NCBI GenBank assembly: GCA_040954595.2
Contig: CM082579.2
Location: 6,437,625-6,501,624 of the forward strand
Source: Balanoglossus misakiensis
Taxonomy: Eukaryota > Animalia > Hemichordata
Length of the DNA: 64,000 nt
Reading direction: 5' to 3'
In this document: one piece after another, positions 1 to 64,000 of the stretch
Layout of the letters: every line of letters begins with the position of its first letter
Position numbering within the stretch: position 1 is the stretch's first letter
Made by a program: the position numbers and the translations under genes
The notes under the pieces: generated by a model
The model's input: the letters and a program-made list of their open reading frames with translations, nothing else
Told to the model about the DNA's origin: nothing
Databases searched by the model: none

Positions 1-87
1 TAATTCTGACTTCTGCGTTAAGATATCAGTAGGGGGTTCTGATGCGGTCATCGATCAAGTGGAACCGAAGAATGTGGCGGCACTCAC

Positions 88-2123
88 CAGATCTGCATGG
101 GTTGCTGAACTTGTATTTTTCTGACATGCAAATCAGCACTACGTCCGCGCCTTGCACGGCCTCTGCCATTGCTTCCAGCGTAGATCCACCTTAGAGGCAC
201 GAAATGTCAACATTTAGTTCTGTTAGAAAGGGAATGCTTTGTGGGAATACCGGAAAGAATAGTGCACGTATGGATAAATGCATGCACACATAAATACCTA
301 TAAGGTACATGTACATGCGCCACCTGGTTAAATATCAGAAAAAGTCAATCCTACCCATTTTCTCAATATCCATCCAGACGGCATATCCTGCAGACTGTAG
401 TTTCTTTTTCAACTTCACTATCCGCGACTGAACATTCCAACTGTAGCTTATCATCACGTGACCCGTGGAGCCGCCCGACCCCCTGTTGTCTTGCATAGAA
501 GAAAACTCTTCTCTTTGCTGTTCGAGGCTGACTTCTTGTTCTTTAAGTTCCCACAGAGCACCTTCACAAGCCCTCTTCAGTCCAGGGTCCGGTCCACTTT
601 TCAGTTTCTCCAGAGCTTTTGGTGAAAGGAATCGTCAGAGAGAATGTGTTACGAGCTTCAACTTGAACCGTGATTAGCCCTTTTTACGTCCATGATTAGC
701 CTAAGTCAATGCAAATTGCGCCGACTTGAGGAAAGAGTCAATCCGGCATGCGATCTGATTAAAATCAGATGATCGTGATTCCTAGTATTAGTCAATTTGG
801 CATGATGTGTATACAAACCTGTCAGGCACCCCGTCTCCCTTCTTATTTTGTCTTTGTTGTCTTTGTGGAAGGCGAGGGTCCAGAGAGCCGTGGCGGCAAG
901 TCGTTGCTCTTCCAGGCTACATTGCGGTTGTAGTAATTTGACCAGGGACGGTAGAACGCCAGCTCTCACAATTGTGACCTGAAAGATGCAGTAGAGGATT
1001 CGGCGCGAAACAGTGTGTACAATTAACATGAGTCTTTCGCAATTGTCGTAGGCCTAGATAGCTAAATACCTATCGTGGTTCAGTCCACAAATAATTGTTG
1101 TTTGAGAAGTTTTAAAAAATAGGTGCGCGCTGTCTCAATTGGCGCGAATACACTCCTGGTGAGAATACACAGAACACCTGGTGAAACGTGTCCTACCTTG
1201 TTGTCGTCGTTGAACGCCAGCTTCGTCATTCCGTCCACCAGCTCGGTCACGTGAAACCCGTAATCTCCCTCCCTGTGGTCGTCCTCATCCACGGCCGACT
1301 CAAGCACGTTGACGAGAAACTCGATGTTCTCGTTTCCCGCGTTAATCTTGTGGTTCTCCTCGTCGTCGATGATGTAAGACAAGGTGAGGAGGGCCAGCGC
1401 CCTGTAGAGGAGACGGTCGAGCTGCAAGAAGTGCTGCAGCAAGGCCACGGCTTCGGCGTCTCTGAAGTCGCGGCGATTGTCGTTGCACAGCCGTATGCTG
1501 TTGTGCAGAGTGGAGAGCACCAGTTCGAGATAGCTGTCCTGGTCGTAACGTTCTTGTCGCCCGCCGCCGTCGTCGTCTTTCTGCATGCGCCGAAGCTCCC
1601 CGAGCAGGAGTTCTATCAGGCCGGCCTTGCCGACGGCCCTGCACATCACCGCCGACGAGTCGCACGCGTTCCCCAGAACCATCGTCGCCAGTTCCAGCGC
1701 CATGCCCAACTCGTACAAACCCAGCCCTCCGGACTTTTTACCCAGCGTCTGCGCCGAGCGCCACTCTTTGTGCAGCCTGCGGTACAACGCCGGGTAGTCG
1801 CGCTCGACCAAGTAGTTCGAGAATTGTTCGTGCTTCACCGGGGTTTCTGTCATATCGTACAGCTCGTGTAGCTGCGTCAGTTTGTCCAGGGTTTCGTCGT
1901 CATCTTCTTCTTCTGCTTCTTTACTTTCGCTCGCCAACTTTGTCTTGCTCCCGAGAAATTCCAGGATGGTGTCTATGGTGCCCGTTTTCTCCTCGATCAA
2001 ACTGTAATCTCGCGGGTTCTCGTAAGCGTCCGGGCTTTCGTCCCCCTTTTCCGTCGGCCCAGGTGTTGACCCTCCCGATCCCTTGGCGTTGATAAGTTTC
2101 GCCGTACTTGGTGAACACCCCAT
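88..2123 (-). CDS. Armadillo-repeat + TIR-domain protein with N-terminal myristoylation motif (partial, 3' end beyond window start)
   Basis: Exons 2123-1197, 978-819, 615-355, 189-88 with GT-AG junctions in consistent phase. N-terminus MGCSPS. Helical ARM-like repeats (…ATALWTLAFHKDNK…, …ACEGALWEL). TIR_2-like domain GHVMISYSWNVQSRIVKLKKKLQSAGYAVWMDIEKMGGSTLEAMAEAVQGADVVLICMSEKYKFSNPCRS. Confidence 0.88.
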
Positions 2124-4313
2124 TCTGTGCGCCTCATTTACGCGGAACGAGACTCGTACATTCACTTCACACACAAAAAACAGGCGAAATTTACGACCAT
2201 TTACGATTACTGGTGGACCACATCAGATAAACTGTTGCCGAAAAAAATAACATATAGTAATAGCATCAATATGTTTTTGGGATAAATTGTCTGAATGGTG
2301 ATATTCTGTGTAATGGCATTATTGTCTGACAATCAACACATGGCTCTTCATGTTAACGGCAGAAAAGGTGCATTTTTGTTAAATTCTGCACATATTCCAG
2401 TTTCATACAAAGATTGACTGTATTACTTGGCTACCAGTCGGTTGCTAAGGCTAAGGATATATATATATTCCTGATCTCATCATCCGCGCGCACGGGGCGT
2501 TTGCTCGACTTCAATCTCTCATTTATAACTAGATGTTTTCGGAGAGCCTCGGGCTGTCCGGACAAAAGACCCTGGCAAGCTGAGGGATGGTGCCATGACC
2601 TTGAACTACAGCCAACCGTGCTTCACAAGACAAATAGCAATTGCACGTTCATGAATATAGGCCTAAAAAGTTTTGCAAGAGGAAGTGATTACCAAGTTCT
2701 GGGATGTTTTACAACACGAGGCAGTTTTATGGTTCCTGTCCGAGAAAGTTGTGCAATGCGATAGAGGTGGGCCGCAGAAGTGCCTACAAGGCATTCGATT
2801 GTACATTGTATATCGTCGGCGCCATGCTTAACAACAGGTAAACAATTGCCGCACACAAATGAACATGACATTGCAAGGCTTTTCGCTCGCGGGGAAGGCC
2901 CTGCCGTAGACTACAGTGCAGGTCGCTATCATCAGCATGCAAGGGTGGTACGGCACGGAATGTGTGCGTTTTTTAAATCATGCACTCGTGGTATTCAGTG
3001 CTGATTGCTGCCTAAACACATGGATGTATCGCTATGGTATAACCACAGGTGTGTTAAAAGGCTGTGCATATGGCGGTATACCTGTATTCGTTCAATCACA
3101 TTCCCTGTAACAGAGGGACTGCGGTTCAATGACTCTATAGAGCGCTGTGAACGCAAGCACGTAGGCCTATAACAGAATATGAAAAGTCCGAGCGAATAAA
3201 CAATTTTACCCTCGGTGTCCATATTTGCTTTCAAAACCGTTATGTCAAATCCGTCACGGGTCATAATAAGGTTACGTTTACCCACGCTGCAGTCTTATCG
3301 GTGTTTACCGCCCGTTATCTGATATTGCACATGAATCGACCATGATACAACAGACTCGCAGCACACCTACCCGACTGAGAAATGTTAATCTGCTGGTTTA
3401 ACGATTGTCCATTCCCCTGTCCTCTTCAGAGCATCGCGGACTATGTGCATGTACATGTACTTCCGTGTCTGAAGATGTGAAAAACACACTGACTGGTTTC
3501 ACGTGATTGATATATTACAATAATGGAAGGACAGTTGCTAAGGCGTAGGTCAGGAGTTCAAGACGTACATGTACGTGTATATACAAACTGGTCGCGCTAT
3601 ATTGTATAATGGATAGGTATAGTATGCGCCTCGCTGACAAATGATTGTGCTCAATACCGTCTATTCCTTTGCTGTATAAAGGTGTGTGACGAGTAGCCCA
3701 ATTTTGTAAAAAGAAGTTAATAGGTCTTCACCGTTCTGTAAATAAATTAATACTTTTAATTTTCTCTTGATGTACCAATGCACGCCATTACTTCAAGTAA
3801 TCCAATGGTGTGTATGCACGCAGCCTGATACTTATATTGTGTTTTACGGTTGAATTTTTTTTGCAATAAGCTGTGTAAATATGATATTTGACAAGGACTT
3901 CTGATTAGGGATGGATATTATTACAGTTATTTCACACTGATCGGCTTCCTTGGAGGAGTTGATATGATGGTCGTGAAGGCCAAGCTTCGGACAGGCCGCA
4001 ACGTTTACCCATCCGTCGTCTAAAGTTTGGTGACTATTAAATAACCATGAAGCCCAATCCATCACGTGATAGTTTACGGTAATCATACGTTTATTTTTTT
4101 ATATCAAGAACATATCAAGCGCATGCTCAGAAAGACTTTTACGGAGATGTTATCTTGCTAATTGTCCCTCACGGTCACAAAAGACGAATCTAAAGTCCAA
4201 AACGTGCACTGGAGACTGTGCCTGTGGAGGTGGAGGTCGAATTGTGGGAGGCGCCGTGTCATAGAGAGCAACATCAGAATAAGATTCAAGACCACGTCAA
4301 GTTGGATTCAATT

Positions 4314-6901
4314 ATGTCTCAGATACCGCTGATAGACTTTGAGGCCTATTCTCTCGGGCGCGATCAACCGGACCGCAGTAAACTGGAAAAACTCGTGTCG
4401 GATATCGATGACGCGTTCAAGTCTGATGGCATTGCATTGATAATCAACCACGGGATACGCAAGGATCAGGTACATATTTCAATTCCAAATTTCCAAATTT
4501 CCTATCGGGTTCATACTGCGTCATTACTGTACATGCACGCCCCCATGGCCACCTGTGTGAGGTCACGGTAGACAAGGGCACGTACAGATCAAAAGTCCAC
4601 ATTTCTACGTCACCATGTATGTGTAAATTATATCCCATAATTGTTTTACTTCATCGGATACGAAATGGTTTTACGGCTCGAAGTTGCACTGCTCCGCGAA
4701 AACCTCTCGCATACGATGACGTCAAATAAAGAAAAAAATCATGGGATTACATATTAAAAGTCACTGACCTTTTTGGTCTCTTTACGTACAAGCTAGCTAA
4801 AATTCAAAATTAAAATCGCCATGAATTAGCCAATGAGTCATCTGGCTGTAGCATATTCATACTGTGCCCATCTTCGCTTGGGAGACTTTTGTCGAGCCAA
4901 CGACCCTTGCGAGCGGACAATGTACTGTGTCCTGCGAAATCAAGATTAGCCAATGCTTTGAATCAAGCATTTGCCAATAGAAACATGTTGAGTAGTTTAT
5001 TACCCATTAACTGATTTTCAGATCGAGCTTGCTTTCCGTCATTTTGAAGATTTTGTTAAGCTTCCAGCAGAGACCAAGGGGAAGTATGCCCGGGAAGAAG
5101 GCATGATCCACGGTTACCTTGGCAAGGAAACAGAAACGTAAGTGATCAAAACAGAACAACTAACATGGTCCAGTGGATAATTTACACTACACTTCGCGTT
5201 TGACAGAATGTAAGTTTATGTATTTTATTCTAAAAACGTTGCACCGAACTACCACACATTTACCAACGAGGACAACAGAACAAAACATGTCGACACTAAC
5301 TGTAAAACTGCATCTATCAAGTCTCCCTCCCACCCTCCCCCCCCCCCTCTCTCTCTCTATCTCTCTGCTCTCACTCACCCCTATCCCCTCGTCACATCTT
5401 TTCCTGACCCTTCACAGTCACTTTCATCTCCTTCAGGTTAAGTCTCAAAGGCAGGCCCTTACCAGACTACAAGGAGGCCTACAATTACTATCCACCTATG
5501 GGAAAGCACGTAAGCAATTGTCATTGCACGACCTTAAATGTTTTGTAAATTTTGACACTTTGAGTCTGCATTGTCTAATCAAGGATCGAACAACGAAGTA
5601 CATGGGGAAACGTACTCCGGACCCATACTCTTAAAGGTCCTCTGTTACTGTAGTCTTTGTATCAACCACACATTTTCCTTAATCAGCTACTGTACAGTGT
5701 TATCGCGTGTACATGTAGAATTGTATTGCATACAGATAACAGTAAACCTTTAACATACAGTACCAACTATTCATGTATTAATACTCTGCATGCGGTCTCT
5801 ACGTTTCAGTTGGTTTTTGACAAGGAGGTTCCTGGGGCTGGAGACCACATGTTCATGATTTGGAACGAGATGAGAAAGCTGCTCATGAGATTTCTTGAAC
5901 TTGTGTCAATGGCTGGTGAATTTGATGTAAGTCAAGGTTCTACACCAGAAAATGTCGAGTCACTGTGAATTATGGGAGTCTGTGTGAACGACTATGGCGC
6001 TCTGTTGCTCTATTTATGACATATTGGGAAGACTATGACGGAAACGCTGATCAGTCTGCTGCGTGTGCTTATATAATATACTTCTGAAAGCTGCCATGAA
6101 AGTACAAAACAAGTATATCCTGTGGTTCTATTTTCTCGTCCACAGTTTGCAACTATTCGGGATTTGCACCGTGGACTAACTGGTGAATCGTCGTCCACTC
6201 CAAACAACTCAACCTTAAGATATCTGTTTTACCCGGCCCTGGAAGACGGCAAGCCGCCGAAAGACCGGCAGGTCCGATTTTCAGAACACACCGATTATGG
6301 GACGATCAGTTTTGTGGCCACGAGTGATGTTGGTGGTTTCGAGGTATGTAGATGCGACCCTTTACACCGAACACACTATCTTATAATTTAGGGTTTACCG
6401 TGCGCAAGTCTCTATCTATAATCCCCGGGGGTGATGATTATGGTGGTGGTGATTATGATGATATTCTTCATTCCCCCTTGCTTTCATTATTTCCTTGATT
6501 GTTTCTCTCGACAGTTCCAGAGCAGATCCGGAGAATGGATGCCAGTCCCGCCTCACCCAGATGCTTTGATTGTGCTGTGTTCAAACTGCCTTGAGCGCTT
6601 CACAGCCGACCGATATCGAGCAGTGGTGAGCTGCTTACGAGAAATTCCTAAAGTTGTAATTGTCACAAGATGGAACGTATGAAATGTTAAAGTTCTCTCG
6701 CCTCTTCTTTCTTCACAGCTACACCGTGGGGTTTTCGTCGATGGCAACGACAGCTACACTGATCGACTGGCCCTCGCTTTCTTCGGCACTCCAGACGACT
6801 CGGCTAAGGTCGGATGCCTCGATGGGAACCCGAAATACGAGGCAGTAACCTACGAGACATACTTGAAACAACTTTTCTTTGAAAAATTCGAGGGATATTG
6901 A
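4314..6901 (+). CDS. 2-oxoglutarate/Fe(II)-dependent dioxygenase (DIOX_N + 2OG-FeII_Oxy, isopenicillin N synthase-like)
   Basis: Exons 4314-4469, 5022-5137, 5437-5509, 5810-5926, 6146-6343, 6515-6625, 6719-6901. Motifs IPLIDF…LIINHGI, HGYLG..E, DYKEAY, TLRYLFYP, Fe ligands EHTDYGT and LHR. Confidence 0.9.
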
Positions 6902-7381
6902 TGATAACCCAAACCCGGGTTAGAAGAGACATTGAATGATCTGGCGCCCAGTATCAGCATTGTCGATCAACAAAGTTATTTGACAATAGACAACTAATAT
7001 GCGTTTAGAAAATAAACATACATGTATACCACAGCCTGCACGTACACAGTGTTCGTTGTCGGATAATGTCGCGAAAATAATAATCAGATTACCAAGTACT
7101 ATAAGTTCATTTGGACCCATCGGCCACAGGCCTTGGGCCCCAATAAACCGTCGGGAGAATCTGACTACTTTTGTTTTTATGCTCATGTATCCTCGGTGAG
7201 GGCGCTACTTCAGTGGTACTCGGCCAGTGTAGTGGTCAGCTGATCGAAGAAACATACACGGAAGAGGGAGTACCCGGGGAGTGTGACAGGGGAAGATCAG
7301 GGTTTGGGTTTAATAAGACCACCGACAGTTGCGTGCCCTTTCCAACAGCTTCGCCTGTTAATGCTATCACTCAGCTCCATC

Positions 7382-10314
7382 ATGTACAAAGTCAGTCCCG
7401 CGTACAGTCCATTGGTTGTGGCTTTCGTTATGTGCTATATCGCCAGCACCGTGGCGTCCCAAGGTCAGGATTAGCTTTACAATTACATTTTTTATAAATG
7501 TATAACTTTTATTTTTTTAAAAGTTTATGCGTGTTCAGAATTGACAGACGGACAAAAGAGCCCGCAAAACTGTACAGTGTGAACATCTACTGTCTATGGT
7601 TAAACTTTCTGTTTGAATTGAACATACTATCCTCTTTCTAAATTTTGTCAACTAATAATATTTTCCCTCACTTAATCAGCCAGCCAACCAAATGTACTCT
7701 TCATTGTCGTTGATGACCTGAGGCCAACCCTTGGTTGCTATGGTAACATAATGAGATATTTTACCCCAAATATTGACCAACTGGCTGCAAAATCGGTGAA
7801 ATTCACTAATGCCCATGTACAGGTGAGTCCTGCAAATTCCTACCCGTATTTTTCTCACAATATACTTTGTATGGATTGCAGGTATTTCCTTCTTGTATTA
7901 AACATAGTTCTCTAATTCTGTGAACTAAAAAAAGGATCAAATTTAAAAAGGGCATTAGACTCGTCCTGGAAAAATACTTCTTGGTTTTAACATAACTTAG
8001 GAACAACTTTGTTTTGTATTTTGGACAACATTATTTTTTTTTTCTCTTTGGCCGGTGATAATCAAGCAAGCTGTATGCGCTCCCAGTCGCGTCTCGTTCT
8101 TGACCGGACGACGGCCTGACACCACACGACTGTACGACTTCTATTCCTACTGGAGGGAAGAGGCTGGCAATTTCACCACCCTTCCCCAACATTTCAAGGA
8201 GAGCGGTTACTTCACGGCGTCTGTCGGAAAAGTTTTCCATCCGGGTAGTGTTCCACTCTCATTTTTTAGGGTGTGCCCATGTTTTGATGTTTTGTTCATA
8301 TTCATATCAATTTCACAACCTTGATCTGTAAAGTCTTCAAGTTTTAAACCACTCCAGTTTTATTTTACAGGAATAGCCTCGAATTACACAGATGACTATC
8401 CGTACAGCTGGTCAGTTCCTGCCTACCACCCTCCGACGGAAAAATACAAAATGCACAAGGTAGGAGGAATATCCACGAGATATTATCGTCCATTATACAT
8501 CAGTCTAATAACACTGAAACAATTGACTATACATGACCATTTGTACCATACTGATATCCTGGGATATCTAATAAGTCAATACGAGAAAGTTCAAAATTAA
8601 GCTCATCATTGCTTTCTGGTACAACTCATATATGTAGACAACAAATACGTTGGAACTGCATCATTGCAGGTTTTCCGTTTCTATATATAGGTGTGCCCAG
8701 GTGTAGACGGTAAACTGTACATGAATTTAGTGTGCCCGGTCGATGTGAAGACCCAACCCGAGGGCTCCCTGCCGGATATACAGAGCACACAACATGCCAT
8801 GGAAATCCTGCGGAATTTGTCCGCAACACAACGGAAGAGTGCCGCTGATCGCCCGGAAGCCAAGAAGCCGTTCTTCCTGGCCGTGGGTTACCACAAACCC
8901 CACATTCCACTGAAGTATCCCAAAGAATTCCGGGACCTGTATCCGTTGGGGTCCATCACGCCAGCGCCAGATCCCAGCTACCCGCCGAAGTTTCCGCACG
9001 TGGCCTGGAATCCGTGGACTGACGTGCGCAAGAGGGATGACGTCAAGGCGCTGAATGTCAGTTTTCCCTACGGGCCGATACCGTCAGATTTTCAGGTAAG
9101 AAAGGGGTGCTTCAAATGAAGGTTGATCCAACCAGTGAAATTTTGGTGACCTTAAACCTCTAATTTTGCTTCTCAATTTCTGTGTGTGTTTCAGTTGCTG
9201 ATCAGACAGAGTTACTATGCGGCTACTACGTACATGGACAGCTTGGTTGGTCAGTTGCTGTCGAGCCTGGACCGATACGGTTTCTCTGACAACACTGTGG
9301 TTGTGTTAGTCGGTGATCACGGTGGGTATCGATAAACATCAGGGACATTTATGTGAAGAGGGGATTAATGGCCTCCTTAATAAAACTTCAATAAATTTGC
9401 CTTAGGTTAGAGCTGTTCCATCTTGCAACTTTCATGCTGTGAATGTGGAGTAATGACAATGATTTTGCTTTGTTATTTTGTTTTGTTCTGTTCTCACAGG
9501 TTGGTCGCTGGGAGAACACCAGGAATGGGCCAAGTACAGCAATTTTCAGGTGGCAACCAGAGTGCCCCTACTCGTCCATGTGCCAGGCGTGACCGACCGA
9601 CTACAGCAACAGATGTCGCTCCAAAAATTTCCTTTCATAAATGCATTGAAGAGGTCGGAGCCCAGCAAGGGACGATTTGACAGGACTGAGGATGTGTGGG
9701 AATGGAGATACCCCGGGAAGGAAATGGATAAATTTGTCTCGGCAGACGCAGGAAGTGTTTCGGACCTTGCACGTGCACAGGAAGCATATCGGAGACGGAG
9801 ACAGGAACTCGCGAGTGCCCACCACGTCGAGCTGGTGGATTTATTTCCGAGTCTATCGGACATTTGCGGGTTGAAAGTTCCGCCTCTGTGCCCGAGAGAT
9901 TCGTCCAAAATCGAACTGTGCACCGAGGGGTTGAGTTTTCTGCCGCTCATCGAGGGCTTAGCAAACGCGCGAGGGAACGGTTCCCTTCAAGTGTCGTGGA
10001 AAAACGCGTCGTTCAGTCAGTACCCGCGACCGTCGGACGAGCCGCAGGAAAACAGCGATCTGCCGCACCTGATGGACATCGAAATCATGGGCTACTCCAT
10101 GGTGACCGACTTGTACCATTACGTGGAGTGGATCCGTTTCGATCCGCTGACGTTTTCCGGGCGATGGGACGATGTGCATTCCAGGGAGTTGTACATCCTG
10201 GAGAGTGATCCGCTGGAAGACGACAACGTAGCCGGAGAACCCCGGCATCAGAGTCTCGTCAAGGAATTGTCTGTTCTGTTACAAGAAGGATGGAGAAATG
10301 CCTTGCCATTGTAG
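7382..10314 (+). CDS. IDS: Iduronate 2-sulfatase (lysosomal sulfatase)
   Basis: Exons 7382-7463 (signal peptide), 7680-7822, 8067-8244, 8371-8459, 8691-9095, 9195-9321, 9500-10314. Motifs [38 protein letters not shown] (CxPxR formylglycine motif), [45 protein letters not shown]. Confidence 0.96.
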
Positions 10315-12001
10315 CTACGTAGAGACCATGAGACACACTAACTGTACATGCAGTATCTTCCCCAACAATACGGGTGTGCCTTCTACAAAACAACATTAAC
10401 ACGATTGTTGAAGGCTTTTATAACCATGGTCACACTGTGTGTCACCATGATCTGGACATATTTTAATATTAGGATAAAAAAATGAAAAACGAAAATATTC
10501 TGTTCAACTTTTATTGCAAATTCCACTCACTCACAAAATAACACTTCACGTTAAAAACTCTTGAGTTTGTGTCTCCAGGAGCAGTGCGTGCATAACAGAG
10601 AGGGCAGTAGTTGTATGTATTGTCAGGTTCCAAAAACCAAGTTATTCTCCTGGAAGGGATGAAACAAAATATAGGTCATCTTGTTAAAAAATGTGTACTC
10701 TTTTTTTTTAAGTTTTTACTTGTACAGCTACTGCAGCGTTGACATCAAAAGGATGGTGCCAAAAATAAAGATGGGAGAATTTGACAAAATGAAATTGCTC
10801 TGGCCTATATTATTTCTTTCTCCTTTCTACATTTCACTTTAGGTATTCCTTCCCTAAGCATACACACTAAGAAGCCTGCGTAATTAGCACTACTTGTAAC
10901 CTTCACAGAGTTGACAACTTTACTAGCAAAATACAGTAGTAACACATTTGAAATTGGCTCCTTCTTAGATTATCCCTGAGTTTGGCTCTAATTAGTAATT
11001 ATGACAACTCGTACTGGCATTTACTTTCAATTTCTACAGCTGCAAACATGTTTGTTACACAAACAACAAAGTGCAACAATTGGGCACCTTTTAAATCAGT
11101 TTAACTCTTGTGCCTGGAAACGCTGTTACAGATCACCTAGTGACCCTGACATGGATTTTATTGGAATGTCAATATGCCCCTCTGTGAAAACAATGCCTCC
11201 ATTACCTGCATTGAAGGGAGTTTCATGAGCGTAACCCTTTCACCCCCAAACAATAGTGGTGAAAGGGTTCAATTAAGATACCAAACACAGGATTGTGAAC
11301 ATAACCCTGTATCTCAGATATCGATGGTATTGACGTGGCTATTTGTTGAAACCAAATCACATTAAACACTACAGCAACTATGAGTGGTGTACTTTACAAA
11401 AAGTGCAATTACAAAAGCACTAAAGCTAAAATGCAGCCATTTACAAGCCATACAGACAATCAAGCAGCTAAATTGTTTTTACCACCATAGAAAACCACTC
11501 TCAATTTAACACCAATTAAGTCAAAGTTGAGCATTTTACAATGAACCTTTCAGTGTATTTGCATGCTTCTGCAAACTTGATTTGTTTTTTGCTTTTTATT
11601 CGTCTGATCAGGGTTCAATTCAGAAAGGTTTCCATGGTGATGGAATGACACTGTTGTATCAAGAGAAGCTCAAAGTCGAAAAATGTGCGTTCAAGTTACC
11701 GACAAACCACATACTGGTAGTATACAATGTAAAATTAATATTTGGAAATTTCACAAACTTGTATACAGTAGAGCACTCTCACGTGTTTCAAGCTAGATGG
11801 CATATCAAGTTGCTGTGCAGCGGTCATCCACTGCATGTACCATAAGGACTCGAGCTCTGTCCTGTCAGCCAGAAAACTATCTCTCGGAAGATTTCGTAAA
11901 CTTTGAGCTTTCTACGACACAACCACCACCATTCCAAGCAGCACCAGCAAGAAACACTACACGTGCACGCATCTGCCATGCGCTTATCGCTTCCAAAGCA
12001 A

Positions 12002-12881
12002 TCACACACGCCGGGTGACAAACGCTTTCAGTTCGTCCGGCCTCAGACCTTGATCTATACCGGGTTTGGGAGTGTCCTGCATCATGGAGACGGTGTAGCC
12101 GTTCTCGTACAGGTAGAGTCTCCTCATGCCCTCAAAGGTTGCAAACATGAAGCCGTGGTACGGGACAACCTGTGAGAAGAGACAGGATTTCGGGTAAGCG
12201 TTGGTCAATACCAAGGCAAAAAATACCACTGGGCTGGAAATAAGAATACTACACAGCTAAAATATGTCAGCTTCTCAAATTCTGCAAAGTGCAAGATCTG
12301 AGGTCAAATGTCACATAAAACATGTGCCACTCTTCAAGCACTTGCCTTCAGTAAATTAGCCGTCAGTCCTCGCCACAAGCCCATCACACCGTATTGCTGG
12401 AAAACGACCCTAAATCCTGTTATCATACCATAGAATCGCACGTCTGTTCCACCGCCATTGGGCAAAACTCTACTCTGGGCCTGGAAAAGTGAAAGTTCAC
12501 AAACATTAGTCCTCTTTAAGACTGACTTGTAGATACTGGTAGTGCATGAAAGAAATCAGAAATCACTTGAACTCTGACAGAAGTTTGCATTATTCACTCT
12601 GTCCACTCTTTTCACACACAATACCCACTTGTAACTTTTTCCTGATGGTATCGAAGGGATATGATGCAGTCTGTGCAAAGGCAGCTGCTATACATCCCAT
12701 GAAGAAATTTTCCATTGGAGTCAGCATGTATCTTGGTTTTCTCCACACCATCTCTTGGAGTATTTCATAACCCCAGAAGTAGGTAGCTGCAAATGGTATT
12801 GTGCCTGAAACAGAAAAAAAGAATTCAGTGAAAACGGTTCATTTTCTGTTACCGGGATTTTGTGTGATTCTCTATACATGC

Positions 12882-12949
<68 letters not shown>

Positions 12950-13538
12950 CATGATGATGATCATGATCATGATGCAATGTGACGTGACAGAAGTAGTCTA
13001 AATGCAACTTACCCATGAGCGAGGTGAACATTCCTCTGTAAAAGGCGAAGAATCCTTCTTGTCGCGAAATCATCCTGAACGCGTGAACTATGCCCCGATA
13101 ATATCGCTTGTCGCGTGGGTAAATGCGCTGCGCTATAAGTCTAGTTTTGACCATATCGGTGGGATATGTGACCACGATGGCGACAGCGCCGCCAAGGGTA
13201 CCTGCCACAAGAGCATCCACAGCGCTCAAACGTCCATAGTTGTCCTGGAGACGTTCCCTGAAGTAATTGAACGCGGCGAACTGAACAGCTGAGAAGGGAA
13301 ACAGTTTGATGCATCCCATGAGATTTCCCTTCCAGAATGCCCTAATCCCTTCCCTCCTGTACACATTCGGGAATGTCCGCAGAAACCCTCGTTTGGTTTC
13401 CTTCGTGCCGACCTGGGCCAAGATCTTCACAACATCGAGGGGGGAGGTCAGCGTTCTGCTGGCGATGCCTGCAAGCCCTCCACAGGCAAAATTCTGAAAA
13501 TGCGTGAGTCTGTGATCTCTGTTCGGCCTGCCAACCAT
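12002..13538 (-). CDS. SLC25A43: Mitochondrial carrier, solute carrier family 25 member 43
   Basis: Exons 13538-13013, 12804-12629, 12480-12346, 12169-12002. Three Px(D/E)xx(K/R) carrier signatures (PLDVVKI, PTDMVKT, PFDTIRK). The C-terminal extension LYENGY…PGIDQGLRPDEL is typical of SLC25A43. Intron 3 has a GC donor. Confidence 0.9.
12882..12974. repeat. (ATG)n/(CAT)n microsatellite in SLC25A43 intron 1
   Basis: About 30 slightly imperfect ATG units, directly visible. Confidence 0.95.
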
Positions 13539-13935
13539 ATTTACAGCTTACAACTATTCAACATTACCGTCAGTAAACTTACGTCGCCTTCATTTTCACG
13601 CATATATCGTGCATCTCTGCCGCTCACCTCATGTACTTCGTCCACGCTCGCGACATCTATCGCGACCTTTCAACCCAGATCTGCCAGATCACAATGACCT
13701 GGAACCACATATTATTCCGCGAATAATATCTTGGAAGCATCGCTTACAACTCTATTCATTACTGTTGACGTTATGTTCTGTAATATTATCTTTGCCGACT
13801 CTGGTTGCTAAAAGTCATCGGGAAGTCAGAAATGTTTAATCAAAGGGGGTTTATTTCGCCTGTGCGTAATAATACCATTTAAAGGGATGGTGGTCATTAA
13901 ACACCCGGAAGTGATTTACCGGCGAGTGTTGAAGT
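13539..13935. promoter_or_regulatory. Probable bidirectional promoter of SLC25A43 / UFSP2
   Basis: Divergent ATGs about 400 bp apart. ETS/GABP-type CCGGAAGTG at 13905-13913. Confidence 0.6.
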
Positions 13936-14189
13936 ATGGAAGGTACAATCAAAATTTTTCGTGACAGTGTGTTGCAGGTGAGAACTAAGGTTTTACATAG
14001 TGTTTTCATCGATATATGTGTGTGAACGGTACTTAACATACTTGTTGTTGACATCAAACGTGTAACCAGTGTGAAAGCTTGTGGTGATGCGAGTGTTGCC
14101 TTTCTAAGTTGCTGTCATCAATTCACATCATCATTCCATCCATATGGAACAGTCTGTGGACGAACGGTCCATGTACGGGATGGCTTTCC

Positions 14190-14287
<98 letters not shown>

Positions 14288-17200
14288 AGTTGTGATCAGT
14301 GACATGACCAGTGTTTATTTCAACAGAGATTGCAACTGTACAGGCCCACAGAGGATGACAGTGATGGTGCTCTGGGATTTCTGATCAGTGTGTCCACAAA
14401 GCATGGTACATTTGTGACCAGTTGTGCTGCCTGTCTTCAGTCACAGTATCTGAGTGATGAACTGAAGAAGACGCAGTATCTTCTTCCTGCTGGTGAGGAG
14501 ATAATCATTATAAAGTTGATGTAGAGACTAAGAATGAGAGAATGAATTTTTATTTGTTTTTTCAAAGAATCATACTTGTCAGTTCAAAAGTATGTCACAC
14601 TATGAGCACTGAGGCAACAAATCTGTCTAATTAAATTTAGACACACCAGTTAGTAACTGTAACAATACCCATTTTCCTTTCTTTCTTTATGTAATAGGTC
14701 TGGAGATATGTGGATTGTTTTACACAGACAAAGGACCGCCTGATCCAGCAACTGTACTCAGAAAATGTAAACGACTGGTGTCAAGTCAGTGTCAGGTACA
14801 ACAGAAGAAATCAAACACGTGTTATTTAGAGGAGTGACCAATCAGCATTTGGTTGAAATTGCCGAATTTCATTGTCTTTCTTGTTAATTCTATATGTTTT
14901 GGAGTACGTTGCACTTGGGTATAAGGTCAACAGTGGAGCAAGGGGGATAAAATTTGATACAGCATTTATATAAGAACCAATTATAAATATAATAAAATTA
15001 ATAAATATTATCAATCTCTTGTAGGCGATGCTTAGCGTGGACAAACTCTTGGTACTGCATGTAGAAAATGGTTCACAGGACATCAGTGAAAGTAATTTCT
15101 TCTGCTATCACTTGGACAGAAACCGGGTGGACAGCTATGATGTTGAAATTATTGATGATGTCAACTTGCAAGATGAACTATTGATGTTCCGAATCCAAGC
15201 AACTTTGACGTTGGAGTGCGAATTTGAAAATGGCAAAGGTCAGCCAATAAACTTGTCTATTTCATGACATCTGTTATGTTTTGCATTCGGGAGCATTTTT
15301 TTGCTTTCAGCACAAAGATTATTACTGATACCCAACTGTCAAACTTTTCCCATCCTGACAAGTTTGTAAGGTACCTCATCAAGGTGATTCTGTTCATTGT
15401 TTTCACAACAGACATTCTGGCAGGACTCGCAGCTGCATCGCAAAGTTTACAAAACAAAGTATGCTACAGCAACACAGTGTACCACGTCACCAACAGTAAC
15501 GTTCTCATGCAGTCCAATCAAGATGGCAGTGGGGCATCCTTCACAGAAATCACGGCAGACTCTTCTTGTGAGAGAATATTAGATTGCATTCGTACGGAAG
15601 ATGAAGATGGCTTTGATGTTCCTGGTATGAAAGGAAAAGCTGGGCGGAAAGCAAGCAAGAAATCAACACAAGGAAAAGTTGTGCGTACAAATACTTTAGT
15701 TGTGTATTAAATCCTAAAAGGGTGTGATATAACAATACAGTTTTCATAATTTTATTATACTTATGAATGGCTTTGCTTTGCGAATCTCATCATGGTGTTG
15801 TAATTCCAGTATACAGCGGAGATTTTTCTAACGCTTGACCTTTGAACTTTCAGGAGAGTGTGAAGATTCAGCTGCTTTCAAATTGGAGTGAGAACATCAC
15901 TAACGTTCCAAACAGTACACCAGTACTTCATTACAAACAAAGTATGTAGCATCCATTAACTGAAGAACCCCCCCCCCATTGCACTTATAATGGACTGGCC
16001 CTATCACATGAACAAGAAGAAAAATTTGTAAGAAAGTGGACAGGGATAATATATTATCTGCTCAAAAGGACCAACGTAAAATTATTTTTCAAACAAAAAG
16101 TGTTTTCTGTTTGCACACATCTTCAAGTATGGTCTGTTCAACTGATTGATTTACTTTTCTTTTGCATTTTTTTCAGGGAATTACCACCAAATAGATATCC
16201 ATTTACCAATCAACGTAGTAGCTATTTCTGACAAGGGTTCCCCCACTTCATCATTACCTAGGCTGTTTTCCCGCGGAATTTGCAATCAAATTAAATCAAT
16301 GGAGGAATGCTTACTTTTGTACAACAAGGTTGGTATTCAGTGACAGTAGATTCAGAATTCCTTTCCATGATACCAAATTATGTTATTAAAAAGATAGATG
16401 ATTGACTTTGAAAAAAGTTCAAAAAGTTTCAGTCTCATTAATATTCTGTTTCATTCCAGGAAACTGAATTTCTCATTCCAGAGGTGTATCACTTTCAACT
16501 TCCCGGTTTTCCGCATCTTGTGTCAACGGTATATCCACAGAGCAAAACTGAAGAGGAGCTAGGTATGATTGTATATTTGCACCTGTCAACTTAGAGGTGA
16601 ATCAAATCTGCTGTCTCTCTTTGCATTAACCGAGATGTACATCAGTTTTCATAACAAACCACCATAGTAACATGTAATACTCAGTGACAGATTTTCTATG
16701 GTGATATAATTACAAGTGTATGTAATTTTTGTTTTCTCTCGCATCAACAGAATCTCAGCGTCAAGCCTTGCACTCTAGACTGTTATTGCCCCTGACCAGG
16801 CCACTCTTCAGGAGGGCAAATAGACATGTATTTACAGATGATCCGGCAAGAGATTTCTACTTGAAGAACACTCACGTTGGATTAGCGCCATCAGGAGGTA
16901 AGATACGAAGATGTAAAGTATGCCAGAAAGACAGGCAGAGAAAGACAGACAGATGGATAGATTAAAAATGGGATAAATATTGTTCTTTAGAATTTGTTTT
17001 GGTGATAATTTCTCAGGTTATTACTGTTCAATTTTTTTTTCATATGGCCAAATTATTTTTATTTAACTTTAGTAACCGATGGAGACGTGTCCATGGTCCA
17101 TGGCACCTATGCTTACCATCACTACATGCAAGATAGGATGGATGACAACGGATGGGGATGTGCATACCGATCACTGCAGACAATCTGTTCATGGTTTAGG

Positions 17201-18348
17201 CTTCAAGGCTACACCGAGGAACCAATACCGACACATCGAGAAATACAACAGGTATTGATTTAACATGCTGTTGTAAAGCCTTTATGATCATTGATTTATA
17301 TCATCAGGTATAACAGTACAGTGAAACCTGTCACCTCACCACAAAGATTTCATGTACATTATACTAAACTGACGGGAGGCATGTCTCATTTTCATTTTCA
17401 GGCCCTTGTTGATGTTGATGATAAACCTGCAAAGTTTGTGGGCAGTAGACAATGGATAGGCTCCATAGAAGTCAGTGCATGTCTGGATAAACTTTTAGGT
17501 GTAAGTGTAAAAGTCTTTACACGGTTCTAATTCTCTGCTTGAAAAGAATATGTGATTGTATCCATATTTAAGATATTTATCCATATATAAGACATTTACT
17601 GCAAGCTGCTTTATAACTAGCTTCAGGTGCTAATATTGCAACTCGCACATTCCAAAAACAGGTAACTTCCAAGATCATGTTCGTGAGCAACGGGGCTGAG
17701 TTGGCAAACAAAGGACGAGAACTTGCTGTACATTTTCAGACGCAGGGGACTCCAATAATGATTGGTAAGCTTGCACACAATAAAAAATTCTAATATCAAA
17801 TTATAAGTCTAGATTATTTTTCTGAAGTGGTAATAATACTTTTAGGTATGCGTTCTGACATTCTCATAATGTCCCCTATAATAACTGCTCTGATTGGCGT
17901 GAGAAAGCATGAGAATTTAACAAGATTGGTTCTCCTTCAATGATCATTTTATTTTGTGTGCCAGGTGGCGGAGTCTTGGCCCACACCATACTGGGTGTTG
18001 ATTTCAGCCGGACGAGTGGTGAAGTCAAATTCCTGATATTGGACCCGCACTACACTGGCGACGAGGATCTCAAAATAATACAAGACAAGGTAAAGATGCC
18101 GGCCAGTTCCTTAAAAGTTGGATCAGGCTACCACAAGATGATGATTTTCCCTGTTAAGACACCCTCATAGTCAGGGCTTGCACAAGGTAACAGCACCTGT
18201 ATTCATTTCATGTAAAAGATCACTGCATCATGACCTCCATTCTTCTCTTGTTTTGCTCCAGGGTTGGTGTGGATGGAAAGGCATCGATTTCTGGGACCAG
18301 ACTGCATATTACAACTTGTGTATGCCTCAGAGACCAATCATGATCTGA
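13936..18348 (+). CDS. UFSP2: UFM1-specific protease 2
   Basis: Exons 13936-13977, 14327-14492, 14698-14795, 15025-15238, 15412-15680, 15854-15941, 16177-16328, 16460-16562, 16751-16897, 17073-17251, 17402-17500, 17662-17764, 17965-18089, 18262-18348. Peptidase C78 motifs [63 protein letters not shown]…[10 protein letters not shown]. The 5' exons are less certain than the 3' exons. Confidence 0.93.
14190..14287. repeat. (ATC)32 microsatellite in UFSP2 intron 1
   Basis: Perfect ATC run at 14191-14286. Confidence 0.97.
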
Positions 18349-21105
18349 GAATCGTGGCACGAACCAACCGACAGAGAGATACCCGATCATGTTTTCCTTG
18401 AAATTGAAGTCGACCAATTTAAATAAGGACATTACAGCACACATTAAAAATTTTGAAATTTCCTTCCTTGTGTTTTGTCCATTATTCAAATCATGAACTG
18501 AACTGAATTTGGGGAAAATGCGTGAATGGTGTAATCGTACATTGGCAGATATAGATCGAAGTGCAATTAATAGTCTGCCTGTATGTAAACCTGGTCTGTG
18601 GCTGGAGTTGTATTTTTGCCAAGCGTGTGTGTCTCTCTCTCTCTCTCTCTGCAGTTCATTTACAGTATCAAGCATAGTTTGGTTGACCCTTGACATACGA
18701 AAACATGATTAATGGGGTCTGATGGGCATTTTCACATTGTCATTGAGTTTTATTCTTGGCTGATTATCTCTTTGAGTCCTGTGCCGTCCTATCGGTAGGA
18801 CCTTGAAACTGATCCAAGCTTTGACGTAACAGGACAGAATACGATAAGCCTTGACATTCCACATTCCTAACCGCTTGTAACTCACACTATTCTTTTGTTT
18901 CCTGCCGACCACTGAAGGACGTTAGTTGGAATAGATGTCACACTTTCCTATCGTACATGTATATACCGGTAGCTTTGAAGTGAGCTTTGGAGTGCAAGCT
19001 GCAACTCTGAAATTTGTTGACCTAAAATAGGTTTATCAGCTAACCTTGAAATTAAATGATATAACAGCAACATATTCTAGTTTCATACAACTAAAAACTT
19101 GATTTGCATTACTTTGATCACACGATCTTGCAATGAGGTGAAATTGATCTATTGTGCCACAAAGAAAAGCAACTTTTCCAGTATTGCCAACAGACAGCAA
19201 CACATAACGCCCGACCATTTCCGGCAAATGACAGCACACTGATAGACCAGCCGTTGATGAAACTTGTTTTATTTTGAATTTGTCCCTACATGATACAAGA
19301 CTAAAGGATATCAAGAGTATGAGATTTATTTACAGGATGAAAAGAAAAAATCTAGCAGGGATAAAAGTACACCACTCCTTTCAACGTAACACCTCGCTCA
19401 GTCATAAATAAAACACTCATCAAATAAATTAAACATGATTTTTTCCTTGGTTGTCATTATAGGGGTGGGGGTTCCAAGTCAGAAGCATGGCACATGCACA
19501 GGAAGTGGAGCTGGTCTAAACCATTTGCAAGGGGGGGGGGGTGAAGCCTTAATGCTTGTGTACAAACAAATATGTACATTCCTAATGTTATATAAGCACC
19601 ACTCGGATGCATGTACTTGATACTAAGTTTGATAATATTGAATAGTTTGGTTGACCCTACCAATCTATGGATGACTATCGCAAAACTTTCTGGGGATTTG
19701 TTTTATGTTAGTAAGACTGGCACCCTAAAGGTGGCAACATTTTACGTAATTATTTAATACACACAATCTAACCGGCTCCTCCTCATTTCAATGAATGCAA
19801 ATCTTACTACATGGAAGCACTGTGATGCAGCCAAGGTTCAGGGAGATGTTTGTCAAGCAAAACAAGTCCATCTCCAAAAATAAATGTCTCAGTACTTATG
19901 CTTGTAGCCAACAATGATCTAAAGGGGAGGGAGACACCCCCCCCCCCCTGCCTTGTGAATGGTATGACCTATACCACCCCCCTAAGTGAACCATGTTCCT
20001 GACTCAATCTCCATGTAACAATAAGGATAACCTCGGAAAGAATGAAGTAATCGATTTGATTCTGCTATCAGTCAGCCTGAAACTGAGTGGCATGTGTGCA
20101 CAAGACGAAAGAAAATATGAGCAATGCTGTCTCTTCTGTTAAATTTGAATTTCACACCAAGAGAGACTTGAACACCCAGCGCAAAAAAGACTACTCTCTT
20201 GATACTGGCAGTAGACAAAAAAATGCGTGTGTGTGTATTTATCAACCAACCTGACACCGACTTGTCAATGTACAAATTCATGCAACATGAGAAAATGCTG
20301 ACACAAGGAAAATGGGGCCGTACCCAGTCAGTCTCAACTCAATGTGGGTGTCCATCTATCACCTACCCCCAATGATTTCAAATCAAAAAACAGTCCTTTG
20401 AAGATTTGCATAATTATAATATTTTAATAACTTTAGTAACCAACACAATGCAAACCCAGCGGGCGCGCACACACACAAGGGAGGGGGGAGGGGGGGGGGG
20501 TTGTTTAGTACACAGACATGTAATGTTCCTCACTGGGAGATAGCAGCTCTGGAGAGGTCTAAAACTCAAAAGAGAACCCTTACTTTTTATGAAATGATAC
20601 AAAGACCTCCGCTTTCTTCTTCTAAATTTTCGAAGAGTTTATATATTGTTACAGTTATAAATTACAATATTTGGCTTGTTTTGTGTAAGCACACACAGCA
20701 ACACATCTGCACCCATTAACAATTTTGCACAGTTGAAATCGTCGCTCAACTGTAGGCACCATCAAAGAAAGTCTCTCTCTCTCCTCTTCGCAGTCGCCGT
20801 TAAACACACAGCAACTTCTAATTTTTTTTTCTCAAACGAAGTCCGAGAGAACTACTTCAGCTCTCAGGTCAGAGTTCATAGGGCAAGTCCGCTGTGGCTC
20901 GCAGCTGGTGAAAAGAGTAGCCAAGTTCAAGGGAACATTTAAGTATAAAGGATCTCCGTAATTTTTTTGTTTTTGTAAGCTTGTCCATTCCATTACATAA
21001 TGTGCACGAGTCAGTAGTAAATATCACAATCTCTAGGGTTTTTCTTCACCCACTACTTTTCTTGGGTTTTTATTTTTTTTCTTCCTCTCTCTTGCACAGC
21101 GGCTA

Positions 21106-24100
21106 TCACGAGGAGGTATCCATCCAACTTTGTTCCACTATAGCGGTAACTCTCTTTTCGTATTCCCTTCTGTTTTCCTGGTACAACTGAGCTGCTTGAC
21201 TGTTTGCCGGGCTGTTCGGATTTGGTTCGTCCAGTAGTGACTGTAACAAGCACAAAGTCAAGAACACGACACAAATCTAATGAGACCACAGGAATCCAGC
21301 TTACAGAGTTACGGTGTGACATACATGTATGGGGGTTTTCATGATTCAAATGTTTGAAATGCTTGGTCACTAATATTTCAGCACAACAGGCGAGATGTAC
21401 ACATTTAGGTTAAAACCCAGAAATAACACATCATTTGAATATTTTATATTGTGTGTCTGCACATGTATGATTGATATAAATGGAGCCCTGGCAACCAAGC
21501 GTCCCCACATCTCATAGAAATATATATAGAAAACACCTCAGACATGAAGCATAACCAACCAAAATGTCAAAAGTGGAAATCTTTCCTTGTTCCCTTTACA
21601 TGGAATAACACATTTAAATAACCTCTGTCAAAAACCTATAAATTGAAACAGGACGTGTTTCTCAGTTTCACTACATCCCAAATTGCGTTTTTCTATGCTA
21701 CCACTAGCCAAAGACCAGTGGAAAAATGCCAACTGGTTCTGTCTTCGGACCTACCTGTATTGACGTTAATATTGCTGAAACATCGTAAGTGGGGCTCCAA
21801 CGATTTTGTAAGATATCCAAACATATGCTACCATCTGCATAAACTGTAAGAAAAGAAGAACACAATAGGCTGATAGCACAGGAGTGGTTGGATATTTGTC
21901 ACTTTTTTCGTGAACTGATAAATATCCTTGCTAGTCCCCAGACTCTCTTTACTAATTGAACTGCAGATAAATCACACGCTAATACAACTCACAGAGTGGC
22001 AAATCTGTTTCTGACACAAGATTCAAATCAGGCCATTTGAGTCCCAGCCGAGTGCACAATGGTTAAAACCAGGTGATCAATCAAATGGCTAACTGTGAGG
22101 GGGTCAAAATAAAAGCCTACACAGGGAATATGCATGCAACGTTACAGTTGGATGGCAGAATAGAATAGTCAGCTTGAAAATACCCAAGTTCAAAGCTGCA
22201 TCAAGTGCAAAGAACATCAAATTTACATGTACATGTACTTTGCCGCACAGTCTATAAGATTCTTATCTCAGCATGTAAGTGCCCCCAAGTTCTGTTATTT
22301 GTCGACCATAACAAAAGTAAGCGAGAATTAATTTTATGTCTGTGCCACATATAAACAATGTACTCTGGGTGAGATTTTGTGAAAATGCTGCACCATTTAA
22401 AAAATATATTTACATGTTACCACACCTAACCTTCTTCAATAGTAATTTCTGTTATAATAACAATTAGATGGCCACAATGAGATACCATATTGCAACCATA
22501 TAGAACATGCATGCATCTCACTGGAAGCATTGTATGACTCAATGTTACGTAAGGTCCTGGTCTGTGGTCTTTACCACAGAAATACCACAACAATTGCGTG
22601 CTGGTATTTGCACAGCGTTCAGTAACAACATGTTACCTCATCCCCGATTTGAAAACACTGATAGGAACAGTGAATTTGAGTATGTACTGTTTTGTGACCC
22701 AGTTTTGACTGAACTTTTTTACTCACCATTTGGATGAAACATTTTAGAAATGAACCGAACCGTAGGCGGTTTGTTTGGGTATTCTTCTGTAAATTCTATC
22801 TGTAATTTAAAAGTACCTGCAACACACAAAAATACCAAAACATGTTACTATCATGCAATAACTTGTTTTGCATGTTTCCAGCTATTATTATTATTATCAT
22901 CTTTTTTTGGCATGTGATCCAAGTATTCAGAGTATAGTGAAGAAAAATCCATGCATAATGACAGAGGCTTGCAATTTTTATTTGCTGAATTACATTTAAA
23001 ATGCATGATCCATCAACTCCAACACAGCATGAAGCCCTTTGCTTCACACCCGAACCTATTCATCAGACTACCGCTGCATGGAATGTTTCTTTGTAACAAA
23101 TGCCAGTCACCATGGGCCACTGTAAATTGATGTTCTGGGCTTCCATGCATGACATGGAATGCTGATAAGCCCTCTTTTTGCATCATCAACTGTAGGGAGC
23201 TCTTGCAGTGACAACTCAACAGGAACAGAATGGTCAACTCAAACACAAAACAAAATGTAAACTTACCATCTTCAAAAGGTGTATCATGAGGCCTGAAACA
23301 AAGAATACAGCATGTTAGAACCTTTCGTGTGAAAATTTCCGGGGTTTAAATGTAGCTTACACATGCACCTTTGATGGACACACTGTAGTTTGCGAGAATG
23401 TAAATCATACATGATGGAATGGGAATACTCATGCGCATACATGTACATGTATTATTACTGTGAATTCCTCAATTAATTTAAGTCTGTCATTTGACAGACT
23501 GGACAGGAACAATTTGTGGTATCCACACTCTATCTTCTCTGAATACAACAAAACAGAAATAATGGCCACTCGCAAAAGAATTCTCTCTGAGATCTGACAA
23601 AAATTAGCGGAACTTACAATGCATCAAGGAAGCTTAGTGGTCGAGAATGCAAAGGTATTTTGGCATGGACTCAAATAAATTGTGCCAACTGAACAAATAT
23701 GGAAGCAATTGTCTCATTAGACCTTACATATTTAGATCAAAGCAGACATGGGAGTGGAGTAATGTATATGCTGCAGGATATGTGGAATATATAAACAAAC
23801 CCTGGATAATAACAGCGGTATATGATCACCATAAAATAGGAGGGGCCCTACAGATCCCCTTTTTAACATGGTGTCCTGGAGGAAACAACGTGTCCGCACT
23901 TTTCAAATTACCCGTAGTCTAGATGTGGTTTTGAAGAAGATCTGCAATATCACGCATGGATCCACCATATGTCAGTCACTCAGACTTGGTGGTGGGTACC
24001 ATAATTTGTGAAGTGCATTCACAAAAGAGATAGAAATGATGGCAAGGTGAAGTCAGACTGACCACAGGAATCTCTTTCTTATCAGTTGATAGTAAGTGGT

Positions 24101-25091
24101 CATGACAAGCCCTAGTGAGAGGCATGAAGCCAAAGCTGGACACTTGCTGTACCCATAGTGCTAGATCAGGACATAGTCATTATATCAGCGTGGTAAAACT
24201 GAAGAAGCCCTCTATATCTGGACTGAATGACTGGGGTATGCCCCATGGCAAACAAAAGTGGAAGCAGGCCATATCACAAGACATGATGGTCCATCAAGGC
24301 GACCGGAAGTACATGTGACCAGACTTGAAAGTTTACTAACAATGCGTCACATGCACGCATGATGAAATAGACATCTACGTCACTCACTCGTGTGGTCAAA
24401 AATAAAGCCACAGACAAAAGGAGAACTGCTAAAAAGTACCGTTAGCTGAGAAAATTTCTCTTTGGCTATCAATGTTATACACGTACCATAAAAATGAACA
24501 GAACACACCTGAAGGCAGAATGAAACACTATGTAAACAATATTGTCATTTTGATGTGTCAACATCATGTTCTATCTGACGACGCGTTCGTCGCACACAGC
24601 AGACGAACAATGCCGAACTTGCTTACAAGGGAGAACGCGCAAAACTACAACTATGTGATTATTGTCATAATCAAATTCCTGCACTATTTTTAGTGAATGG
24701 CCAAGCCCACGTAACGATATAAGGCATCTATTGATGATGTATTTCCGAGCATTTCGCAAGTCATTTTGAGCCTGGTTCATGAGGGAAACTCACCCAAATA
24801 TGACAGCATTCCATAACATTATATTATTTTCCGAAGGGGCACCACTAACACCCGCTGGAGGGTCTTCTTGTAACCTGTAAAATAAGGAAAGAAGCTTTAC
24901 AAAACGGATAGTGTCGTAAAATATTGTGTAAATGACGTGACATAACGCATTCGAACAGACGTAGGTCCGCCATGTTGGCTCTCCTTCACCGGTCAAAACA
25001 AACAGCGAACACAATGCAGAATTCAGAGCTCCAAATGCTAATCTTACCTTTTGAAATCCCTCATTAACCGCCTTCTAGCCGGAGTTGACAT
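21106..25091 (-). CDS. UBE2A: Ubiquitin-conjugating enzyme E2 Rad6 (UBE2A/UBE2B)
   Basis: Exons 25091-25048, 24874-24794, 23292-23267, 22816-22727, 21843-21755, 21240-21106. Translation [55 protein letters not shown]…[26 protein letters not shown]…[27 protein letters not shown]. Confidence 0.98.
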
Positions 25092-25222
25092 TATTGAGTA
25101 AAATAAGACTTGTATAACTACGAATTCTGCACTAAATGCGCTGTACAATAGAAATAAAATAGGTGAATTTCCTCCTCTCCGCTTGTCTCTTGCCCGTATT
25201 ACTCAAGGCCCGTTGTGGTGTG

Positions 25223-25239
25223 TGACGTCATACATCCGG
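25223..25239. promoter_or_regulatory. CRE (TGACGTCA) plus ETS-like site upstream of UBE2A
   Basis: Perfect palindrome TGACGTCA at 25223-25230, next to ACATCCGG, about 130 bp upstream of the ATG. Confidence 0.5.
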
Positions 25240-28200
25240 GTAATTTCTTTGTGTCAAAATACCGAACGTCATTTACCCACAATGCACTACGGGAATTCTG
25301 ACTTTCGACATGTTTTGATATGAGAGGTGCTGCATGCTGTCCCAATTGTCTCTCTCTCTTTTCAGTCTGGTCAACCATTTTTGTTGACAAATAATATAAC
25401 ACACAATTTAATAACGACCCAATCATTGCATGGTATTTAATATATTTATTAATTTTCCCCATAACAAAACAGTACGCAATATCATTCAAAATGACAAAAG
25501 GTGCGATCAAAAAGGTTTCCACAGCAGTGATAAAAGACACTTCATAAAAAAATTAACATATGTACAAAAGTGCTCATTTCTAAGCGTACAATAAACTAAA
25601 GGATTGTGAGTGGTTGGTGTCAAAAGAGTTGATATGAATCTCACAGTCCACACACACATGCAGACAGACATACAAGTAGATACACCAAAAGGAGACTCGA
25701 GAGGGCTCCCTTGCATTCACTCAGTTGGCAGATGGAGACGCCCTTCTCCACTCTTATAAAAACTCTTTCACATCAATGATAAACACATAACACATTCCCT
25801 GGCAGTTCCTCAAAGTGAGTAAAGTCTACAGTATAAATCCACGAATAAGTTAGTTTGATCTTGACATCATTTTTTGTGCACACACTGGTGTCTTAAATTG
25901 AAAAAGGTGATCGCGTGTGAATTTATCACACAGTGTGCCAAAAGTGACATACAGTGGCCTTTTAAACTGCAATCACACAGAGGATGACAAAGACCTTTAG
26001 TAACAATTTTATTTAAAAACTTTTCTTACCAAAAAGAAGAGTACATTTAATAAACCCAATTAAAACTAGGGCATAGAGTATCTGATTACAGACAGTGAGT
26101 AGATTTCTTCACAATCTAGAAATTAAATAAATTCAGTCACAACTATATTTCTGATTATTCATTTCATCATGGCAGACTTGGCAAATTTAAAATATCACAG
26201 ATAGTATGCTGTTCTTGTGTGCTTTTAATATGTTTAAAAATATTAAAATTCTTGATTAAATATGGACATAATGTAAAAACTGTACAGAACTGTGTTGAGG
26301 CAAAACTCTCAAAATTGAAATATTTATGAAGTTTCTTAAAATGTTAAGTTAAGATTTCTTCAGATAAAAGTATACATGACTCGAGTCAGAAAAAAAAAAC
26401 AATCTTTCAAACCACACATACATGTATCTTAACACATTCTCTCTTGTCCCATACAATGTGCTCTCTTTAAAAAATAAACTGCAGTAAGTTTTGAATAAAA
26501 TAAATTGTAAAAATAAATTTTGAAACTTCTCCAGGTAAACTTCAAGTTCATATAACCTGGTGGCTGGTAGTAACTTCGTATGAGCTATTTATTTAAAAAC
26601 TACAGTATTGCGTATTTTTGATTGCGTTATAGTGAATTCTTCATCATAAATCTGCAAAATATCCACCTGTAGTAGAAAATTCTTCGTGAACAACAGACCA
26701 GACCTGGAATATGTACGTAGTGTCTTATGTTGAAGGACGGAACACCCAAAAAAAAGTCATCACCACTGGAGGAAACAAATTGAGTCTGCGATGGTTGACA
26801 TGAGGTGTGTTTGTTGGGAAAATACTGCACCCACTTGTCTGTTTCCTCCAATTATGATACAATAGACTGCAGTCAATGACAGAACTTGCAAAACAAGTAC
26901 TGGATACATAGGACAGAAAGTGAGCAATTAAGTACAATTTTCGTATTCAAAAGAATACTTCTGTGCAAAAAAAAAAATTAAAAGGCCAAAGTTTGCACTT
27001 TGTCTAAAATCTGATAAAGGGCTCTACATAAGTAATCTATAAAAACAAAAATAAACCTCTCAACTATATGATCTAATATGAAATAAACTTTGCAATATAA
27101 AACTATCTAACAAAAATACATAAATGCTCTACTAGGAAAGATCACGCAGTACTTTACAAGGCTTAAAATTACCACTTCATCTAAAAACACTATTAGATAT
27201 ACATGTATCAAAAAGTCGTCATATCACGATGAAAAACAACTAGTATATATAAAAAACTGTAGACAAAAACAAAAATATTTTGTGCTTTAAAACTGTTTCA
27301 CCCAAAGAACTGCAAAAGTATTGTTTGATTTCAGTTATTTGGATTTCGTTTGCATACGTGTGGCTGTGTAAAATATTAAACCAGTAGCACTTTTGATTAG
27401 CAAACTTTGTGGTCAGTCAATTTTTCCACACGGGCAAAAAAAAAATATGCTATAAATATTAATAATCTTTGATATTTTAAGAGGTTGCTTCAATCCTCAC
27501 CACACTGCTAGGACCCGACCCATTTTTCTCGGTGGAACAGTCAAACTCTCATTAAAAACAATACTAGGATCAGACCACACTATGCTGGTGAAATGGGTGA
27601 AACGCTCTCAGAGATATAGGTGGGGGGGGGGATCTTTGTTGCCTTTGAATTGTGCTTGCGCAAGGTATTCCAAGCCATCACTGACACCCTTTCCCCAACA
27701 TGGTTTGGTCCAAATCCATTGCTTTTCATGGTAAAGTTGGACCTCAAAAGAGGAAAGTGGGGTAGTTTGAAGGGTTAAAACACAGGACCACACACATGCA
27801 CACACAAGATTCACAGAGCAAATATACCACAGCCTCCAAAAGACCTTTTACACACCAGTAATCAGGGGGTGCCACAGTCAATGCCATGATAGAGTTACAA
27901 TGTAAGCACTTGGGAATACCTTGCAAGGTAAATAATACAACTATCGACGAGTAACACCCCAAGATGTTTTCTGATGAAATGAGACAAATAAGTGTCCCAT
28001 ACTATGTAGATTCCTGCAATATGCAGTGAAAATTAACCTGTTGAGATAAAGGTGAACAGATCAATGCTAGCATTTTGTTACATGTAATGATCATATATGT
28101 AGTTCAAGATGCTTGCTGTGTCACGTTTTTTGTACATTTCACTGAAAGTTCCATGACTTTCGAGGATTTTTTCCAGCGACTTCCCGGGAAATTTCGAGCT

Positions 28201-28404
28201 CCGGAAATGCTTCTTTCCAGTAGTGGTTATGCAGTAGTCACTGTCACTCATTTGTCAGCGTTTTTTACGACAAGTGCCACTTCCCAGAAGTGAATTTTGA
28301 TTTTCACAGAACTTTCAAAAGGGATATCAAAAATCTCATCAGCCTTCAGAAATCACAGTAATGCTTTGGACAGACATTCCTCTCTTTTTGATTGCTTTTC
28401 AGTT

Positions 28405-31400
28405 TCATTTCAGAGCCAGAAGTGAATGGCAACCCAGCTCAGAGCCTGACAACATGGCATCACACATCATACTATCATACCCTTGCTCTATCTGGACAGT
28501 TCTTCGATGTTCTATTGCACTGTTGGAGAAATTCTCTTGCATGATGCAAACCTCCTGCGAGTTACCAGTACTCACTGACATCGAAAGTCCGTTTTGATGG
28601 CCACCATTCGTGCCAGCTACACAGTAATCCATGGCACCGTCGCAAATCGTCCACTGGGGCGCTTTTTGACTGAACGCATCAATGCAAGCTCCTTCCATGC
28701 CACCATTTTGTGCAGCCACTGGAAGCCCATTGATGCGTGGTCCTACGAAGCAATTGGGAGAGAAATTTTAACAGGTTCACTATTTGAGCAATAAATAAAG
28801 TGAAACCTGTCTAACAGAAGGGCTGTCTTAGCATTTGAAGACCTCATTCATGGGCATTAACTTCGTCACTTCTGGGTGTGTACTGCGTATCAGATTTAGG
28901 GAGCTACACACAAAGTCCAGTTTAAAAAATGTTGACAAGACTTCCAGTGGCTGCGGGCCATTGTTATCACAACAATAAAAACACTACATCATGTGACCGC
29001 CGAGCTTTATGGGCACTGCAGTGCCCTGGCGTCCTGCTTTCAATGATGAGTTGAAGGATGGCGCTGACATATGACTGACTTGCTCTGGTGTACGTGTGGG
29101 ATGATTAGCGCTTGTCATATCTACATCATCAATTCCCCCACCTCCTGGGCCAGGGTCGCCAAGCCATATACAACAGGAATAGAAAAAGAAAAGAGTCTGT
29201 GTCAACTCCCCAGACAGAAGCTGCCGTGCGCAACTGAAACAACAAGACAGATCCCACACCACACTACAAGCCTAACACCTGTGTTTTTGTTAAGGTTGGT
29301 GAACATCGGCAAATGATTTGGGAACTGCTGTATCAAATCAGCTACCCATTAAAATAACTGCATTAGTATATCACAGGGAACCCGTATCCCACTAAAACGA
29401 CAGGGGAATCCCCTTGGTAACAATTACCTGGGTACCACCCTTAACAAAAACACAGTACACACTGACAGGACACATATAAAGCAGGGATGGTGAATATGGG
29501 TAGGGGAGGTTATGTGTATCAAAACACACAGAAGAAGTTGAAATCAAAACGCAAGTTTGGCTAAACCCTAGTAATGGTATAGGCAACCGTAAGGCGCTGT
29601 TAAATCCTCTGCAGAAGTAGCCGTTTTGTCTGTAACAGTAAATGGTGAAAAAACAGACTTCAGAGATTCCAACGCAAAAAGTTTTGACTCTTTCTTAAAA
29701 TACATGTGAAAACTGTTGATACTGAAGTTTTTGCAGCTAATAAATTACAGACTTTTCCTGACGTAAGGACGGTCTTAATATCAATTGTATCCATAAAAGA
29801 TTATTTATGTACAGTTAAAATATGATATGTTTAGTTGCAGTCTTAAAACTAAAAAGTCCCAGTATGGCCGAGACAAAATCTTGTTTCTCATCCTTGAAGA
29901 CTGTTAAAAGTTGTGCAGTGATGCACTGGAAGAAACAAACTTGTCTCCCATTTGGGAATCAAGGCATCCCTTGCGTGTTAAGTCAAAAAGTCATGCAGGG
30001 GTTAAAGGTCAGCAGAACACAACACAGCAACTTAATAATAACCATTTCCTACAAGACTACTGAGAGAGGTCGGTCGGTTGTGGGAAGATGCGAGCTGAGA
30101 AATTATCTCACCATCAGTTCTTGATTTTTTGAAGCAGGCCGTCTCCTCGTCGTCCCGTAAAGCTCTCTTTCTGCTGATGGCGTGAGGTAGTGAGTTGTTG
30201 TTGCTGATTGCGTTGCGAAATCCGTTCTGCTGCAGTGGCGCGCTTGCTTGGTGGTGGAACCCGTTCTGGTGGAACCCGTTCTGGTGGAATCCGTTGGCAG
30301 TGGCCTGGGTGACCATCAGCTGTTTGATGAAGTCCGCACACTGTTCGTTGCCGCAGGAGACAGCCAGCTGATCGGGCGTGTGTCCGTTGTGATTGGCAAC
30401 ACTGGTAAAAAAAGACGCAAATGGAGAACCAGTTACGGAAGGCAAGCAGGGCTCCACAAACTGACAACGTCTCAAAATTATCAAACATACATTCACTGAT
30501 GTTCATTACATTTTTCTAGTACATATAATTGCCAGCGTTTCAAGTGCAAAGGCTAGACTCTTGTGTTATTTGTTACTCACTTGAGCTGAGCATGATGGCA
30601 GTGAAGAAGTCCTATACACTCCACAGACCCACTCCTAGCTGCTTTATGCACTGCGGCTTCCCCTAGGTAGTCCTTGTACAAAAGTGAAGCATGAAATGAT
30701 CAGTCACATGTATGTACAAAATGAAAACAATAGATTTGGACTGTGAACCTTTGTGCTGAAAGGGGTTAAACAATAACATTGATGAATTTTTCAAACATAC
30801 CTGTCTGTTGACCTCAGCACCTGACTGTATCAGCCACTGGAGGCAGTGTGGGTGAACTCCGAACGCGGCAATGTGCAGTGGGGTCTGATTGAATCGCTTG
30901 GTGGCTATGTCAATGTTGACACCGCACGCTACCAGATTACGAAGACAATCAAGCTGTTGGATAATGTACACAAATAAATCCACATTACTGCATGTCAACT
31001 TCAAAGTTCAACGCAACCTTGTGTTTACAATTATTACAAAATGCCATATAAATATCTCTTATAATCAGCTGCTGATTAAAACTAAACAAACACCACGTCC
31101 AACAATACATGTTAACAATATAATATGAAATAATTGCTTTTTAAATAATAAAACACTCCTGATATTTACTGGTGCATGGTTTCCAGGGCTTCGTCAAAAG
31201 AGGGCGTGGTGCAAAATAGGTTTTTGAAAAAAGCGCCGACTGGAAAATTTGCATAAGAAACGTACATAGGATTGAACTACACAATGGACCATAACAAACG
31301 AAACTGACCTGTCACACAACGGGAAACGTTATCTTTGCCGAATTTCATCAAATACCTGTGACATTTGTAATAAAATAGCTTTGCGAATGATATCGACAAC

Positions 31401-31752
31401 AGCTCAGAAGCCGCCATCTTATTTCTCGGTATTCGGCGCGGAAATAGAAACTGGCTGGTCGTCAAAATATGGCCACATGCTTTCCATGCCAGTCGAGAAC
31501 AAAAAGATATTCAGCCCGGTTGAAGTGAAAACTGTCGGTTTAACCTACCTTTCCGAAATAAGCCGCCCAGTGTGCCGGGGTCCACCCGTAAAACTGGTCT
31601 TCGACGTACATTCCTGAGTGCTGGCCGTTGGCTATCAACAAAGACAGGGTTTCCGTGTCTCCATCTCGGCATGCCCGATGCACTGGATAAGAACGTCGCA
31701 GAATCGCTTCACTTTCCGACCCCCAGTAACCGAACGAGTACGAACTTTCCAT
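28405..31752 (-). CDS. ANKRD10: Ankyrin repeat domain-containing protein 10 (ANKRD10/ANKRD37 family)
   Basis: Exons 31752-31549, 30953-30801, 30672-30581, 30401-30112, 28742-28405. Motifs [75 protein letters not shown], and a bipartite NLS-like RKR…KKSRT. The last exon is less certain. Confidence 0.88.
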
Positions 31753-32506
31753 CGCAGAAATATTTACAGTGCGCCCTGAGGTTAAATTGAGGACATGGAA
31801 GGACAAGTGGTGGCACTTTCTTCGGTAAAAATTCCCCCACAAGCGCTAGGAGAAAATTCAAAACAATAACACACTACACTGCACTTCTCCGCGGAAAAAA
31901 ATCAATGCCACATCCGGGAATGTTTTCAGCAAATGCAACATCGCCCTCGCATGGTCGAAATGGGCTCAGTATGACTTCTGAAAAACACTTTTCAAAGGAA
32001 CACATTTGGGGGGGGGAGGGGATTGTCCCCGTGGTGCGTATCCTTCAGTATATTATGAATGATCACTGTCGTCGTCGTTACCTTTGGTGTTGTTCTGGTT
32101 CTTAAAATGGCAACAAAATGTTGTGTTTCAGACATAATGTTTGGATATAGATGGGAATGGTGTAACAATGCAACCATGGAAATTATATACAAGTGCTTCG
32201 TTTGTAATATACAGTGAGAACTTTCACTCGAAACACACGCTTACTACTACTAGGCGCACATTTTCTGATTCCCGTGAGAATGAAAAATATACGTACGACG
32301 TTTTTCCTTGTGACACGTCACTACTTTGTTAAACGTAACGATCATGCGGAAATTCGCCTAAATAACACGTGCATAAAAATGCTGAGATACATTATCATGA
32401 CATTACGGGAACTTTGATGATCTATTTTCATCAATTGTTTACGGTTACTTTGAAACTGCATCCAAGCACGAATGAACAATCAGTCACGCAGACTAATAGT
32501 ATTCTT

Positions 32507-32514
32507 TATATAAA
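32507..32514 (+). promoter_or_regulatory. TATA box of Cys-rich peptide gene A
   Basis: TATATAAA, followed by a non-coding exon ending at donor CAG|GTATAA (32602) and an acceptor 8 nt before the ATG. TCACGCA at 32484-32490. Confidence 0.6.
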
Positions 32515-32737
32515 CCAGATCCAATCCCACCAGCTTCGACAGAACGACTTTACATTGCACTGAGACTGAACACGGTGCCGATCGAGTTGCCAAACCAACC
32601 AGGTATAATACTAGACCTATTTTTTTCATATTTCCATATATCACCATCTGCTTAATTATAGCGTAGAGATTGGGGTTGCATGTTTTCACTTCCGCCGTAT
32701 TAACTTTCTATAATTGTGATATTTTTCAGTGTTCAAG

Positions 32738-33169
32738 ATGAAGACGACATTTCTGTTTGTAGCATTCTGCGTTGGAGTGGCAGCAGTGCAAGCTTTTGGT
32801 AAATATGATTGTTTGAATGATGAAAAATTCACTTCGTCATTGATATACAACAAAATACAAATAAAAGTACATACAATCATTTAGAAAGGCATTCCTATGT
32901 TGTCCATGCCGTTGACAAAATTTTGTCTGCGTTGAAATGCCTCACAGTGGTCGTACCCACCGTTTCCCTTCTTACTTACAGGCAATTTTAGGGACACGCC
33001 TGTTTCCGTCGTTGTTCACATGGCACCCAAAATGACCTTTCAGCAAGACTTGGTTGACGAACTGATGACTGTCGACTTCGCCAGTACAGCCGAGGTGGAC
33101 TGTTGCGACCGCGCCGCGTGTCTGGTTCGCGGGGGAAATGTTTGCGATCCGAAGTGCCCGCCATGCTGA
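32738..33169 (+). CDS. Secreted Cys-rich peptide precursor A (FGNFRDT family, 82 aa, 6 Cys in tail)
   Basis: Exons 32738-32798 + 32982-33169 (phase-1 intron): MKTTFLFVAFCVGVAAVQA-FGNFRDTPVSVVVHMAPKMTFQQDLVDELMTVDFASTAEVDCCDRAACLVRGGNVCDPKCPPC*. Absent from the ORF track; homologous to genes B-D. Confidence 0.85.
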
Positions 33170-34235
33170 GAAAGATAACAGTACGTAGGTGTCATCTTGA
33201 CAACGACTCTCATATTAACTCAACACATCTATGATTCCCTTTCGAAGAATATGTATGTGTGGTCATCTATCCAAATTCAGTCACGAAAATTACCATAACA
33301 AGTGGAGATCTTGAAACTTGCCAATATTTTTTTCACAAACTAATTCATGCAATTGTATGTCTTTCATTTCAGGAATTCAGTGGGATGAGTGATGTGCATA
33401 AGCGACTGCCAACACATCGGTTTGGAATTTTCAAGTTTCTGCTTATTTCTGTTGTCGTTTACCCACTCACCCGCAGGGGCAACTGATTATTAAAATATCA
33501 TAAACCTTATTTAAATGTGACGTGTCCTTGTCTCATCTATCTTCCTGGTTATCATCACCATTCGGATATACTTTCCCAACTGTGTGAAAGTGAAAACTTT
33601 GCAGCCGTGTTTATTGATAACGATGCCAACTTTGACATTCGCGATTGTTCAGTCGACACGTCTCTTCTTATACTGCGAGATGGTGTTCACTTTGCTTATG
33701 CTGGCAGTGACAAGCCCAAACCTGTCAAACTGCTGTTTTTCAACGACCCCTCCCCCTTACAGAGGAAGACGTCTTACATCCGACTTGCAACAAGCACACC
33801 ATCGTTCACACACCTCGACATTCAAAGCTACATTATGCCTATCGGATGAGGCAAAAAGGCCGGGTTACTGCCGCTTCGGTGATCCAGAAGTCTGGCAAAC
33901 ACGGAAATACACTGTGGTGTTACACTGTGTAAGCTTATACAAGTACGAGAATTTGTCCACTGACAGTGTAATACTTTGCACTTTTGTGCTTTTATGGGAA
34001 ATCCAAAAACACGATGTTTTCGAAAGATTTTAAAGGCATCCATAACAGAGGGCGCGCTCTACTTCGTTCAGGTACCATAATTATTCATCGACAGCATTCT
34101 CTTGAACGTGGTAAGAGTTTGGGTACAAAGCTAACTTTGGGAAAACAAAACTCTGAAACTAAGTAGACTAAGCTCATTCTATCGGGCAGTCAACTGACAT
34201 CGTCGCTGCGCATCAAAGCTACCTGAACATGATAA

Positions 34236-34565
34236 GGGGCTGGTCAGAATTAACAGGAGGGCAGGCTGTGTCTTCTGAACTGAAGTATCGTCAATGACAC
34301 TGTCTGAGACATCTCCGTTTTCAGCTAGCATCATGATATCTTCTGTGTCACTGCCAATATCGGAATCAAAATCATCATGGGTTTGTGAGCCTTTCTCTGT
34401 GACATTTCAAATATAAGAACATTTTCCGAGTCATCCTTGCACAAAAATTAGAGACCCTCCGCCAGACTCAAAATGAAGTGGCCCTCCCCCGAACCGTTGT
34501 ACGCAAAATAACGACCTTCCCCAATCGCACCAACCTTTCCCCCACTGTTAATTCTGACCAGGCCC
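34236..34565. mobile_element. PIF/Harbinger-type MITE (330 bp)
   Basis: 21-bp TIRs GGGGCTGGTCAGAATTAACAG / CTGTTAATTCTGACCAGGCCC (20/21 match), flanked on both sides by TAA (34233-34235 and 34566-34568). TAA is the canonical Harbinger target-site duplication. Confidence 0.75.
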
Positions 34566-35370
34566 TAATGGGCATCACATGCCCAAAATCAATGTAACAT
34601 AGACGGGGTTGTTTGACAGAAATCTGTGGTCGGTCCACCATTCTTTGACAAAAGTCAGAGTGGTGCTGCACGATGGCTCTTGTATCTCTCTCCTTACAAG
34701 TCAACGACATCACGTGTTTGTTCGTGGAAAATTCCTTGCACACAATACCCGTACAACCCAAACAACCACACGAATACAACTCTATATGGCAAGCAAATAA
34801 TAACCTTTATTACTCTATGTTCTTTTTGGCACGATCGCACCAAATTAAACAAAAGCAGACGGAGACGAGATGTTGCTCCACGCGTGAGTGACCAATTGTA
34901 CTGCATGGTTGGACTACAAACTTTCAGATAGGTCGTCCACGGGTGTCCATTCTGTAGGTCCGTCTCCACCTGATGGGAAAATCCAAAGAAAGTCTTGTGT
35001 GAACGATTTTAGCCGTTGTATGCCCCAGCTCACCGTCCATCCATTGACCAGAACATCACGATCATATAGCTTTTGGTTTACAGCTCTAACCAAAACTGGA
35101 AATTTCTGTTCAAAGCTCGTTCCTTTACAACGAATCTACAACGAGGACGGTGGTGCAACATGTATCGGTTGTGATACACAATTTATTCACACTGAGATGT
35201 AGGTACATTATAGTCGAGTTGCTATGGCATGCCTGCCGCTACAGAACACCCCGAAAATTAAAAGCCAAGTGTTTTTGTTTGTTTCCAGTACGTGGCTACA
35301 CATGTGCAACTGTCAGAATCCTTTTGTACAACATATCGGCGTTGTGGGATTTACCTTCAGGATGTTCCGT

Positions 35371-35849
35371 CTAACTACAGACGTCGCAATCGACAGGACA
35401 GGCGGGGCCTAAGAGAATGCAACAGGCACCTATACAACACGGACACTCGGGACTCTGCGGGGCGCCTCCTCCATTAAGAAAGACGGCAGCATCCAGAAAT
35501 TCCAGCTGCATCTGTCTATCAGGCTCCAGGTGGATCTTTATCTCCGTCTTGGTGTCGCGGAAGTTTCCTGCAGGCAGGATCAAAAATGGACTCCGTATAG
35601 TTCAAATGAGAGAATACGCGCAACTTGCTTTGTCGCATATTAGTTCATCAGCTCTAATAACGAAAGGTTCTGCTCTTTTCTGTTTCCAAGGAAACGCGAC
35701 GTATACGATGAAGTAAAACCAAGAGAAACTTCATGGGTTTATACGATGTAAATTACACTGGACAAGCCCCAAATGACTGACAATGACTTACCGAAGCACC
35801 TCACCATTACTGCCAGTCCCAACAAAAGTAATACGCACAGTGTTTTCAT
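35371..35849 (-). CDS. Secreted Cys-rich peptide precursor B (FGNFRDT family, 84 aa, 8 Cys in tail)
   Basis: Exons 35849-35792 + 35567-35371: MKTLCVLLLLGLAVMVRC-FGNFRDTKTEIKIHLEPDRQMQLEFLDAAVFLNGGGAPQSPECPCCIGACCILLGPACPVDCDVCS*. Confidence 0.87.
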
Positions 35850-36071
35850 GACTACGATCTGTCGGGGAAATGGTTTTAAAAATGACTTTGAACTGTCGTG
35901 AACGTTTACAGACGGGCGGGCAGACTGACTGGCTGATAGAGATAGAGAGAAACAATACAAATACCGAGTAATAATGCAACACATCGGGCAGAGACACGTT
36001 GACTGACAGTCAGTTGGTCTGTTGAACAGACAAATATAGGCAGGTGGATAGAGACCATTGCACAAACAGGC

Positions 36072-36139
36072 GAGAAACAGAGAGAGAGAGTGGGTGGATG
36101 AGAGAGAGAGAGACAGAGAGAGACAGTGAGAGAGACACA

Positions 36140-36189
<50 letters not shown>

Positions 36190-36220
36190 AAGACAGAGAG
36201 AGAGAGACAGAGACAGAGAA
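36072..36220. repeat. (GA/GACA)n purine-rich microsatellite in the predicted 5'-UTR intron of gene B
   Basis: Directly visible. Confidence 0.9.
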
Positions 36221-36314
36221 GTGGACTATGAGGTGAACATATATTTACCTGACCACAAGGCTTACTTTGTCTGCGGAAAGTAGACGAAGCTTACATGTCA
36301 GTTTGCGTTTGTTT

Positions 36315-36321
36315 TTTTATA
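36315..36321 (-). promoter_or_regulatory. TATA box of peptide gene B
   Basis: TATAAAA on the minus strand; non-coding exon ends at CAG|GTAAAT (36249). TCACGCA at 36332-36338. Confidence 0.6.
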
Positions 36322-37609
36322 CATTTTCCTATGCGTGAGATGCCATACCTCCTTTTTTGTTGGACGGGACTTGGTAATCGTCCCGAAACATGAAATTTAC
36401 CAAATCCTTTCATTAAATCTTTTGAATGAACAAAGATAAATGATTTTTATAGGTCTTTTTACTACGTTCCAATAACATTTCAAGAGAAGTTCCCCGAACC
36501 AAAATGTTAACGAACGGTGTTACCGATTTGTGACACGTTAATGTGTTTTACATACACCCACACTCATTTTTTACTCGTTTATTATCTTGCTAAAGCGGAA
36601 AATATATCATAAAAGCTGTGCCGTAAACGTTAAAACGTCTTTTTTCAATTACAAGTATCAGTGTGCCATTCAAGTTAAAAGCTTGATGATCTGGGTTTCA
36701 AATCATATCCAGGGCAAATAATCCTAATGAACAGTTGCCACTCTGGAGGATTTCCAGCAGAATGCTTTGTTCAGAAACTATAAACGTAAACGCTATCTTA
36801 AAACTTTGGGGCCAAGGTGACATGGCCGAAATTTATAAAAATTGCAGGGAGACATACCGATACAGCTAGTGACGAGAACAGAACAGCCAAGAACTAGCAA
36901 GTGTAACGATCGAGCCAACCCTACGTCTGATTTTTTATCAGATTGAGCTCACGTTCATGGCCCTGCCAATGGTCAGTTTAAAATCACATTTTCACCTGGC
37001 CAGGTTTTCTTTTACATTTTGTACATACAAATTGACAGACACAACGAACATATTTCACTCATCTGTTTGTGTTTTATTTATTCGTATCTCGTGTCGTTTA
37101 AGGTAATTACAATCACTGCAAAGCGGTGACAGGTGTCGTCAGGTAGAACTCACGAAATAAAAGAACCCCTCTTCGTCAGGCAATGTAGTCACACCTGTCA
37201 CAAGCTAGCCCAATTCTGAAAAAAATGACATATGTGAAGAATATGAGGTGCTAAAAAGAGAGAAGGGCAACTTTTTTATGTGACGTAGTAAAATGATTTG
37301 TGGCTCGTGTCTTGTTGCATCGGGTATTACCATTGCGGTGAATAGTCCAGCAAATGACAACAGTTCCATCTACGCAGTAACTGATGCTGTAAAGAGGCCG
37401 TGGTTTACGACGACGTAGTCGAGGCAACGACCCGCGCGAGCGGAAGATGTCAGGCGGGGTGCTATAAACTTTCAAAGAGGGTTGTACGAAACTTTGTTTG
37501 TTTGTTTGTTTGTTTGTTTGTTTCCAGTACGTGGCTATACATGTGTAACTGTCAGAATCCTTTTGTACAACATATTGGTGTTATGGGATTTACCTTTAGG
37601 ATGTTTCGT

Positions 37610-38147
37610 CTAACTACAGACGTCGCAATCGACAGGACAGAGGGGGCCTAAGAGAATGCAACAGGCACCTATACAACACGGACATTCTGGACTCCGAGCC
37701 ACCCTCGAGTCGCCTGTGCCTGTCCCCAGGAACATAATGGCGTCGACTAGATCGATCTGCATGTCTCTATCTGGCTCCAGGTGGATAGTTATTGTCGTTG
37801 GAGTGTCGCGAAAGTCCCCTACAGGTGCGAAATGCATATACCATGTATCAATTAACCCACGGCACGGACAAATCTGGTGATGCGTTGGGTAGACTTTTGA
37901 TTCTTTTGATGCCACTTTGAAGAAAACTTATTTCACATGTGATTGCGCCTAGACTTTCGAAACCGGCCGGGCCACAGACAAAGTCTGTGGCCGGGCTTAC
38001 GTGGAAAACTTTTGATGGTTATGCACTTACAACTCTAAGTAATTGTACTTCATACACATTTATAATAATACATTTGAAGTACTCACCAAAACATTTAACT
38101 GACACCACCGCCGCAGCCAAGAGAGTCAAGTACCACAAACTTCTCAT
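37610..38147 (-). CDS. Secreted Cys-rich peptide precursor C (FGDFRDT family, 89 aa, 8 Cys in tail)
   Basis: Exons 38147-38087 + 37818-37610: MRSLWYLTLLAAAVVSVKC-FGDFRDTPTTITIHLEPDRDMQIDLVDAIMFLGTGTGDSRVARSPECPCCIGACCILLGPLCPVDCDVCS*. Confidence 0.87.
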
Positions 38148-38665
38148 CGTTAAAATATTTGTGATCTGCTGTGAACCGTCTGTTCACATGTCGGCGTTGA
38201 GGGGAAAAAAGAACGGGACGCGAAATCAGCTGTTATGCAGAATACTGAGAGATACAAAAAGGCGCACACATTGCAGAGGTGCACGTGGAGGGGACCACGA
38301 ACAGAGAGGGGCGATACAAATGACGAGGTGTGAGGGGGGGGGGCATTGGGAGGAGAATAAGGGTGCTAGTGTAAGAACGATACATGAAACCCCCAATTTG
38401 AGTTGCATCTTCCGCGGAGGAATGACAGGTGTGCTGAAAAGGCAATGAACAGAGCATGCAGGAGACGCACAGGTGATCGAGTAGTGCACACACCAGGCAT
38501 TCGCAGACGATCGACGACAGATGGAAACGACAAGGGGAGGGGGGGGGGGTTCCTAAGCGATGGATGGACGAACAGACAGCACCATGGCCAGTTGACTTAC
38601 CGAACACTCGATTTGAGGAACTTCACCAGCAGAAAGTTGATGAATGTCCAGCTCCACTGGTCGTC

Positions 38666-38672
38666 TTTTATA
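38666..38672 (-). promoter_or_regulatory. TATA box of peptide gene C
   Basis: TATAAAA on the minus strand; non-coding exon ends at TCG|GTAAGT (38601). TCACGTGAC at 38683-38691. Confidence 0.6.
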
Positions 38673-39192
38673 TGCATTTCAAGTCACGTGAAAAATCCCT
38701 CCTCTTGTTTTTTTTTTTCTTTTTTTTTCGAGGAATATTCGGTCTAATGAATCAACAATACTGACAAATTCAGCGCTGGTTGATATGTAAGGGTTTTGCG
38801 TGACACCATAACTCAAAGTTGACGGTGACACCTCAATTTTTTTCGCGACGACTGGGTTCAAATTTAATTGAAATCATGCAGGATATTATTTGAGTAACAA
38901 ACAAAGCCTACCAGAGAAATCGATTTTTACAAAAAAAAAAGAAAAGAAAAATTCAAGACTGAGATCTGATAACTGTTCATATGCAAAAATAAAAGTTTTG
39001 GCTTCGAGACAAGTGAGTCTCTCGAACACCTCTCCTATTCTATGAGACAAATATTACGTGATTGAATTTGAGAGAAATCAGTCGTTTTGGAACTCATATA
39101 GTACTTTTTCTGGTCATGAATTTAATATTTGTGCAATTTTCAGATATTCATAGCGACAAGATTAACCTCAAATTCTCAAAATACATGTATGT

Positions 39193-39245
39193 GTTTGTTT
39201 GTTTGTTTGTTTGTTTGTTTGTTTGTTTGTTTGTTTGTTTGTTTT
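39193..39245. repeat. (GTTT)n microsatellite
   Basis: Directly visible; a shorter copy lies at about 37493-37523. Confidence 0.9.
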
Positions 39246-41059
39246 TATCTTCCATACGTCGCGTAAGAAACATTCCTCCCTGATCCTGATTGTGGCGGAG
39301 TTGGAATTTTATTATAATAGTTCTTTTAACGTTTTATAAGAACAAACTGAAAGAGGAAATCCATCCCCGATCAACCATTTGTTTCTGCTGTTCACAGAGA
39401 ATCTGGTCTGGCGCATGCGCATCATGTGACGATAGAGGCGCTTTAATAACCGGCCGACTTCAACGTTCCCATGACCGACATCCGCAACTTTATCATCACG
39501 TGACTTCGGGTTGCAAAACTCGGTTTACGAGCTTACTGAAGTCATAACGGGCACCAGAAACACATATAACACACCAACCCTTGTTGCCACAATAAAGAGA
39601 ACAATTTATTGCGATAGCATGCAAGGTTTTCGATAGGCATGAATCACACGCGTCATCAAATTTATTTTATGCAGCATTTACATGCGAGTGCGCCAACTTC
39701 CCCAACCAAACTATTATTCGTTCCATTATGCGTAATAATTATGTATGCGCTTGTACCAGGGGGAAAAAGTAAAATGCCAAGTCATGCGATTTCAATGATG
39801 GTAGTACGTATGGGCGTTGCAATTTTCCTGACGAAAGAATAGTTCAACGCTTCGAAATTATCAAGACTCCACTTATATATGATGCGTTATAGCACGGTCA
39901 CTCGGTGGTGACCGTGGTAACAGTGATCAAGTCAATAGAAGGATTTGAAATCAACCCTGCACTTCATTTCATTTGAATGACAGAAAATCTGCAGTTCGAT
40001 CTTCCATTTGCGTTGCCCTTTATTTATTTTCAATCAGTGCGTCAAAACTCTTATTTTTATTCATAAATGTTTCAACCATTTTGAATAATGACTGAAACCG
40101 TGGGCTGGTGTTTTCGTGGAAATCCTTTTATGGGAATTTGAATAGTCACGTTTTATGCTCTTTGAAAATACAGTTAACACATGGCTGTGGATAACTAAAC
40201 TGTATATCATTTTATCAGTAGGTCAGCATTAACCCTTCTAAAATATAAAATGTGAGAAATCGCAATCTGGAGAGAAATAATGGCCCTTCAAACCATTGTG
40301 AGGGTATTTTCAAAACAGTTTTGAATTAAACTGATATTCAGAGATAACTTTAACATAATACGACCGCAACATTGCTCATACCTGCAGCGCAGGCCACTGC
40401 AAACTGCATGGTCTCAGATTCCTGCAAATTTCGATATATTTCCGAACTGTAAGGGCATTGATCTGTTATGTGGCTTACACCTGTGTCAAAAGGCATATTT
40501 CGGTGACGTGCAAAATAAGGTGATTTCTTTGTGTGTGTCCTTAAAGACAGAGGTGACCAGTGCTATTGTCTTGGAGCAAGCACCTGCAGTAAGACAGAGA
40601 GTGTTTTGTTCTCTCGTCAAGAAATGTTGCCCCTTTAATTCCAGTAACTCGTCTGATTAAGGTACCACAGCACAGGGAAGAAGCGATCCTACACGAATAC
40701 ACATTCAAAGCATCGCCACTGGGCATCATTTGAAGCCACGTCGTGTAGAATGAACCGAGGTTCTTTTTTTCATTCTTTCTGACAGTGCTGGTGAGGCAGG
40801 CGTCACGTGATCACACCAACTAAGTGGCGTTACTAATTTCATGAATAGCTGTCGACATTCTAGCTGGACAATAACTGGATCTCAGCCGTCATATCTAACG
40901 CCGAACAGTTTTTTCATCAATTCCTGCTTCGAATCAAAAATGACTATATAATCTGGGTTCATAGCAACCGCATTACTTTACTTGTGTCGGTGAATGTATA
41001 CCAGTCCGTTTCCTTAGCCTTTTCTATGCTAACAATTTAAAAGATCATTTGCGTAAATA

Positions 41060-41257
41060 CAGTCAAAATTGTCTATAGCGGCGAGTCGAGGGACTTTCCT
41101 AAACCGTACTTTATAGACAGGTGGTCTTTATGGACATGCCAATTAATGTGCATGTAAATTACATAGGGACTGTGTCGAAGTAGCCTCTATGATAGACAAG
41201 CATAGAGAGTGAGTGCTCTGCTGTCTATGATACAAGTATTGAACACACGTTTAACTG
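41060..41257. mobile_element. Degenerate Tc1/mariner-pogo-type MITE
   Basis: TA|CAGTCAAA…TTTAACTG|TA: TA flanks and short imperfect CAGT-starting TIRs, with internal repeated TATAGACA-like motifs. Confidence 0.4.
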
Positions 41258-41740
41258 TAGGTCATAATGATGTGGTGCATGGGAGAGACGCCCAACTAAT
41301 TATGATAAATGATCAACCAGAGAGAGAGAGAGACAGAGAGACAGAGAGCGTAATATTTCGTTAACATATTTCTACGTCATTTATTAAAAGGTTGTTTTCA
41401 TGATGTTACAGACAAAAAATACGATGTCACGAAAACACAAGAACGTAAACGGCGCTTCGTACGTTTCTCTCCATGGAACACAGTGACTCCTGCGGATCAA
41501 GACAGAAAGAGAAGCTACGTTAGAGATGTATACGAATGCCACAGAAGCATTCAGGGGGTGTGGGGACACAAATTATATTATACCAGTATATTGATGGTGT
41601 AAATCACGCTATTTGATTGGTCGAGACACGACACGTGACCGTGATATATTAGCCATATACCACAGTCATATATCATAGTTAAAGAAAATGCCTTTTTAAA
41701 ATGTTTTATGCAAAGTTTCAATATACTGGCATAATATAAT

Positions 41741-41883
41741 AGCAATAAAACACCCCCAGCCATGGTATACCACTCGATTTTGACCAGTTCAACTCCATAT
41801 ACGCACTCGCTATCGCTCGTGCGTATATGTCGTGAACTGGTCAAAATCTCGTGATATACCATGGCTGGGGGTGTTTTATTGCT
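41741..41883. repeat. Long imperfect palindrome (hairpin), probably the terminus of a non-autonomous DNA element
   Basis: 29-bp perfect outer arms AGCAATAAAACACCCCCAGCCATGGTATA, then 16-bp and 10-bp paired segments separated by small internal loops. Confidence 0.85.
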
Positions 41884-42048
41884 TAAATACACGATAATAT
41901 AACAAGAAATTGAAAATTCATGGAACAGTCCAGTGAAAAATCCGAATGGGCATCGGAAGAAGCAGGAGGTCTGGGTGACCGAGACTATAGGCCCATGGGG
42001 TAGATAACGCAAAACGAATGCTAACCAGAAGTAAATAGCCCATTTACC

Positions 42049-42466
42049 TTAGGCTGCGGCATGGCATTCACCGCAAATTTCTGGCCCAAGAATCATGCAA
42101 CAGTAGCGGTCATCGCACGGGCAAGCGTGCTCTCCCGGCCCTGCTCCGCCGAATTCGATACTGAACAGGCCATTCAGCAACTTCTTCTCAACAGTCGGGC
42201 TCGGCTTCAAATCGATGGACAGAACGACAGGGGTGTCGCGGAAATTACCTACCAAAAGAAACAAGTGTTTAGGACATTTATAACACCAGACCTCAGGTAA
42301 AATTACGCTTTACAGCCAGAACGAGTGCGAGCACAAACAGACGACAAGAGAACATTGTCGATGTCGAGTGACCGTCCGAGGATTCCTCTATCGGCGTCTA
42401 CTCACCGAAACTTTCAACCGTCACGATAACGGCGCAGCAAACAACAAGAATCCACAGAGTTCTCAT
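42049..42466 (-). CDS. Secreted Cys-rich peptide precursor D (FGNFRDT family, 86 aa, 6 Cys in tail)
   Basis: Exons 42466-42406 + 42248-42049: MRTLWILVVCCAVIVTVES-FGNFRDTPVVLSIDLKPSPTVEKKLLNGLFSIEFGGAGPGEHACPCDDRYCCMILGPEICGECHAAA*. Confidence 0.86.
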
Positions 42467-42657
42467 GGCTGCGTGTAGAGAAGAAAATGAATGAGTCGAG
42501 AGTAATAGGTGAAACGGCAGAAAATACGGGAGAATTATACAACTTGCGGAAACGTCAGGTGGAAGAGACCAATGTAGTCAGATTGGTAGAAAGTCTGAGA
42601 TAGAGCGAGAGGTAGAGACTAGGAACGAGAGAGAGGGGGGGGGGAGGGGGGAGATGG

Positions 42658-42697
<40 letters not shown>

Positions 42698-42774
42698 GAG
42701 ATGTACCGATTTGTTCCTCAGTGTTTCGGCTTCCAAATCCTAAGTCGATACTGATCCAGTCTCTCTCGTCTTCA

Positions 42775-42781
42775 TTTTATA
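42775..42781 (-). promoter_or_regulatory. TATA box of peptide gene D
   Basis: TATAAAA on the minus strand; non-coding exon ends at TCG|GTACAT (42707). CACGCA at 42793-42798. Confidence 0.55.
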
Positions 42782-45700
42782 AGATCAAATAGTGCGTGTC
42801 ACATTTCATTTCGCGGTATGATATCGCCCTAAATGATGACGACATGATCTCATTTTCAAACTCATTTGATTTGATGTGCATGGTGTTTATCAGATTGTCG
42901 TGTCGTTTTTTATTACTTGTGTTTTAATGTGCACGTTTACTCCTCCTTTAACTATCTTGTCAATTTTAACGTCGTGGAAAAGATGACGTGGGATTTATTT
43001 AAACGAAAGATTTTTTTTCAGATTTACGACTGGGTTTACATCTCATGCGTAAAATGAAGAGGAAATTGGGGCAAAATGTAGATCATATCTGTGTACTGTT
43101 ATTATCGTTTTTTTTTCAGCGTTCGCATTTAGCCAAAGTGGTTCCGTCTGTCCGTCGGACAGGGCAGTAGCGAGAATCACATACCAAGCGTTCACAAGAA
43201 AGACGGGGATTTCAAACTGATTCAAGAACACCGAGTATAGTAAAAACCGCCCGTACAAGTTCAGCACTCGAAATACTAGTAATACTCGAAAGCATTTTTC
43301 TCTTTCTTGCTTTTTTCTCTTATCGATCTGATATTGCGACACGTGTTCATAACTTTGCAGTAATCTGGCGACTGTATTTTACATGGTGTTGTATTTTATT
43401 TTTGGTTTCTGGTGATTTGGATGAACTGGCCATGCGTGTGGCTTGAAGTCTTTGGTCATAACATTTCCATAAATTATTACAACGAAATGGCCCCTTTTTA
43501 ATTGAAAGTATTGTTTTATAGCCGTTTTTACATATGGCCTACATCAGCAATTTTCCGACTGATTGATAAATCCGTTGATGCAAATAAAACACTGGTGTCG
43601 AGTGTCAACTTTACCCTACAACTGGAAACGAAATATAGGTGCATGGCGCTGTTTATTAATAGTTGCTACCCACGACCACCTTCTCCTTGTTTTCACGGAC
43701 AGTAATGATGAATAAAGACACCCTTTTCTGTATTCTACGAACACGCGTAGAAACCCATTTCCCGGAGAGTGTTACAACCTGGGCCAATAACAGCATAAGC
43801 CCTGCGTCAACAGAACCATCCACCATCAACAAATTGTAGATGATACGCTAATTCCGAAAGATGGCTGATCCATGCATGTCGTGTCGTATCACTTGATGAA
43901 TTTTGCTGCCTCGATTGTCTTCTGGTAATTCCAGCTATCTTGATGATGCTAGTACTTTTCTGGTCGCATCAACGAATTGGTAATACGATAGCGCCCTCTG
44001 CCGGACCTCAATTGGTTTCTTTTCAGTTCCAAAATCCACAGTATGGTGCTGTGTGCCACAAGTTGCCCAAAAGTCATGAACGACGCCCTCTAGGCAGGCT
44101 GATGACTTTGCTACGTTACCACTGTTGTGAAAATGTAGTATTTAAAATAGCACAGTAAATTAAAATAAAGGGAGAGGGTCGTCTGAACTGCACATGTGCA
44201 ACTTTTCTGTTAATATAAGCACACCATCAGCATTGTTCCCACTGTTCAATGAGACCACAGACCCTCTGCTATAGAGTGACTGTGGTGGTGAGACCTTGCC
44301 AACTATGTGTTATTTCTATCAAAGTATCTTTGTTAAAAAGATACAATAAACTTGCAATGGCACCAACACCACCAGTTGTATGAGGAATCTTAGATGTCTG
44401 TCAGATACATGGTTATTGTCTGAATAAAGACCATAGTAAAATCAACGTTTCATTTGACACTGTGGTACAGGTGCTCCTGAAGGAAAACACCATGATTTGC
44501 AGATGGAGTTAACTGAGGCATTAAAGAAACAGACAAGGTGAATTCTTTCACAGATTGTTTGTTGTGAGCCCTCATCTAATAGATCAGCCATCACTTGACA
44601 GTCTGGGCTGCTAGCAGTATGGGGCGCCCTCAACACGTGATCTATAGGCCTTTGTTTTTCCACCAAACTGTCATCAATGTTGTACTGTATGATAACATTA
44701 GTGGCTACGGCCAAATTAATAAAGGCCACCTTCGTGAACCCTGTGTGACCTTGTATCCTGGAATTTTCTAGATCAATTCCAGTCAATTCCACTGCTCCAG
44801 GATTTCCCAGGGAATGGTTACAAATTCCAGGAGTTACGAGGAAACACACACAAACAAATAAACTCCCGATACATGCGGACAGCACACACAATAAACAAAG
44901 CAATTCTATCCAAAATTCATACTTTACTTCTTTCCTTATATAACATATCTTGATGTATATACATTACTGTATTTTTAAAAAAAAAAGAGTAAATATAGCT
45001 TTGTGGGAGTACAAATAAACCACTGTTTTTCGTTTTTGTTTTTACACAGTACGACAGGCAATGTTGGTCACTCTGGTTTATACAGTGTTTTCTGCAAAAG
45101 TATACGGTAAGAACAACGACAAATGCACTTGTTTTTGCCGACACGTCTGTTGCTACCAGACAAAAAAATTAAGACAGCAGTCTTACTTTTCTCAGCCCTC
45201 GACAGCAGTCACAGTTTAACTTTTTGAAGAAAAAAAAAACAAGAAACACTGAGTATTTTTTTACTCAAACATTACAAATTACTTCTGAAAGTTCATGGGG
45301 GGAAAAATATCCATAAAATAAATATTGTATTTAGAGTAGAAAATAAATATGTTATTATTATTATTAATAATAATAATTTTTTTTAATTCTTTGGTTTATA
45401 TGTTAGCATCACCCGACCAGGGCCAGCATCGGGAGCACTTGCATTATATACTGTTCCTATATACATCTACACGCTACCCCTACTGAAACTGTATTAAGCG
45501 AGAAAATAATATTTGAAAATGGTTGGCAAGATGCGAATCCAACACTCCTGCCACATGCACGGGACAGCAAAAGGAGAAACAAGAAAAGAAAGAAAACATT
45601 TCCATTCCAGAATGGTCCGTTTACATCCATGATGGATGGGAATAAAAACCCTGTCGGAGGGTCGGTTACCAGAGAGATTAGATGTCAGTTTAGCAAGAGT

Positions 45701-46830
45701 TATTCAGCAGTACACCACACCACAACCACCACCACCACCGCAACCTTCACCACAGAAACAACCAACGTTAGAATTGTCAGTCTTGTCAGTGTGTTTATAA
45801 CCCCCTTCCATCTAAGTACGCTCCAACACCGACCCATGGCCTGTGAAGACAGCCAAACCTGATTGTCTATGTCCTTGAAAAATAAAAACTGAAACTCTAA
45901 AAACTGCCCATGTTGCGTTCCACGAGTAAAATGCAACAGTCGGTCCTTCAAGCAGTTCCATTCCTCTCACGTCTTAAATAAAAAACACAATCCCTGATAT
46001 GTAACATAAAATAAATATAAATACGCATAACTGAATGATTTATGAATGAATGCTGTCTGAAGCTATTCTGGCAGAGATTCTAAAAAAAAGTTTCTAAAAT
46101 CATGCGAACTGCCTGCCCTGCCCACAAAAAGCAGGGGCAAGCGTTATTCTTGTTACTGGCGGGGGGCAAAGGTCAGCTCTGTAACTTAGTAGGGCAGTGG
46201 CAAATATTACTTGTCACTGAAGGCATGGCCCCAAACTCGATACTCACTAATTACAAAGTACGTATTCTAGGTACAAAAATAGCAAAGATGTCCACTTAAA
46301 AAATTGTACATCTCCTGTTCCACCACTGTCTTTGGATGTAGCGTAGAACAGGTCACAAACGTCACCCTTTGTTCATGTGTTTGTTACATTAAGAACAGCA
46401 CGTCCGATTGGCTCATTCACGCCTCATTTGGAAGCTAAAGCCAATGATCAACCAGCTTTTACGCCGGTGCTTCTCTAATGCACGTCGATGGGTAGAGACA
46501 CTCGCTTCAATGAAGAAACTTTGTAAATAAACGACTGAGAATTTGGCTACACTGTTTTTGTTTAGCGTTCTGTTGATTTTGTTGGGATTGCGTCGTACTG
46601 GCCTCCCCGCCAATCTCAGAATCCTGTGCGGTCATAGTTCATAGGTCAGAGTTCCTAGATCCTCCCCACATAGGCACTTCTTAGTGTTCAGTGATCATTT
46701 TGCTGCTTCCGTGGCAGTTTCCTTTCCTCACACAGAGAAGAAAAAATAACCGACACGTTTTGTAGTGAACAGCAAATAGCTCCACCATTGCTGCGACCAT
46801 CTGCAAGGGTAGAGAGGCATTCCCCAACGC

Positions 46831-49800
46831 CTACACTTTGGTTTCAGGTCCGTCTGTGGTGGAATGCTTGAAGGAGTCTCGAAGCCGGCCGATCATGTTA
46901 GCCGACATCTGACCGAAGGCTTTGTTATACCATTCAACACTGCGGCCACTGCAAAATCAAAGGGAAAAGAATGAATAACCATTCAGTCATGACAATCAAA
47001 ACAAAATTGACAACCATAATGAGAGCATATTATTTTTTCGTAATTCCGAAAAAAAGGATTCTACTATGATCATTTCAATCACGGGAGTCTGCAAATTTGA
47101 TGTCAGCATTGTTTTTCTATCACGTAATCACCGTGCTACACTTCATACTGGTAGAGAGAGTTTAAGACAAACGTGAAACAACCTGCAAGGCGTGTCTTAC
47201 CGTGAGTCAATGCGACAGATGTACGTCAGTCGGGATTTCCCAGCACCGCACGGTTCGATCAGGTAGCGCGACGCCAACACCGTTCCCCGGACCCCGCCGA
47301 CCAACTCCGCGTCGGGGTGGTCCACCGAGGTCGAGACGAGGACGCACGCTCCTCGGGGCAGGTCGGCCTTCCACTTCCGCACCACGCAGTAGTCTCGGCT
47401 GGGATGCGGCGCCATGGAGTTCCGCACGTACTGGAACACTTCCGTCTCGTGGTCCAATTTCTCCACCACCCTCCACTTGGCATAGTCCTCATCCCACGAA
47501 TGCCTGCCAAAACCAAAACGACACCAAATGGGTAAGTTACATGGGTAAGTATACTCTACTCATTAGGTTTTAAGCAAAACTCTCTTTCCTTCCATAGCTT
47601 ACAGGCTAGCATTTGGCTGATCTATTGAGAGTACACTAATTATTGCAGACAGGAAATCCCCCTGATGCTCTTATCATCTTTTTCACACACGTTTAACATC
47701 CATCCCAAACACGTGACTCATTATTTCTCTAATGACACTGCTCTCAACTGGCTAAACCTAAGCTAATGACCAGTTCCTCACGGGGGCCGACACGTGGACC
47801 TCCGTCCCCCTCTTTGCCTGAAAACCCCATGTCCCTCCACACTATCACGACAGCAAATTTGAGGCAGCTCACCTATCACGAAGAAGCCTGTTAAGCAGCT
47901 CTGTGGGGGGCGCCTCGACTTCAGCTGAACATTTCCACAGTCTCAGCGGATGGCCATCGCCGATCTTTTTGTAGGCCAGTTCTGTTCCTTCTTCTGAGGG
48001 ACAAGAGACCCAACCTTTGAATTTCTCGCGTGCTTCCTACAACGGAAAAAAAAAGGTGGGGGGTAAAAAATGAATACCTTTGCAGATCGCTTGGGAAGTT
48101 CGATAATGTATAATGAGTATTCGCAGATGAATTAAGAATGCCACTGTACCAGGATAGGCTTCTCGTATCAGAATACAGATTTCAACCATTCTTGTTATAA
48201 ACTGAACATCCTGGTAACACCAGTCAGTTGCGTCGCGCAAAGAATTTCAAAACTAATGAGCTAAATATAACAGAAATCGTAATTTACAAACGGATAAAAG
48301 AAAACACCCCACGTCTGTTAATTTTTTTTTGTCCCCCCGGAAACGAATTAACGGTACTTACTTTGAGAACACCTTGGATGCACTCGTCAAGATACGTTTG
48401 ATATCCGGGACTTTCCTCACTGGAACTGCGGCCGAGCTCGTTCAGAGCCACCGGTTCGCCCAATTCCATGTAGGAGAAATGGCACTTCATCATGGTATCT
48501 TCCGGAATCTGTGATGGAATATCAACACGTCATTAGACAAAACAAAAACTTCACGCCACACTTAGTATCCAAAACCTAAAAAACAGTTGAAATTTCTATT
48601 CTTCTGGAATTTTTAAAAATCCTTGGTTGGTTCCCATGGAAACAAAACACATGCATAAACTTGCATGTAATGGACACTACAAGAATACATTCACATGGCT
48701 GCATGTTATTTTTGCACGAAGTCCAGAGCAACTGTTGTAAAAAAAAGTCATATACAGGTACAGGCAGAGGTCTACTCACCACAAACAGTTTCTTGACTTC
48801 TCTGACCATCAGGGCCAGGCACTCATGGGCGGCGATGTTGTCGCTCAGTTCCTTCTGATCCGGTTTGCCCAACTGGGCCCTCCGGCGCCTCTGCGGACTG
48901 GTTCCGGAACGCGGGCCGCTCATGTGGAACAGGGATGGAGCGAAGCACACGGCTAGATTATGGGCAGTCATCTGTCGGGGAACGGGGGAAAGAAAGGCCT
49001 TGTTTAACGCCGATGTTCAGTGTAGATCATTTTTAAGATTCGGTATATGGACTGTGAGAGAAATATAGTGATGTCTCATGGCATGCATAGATTTCGCACA
49101 CATACGCACGTGCAAACACACATCCATACTGAACTTCCTAACAAAAAAATTGCAGTGTGCAGAATTTAAAGATAAGGGTATACAATATGTAGTACTAAGT
49201 CACACAACCACATCCCATGCCCCTGGGGCCACTCATCTTCCCAGAATGCATAAGAAACTACGTTTTCACACTCTTTGTTTTTTGTGTCTTTGACATTTCA
49301 GTGGAGCTTTAAAATAAATAAATTTATGTTTTTGAGATTTTTGAAAAAGACGTCTGTCCCTGGGTGTTTATGATATGAGGTGTAAAAACAGTGGTTAATG
49401 ACGTCGTACAATTCTTGATGCCACCGTGTCATTTGTTGCCATAACAATGGCAGAGAAACATACACACAAAATGATCCTGTGAGACTAATTTAGTCATAGC
49501 AGCTGGCACCACATAAGCCGGGGAGACACGTTTTGTAGGGGCGAAAGCCATTTATCCAAATGTTAAAAGCCATGTGGTATAAACAATTTAAAGATCTGAT
49601 GTGTGGAAAAATGACATTTCGCCGAAAAAGGTTAATAACATACGGGGGTTATTGAAAAACAAAATGTCGCCACTTCTTCACGCAAGTTTGGCGGTTTGTC
49701 ATTTAGAAATGCGTCAACAATAATAGTCCTACGTCACAAAATTGTGACATTTCTCAATATTACTTATTCACCCGTTTTACACCTCTACAAATGGATGCCA

Positions 49801-52800
49801 CTCTCTTCAAGTACCCTCTTATGTTAACAGTTAGATTGAAAACAAACTACAATTCATCATCTGTCATATTTTGCACCGTATAATTTGGTTTTATTTTTCC
49901 TTTCAATGAGAGATAAGTGTCTGAAAATCAGAGATGTAGAGAGTACATCTGCGTTCTAAAGAGGCTGTTTGGGCATGTGTCGGGTGGTTTGGGACATACA
50001 AGAAAATGTCAACAGCTGGCAGTTGGATATTGTCAGCATCTGATGCAGTGCACTGAGTGGGTGGGTGGGTGATAAGTATGGACACCACTGTTTGAGCTAA
50101 CTACACTGTATGTGTGGAAATGCAAGAGCACAGAAAGACACAGCATACACACATTCAGACATACATTCACACATGCTTACTGATTCTCAAACACACAGAC
50201 ACAACAAGCACACACACACAAACTGGATACACAAATTCCAGGGCGTACCTGATTTGTCTCAGAATGCTGGGCGATGTCACTCAGGAACAGCAAGAGGGAT
50301 TGAAGCACTTCCCGGTTCTCATCCGGCATCAACATGATGGTGGCTTGTAGAGCCTGCAAGCGTAGGTCTTTAGGCAAGGCTGTTTACGGAGAAGGACAAA
50401 TGGGAACAGTTTCAGTATACAGCGCAGAGAACACACTTGACAGATAATGACATTTCAACGCCAGTTATTTTTTTCCAGCTGCACTGATTTATAAAAGATC
50501 AGAGAAATCACTGCTTCAAGGTATGATGTTGAATTTCAAAATAACCAGCAATGACAAACAACGTTACAAAGTGTAGTACACACACAAGACAACAGGCTGT
50601 GTTAAAATTCAACTTGAGGCTTCCCCTGTTTACTTCACTGTAGAATAACATTAAAATACTATCACATGACTTCACAGTAGAATGATATACTATGTCACCT
50701 TCCCTCAAGCTAAATCTATCACTACCAGACGCGACACAGACAGCAGGTTTTAATACTCACATGTGTGAATGTTCAAGAATGTCTCCGACAATTTCGTCGT
50801 GAGGAGGGGCTCTGGCAATTCTCTGAAGTATTGCTTCAGCATGTCTGCGACGTCGTAGGCCATCATTCCCTCATAATCAGCGTGATCTGAAAAGTTCAAC
50901 ATCAAGGTGGCAGTTAGCAGGGGAAGTGAACCTCATCACTAGCGTAAAATGGTTGAACCAAGTTGGTTCACTTCAACTCAAAAGATAGGCAAACAGGTTC
51001 CCCATCAAACAGCAAACAAAAAAATTCTCCCTACCAGGTTTGGTCTCGCAGTTTTTCCTCAGTTGCTGGATTCTGGTCCGGACTCCCGGCTTGCGGAATA
51101 TTCCCACTGCGTCCGGAGCAGTATTCCTGAGATAACGCATGGCAAAGAGTATTGTCTGAGGCAGTGGCTGGCCCGTGCGCTGCAGGGTGACGTGAAGAGG
51201 CACCCCAAAAACGTTCTTCTCCTTGTAGTCGGGCGCCTTGGCTCTGCGCATGAAACGAGGCATCACTCTGCAAAAAGGTAGAATAGATCGCTGATGGTCA
51301 AAATTTGGACCACTGCAAATAACCAGTTACTATAGAAGAAAATCAGTTGACACTTGAGCAATAAGAACCTCTGAGAGATTCACCATGCATGCTAATCTTT
51401 CAACCGACCATAATTTTTCTATTTCTGTTTTTTGTGTGGAAAAGAGCCAGGTTCAGTTCAGTTATGAAACAAGGTAAATCTGTAAAATAAAGTTCTGCTA
51501 AATGCCGCATATATAATGTATATATATATAGAGCCATATTTAGATGAATGCAATCTTGATTGCATTCGGATGTCCATTCTAAAGGACACTGAAACTGTGT
51601 CACTGGAAGTTTTTTTTTTAAATGTGATTTATGATTGTGAGTTATGAAACATGAATATCACAATTTATGTAACAAAATCCGATTCCTTATAAATACAAGA
51701 TGTTTCCTTGAAAGCAATGAATGCTGATTCTATTTACGGCACTAAAAATGATAATTCCATAAGTCGATCATACGTCTAAGTAGCTCGCTCGGTCAGGCTT
51801 ATTACGTACTAAATATCGGTCCCATCATAAAGGAAATTCTAAAATTCGTCATTTTAAAAATGTGTGTCATCATGTGGGCAACAATTTTTTCCGTGCATCT
51901 TAAAATAATCTTAGTTCAAATTACACACCAAATCTTACATCAGGTTGCAGACATTTACTTGTATTGAAATGGTCTGTATTAAGCCTGGACAAGGGAAATG
52001 GTGTTGAAAAATTTTCACATCTATTTTACATCCTGCCTACAGTCCATTTCTGACGAAATGCTAGCATCAATCATGCCTAGCCATTCAGGCGGCAAATATC
52101 AGCCAAATCGACAATACACGTTCGGGAATTATTCCAAGAGCCGCATATTCCAACTCCCCCGTAGGCACAGACCGTTTTAAATGCAAAACGTTTCCCGTAC
52201 GATGTCAATCGCCAGCACCCAAAATGGTGGAGGGGCTACACAAGACGTGACATCGGAAAAAAATAAACGTCAAATAAAAAAACGCAAGAGTGCGTGATAT
52301 CTGTCTGCCCATTATGCCGTAATCAAAATTTTCTGGTTGTGTCAATATGTGCAACGGCCACTCACAGGTTGTCATGGCTATGGCTCTCTCATCAATTATG
52401 TTCCGCTACCTGCCATTAGCAACTCAAGACACTGGATATACGAGGCAACCTGGGAGGATTAACATACTCAAGTCGCCATCTGTCTGTCTTTTACTAAAGT
52501 GTGAGCAATGTTGCTCCAGGATTATTATGATTATTATTTTGTACAGGGTTTAGCTGGCCGATTTCTTAACATGCAGGAGGATAAGAAATATTGAGAATTA
52601 CACCGTGTTTATCATTAGGAAATGCTAAAATATTTCAAGTTCATAAACAGTAGCTTGGTCACTGGAGGTGACAGGGAGATGTGACCAAATTTTTTTGTTC
52701 AGTGTTTATAAGTCATGGGAGACAAGAAACGACAACACTCGCTGACTAGGGAAAAATAACACACGCAGTACTCACTTGATCCAACCTGACCATGATCTGT

Positions 52801-55800
52801 TTGACACCGAGTGTCGTTCCATCATGGCTGTCAGCTTCAACAGGGATAATTTGCGTAGCACCATGATCTGACCCGCAGATAGGTTGTGAATTTGGAACGG
52901 CCTGCAAGGAAGGAAAGACAGAAACAAACCTTGGGGTTAACTGATGTAATCAGCAAGAGTGTGGAAACACTAACTGTTTTTCTCGTGTCTGCTTTGAATG
53001 TTGTATTGAGGACAGACTCCTGACAAACAGTCAGAAAATTTCATTATGATAAAAATTTGATCTCAGCCAAAAAATACAAGATAATTTGACCGACAAAATA
53101 CATAATGAAATAAAATTTATATTAGAAAAAAATACCAGAGTAAATTTAAATTAAAATTTTTAAAAGGGTACACTGACATTTACATTAAAAAGACAAACAG
53201 TCACAGAATGAGAATCTGAATACGAAATAAGATGTTTATGTTTTGAACAGCACACGTATACAAATCAAAGCCTTCGCGTCGAACAAGAGATGAAAAGAAA
53301 AGCTGCTTTTCTTCCCCCCCTTTTCTGCCTTCAGCTGCAAAAGAGAACAAGAAATCACCTCTCCCTATACACAGTCATACAACAAAGGAAAGCAAGCTCG
53401 GCTTTAAGCGTGATACGTACATAACAGCGTTGACTGACTCCGATCGCGAAGGCACCATTGTAGATGAGAAGGAGAAAGAGGCAACTGTCATGGCAATGGG
53501 TGAGGGGTGAGATACGTGAGCTCTGATGAACACTCCGCAACTGAGCTGCTGTGTGTGCGCGGCTGATTATTTCAATTGGCTGATCGGGGAGGGGATCTAT
53601 TTTTAGCCGCGCAGTGCGTGGGAGGATGTTGTATATGTGCAGTCACTATAGGGCGAATATGCCTGATTGCCGTGAGATTTAATCAAATCACCCCGTGTTT
53701 CACGAAACGAAATATTTTAATTCGAGAAGAAATTTAAGATTATTACTTTGCAGAAAATTAGGAAGAAATTCTCCAAAGAGGGATTTTTTTCTCATAATGC
53801 ACGAAGTACAAATACTCTGGTTAAAAGGAAATGATTTATTTGGTAGCATTTTTTACATGATGTTTCAGCAATAAAAAAATAAAATTTTATTTTATATTGG
53901 AAAAGTTCTTTGTTCAAAATTTGTTTCTGACAACGCGCACGCCATCAGAAATGCTAATTGCACACAGTCTTTGCCTATGAGCATACAAATCTCCATATAT
54001 GGAGGCAAGGTGATTCGTGACGTGACACTCATTAGCATAAAACACTGTAAGCAGCCCTATGCTGCCATTTTGAACACATATACGTGCAGGCATTACGTGT
54101 GTAGCAGCGGTGGCCATGTGTGATGCGTATATGTCACTTCATCCTCACCTTGAATTAAGACTCGGTCGGTGCGATTTGGAGAAACTGTGCCATCGGATTC
54201 GTGGCCGTCTGTAGTTGAGGGAGAGAGAAAGAAAAACCAGATTAGCCCTCTCTCTCTGGAAACACAGTGCTACGTACGTCTTAGCCAATGTGTCTTTGTC
54301 GACTCTATTGTTGCACTGCCAAATCACAACGCTTTTAACATTCAGATTGGAGACAATGGCTGTTTTTTTTTCCTGTTCTTTTGTGTGCGTATTTTTACAT
54401 ACTCGACTGCTGTTTGCTTGCGGTGTTCCATCACAATTTCATTCTCTTCTGGGAGTCTATTTAGGATTCCTATTTACAGCCATAAATTTGCTGACATCTA
54501 CAAAGAATGGGTGCTCGACAAAAGCCCTGATTTCCCATTCAAAACACCACAATATAGGTAAACACCACAGTATCAAAGACATGAATTTGGACACCATTGC
54601 TCTCCTCTCCCCCTCCCAGCCCCTCTTCCCTCCCCAGGAGGCCACAAAAAAAGAATGTAGTATGCAGTACTTATACAACAACACATAAGGGATTTAGTTG
54701 TATCACCCCTAAATCCTGACAGGGCTTCGCGTCCCAAAGGCATGCACAGACAGCGAAAAACGCTGTGCAAGGTGATGCTAGATCTGAAGTCTAGATAAAC
54801 TGTCTATGTCAAGAGCTCCTAGTCCCCGGCGACTGAATGGATCATCACGCACAAAAATCAACCGTTGTTTCTTAGAGCATTCAGGGCCGTTGTATTAACT
54901 CAAGGAAAAGCATTTTTGCAGTTTCTTCCAGCAATTGATGGTTTTCAGCAGGACAGCCTGTGGGGAGGGCACCCCGTGGATAGTCACGATTTCTCTCTTA
55001 CATGTACAAAGCAATTTAACAAACGCTTCTTCTTGTCAATATCAAAAGAACTGTGGGTTAGCAAAAAAATATAGCTTCAAGGACACAACACTGTTCTTGT
55101 ATATCCATCCTCTCAATAGGTAAATATAAAAGTGGGACAACTGTTCCAGGAAGGTGGGCGACGACTCAAACCTAAAAATATCATAATTTCCCCAATTTCC
55201 ACTTTTGTTGTTGATCAGTGAATTTAAAATACAAAAATAGAAAACAAGATGTTCCCCTTCTCCTTAAAGTTCAGTTAGTCTTTAAACACTTTCACTTTCA
55301 AACTGATTGTGTTTAATATACTTTCAGATACAATCAGGAGCTAAATCAATAAAAAAAAAAATTCTCACGACCCGCATCAAATTTTGCGAAATTTTGTTAA
55401 AGTACAAAGTTTCGTTCATTTCAATTAGGATTTTATGATGTTGAGAATAATAAGAGAGTCTGTGATGGTCTAGCACTGGCTCAAATGATCTTTGAGATTG
55501 ACTACGCAACTAATAAGAAACAGTTACCTGACTGATCTTGATAGGGAACTGCCCACTCCTGAGTCTCTGCGTTCCCTCATGCGCATGACCCCACCATTGA
55601 TGTCCTCGGTAGAACCTGCCGTGTCCATTTCGCTGGTATCCTGGCAGGACGAGGTTCCGCTGTGGCCACCGTCGATATCACTCGGGGCGTGGTGGTTGTG
55701 GTGGTGGTGGCTTTTCTTCGGTTCTGTTTCCGGAGTTGTGTCGAGCGTGGGCGAAGGCAGCGGGGAAGCCACGGAAATGTCGTCTGTTCCTGCAGAAATC

Positions 55801-58800
55801 CCAAAAATACAGACTACGTTCTAAATTCGGAATAAATAAGCTTTCGTACCCATTTGCTGTTCGCCACCGGCAATTTGAGTTTCCTCCCCCCCCCACCAGT
55901 TACTGTTTCATTGCAACTGTGCCGTTTGTAAGTGAGGCAAGTATTAAACTATCCCCATTGACAAATGCAGAAAACGGCATGCCACCAAGTTAATTTCCAG
56001 CAACAAATATTGAGGTACATGAGATTACTCGGGCCTTCAAATTTACAAACGGTGTGAAACAGTGAGCTGCCAGCCACAACATGGCGCTGTTGATAAGCAA
56101 AATTAAATGCAAATATCATAAAACTTTGTAAATCAACAAGTACTACTTACCGCTGTATGTGGTGTCGTGGACACTGTTGCACTCCTCGAGTTGATTAATT
56201 TGATGAAGGTTCTCGTTGATCCCATTCAGCAGTTTCTCCACCTCTGCGCTGATGGCGTTGATGTCGTCCATGTCGACTTCGGAGCCCTCCTCTTGCCACG
56301 TGTCGTAGGATTTCTGCGAGGCCGTGTCGCACCTCTCCTTGGCGGCGTCCACCGCCTCGAAGACGATGTGCTCGCCGCCGTTGAAGTCCTCCTCCGTCCT
56401 TAGCAGCTTGTTGATGTTGTTGAGGATGTCCTGCTTCTCCGACTCGATCTCCGTCGACGACATGCTGGCGGAGCTCATGTTGCGGTGGAACCGGAACGCG
56501 TCAACGTCGTCGTCGGCCAGCGCGAACGTCGACTCCAGCTCGCTCATGGCCGGCACGCTGTTGGACCGGCAGTGGTCCAGGTTGGACAGGTTGCAGATCT
56601 CCTTCCTCAACTGCTCCTCCAGGCTGTCGAGGCTGAAGTCCGTAAATGGCATGCGGTCCAGGCTAGCGTGCAGCGTCGCCGGCACGTTGTCGTAGATGCT
56701 GCCGCGGTCCAGGCCCGCGCTTCTGTCCTCGGAGTTGCGCCGCCGCTTGGTCGGGCTGGAGCGCGGCGGCTGGATTGGCTCGCGGCAAGAATCGCTACCG
56801 AAGTTGAAACTACCCGTACGCGTGTTTATCCGGCTACCAGTCCCTGTCTCGATGTAACCATTGGACAGCAGTCGCGGGTACGTACTACTGGAAAACGCCT
56901 CGTCGTTGCCGTTGCAGCTGCGTATTTCAGATTGTGAGCGGGTCAGCGTGACGGAACCATGGCGCGGAGGGCTCTCTGCCACGTCTGAGTTTTCCGAAGG
57001 GCAGCCCATGCTCTCGATGGGGTGGTCGTGATTGAATATCATCCCACCCCTTTTGCTTTTGTCGAGCGGTAGGTTTTCCGTTTTTGTCCTCCGGGTGACA
57101 GACGGCGACGACATCTGTCTCTCCCTCTCGTTCTCCTGCGCCACATTCAGATCCACGCAGTTGTAGAGTTCAATCTTGTCCTGCAAGTTGCTGGAACTGG
57201 TCACGATGGGCCCGCTGATGCTGAGCCCCTCCTTGGCGTGCCGTTTCTTCAGGCTGGAGTATTTCTTCCCCTTCAGGCTGTCCAGCCGCTTCAGCAGGCT
57301 CTTCGCTCCCTTCATGCGCTCGTTCGTGTTCACCGAAAAGTCCTTGTGAGTCGTCTTCTCCACGAGAATCGGGGAGGAGATTTCGATGAACGCCTCCCTC
57401 GGGGCGGGGCCTCGGCCCGGCGTTTTGGGGCTGGCAACCTTGCTCCCGTTGCCCTTCATTGCGTCGCAGTCCAAATCTGGCGCGGGTATCTCGCACACTC
57501 TCTGCTGTCGTTCCAAGCTATCGAACGCTCTCACGGCAGAGCACGCTGGATCAATTTGCATACTCTCATCCACTTCGCTCTCTTTCGCTTCACCCGCACC
57601 GGAGTTACTATTCTCCTGGATGTACGTCTCCAGTGGATTCAGCCTCCGAGACCAGCGCCGGCTACTCCGTTGGAATTTCCACTTACGGCTTAGCGCACAC
57701 TGGTCGTCCTCGTCCGACTCTTCTCCCTGTGTGTCGGGGAAAGCACACGAAAAAAATCCATTAATATATTAAACGACAATACCTCTCTCCCCATTTTTTT
57801 TTTAATTTTCATTTTTCATTTTCATCACACTCAATAATCCTCTTAGCAGTCCACCCACACTTGAAAAACAGCAGGGTTTCCTGCCAATCAGCCGCCACAT
57901 GGCAACTGACACAGAATAAGCAGGAACACTTTAGATGTCCTACGTGCTGCCATAAACGGTTACCAGTCATTCATAACATCAAATGCCACCATGTTTTTAT
58001 CAATCAGGAACAGATGGAATTGATGACATTCAAAATGGCACTTCAAAAGAATAATAAATCCCACGCATTTTCAGTTTTTAGATTACGGGCAACCACGATT
58101 TTTTCCAAAGCTGACAGTCAATATAAGAATTTCAGGAAATTTCTACACAAGCTTCACGATTAACACAGACATACAATCCAGGTCCCTTACGCCAAACACT
58201 TTTAGCTTTCTTCATTCTCAATTGCATAAAATGTTATTCTTTGACAATCAATCACGCCGGCCACAACCAGATTTTTCTTTCTGACCTCGTGTTTCAAAAT
58301 AAAATACTGGCTGAGACTCACAATTCATCTCCATCTCAGAAGAGATGCTAATGTGTTGTTTGTGAATGCTTGTTGCTAGGGTAACCTGCTACTGTTACGG
58401 TTAATATTAGAATTGGTCACACCTCTTAATCAGATCAGCTGACAACACTTAAAATAGGAAGCCGGTCGTGCTAGCCACTACACGTGACAAGAAATATTTT
58501 TTTTTATATATTTTGATATTTCACATGCATTTTTTTGTCAGTTACACAAGCACGTGTTAGCTTCAGTTGACCGCTGTCTGGTTCCCCAGTGTGTTATTAT
58601 GCTGAGGCACTTCTTCTCCCTCTGATAATTTTGTTCTCAGAATTCAGTTGTAAACAGCTTGGTTCGTTCGCTCATTTACAGCTATCATGAGAGCTGATGA
58701 TACACGTCAACTAGTTGCTGTTGATAATGTTCTCGTTTGCTAGGTTTTTCTTCAAAGTGGATTTGATGTCAAATTTATATTTTTCAAGACAACTTTTCCT

Positions 58801-61337
58801 TCTTTATTATGATCCAAAGACAGTTCATCAGGGACAGGGGGTGGTGAGGTGTGTGATTTTTACACAAGATGGTCAACTTGTAATAGGGATTTGTTTCATC
58901 ACAGTCTTGTGTGTCTGTGTCTGTGTGTGTGTTTGGTGACTACGGTGTAACTTAAGTTGTTTTACTCACAGTTCTCTTGGCTGTAGTTTCAATCTTCAAA
59001 GAGGCGCATTTGTTAAGAATGTTGAGTCGTCTGCAGAGAATAAATCATGAAAGATAGAAAGAAACACATAAGAACTATGGAATGTACAAAATAACACATT
59101 TTAGGAGACATCTTATTTTATTTCCCCACACCAACTTTTAATACTGAAACCTATAACAGCCCTGTGGTTGTCAAAAACCAGTCCACAGAAGGTATACTTC
59201 TTACACAAGAGTGTTGTCACGTCACTGTTTCTAATATTAACACGCTAGCATGCGTAACTGCAGATTTTGGCATCTCCGTTTCCTTCAGTTGCTTGCGTAA
59301 AACACAAAAACTACACGGGTTCTTGTGTTTTCCAAAAAAAAACCCACAAAAGCCCCATAACTGTGTTTTCTTGGCATATTCCTGGGTGTTATTTACCTCA
59401 CTACAGCCACTATACAACCTCGCTGTTGTCGAGAAAGCAGCCATTCCGAGACACATTTCCTGCGCAAGTGCATTGGGAGCGAATCCATCGGCATCCAATA
59501 CTATATATGGATCCGATCTAGTTTGCATAACTTGGGATGTTTTGAAACTCCCCTGTTTTTCTACAAGCGCATCGGAAGCTACGTCACTAGCTTTCTCCGA
59601 TGCATTTCCTGAATGCAAATTGATTTTGTACAACCACAACATGTTTTGAATCGTAGACACAGCTGATCAGTGGTGTGTCTGCGGATAACCTGGTTGAAAA
59701 CAAGGATATTTTTCCCTCGCCAATAATTGATTTACAATTGACCGGGTCACGCCTACTCAATTTGACTACCTTCCTACACTATGTTGACACAGAATTGTAG
59801 TTAATGGTGCTTATAGGTACAGTGATCCGAGATCTCGCAAAGATGACATGGTAACCAAAATTGCATGTTCTTTGAAAAAGTCAGTTTCACTTTTTATTTC
59901 TCCAGCACCTTTCCTATCATCTCATTTCAGAAGCTGACATATGCCCCTGTACAAAGCATTTAAAAAAAATCCAACAACAAAATATATTTTCTTTGGCAGC
60001 GACATACATGTCAGGAAAAGTTTCTGATACAGAGATGTTCTAAAGCAGTCTGAAATATGGGGATAATTCCATACAAAGTCTGGGAAACATGGATGGTTGC
60101 TACATAATTTGGGATACTGCAATGGTCCCAAAATACTATCATTTTTTTTGGAGGAAAAAACAGAAAACGGTTTAAAATATGGATACAACAGTAAAGCATT
60201 CTACAGAATTATACAATAAATCCTATTATAGATTCTGCTCCAGTTGGAGCCTGCCAGTTGACACGAATTCCCAGAGGGAATTTGGGATTTTCTCTGTTAA
60301 TAAAACACTCAAAATACACTCAAATAAGACTTACTAAACACATTCCTAATTTGTTTACAACCTAATTTACTATATAACAGCCCAAACGATCATAATTATA
60401 CTAGCTGGACACTGCACCTAATTGGAGGTTTGTTTGTGTTTCCTCAGTGTTACTACGGTAACCCCACCAACATCCGCCGCCTATTCTGTTATTGCCAGGC
60501 TCCACTTCAAAAGCAGACACCTTTATAATGATTGGATACTGGGAAGTGGCGGAGTAAAAATAGAGCACATCCCCACAAATATAGACCATCAAATCATCAT
60601 TATAACTCTTCATTCACAAAACCCTTGGGGCTGCGAGAAAAATAACGCGATATTCAGGATCACGTTAAATAATTGGTAGAAAACGTGGCAAAGGCAATGT
60701 CTAAAGAACCATCAAGGATACTTACCTAAAGAGTGACTGTATGGAATCTCTGTCTAAGAAATCATGGTCTTTGGCTACAGAGTGTATATCTATAGGGAAC
60801 TGAAAATCTGTAAAAAATATACAGGAAAAGACGGGCAAAAAAAAATTTAGTATTTGTTGCTCTGCTTTGATGAGGAACTATTGACTAGTGAGATATATAA
60901 CACTCATTCATCCTTGTCTCCAATTATTTAACGTATATGGTACAACTGAGATCAAAAAGTCTGTTCAGTACAGTAAATTAGGTATTAACAATGCTACTGT
61001 CAGAATGCAACCCTGGTGACCAGAATTTCCTTGGTCTTGAGAGGATATGCAAGGGGATGATTTTAGATGGGAGGGGGGGATTACCCCCCCCCCCCCCCCC
61101 TTTCTGCCTCTGGTTGTTCTGATGACAACCAGAATTTTGCGTGGGTTCCCTTTAAATCTCACACCAGCAATTGAAACCTTGAAAACAACAAAATACTACA
61201 CGTCCACGAAAAATTCAGTCAACGCGAGAAAAGTGAGAATTTACAGACAACCCGCAAAAACTCACCTTCAAACATCTGGGCATATTGAGGAAATCCGGCA
61301 GCTCTCAACCACTCACAGGCCTCTGCTGCTTCAATTT
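46831..61337 (-). CDS. DLC1: SAM-RhoGAP-START protein (DLC1/STARD13/STARD8 family; ARHGAP7 / crossveinless-c orthologue), 5' partial
   Basis: Exons 61337-61266, 60807-60726, 59030-58970, 57726-56151, 55789-55528, 54208-54149, 52901-52776, 51267-51035, 50886-50761, 50379-50249, 48971-48780, 48508-48362, 48036-47873, 47503-47201, 46948-46831. SAM EIEAAEACEWLRAAGFPQYAQ, SIYDNV tensin-binding motif, RERRDSGVGSSL, RhoGAP NVFGVPL…GIFRKPG…MTAHNLAVCFAPSLF, START domain, C-terminus GPETKV. Represents the pre-duplication DLC1/STARD13/STARD8 gene. Confidence 0.95.
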
Positions 61338-64000
61338 CTGCAAGGAAAAAAATAAGAGAATTTTCTGTTGAGAATTGGCCTCTGCAAACTTCACATATGG
61401 TGTACATGTGTGTTACCTCTACAAGTCACAGTGATATATACAAAATGCCGAACCGGTTGCACGAACAATCCTAGTGATATTAATATGCGGATCAAAAGAA
61501 CACCACATAACTTGCTTGTTAATATCATAAACACGTTCTCGCCGATATCAAAACGCAAGATTATGACCATTTCTCATCATTAAAGACAAGGAATAACCAA
61601 TCTATGTGAAATCGCACCATAGTATTGAAGAGAACTTATGATGTACTAAATGTATTTAGTCTAAATATGAGCATTTGATACGGAGAAGTGAAAGACTGAA
61701 AATTACTCCAGGACGAGGAACTTCACAGAAATGATCCAGAAACTTCCACTTCGATAAAAAAGATTAATGCGGTGAGGCAATGAATAACCTGTCAGATAGT
61801 TACCCCTATTTGCAGTCAGTGACCGAAAGACTGACCAGAACTAACAGCTCCTTCACTGGCAAAAGCACTGCTGTAAAACCCTGCCACTATGAAAAATTAA
61901 CACAGCTCCATTTCATCCAAGCTGACTTTTTGAGATACTATCTTCCACACACCGTCGAAAAGATGGGACCGTGTCTTGAGAAATACTAAAAAAGAGCTGA
62001 GATTTCGTTTGGGATCTCTCAGGTGCTTGCCACAAACCACACACTGAAGCAGTCAGTTCCAGGCTATGCAAAATATAAACATCTTGGGCACACATACACA
62101 ACACATAAACATGTTGGCCATTACACTTTATTGTCATGGCAACTCAGTAACAATCTTTTAGCAAAACAATCCTTCTAAAAACGGCACAAGAAATCTGCTT
62201 GGTTGACAGAATCGCTTTAATTTAAAAATTACACACCTCAGCCAAACACACACAGGCCTGGCAAAAAACACCTTGACACTGTGTGGTGACTTTTTTCCTC
62301 CTTTGTTTAGCTATCAAGTGAGTGCAACCGAAATCTGAATCAACACCAGGCCGACAAAAAGTGGACAAACAGGCAGAAAGGCGTTGACAGAATTACCCAC
62401 GCCCATATTCAACAGTTTAATCCAAAGCGCTAACTCCAGCAAGAACTAAGAATAGCAGAACATGGTGACGTTAAAGCCACCCACTTCAGGGCTGATACTT
62501 TGAATCTACAAGGGTGGCCCACCACTGCATGGCACTTCTCTCCTTCTGGTTGGTATATTGCAGTCACACCGAAGAATTCAACTACATGTACTATCGATGT
62601 ATTTTAGAGGTTGAGACAATGTTCTCCCTACATTGGGTGATTTCAAAACTGATGACTTTGAGAAATGAAACTAAACAATGATACCAATACAACCTTGACT
62701 AGTACACCAACATTGTGATCTTGAAAATTATCCAAGAAAGGACAGAAGAAATTGCACAGTTACTTTATGTCACACTGAACTGAAATGGCTGCTGTAACTT
62801 TTACCCATAAATAACCAGACCTACTAGAATTCGTTTAACAAACCCAAAATGTAGACAACTTTTCATGTAAAAGTAAAGTAATGCTCCCCATGGATGACAG
62901 CACAGGACAGTGAGATGATGTCACCACACGTCCAAATATTTGTAAGCGCTACCACGGTTGTTAGCCATAGTGATCTGTATACCCCTCCTGTTGAACAAAA
63001 GTGAACAGCGAACAAAGTTTAAATTTCGGTTGCCCAGCCCTAAGAACGGCCGGCAAGTGGCCGGGCGGAACAGATGGGTCGAAAGGGACAGGTGTAGAAA
63101 CTGAGCGTTACGTACCACTGCTTAGTAGTAGAGTTGCAAGACACAAGTCACGTTTGGAAGGGAACCTGGCAGCGCCCGGGATATATCTCCTCCACTTCAT
63201 TTCACGTATGTACCCTCAAGTGAGCGCAAGAACACTCCACAGCAGTGACAGACTCAACTCGCCGACTGCCCAAAAGTTTTTTGCTCAGAAATGAGCACGC
63301 GAGGTCGACGATACCCGGCTGACACCACACGATGAAATGTCACTAACCGTACTGAGTGGTGTACGTGCTGACTGGCGTATCGCACGCTACTGGTCAGCAG
63401 CCTGGCCCGCAGTACTCAAATTAGTCACCATGCATATCAAGTGATTGTTTTCGTTAAGAGGGATTTGACCAACTGAAGTACATCAAATGAGCTCAAAGGT
63501 CGTTTGGTCATAACCCAGCCTGGTGGCCCCGATACAACACCGAGATTTAGCTGCGACTCAACCATGGCATGGCCTACTGCGGTATCAATAGCGTCACGTA
63601 CTGCTCTGCCGTGCCAAAATGTAAACGATACTGTGCAATCAATAGCCGATACTCGGAGATGAAAAACTTGATTTCACCAAAGAAATGTGCTGAGTATTTA
63701 CTCTAAAGAGTTATTTTTGAAACACAAACATGATTTTTCTATCTCCACTTTTCACCCACTGACCTTTATACGTAAGAACTTTCAATCATCCGAATGCTTC
63801 TGAAGTCTTGCACACTCGCTGGCATACAACAGGTGGTTTGCCTTTTTTTTTAAAAGAGTGTGCGGACAGAACTTGAGACCGATCTCTGAGACAAACATTA
63901 ACCCCAATCCAACATTTTTAGAGAAAGACGCAACCGTTCACTGCTGCTCGGAGAATTCACACACCTGCATTTCTACCCGTGCCGTCACCTCTCCCAGATT

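Follow-up and report, generated by a model that had tools for sequence, protein, structure and literature searches.

A cluster of four paralogous genes encoding secreted-type cysteine-rich miniproteins in the acorn worm Balanoglossus misakiensis

Gene structures and genomic setting

The window, a 64,000-nucleotide stretch of the Balanoglossus misakiensis genome, contains four paralogous genes, A to D. When GT-AG introns with a donor within the first 100 nt were enumerated, exactly one per gene opened a frame with FG[ND]FRDT, yielding products of 82 (A), 84 (B), 89 (C) and 86 aa (D). The earlier note had placed four paralogues of 82–89 aa here, each with a phase-1 intron splitting the same Gly codon; all four reading frames were located, and in 4/4 the unique intron split the Gly codon of FG(N/D)FRDT in phase 1.

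32738..32798, + strand: gene A coding exon 1 (signal-type peptide, Phe, first base of the Gly codon)
32799..32981, + strand: gene A phase-1 GT-AG intron, from intron enumeration
32982..33169, + strand: gene A coding exon 2 (leader, linker, 6-Cys tail at 33101-33166, stop)
35792..35849, − strand: gene B coding exon 1 (signal-type peptide)
35568..35791, − strand: gene B phase-1 intron, from intron enumeration
35371..35567, − strand: gene B coding exon 2 (leader, linker, 8-Cys tail at 35445-35374, stop)
38087..38147, − strand: gene C coding exon 1 (signal-type peptide)
37819..38086, − strand: gene C phase-1 intron, from intron enumeration
37610..37818, − strand: gene C coding exon 2 (leader, linker, 8-Cys tail at 37684-37613, stop)
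42406..42466, − strand: gene D coding exon 1 (signal-type peptide)
42249..42405, − strand: gene D phase-1 intron, from intron enumeration
42049..42248, − strand: gene D coding exon 2 (leader, linker, 6-Cys tail at 42123-42052, stop)

Across all six frames of the window, G[ND]FRDT occurred four times, whereas 100 shuffles gave a mean of 0.0. A profile built from the four members detected no further copy there (next match E 0.32).

Consensus sites suggest that all four genes likely share a layout of four exons led by a TATA box. A donor lay 1–16 nt 3′ of the stop codon in every gene (against 0.14 expected per 25-nt bin from background, hence 3.9e-4 for all four), and a TATA box 72–96 nt upstream of a donor, likewise in 4/4. 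The 5′ acceptors did not exceed the background rate, which was 0.447 per bin for the lowest score.

32507..32737, + strand: gene A putative TATA (32507), 5′UTR exon end (32602) and intron (32603-32729), by consensus sites only
33170..33494, + strand: gene A putative 3′UTR with donor 33185 (or 33181), acceptor 33372 and ATTAAA 33489
35850..36321, − strand: gene B putative TATA (36321), 5′UTR exon, donor 36248, acceptor 35859
35354, − strand: gene B post-stop donor
38148..38672, − strand: gene C putative TATA (38672), 5′UTR exon, donor 38600, weak acceptor 38169
37593, 37251 and 37082, − strand: gene C 3′ donor, likely acceptor and AATAAA
42467..42781, − strand: gene D putative TATA (42781), 5′UTR exon, weak donor 42704, acceptor 42469
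42047, 41490 and 41385, − strand: gene D 3′ donor, likely acceptor and AATAAA

The cluster was indeed found between two other genes, which we take to be ANKRD10-like on the left and STARD13/DLC1-like on the right. The closest match for a neighbouring gene was in Ptychodera flava (89%), which points to a likely ptychoderid host. One open reading frame in the cluster region gave a sub-cutoff ceramidase match (E 0.01).

30035..31752, − strand: ankyrin-repeat gene, start codon at 31752, head-to-head with gene A
46830..57768, − strand: RhoGAP-START gene, ends approximate

Precursor modules, selection and the shared B/C tail

Each precursor starts with a hydrophobic segment of 18–19 aa before FG (best 9-mer Kyte-Doolittle 2.8–3.6), with V at –3 and A, C, C and S at –1 of the predicted cleavage site, residue criteria that bear out the signal-type segment described before; cleavage after the Gly is a possible alternative in 4/4. 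FG(N/D)FRDT stands directly at the predicted site with 6/7 positions invariant, and is followed by a hydrophobic stretch of alternating beta-branched residues, a Pro and a predicted helix. The helix had been called amphipathic; the prediction of a helix stood, but its amphipathicity was not above that of shuffles in any of the four (p 0.13–0.56). Monomer models of B and A were of low confidence (pLDDT 63 and 54; pTM 0.29 and 0.18), and in neither was a beta strand after the motif or packing of leader and tail seen. Leader and linker together span 41–46 aa up to the first tail Cys, the length-variable linker consisting of Gly, Ser and Ala with a basic residue in C only. The leader is Cys-free (in 4/4 the first 34 exon 2 residues include none), and the tails of 22–24 aa carry 6, 8, 8 and 6 Cys in A, B, C and D, all even and within the range that had been given; those of B and C are very hydrophobic (GRAVY about 1.5, 8 Cys per 24 aa).

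Net tail charges were +1, –2, –2 and –3 (A to D). The whole chains of 63–70 aa left after predicted signal removal were acidic (–4 to –7; pI 4.1–4.8) and none was net positive; because of this charge, membrane-lytic antimicrobial action is disfavoured, in line with the doubt already expressed about a cationic antimicrobial role. As had also been noted, a conserved dibasic convertase site was absent: the sole dibasic pair in the four precursors was a KK in the D helix, none lay near any tail, and KR or RR did not occur. Comparison of the four precursors revealed no common cleavage motif ahead of the tails; convertase signals and a C-terminal Gly for amidation were likewise missing.

Leader pS was 0.71–1.01 against pN of 0.22–0.46 in all six pairs. 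Since synonymous sites in the leaders are saturated while pN stays in this range, we regard the four genes as old and selected; on these values the leaders are under purifying selection. The invariant Gly and Pro used four different codons across the four genes. Coding GC3 was 0.56–0.59, and 0.53–0.63 in three of four flanking exons tested (0.79 in the fourth). The flank-like GC3, the pS/pN values, the varied Gly and Pro codons, the post-stop donors and the TATA-donor spacing together argue that the genes are real and selected.

The signal peptides were the least conserved part (2–6 identities of 16–17). In the five pairs other than B/C, tails were identical at 5–8/14 and leaders at 11–15/32 positions; the tails were thus no more variable than the leaders, and B and C had tails identical at 23/24 residues against 21/32 in the leaders. 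The toxin-like layout of conserved leader and variable core claimed in the earlier note is therefore unsupported in that form and only partly right. Defence peptides often show diversifying selection; here the tails gave no sign of it, as pN stayed lower than pS in the five pairs apart from B/C, a test limited by saturation.

B and C share a 187-nt tract, 93% identical, that begins within the linker.

35269..35455, − strand: B copy of the tract (tail, stop, downstream donor, about 85 nt of likely intron)
37508..37694, − strand: C copy of the tract

Synonymous differences between B and C amounted to about 15/21 in the leader and 0/16 in the tail (Fisher p 6e-6), and the two introns were unalignable (27/100 shuffles scored as high). 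The shared tail likely reflects recent gene conversion. We rejected an allelic or assembly duplication because of the unalignable introns and the leader pS of 0.74.

The ungapped register of the A and D tails scored 43 and the next shift 10, and it replaced the MAFFT register. In it, relative to the 8-Cys frame, D lacks C3 and C8 and A lacks C1 and C4. This paired loss predicts disulfides C3–C8 and C1–C4 in a tail likely locked by three to four disulfides, an 8-Cys framework that is apparently new.

Comparison with known families

None of the four precursors matched a Pfam profile. A HMMER search of 1.84 billion representative proteins gave a single match, P0121, an oxymonad repeat protein of 1302 aa. 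It was rejected because it has no Cys tail and owes its score to six weak stretches, added together, that resemble the leader. No relative was found by HMMER in other ambulacrarian proteomes. A sequence search of the PDB gave none either, its match to subtilosin A (E 0.77) being at chance level. The ESM Atlas held nothing usable for C, and the matches of A (0.78 and 0.76) were unrelated. A word-based protein search returned four candidates, none at E ≤ 1, and among longer proteins 1334 candidates, again none. Of 179 pattern matches in metagenome proteins none was confirmed, and 42 loci from a metagenome DNA pattern with a spacer three bases too short, which also missed the four genes in a window control, scored E ≥ 1 against the family profile and carry no information. 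A fold search with the B model (pLDDT 63, too low for an empty result to carry weight), tblastn of C against phages and an Rfam scan of positions 31800-47000 were empty. Literature searches outside subscription journals and supplements showed no hemichordate family of this kind, and four of the family's motifs returned no paper. The description of an unrecognised secreted-type Cys-rich family thus survives searches of Pfam, PDB, the ESM Atlas and 1.84 billion proteins. That a selected family is absent from the searched proteomes suggests that annotation misses it.

We compared the genes with CRP-I of Mytilus (MgCRP-I) as described in PMC4558851 and PMC10138031. One CRP-I feature was also seen in the gene structures here, but it is widespread among genes for secreted peptides and carries little weight. 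The CRP-I signal is conserved, unlike the signals here. Its pro-region has about 15 aa and ends in KR/RR, whereas leader and linker here contain neither pair in 4/4 and span 41–46 aa; a further coding intron, in phase 2, precedes its cleavage site, whereas the single coding intron here leaves leader and tail in one exon. The CRP-I core is a cationic, hypervariable knottin, in contrast to acidic chains with a tail homogenised between two paralogues. Tail D has the order of the array C(X3-6)C(X1-7)CC(X3-4)C(X3-5)C but a spacing of 1-4-0-7-2; A, B and C differ.

Alpha4/7-conotoxins of the A superfamily share the order of signal, pro-region and Cys tail and the single coding intron (PMC3862624 and PMC5923399). 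Their CCX4CX7C spacing (PMC5923399) lies inside tail A only (1/4), followed by two more Cys; it was spotted post hoc and arose in 227/100000 shuffles. In those sources, signals are conserved within a superfamily, against 2–6/16–17 identities among the four here, and the intron falls within the pro-region rather than at residue +2 after the signal. The host is not a cone snail, and a sequence match is absent. The paired loss would point to a partner for the second Cys of tail A outside the C1–C3, C2–C4 pattern of these conotoxins, which block nAChRs.

Insulin-related peptides (octinsulin, IGF, dilp7) have two Cys in the B chain; the helix region here is Cys-free. Ambulacrarian octinsulins are similarly secreted, multi-copy in hemichordates and built with 6–8 Cys in the order helix, linker, CC, but KR sites are absent here, CC-x3-C-x8-C occurs in no tail, and the phase-1 intron that they have in the C domain contrasts with a sole coding intron at the signal boundary (PMC8286064). 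Pfam (0/4) and PDB gave no match of the four precursors to this group. On the features compared, the genes do not belong to the CRP-I, alpha-conotoxin or insulin-like families. In proguanylin-type precursors, which lack a dibasic site, a conserved N-terminal prosegment helps the Cys-rich peptide at the C-terminus to fold and form its disulfides. They provide a working analogy, unlike the present genes in Cys number and spacing and without a PDB sequence match.

Candidate roles

We tentatively favor a reading, possible though short of probable, in which the four old paralogues encode secreted two-module miniproteins that work outside the cell as effectors of defence, in mucus or at the body surface. 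Cleavage by signal peptidase would leave FG(N/D)FRDT at the N-terminus, and the motif, hydrophobic stretch, Pro and helix would likely stay attached on secretion and bind one conserved host partner in folding, storage or presentation. The disulfide-locked tail, borne on the Gly/Ser/Ala linker, would contact the target and be swappable between paralogues as a unit. Leader retention is favored because no dibasic site lies near the tails, only C has a basic linker residue and six of the seven motif positions, directly at the predicted cleavage site, are invariant; a non-convertase protease could cut the linker instead. Modularity is supported by the synonymous contrast between B/C tail and leader, the unalignable introns and the start of the tract in the linker. 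A defensive role is plausible by analogy and from secretory context: the hemichordate epidermis is highly secretory (PMC13554239), and mussel CRP-I has been proposed to target eukaryotic parasites rather than microbes (PMC10138031).

The same separation of leader, flexible linker and Cys core, with an acidic Cys-free leader and a B/C tail that moved as a unit, would also suit a prepropeptide in which a dedicated protease or modifying enzyme reads FG(N/D)FRDT and the helix, and cutting of the linker frees a toxin-like or RiPP-like tail of 22–24 aa. The alpha4/7-type spacing of tail A adds to this, yet the tails lack a common preceding cleavage motif, the signals are unconserved, unlike those of conotoxin and CRP-I precursors, and no maturation enzyme was found among the 2 plus 11 open reading frames scanned in the cluster region; we consider it rather unlikely. 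Animal modifying enzymes need not be linked to precursor genes. We give a slim chance to an extension of this idea, a leader-and-cassette system in which FG(N/D)FRDT and the helix would dock a maturation enzyme of acorn worms not described so far, and linker recombination would swap disulfide cores between leaders.

Ciliates and sea hares use acidic Cys-rich peptides as waterborne pheromones. Old paralogues under purifying selection whose predicted mature N-terminus carries an invariant motif are what an endogenous hormone, pheromone or gamete cue might look like, with free FG(N/D)F as receptor message and the tail as address or stabiliser. Hormones are usually conserved across phyla, however, whereas the other ambulacrarian proteomes searched held no relative, and insulin-like features, convertase signals and amidation signals were lacking, making such a role improbable. 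Tails might alternatively form cross-links in mucus, in the lining of the burrow or in the egg coat, or else bind metals, with the leader driving assembly. The hydrophobic, Cys-dense B and C tails and the beta-branched alternation fit this, but Cys lost in pairs favor intramolecular disulfides over cross-links or metal clusters, repeats and odd Cys are absent and the monomer models lack a strand; we think it quite improbable. Finally, the genes might be a highly derived insulin-like, CRP-I/knottin or conotoxin-like member beyond search reach: the predicted leader helix bears a loose resemblance to the insulin/IGF B-chain helix, D has the C-C-CC-C-C order, and several octinsulin genes with 8 Cys are present in hemichordates (PMC8286064). 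With Pfam and PDB matches absent and the defining Cys, intron and cleavage features lacking, this is very improbable.

If true, the leader-and-cassette system would amount to a RiPP-like or conotoxin-convergent hemichordate arsenal with a new disulfide framework and one core of alpha4/7-type spacing. Orphan Cys-rich peptide families are frequent in marine invertebrates, which tempers the significance of the present one, and the role given to the four genes is a prediction. The tails are short and synthesisable, the predicted disulfide pattern is testable, and one tail on two old leaders, in B and C, is a natural experiment that separates the roles of the modules.

Four paralogous genes and their surroundings

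Four genes lie where an earlier note had placed them, each encoding a signal-type peptide, a leader running from FG(N/D)FRDT through a Pro into a predicted helix, a Gly/Ser/Ala linker and a Cys-rich tail:

32738-33169, forward strand: gene A, spliced product of 82 aa
35849-35371, reverse strand: gene B, 84 aa
38147-37610, reverse strand: gene C, 89 aa
42466-42049, reverse strand: gene D, 86 aa

As the note had also said, one phase-1 GT-AG intron per gene splits the Gly of FG(N/D)FRDT (4/4). G[ND]FRDT occurred 4 times in the window compared to 0.0 in 100 shuffles, and a profile built from the four paralogues found no fifth copy there. Every product begins with a hydrophobic N-terminus of 18-19 residues in which position -3 is V and position -1 is small; an alternative possible cleavage site follows Gly in all four. 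A splice-donor-like site lies 1-16 nt 3' of each stop codon (4/4); at the weakest score, the background under the weight table used was 0.14 per 25-nt bin, giving 3.9e-4 for four. Candidate acceptors and poly(A) signals lie downstream of these donors, and a TATA box lies 72-96 nt ahead of an upstream donor in all four genes. Acceptors 5' of the ATG showed no excess over background (0.447 per bin); the upstream donor of D is weak, and the downstream acceptor of B is ambiguous. These sequence signals suggest a four-exon layout of 5'UTR, signal, leader plus tail, and 3'UTR.

The cluster sits between an ankyrin-repeat gene, which we take to be ANKRD10, and a RhoGAP-START gene, presumably STARD13/DLC1. 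ORF inspection gave a series of conserved genes at 4194-26000, including SLC25A43 (exon 12852-13547) and genes we take to be 2OG-Fe(II) oxygenase, iduronate-2-sulfatase-like, UFSP-like and UBE2A-like. The SLC25A43 exon shares 89% identity with Ptychodera flava, 79% with Glandiceps talaboti and ~62% with echinoderms, and the DNA is therefore likely that of a ptychoderid acorn worm, though not of the P. flava already sequenced. At 335-2222 (reverse strand) lies an ARM-like gene whose 380-aa exon gave only weak Pfam matches; we assume that its C-terminal segment resembles a TIR domain, and it is possibly an innate-immune gene. Smaller features lie among the four genes:

33280-33300, reverse strand: C-Y-G-N-F-R-D then a stop, without intron or signal peptide, within gene A's likely 3'UTR intron
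33487-34033, forward strand: overlapping 120- and 170-aa open frames directly 3' of gene A, no Pfam match
34232-34569: between A and B, a pair of 30-nt inverted repeats separated by 278 nt, possibly a transposon relic
34179-34406, reverse strand: acidic 75-aa ORF overlapping these repeats, no Pfam match
41572-41883: a nested set of inverted repeats, of 51 nt (94%) and 23 nt (96%), within the likely 3'UTR intron of gene D, resembling a foldback or MITE

The CYGNFRD stretch is either chance or a processed-copy relic; the expectation for G[ND]FRD outside the four genes was 0.01 per shuffle.

Age of the paralogues and the tail shared by B and C

Over the first 32 codons from FG, all 6/6 paralogue pairs showed pS of 0.71-1.01 and pN of 0.22-0.46. 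Invariant residues differ in codon (Gly and Pro each use 4 codons across the 4 genes), 5/6 intron pairs showed no excess likeness over shuffles (the exception, A/C, at 1 of 100), and coding GC3 was 0.56-0.59. Judged by these patterns, the genes are old, protein-constrained paralogues, and chance ORFs are ruled out. No diversifying selection was detected in the family. Conservation is highest in the post-signal motif, not in the signal, which is an unusual trait.

The leaders of B and C are identical at 21/32 residues (pS 0.74), whereas their tails are identical at 23/24, with 0 synonymous differences of 15.7 (leader-tail contrast, Fisher p 6e-6), and the 100 nt beyond the tails match at 91/100. 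The shared tract of 187 nt begins in the linker and extends beyond the downstream donor into the likely intron, an extent for which protein-level selection cannot account. This tract likely reflects recent gene conversion or partial duplication. One tail on two old leaders is a further unusual trait of the family.

Cysteine framework and predicted structure

The tail of B has the pattern C1-x-C2C3-x3-C4C5-x6-C6-x3-C7-x2-C8. For the tails of A and D, the ungapped register scored 43 compared to 10 for MAFFT's register; it gave the top score for B/D (32) too and, by a narrow margin, for A/B (25 vs 22). In this register all tails retain C2, C5, C6 and C7, D is missing C3 and C8, and A is missing C1 and C4. 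This paired loss, comprising two events, implies predicted intramolecular disulfides C3-C8 and C1-C4.

AlphaFold2 with the four-sequence input gave models of low confidence (pLDDT 63 for B, 54 for A), with two helices in exon 2 (residues 17-31 and 46-55 in B; 17-29 and 43-49 in A) and no strand in either. The amphipathic segment proposed earlier did not hold up, as amphipathicity of the leader helix was not significant. Fold searches with the B model, whose pLDDT is too low to be informative, returned 0 matches.

Relatives and possible role

That the family was unrecognised, as the earlier note had it, was borne out in Pfam (0/4 products matched), PDB sequences, the ESM Atlas, metagenome contigs, phages, word searches across 5.8 billion proteins and HMMER over 1.84 billion representatives, none of which yielded a relative. 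Subtilosin A among PDB sequences (E 0.77) was at chance level, and the single HMMER match was a spurious repeat protein. Leave-one-out profiles, taken from an alignment built from all four paralogues, recovered every paralogue (6/6 tests, E <=2.6e-5 at the 1.84-billion library size); an annotated relative as far away as A is from D should therefore have shown up. Since proteins of both P. flava and G. talaboti are part of the parent collection, either the family is narrow or its copies in these two species lack annotation; the saturated pS makes the latter plausible. Four family motifs gave no literature match, and supplements (hemichordate marker tables, peptide spreadsheets) could hold relatives; the accessible portions of PMC4729200 and PMC13311285 contain nothing about such peptides.

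A derived member of a known family is highly improbable. Going by the available parts of PMC4558851 and PMC10138031, the family is comparable to taxon-restricted families of Cys-rich precursors such as mussel CRP-I, but genes A-D lack their defining features. The alpha4/7-conotoxin spacing CCX4CX7C (from the accessible text of PMC5923399) is present in tail A but in only 1/4 tails; it was noticed post hoc and arose in 227 of 100000 shuffles. Conotoxin precursors, as far as the open part of PMC3862624 describes them, differ from genes A-D in signal conservation and intron position, and the B-chain Cys, C-domain intron and KR sites of insulin-like peptides (PMC8286064, in part) are absent here.

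We tentatively read the family members as secreted two-module effectors, at somewhat less than even confidence. FG(N/D)FRDT would become the new N-terminus, and the leader would likely be retained, binding a conserved host partner, because no cleavage site is shared across the four precursors. That same absence counts against a leader that is recognised by an enzyme and cleaved off, a reading we regard as unlikely though worth weighing. An endogenous or waterborne signal, close to the pheromone or gamete-signal layout proposed earlier, appears less likely again, and a structural or metal-binding secretion is quite doubtful. In the effector reading, the disulfide tail would likely be the exchangeable, target-facing part, and the site of action would be the mucus-covered body surface; the hemichordate epidermis is described as strongly secretory in the available part of PMC13554239. 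The acidic charge of the peptides and the undetected diversifying selection count against effectors. Marine invertebrates commonly have orphan Cys-rich families; the peptide family found here is real, apparently undescribed and of a familiar kind.

Follow-up and report, generated by a model that had tools for sequence, protein, structure and literature searches.

Among paralogues of a small cysteine-rich protein, do the cysteines that disappear together mark the partners of a disulfide bond? This question is raised by a gene cluster of the hemichordate Balanoglossus misakiensis, located in a stretch of 64,000 nucleotides (the window) of contig CM082579.2. Four tandem paralogous genes are found, A on the forward strand and B, C, and D on the reverse strand, and no further copy is present in the window. 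Each has a signal-peptide exon, a phase-1 intron, and an exon 2 that opens with the motif G[ND]FRDT and ends in a cysteine tail of 24 codons; in gene A, we infer the joining of the signal exon to exon 2. Cysteines are numbered C1 to C8 after the eight of genes B and C. The parts of the genes are as follows.

32738..32798, forward: gene A, signal-peptide exon, 20 codons plus 1 base, with a phase-1 GT donor
32982..33180, forward: gene A, exon 2; the stop ends at 33169, followed by 11 bases of 3′ UTR and then GT
33095..33166, forward: gene A, cysteine tail with C2, C3, C5, C6, C7, and C8
33181..33372, forward: gene A, 3′ UTR intron, GT..AG, ends read, skipped by contig record 14
34970..35354, reverse: gene B, 3′ UTR intron, GT..AG, ends read, skipped by contig record 15
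35355..35567, reverse: gene B, exon 2; stop 35373-35371, eight-cysteine tail 35445-35374
35792..35849, reverse: gene B, signal-peptide exon, 19 codons plus 1 base
37594..37818, reverse: gene C, exon 2; stop 37612-37610, eight-cysteine tail 37684-37613
38087..38147, reverse: gene C, signal-peptide exon
42048..42248, reverse: gene D, exon 2; stop 42051-42049, GT donor 42047, six-cysteine tail 42123-42052
42406..42466, reverse: gene D, signal-peptide exon

Transcript contigs (X3 records) from one sample, whose kind of run is a guess, indicate that genes A and B are transcribed and spliced at GT-AG introns. Record 14 joins 33180 to 33373 and skips the gene A intron exactly, as does record 15 for the gene B intron; this splice support concerns the 3′ UTR introns, the signal-exon junction being absent among the contig rows listed. 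Record 17, a contig holding three gap letters, covers 42047-42231 in gene D, up to the donor. Gene C has no contig cover in this one sample, which is not a sign of silence.

The four genes likely encode secreted mini-proteins of 63–70 residues. A basic n-region and a hydrophobic core are found in all four signal exons (best 10-residue mean hydropathy 2.4–3.6, by our own script), with Val at position −3 throughout and Ala, Cys, Cys, and Ser at −1 in A, B, C, and D, respectively; in A, the next residue is Phe. The signal peptide would be cut just before the conserved Phe-Gly-Asn/Asp-Phe-Arg-Asp-Thr motif. The mature protein would then stay whole, because no basic cleavage site is common to the paralogues, an RxxR site being present in C only (1/4). 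In each paralogue, an alternating hydrophobic strand and then an amphipathic helix can be read ahead of the tail, and these elements may precede it in the folded protein as well. The first 40 residues of exon 2 are free of cysteine in every paralogue, all 6–8 cysteines of the 62–69 residues being placed in the last 24. The exon-2 peptides are all acidic (net charge −4 to −7), so that a cationic membrane-lytic role was rejected. An extracellular protein-binding ligand or inhibitor, acting in defence, mucus, or pheromone-like signalling, comes close to being a probable role.

The cysteine codons (first base, in the order C1 to C8 as far as present) and the codons replacing them are located as follows.

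Gene A, forward: cysteines at 33101, 33104, 33119, 33143, 33155, 33164
Gene A, forward: in place of C1, Val (33095); in place of C4, Ala (33116)
Gene B, reverse: cysteines at 35445, 35439, 35436, 35424, 35421, 35400, 35388, 35379
Gene C, reverse: cysteines at 37684, 37678, 37675, 37663, 37660, 37639, 37627, 37618
Gene D, reverse: cysteines at 42123, 42117, 42102, 42099, 42075, 42066
Gene D, reverse: in place of C3, Asp (42114); in place of C8, Ala (42057)

B and C have the order C-CC-CC-C-C-C, in which the last three form C-x3-C-x2-C, while the tail of D is spaced C-x1-C-x4-C-x0-C-x7-C-x2-C and has a His directly after C7 (CxxCH, in one of the four paralogues). The number of cysteines is even throughout (A 6, B 8, C 8, D 6), and the losses are reciprocal and disjoint, C1 and C4 in A and C3 and C8 in D. 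Each replacing codon is 2–3 base changes away from a cysteine codon. An invariant Gly is located inside the C5–C6 loop. All four tails, which run from column C1 up to the stop codon, are exactly 24 codons long, and the columns C1 to C5 are free of gaps. A preliminary description of the locus had claimed that D lacks exactly C3 and C8 and A exactly C1 and C4, and the codon positions together with three-way posteriors confirm this: all 12 cysteines of A and D fall in the proposed columns with posteriors of 0.77–1.00 (three-way alignment in pair-HMM style, BLOSUM62). Its statement that C2, C5, C6, and C7 are kept in all four is likewise borne out by the tails as it quoted them. With cysteine scored as neutral and a gap cost of −8, the C1–C5 mappings are still at 0.92–0.99 and that of the last cysteine of D to C7 at 0.89. 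Under the same setting, C6 (in A and D) and C7/C8 (in A) drop to 0.02 or less, so that their homology depends on the cysteines as such and on one or two indels of a single residue; at a gap cost of −5, cysteine again being neutral, every mapping is weaker (0.06–0.87). For the last two cysteines of D, the DNA-level register is undecided (5/15 identical bases outside the cysteine codons for C6/C7 vs. 4/12 for C7/C8), and the three-way protein alignment puts them at C6/C7. If A is instead aligned so that C4 is retained and C5 missing, the posterior is 0.19–0.23 pairwise and at most 0.10 with D included (BLOSUM62); this alternative was rejected. Cysteines are retained above background, 6/8 being kept vs. 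25–32% identity at non-cysteine positions (P = 0.011).

How many independent events do these tails contain? The tails of B and C are identical at all but 2 of 75 bases, and a tract of about 170 bases on the reverse strand of B (35274..35445; tail, 3′ UTR, and intron start) is 90–100% identical to its counterpart in C, with 27–30 identical bases per block of 30, whereas the first 96 coding bases of the two genes differ at 34 positions. This sequence pattern likely reflects gene conversion. The two near-identical tails therefore count once, and only two independent events inform the pairing. One of these could be a gain instead of a loss, because the root of the paralogues is not fixed; the events are polarised in part.

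Paired gain or loss of cysteines is a rule for reading disulfides already set out in PMC7456536, and our inference is this standard tandem-loss rule without any new method. When one partner cysteine is mutated, the orphan thiol would be purged in turn, and losses would be left in pairs. Among paralogues of the nematode ZP-C domain, disulfides have been read from paired gain and loss, including a rare reshuffling; unlike the present case of three independent sequences without a structure, ZP-C is a large, unrelated domain for which 1,783 sequences and solved structures were available (PMC7456536). For proteins with four bonds, methods based on tandem loss recovered 31–48% of bonds in a benchmark even when homologues were numerous, compared to 14% at random (PMC4498770, Table 4).

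The best and simplest reading of the paired loss is that C1–C4 and C3–C8 are bonded, which on the aligned tails we hold to be somewhat probable. According to this reading, the paralogues would share a two-bond core among C2, C5, C6, and C7, and the bonds C1–C4 (absent in A) and C3–C8 (absent in D) would be optional. Both parts had been proposed in the preliminary description, and the first is weaker than it was stated there, with two events only. Given a loss rate of 0.25, as observed here, the probability that both lineages are even is 0.20, and that of exactly two losses in each, disjoint, is 0.064; the pairing of losses is not beyond chance. Furthermore, C2C3 and C4C5 are adjacent, so that re-pairing is easiest there and 12 patterns are possible instead of the 3 permitted by strict paired loss. 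The invariant core stands in that its four cysteines are kept, but its pairing is not fixed among three options. C2–C7 with C5–C6 is favoured and falls slightly short of probable, C2–C6 with C5–C7 is a tentative possibility, and C2–C5 with C6–C7 is unlikely.

Geometry was explored by our own torsion-space annealing, with backbone, CB, SG, and one side-chain bead and without solvent. In unrestrained B, all three strict patterns closed sterically (1, 3, and 2 of 4 runs), and their three-bond versions closed in A and D (3–5 of 8 runs each). AlphaFold2 gave a mean pLDDT of 58.9 and pTM of 0.25 with B first, and 56.6 and 0.28 with D first; both low-confidence models have a helix at 18–32. With this helix imposed on B, a restraint taken from models of mean pLDDT 57–59, C2–C7/C5–C6 closed in 6/9 runs, C2–C6/C5–C7 in 1/9 at the lowest energy, and C2–C5/C6–C7 in 0/9. 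Re-paired patterns closed equally well (8/8 run in B, 4/4 in A and D), so that in total 10/11 patterns run in B and 10/10 in A and D closed. The annealing cannot pick a disulfide pattern. Searches with the low-confidence models (Foldseek, no matches; VIA, two rows at Z 2.2; a further fold search, none) have no bearing on fold novelty.

The closure of re-paired patterns bears on the strongest alternative, in which the proteins are secreted and disulfide-bonded but the lost cysteines were not partners: C8–C2 and/or C1–C5 would be present in the eight-cysteine form, and the orphans would have re-paired, for example as a nested ladder (C2–C8, C3–C7, C5–C6) or as C1–C5, C2–C6, and C4–C7. After two losses, both orphans adjoin a lost cysteine, and a one-residue swap of partners within C2C3 or C4C5 is cheap. 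All eight such patterns run in B, of nine, closed in 1–6 of 9 runs, and of the five patterns tried in each of A and D, a re-paired one came out lowest in energy (11.64 and 9.93), namely the nested ladder in A and C1–C5/C2–C6/C4–C7 in D, although these energies are crude and only a few units apart. Reshuffling is documented in cysteine-dense extracellular domains but is termed rare (PMC7456536), and an extra event is required per lineage. Such re-pairing is rather unlikely.

Bonds between chains would offer another route to paired loss. If the optional pairs joined a homo- or heterodimer (e.g., C1–C4′ and C4–C1′), with the N-terminal strand–helix part as the interface, symmetric interchain bonds would be lost in pairs likewise, and the hydrophobic strand and amphipathic helix of each paralogue could pair between chains. 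No direct evidence points to a dimer, however, and the even cysteine counts need no partner chain, which makes this alternative very unlikely.

A signal peptide routes a protein through the oxidising ER. Slighter still is the chance that the tail binds Zn or Cu via Cys, Asp, and His without disulfides: the Asp at C3 and the His right after C7 in D are possible ligands and the CxC, CC, and CxxC motifs are metallothionein-like, but all four genes have a signal peptide, C1 and C4 of A became the non-ligands Val and Ala, and cysteines make up just 6–8 of 62–69 residues. Paired loss, earlier taken to favour disulfides over metal, says little alone; more weight falls on the signal peptides.

No true homologue outside the cluster was found by protein, profile, metagenome, Pfam, PDB, and ESM Atlas searches. 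Among proteins of about 34–121 residues, a word search with an alignment gave 45 candidates, none at E ≤ 1, and one with D alone gave no candidate with three shared words. A profile search of 1,835,955,588 representatives returned a single match at E ≤ 0.001, P0121, a 1,302-residue protist repeat protein rejected for matching profile positions 4–27 in six summed stretches with the cysteine tail unmatched. None of 212 stretches was confirmed in one metagenome scan; in a second, one of 344 was confirmed, but its 16 matching residues lie in a frame running opposite to the ORF of a bacterial membrane protein, and it was rejected. Pfam gave no family for the four proteins at E ≤ 10, PDB sequences no match save one for D (E 2.7, through CxxCH), and the ESM Atlas nothing usable, its best score being 0.83 (lantibiotic clusters). 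Four strings of the N-terminal motif are absent from the literature searched. In the papers returned on hemichordate secreted peptides, no such family appears by titles and abstract openings; marker tables of hemichordate single-cell papers could list the genes.

The cluster represents a real family of small secreted proteins, seemingly undescribed so far, whose cysteine order is unusual; it comes from a phylum whose secreted peptides are barely described. It makes no long-standing question testable. A fuller proposal, on the unlikely side, is an enteropneust-restricted signalling or defence family with a new disulfide scaffold, a two-bond core carrying either or both of the staples C1–C4 and C3–C8, whose conserved N-terminal motif engages a receptor or enzyme. 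If true, one new fold would occur here in nature as a series of three-, three-, and four-bond versions. If the preferred pairing of C1–C4 and C3–C8 holds, a new small scaffold with built-in variants could be mapped cheaply, and the tandem-loss rule would receive a clean, small test in a cysteine-dense tail where re-pairing is easiest.

Known families differ in various ways. Metallothioneins are cytosolic, lack a signal peptide, and have about 30% cysteine along the whole chain, while all four genes here have signal exons and hold their 6–8 cysteines in the last 24 residues. In hepcidin, the cysteines are ordered C-CC-CC-C-CC and a furin site precedes the mature peptide; here, the last three cysteines are separate, and RxxR occurs in C only. 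Insulin-like peptides have two cysteines in the N-terminal B chain and a cleaved C-peptide; the cysteine-free first 40 exon-2 residues and the lack of shared basic sites set A–D apart from these, ambulacrarian forms included. The CxxCH of c-type heme proteins is not conserved (1/4, D). The knottin loop consensus is C-x3-7-C-x3-6-C-x0-5-C-x1-4-C-x4-13-C, and 3/5 loops of D are outside this range; unlike in knottins, the spacing here starts with C-x1-C and leaves 2–3 residues between C6 and C7. Omega-agatoxin IVA-type toxins have the connectivity C1–C4, C2–C5, C3–C8, and C6–C7, a knot plus a fourth bond. This numbering equals one of the three strict-loss patterns, the one never closed in B with the predicted helix (0/9), and D alone is ordered C-C-CC-C-C. 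Euplotes Er/En pheromones and Aplysia attractin are small, acidic, helical, secreted, and disulfide-stapled, with bond number varying among relatives; A–D are comparable by analogy only, since the cysteine order differs and no PDB sequence similarity is found.

Conotoxin and teretoxin frameworks are described in the C/CC notation (PMC6471084, Table 1). In the three papers found to contain it, C-CC-CC-C-C-C occurs only inside longer frameworks of 10–12 cysteines or differently starting ones, and the tail strings of A–D are absent (PMC6471084, PMC4494067, PMC6891753). Conotoxin framework XI (I-superfamily) is C-C-CC-CC-C-C, and thus differs from B and C. Precursors of the conotoxin/teretoxin type are alike in having a signal peptide, a cysteine-rich C-terminal tail, and divergent paralogues on a kept cysteine scaffold. 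Unlike these, A–D share no basic site for cleavage ahead of the tail, nothing suggests venom, and the predicted mature N-terminus is the most conserved part.

The cluster consists of four neighbouring paralogous genes, of which A lies on the plus strand while B, C and D lie on the minus strand; neither a profile nor a pattern search found a fifth copy within the window. The first exon of each is hydrophobic, has 19–20 codons and ends with Phe plus one base before a GT donor, while the second exon of all four follows an AG acceptor and begins with G[ND]FRDT. At −3 before that Phe all genes have Val, and the −1 residue is Ala, Cys, Cys or Ser, so the mature chain, of 63–70 residues, is predicted to begin with the common motif. 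This motif is followed by an alternating hydrophobic strand, an amphipathic helix (at 18–32 in both AlphaFold2 models), a linker that varies and a Cys tail of 24 codons. Exon 2 of each gene encodes an acidic peptide (charge −4 to −7), and no basic cleavage site is common to the four, RVAR being limited to C and KK to D. An additional GT donor is found 1–16 bases past the stop codon in each gene, and the common intron positions confirm the paralogy without recourse to Cys.

Three sequencing runs from a single sample (X1–X3) were aligned to the window, and the automatic guess of run kind was DNA for all of them. X3 is likely a transcriptome, because its contigs cover 14 of 30 bins and skip exact GT-AG introns, from 33180 to 33373 in gene A (record 14) and, granting a two-base ambiguity, from 35353 to 34967 in gene B (record 15). 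Record 15 ends at 35566, adjoining the predicted acceptor of B, with 85 letters further beyond the listed part, and record 17 spans D up to its donor. We infer the junction of the signal-peptide exon to exon 2, which is absent among the X3 rows listed. In X1/X2, gene C has alleles with Asp to Asn at exon-2 residue 23 (37753) and Asp to Glu at residue 2 (37814), and no Cys codon is touched among the 40 differences listed, a further 312 rows lying beyond that listing.

When the Cys columns are numbered C1–C8 on the 8-Cys tails of B and C, C1 and C4 are missing from A and C3 and C8 from D, and all four genes have C2, C5, C6 and C7, as the preliminary description had stated. A three-way alignment posterior of 0.77–1.00 also upholds its column mapping for each of the 12 Cys in A and D. 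Under neutral Cys scoring, the mapping of C1–C5 survives at a stiffer gap cost, while C6 (A and D) and C7/C8 (A) lose theirs because they require one-residue indels. Codons replacing Cys are 2–3 base changes away from Cys, so only end states are visible. The X3 contig over D (42047–42231, minus strand) has 3 letter differences and 3 gap letters, the latter possibly one extra codon of another allele, which could matter if situated between C6 and C7. The A tail terminates with Cys-Pro-Pro-Cys (33155–33166, plus strand), which is unable to extend the short helix predicted at C7–C8 of B, so the tail-end shape likely differs among the paralogues. The D tail carries CxxCH (42061–42075, minus strand), missing from A–C; its sole match, weak at E 2.7, is to a multi-heme protein, likely by chance.

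The tail Cys are, to judge from sequence, under constraint: 6/8 are retained versus non-Cys identities of 13/53, 18/56 and 16/54 (P=0.011). The B and C tails differ at 2/75 bases and the first 96 coding bases at 34, and the high identity extends past the tail into UTR and intron, as found by base comparison:

35274–35445, minus strand, homogenised tract of B (tail, 3′ UTR, intron start)
about 37513–37684, minus strand, homogenised tract of C (tail, 3′ UTR, intron start)

The tract looks like the product of gene conversion, and B and C are treated as a single sequence. For two events at an independent loss rate of 0.25, even counts in both lineages have P=0.20 and two disjoint pairs P=0.064, a signal weaker than that for Cys constraint. 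Depending on where the tree is rooted, one of the two losses may be a gain; gain or loss alike, each event is a paired change along one branch.

From this pattern, C1–C4 and C3–C8 had been proposed as optional disulfides around a core of C2, C5, C6 and C7. The Cys pattern is real and the pairing is a reasonable inference by the standard rule; it is under-determined, given the P of 0.20 and the number of admissible patterns, which strict paired loss reduces from 105 to 3 and which is 12 when neighbours may take over (C2 for C3, C5 for C4). For 4-bond proteins, Table 4 of PMC4498770 gives paired-loss methods 31–48% of bonds (14% at random) and 10–29% of whole patterns (1% at random); these figures take in signal-less bonds, so accuracy for clean co-loss is probably higher. 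Disulfide bonding in some pattern is highly probable. We lean towards a course in which the proteins would be secreted, the signal peptide would be cut ahead of the N-terminal motif, oxidative folding would yield a two-bond core plus optional C1–C4 and C3–C8, and selection would purge orphan thiols. That the lost Cys were not partners, their neighbours having re-paired, is rather less likely. Crude annealing by our own implementation does not discriminate between the two, as strict and re-paired patterns both close. Unrestrained, B closes all three strict patterns (in 1/4, 3/4 and 2/4 runs). With the helix that both AlphaFold2 models place across C4–C5 (mean pLDDT 57–59) imposed, C2–C7/C5–C6 closes in 6/9 runs, C2–C6/C5–C7 in 1/9 and C2–C5/C6–C7 in 0/9, and each of the 8 re-paired patterns simulated also closes. 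For A and D, 10/10 patterns close, the lowest energies being those of re-paired ones. The modelled geometry leans slightly against a C6–C7 bond, which would make a short i,i+3 or i,i+4 loop. Interchain bonds of a dimer are an improbable account of the tail Cys, and metal binding by the tail is more doubtful still, being compatible with the Asp and His of D but not with the Val and Ala of A or the signal peptides.

Under the favoured intrachain bonding, A–D would resemble other secreted disulfide-rich peptides in how they work, while lacking the sequence features that define knottins, framework XI conotoxins, hepcidin, metallothioneins and insulin-like peptides. Pfam, PDB sequences, protein word and profile searches and metagenome scans yielded no true homologue or family, which is no proof of lineage restriction as small unannotated genes are readily overlooked. 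The 8-Cys order of B/C as a stand-alone framework was not found in the three papers containing that framework string, nor the N-terminal motif in literature searched by motif string, and A–D are apparently a small family without prior description. The conserved N-terminal motif, diverging tail, tandem expansion and acidity would favour a putative role as a ligand or inhibitor that binds proteins outside the cell.

Introns are short in the window, which is animal genomic DNA. An SLC25A43 exon near the cluster shares 89% identity with Ptychodera flava and 79% with Glandiceps talaboti, against 62% for the next match, so the host is likely a ptychoderid acorn worm. The cluster is flanked by an ankyrin-repeat gene on one side and a START/RhoGAP gene on the other, which we take to resemble ANKRD10 and STARD13, respectively. 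These and the ARM/TIR-like, 2-oxoglutarate oxygenase-like, iduronate-sulfatase-like and SLC25A43 genes (706–58000; labelled by database comparison for SLC25A43 only) are handy anchors for locating an orthologous cluster. Directly downstream of D, a very high-copy element (41570–41890; summed contig depth near 100,000) looks like a MITE and contains a 143-base inverted repeat (41741–41883), part of which is missing in one allele.
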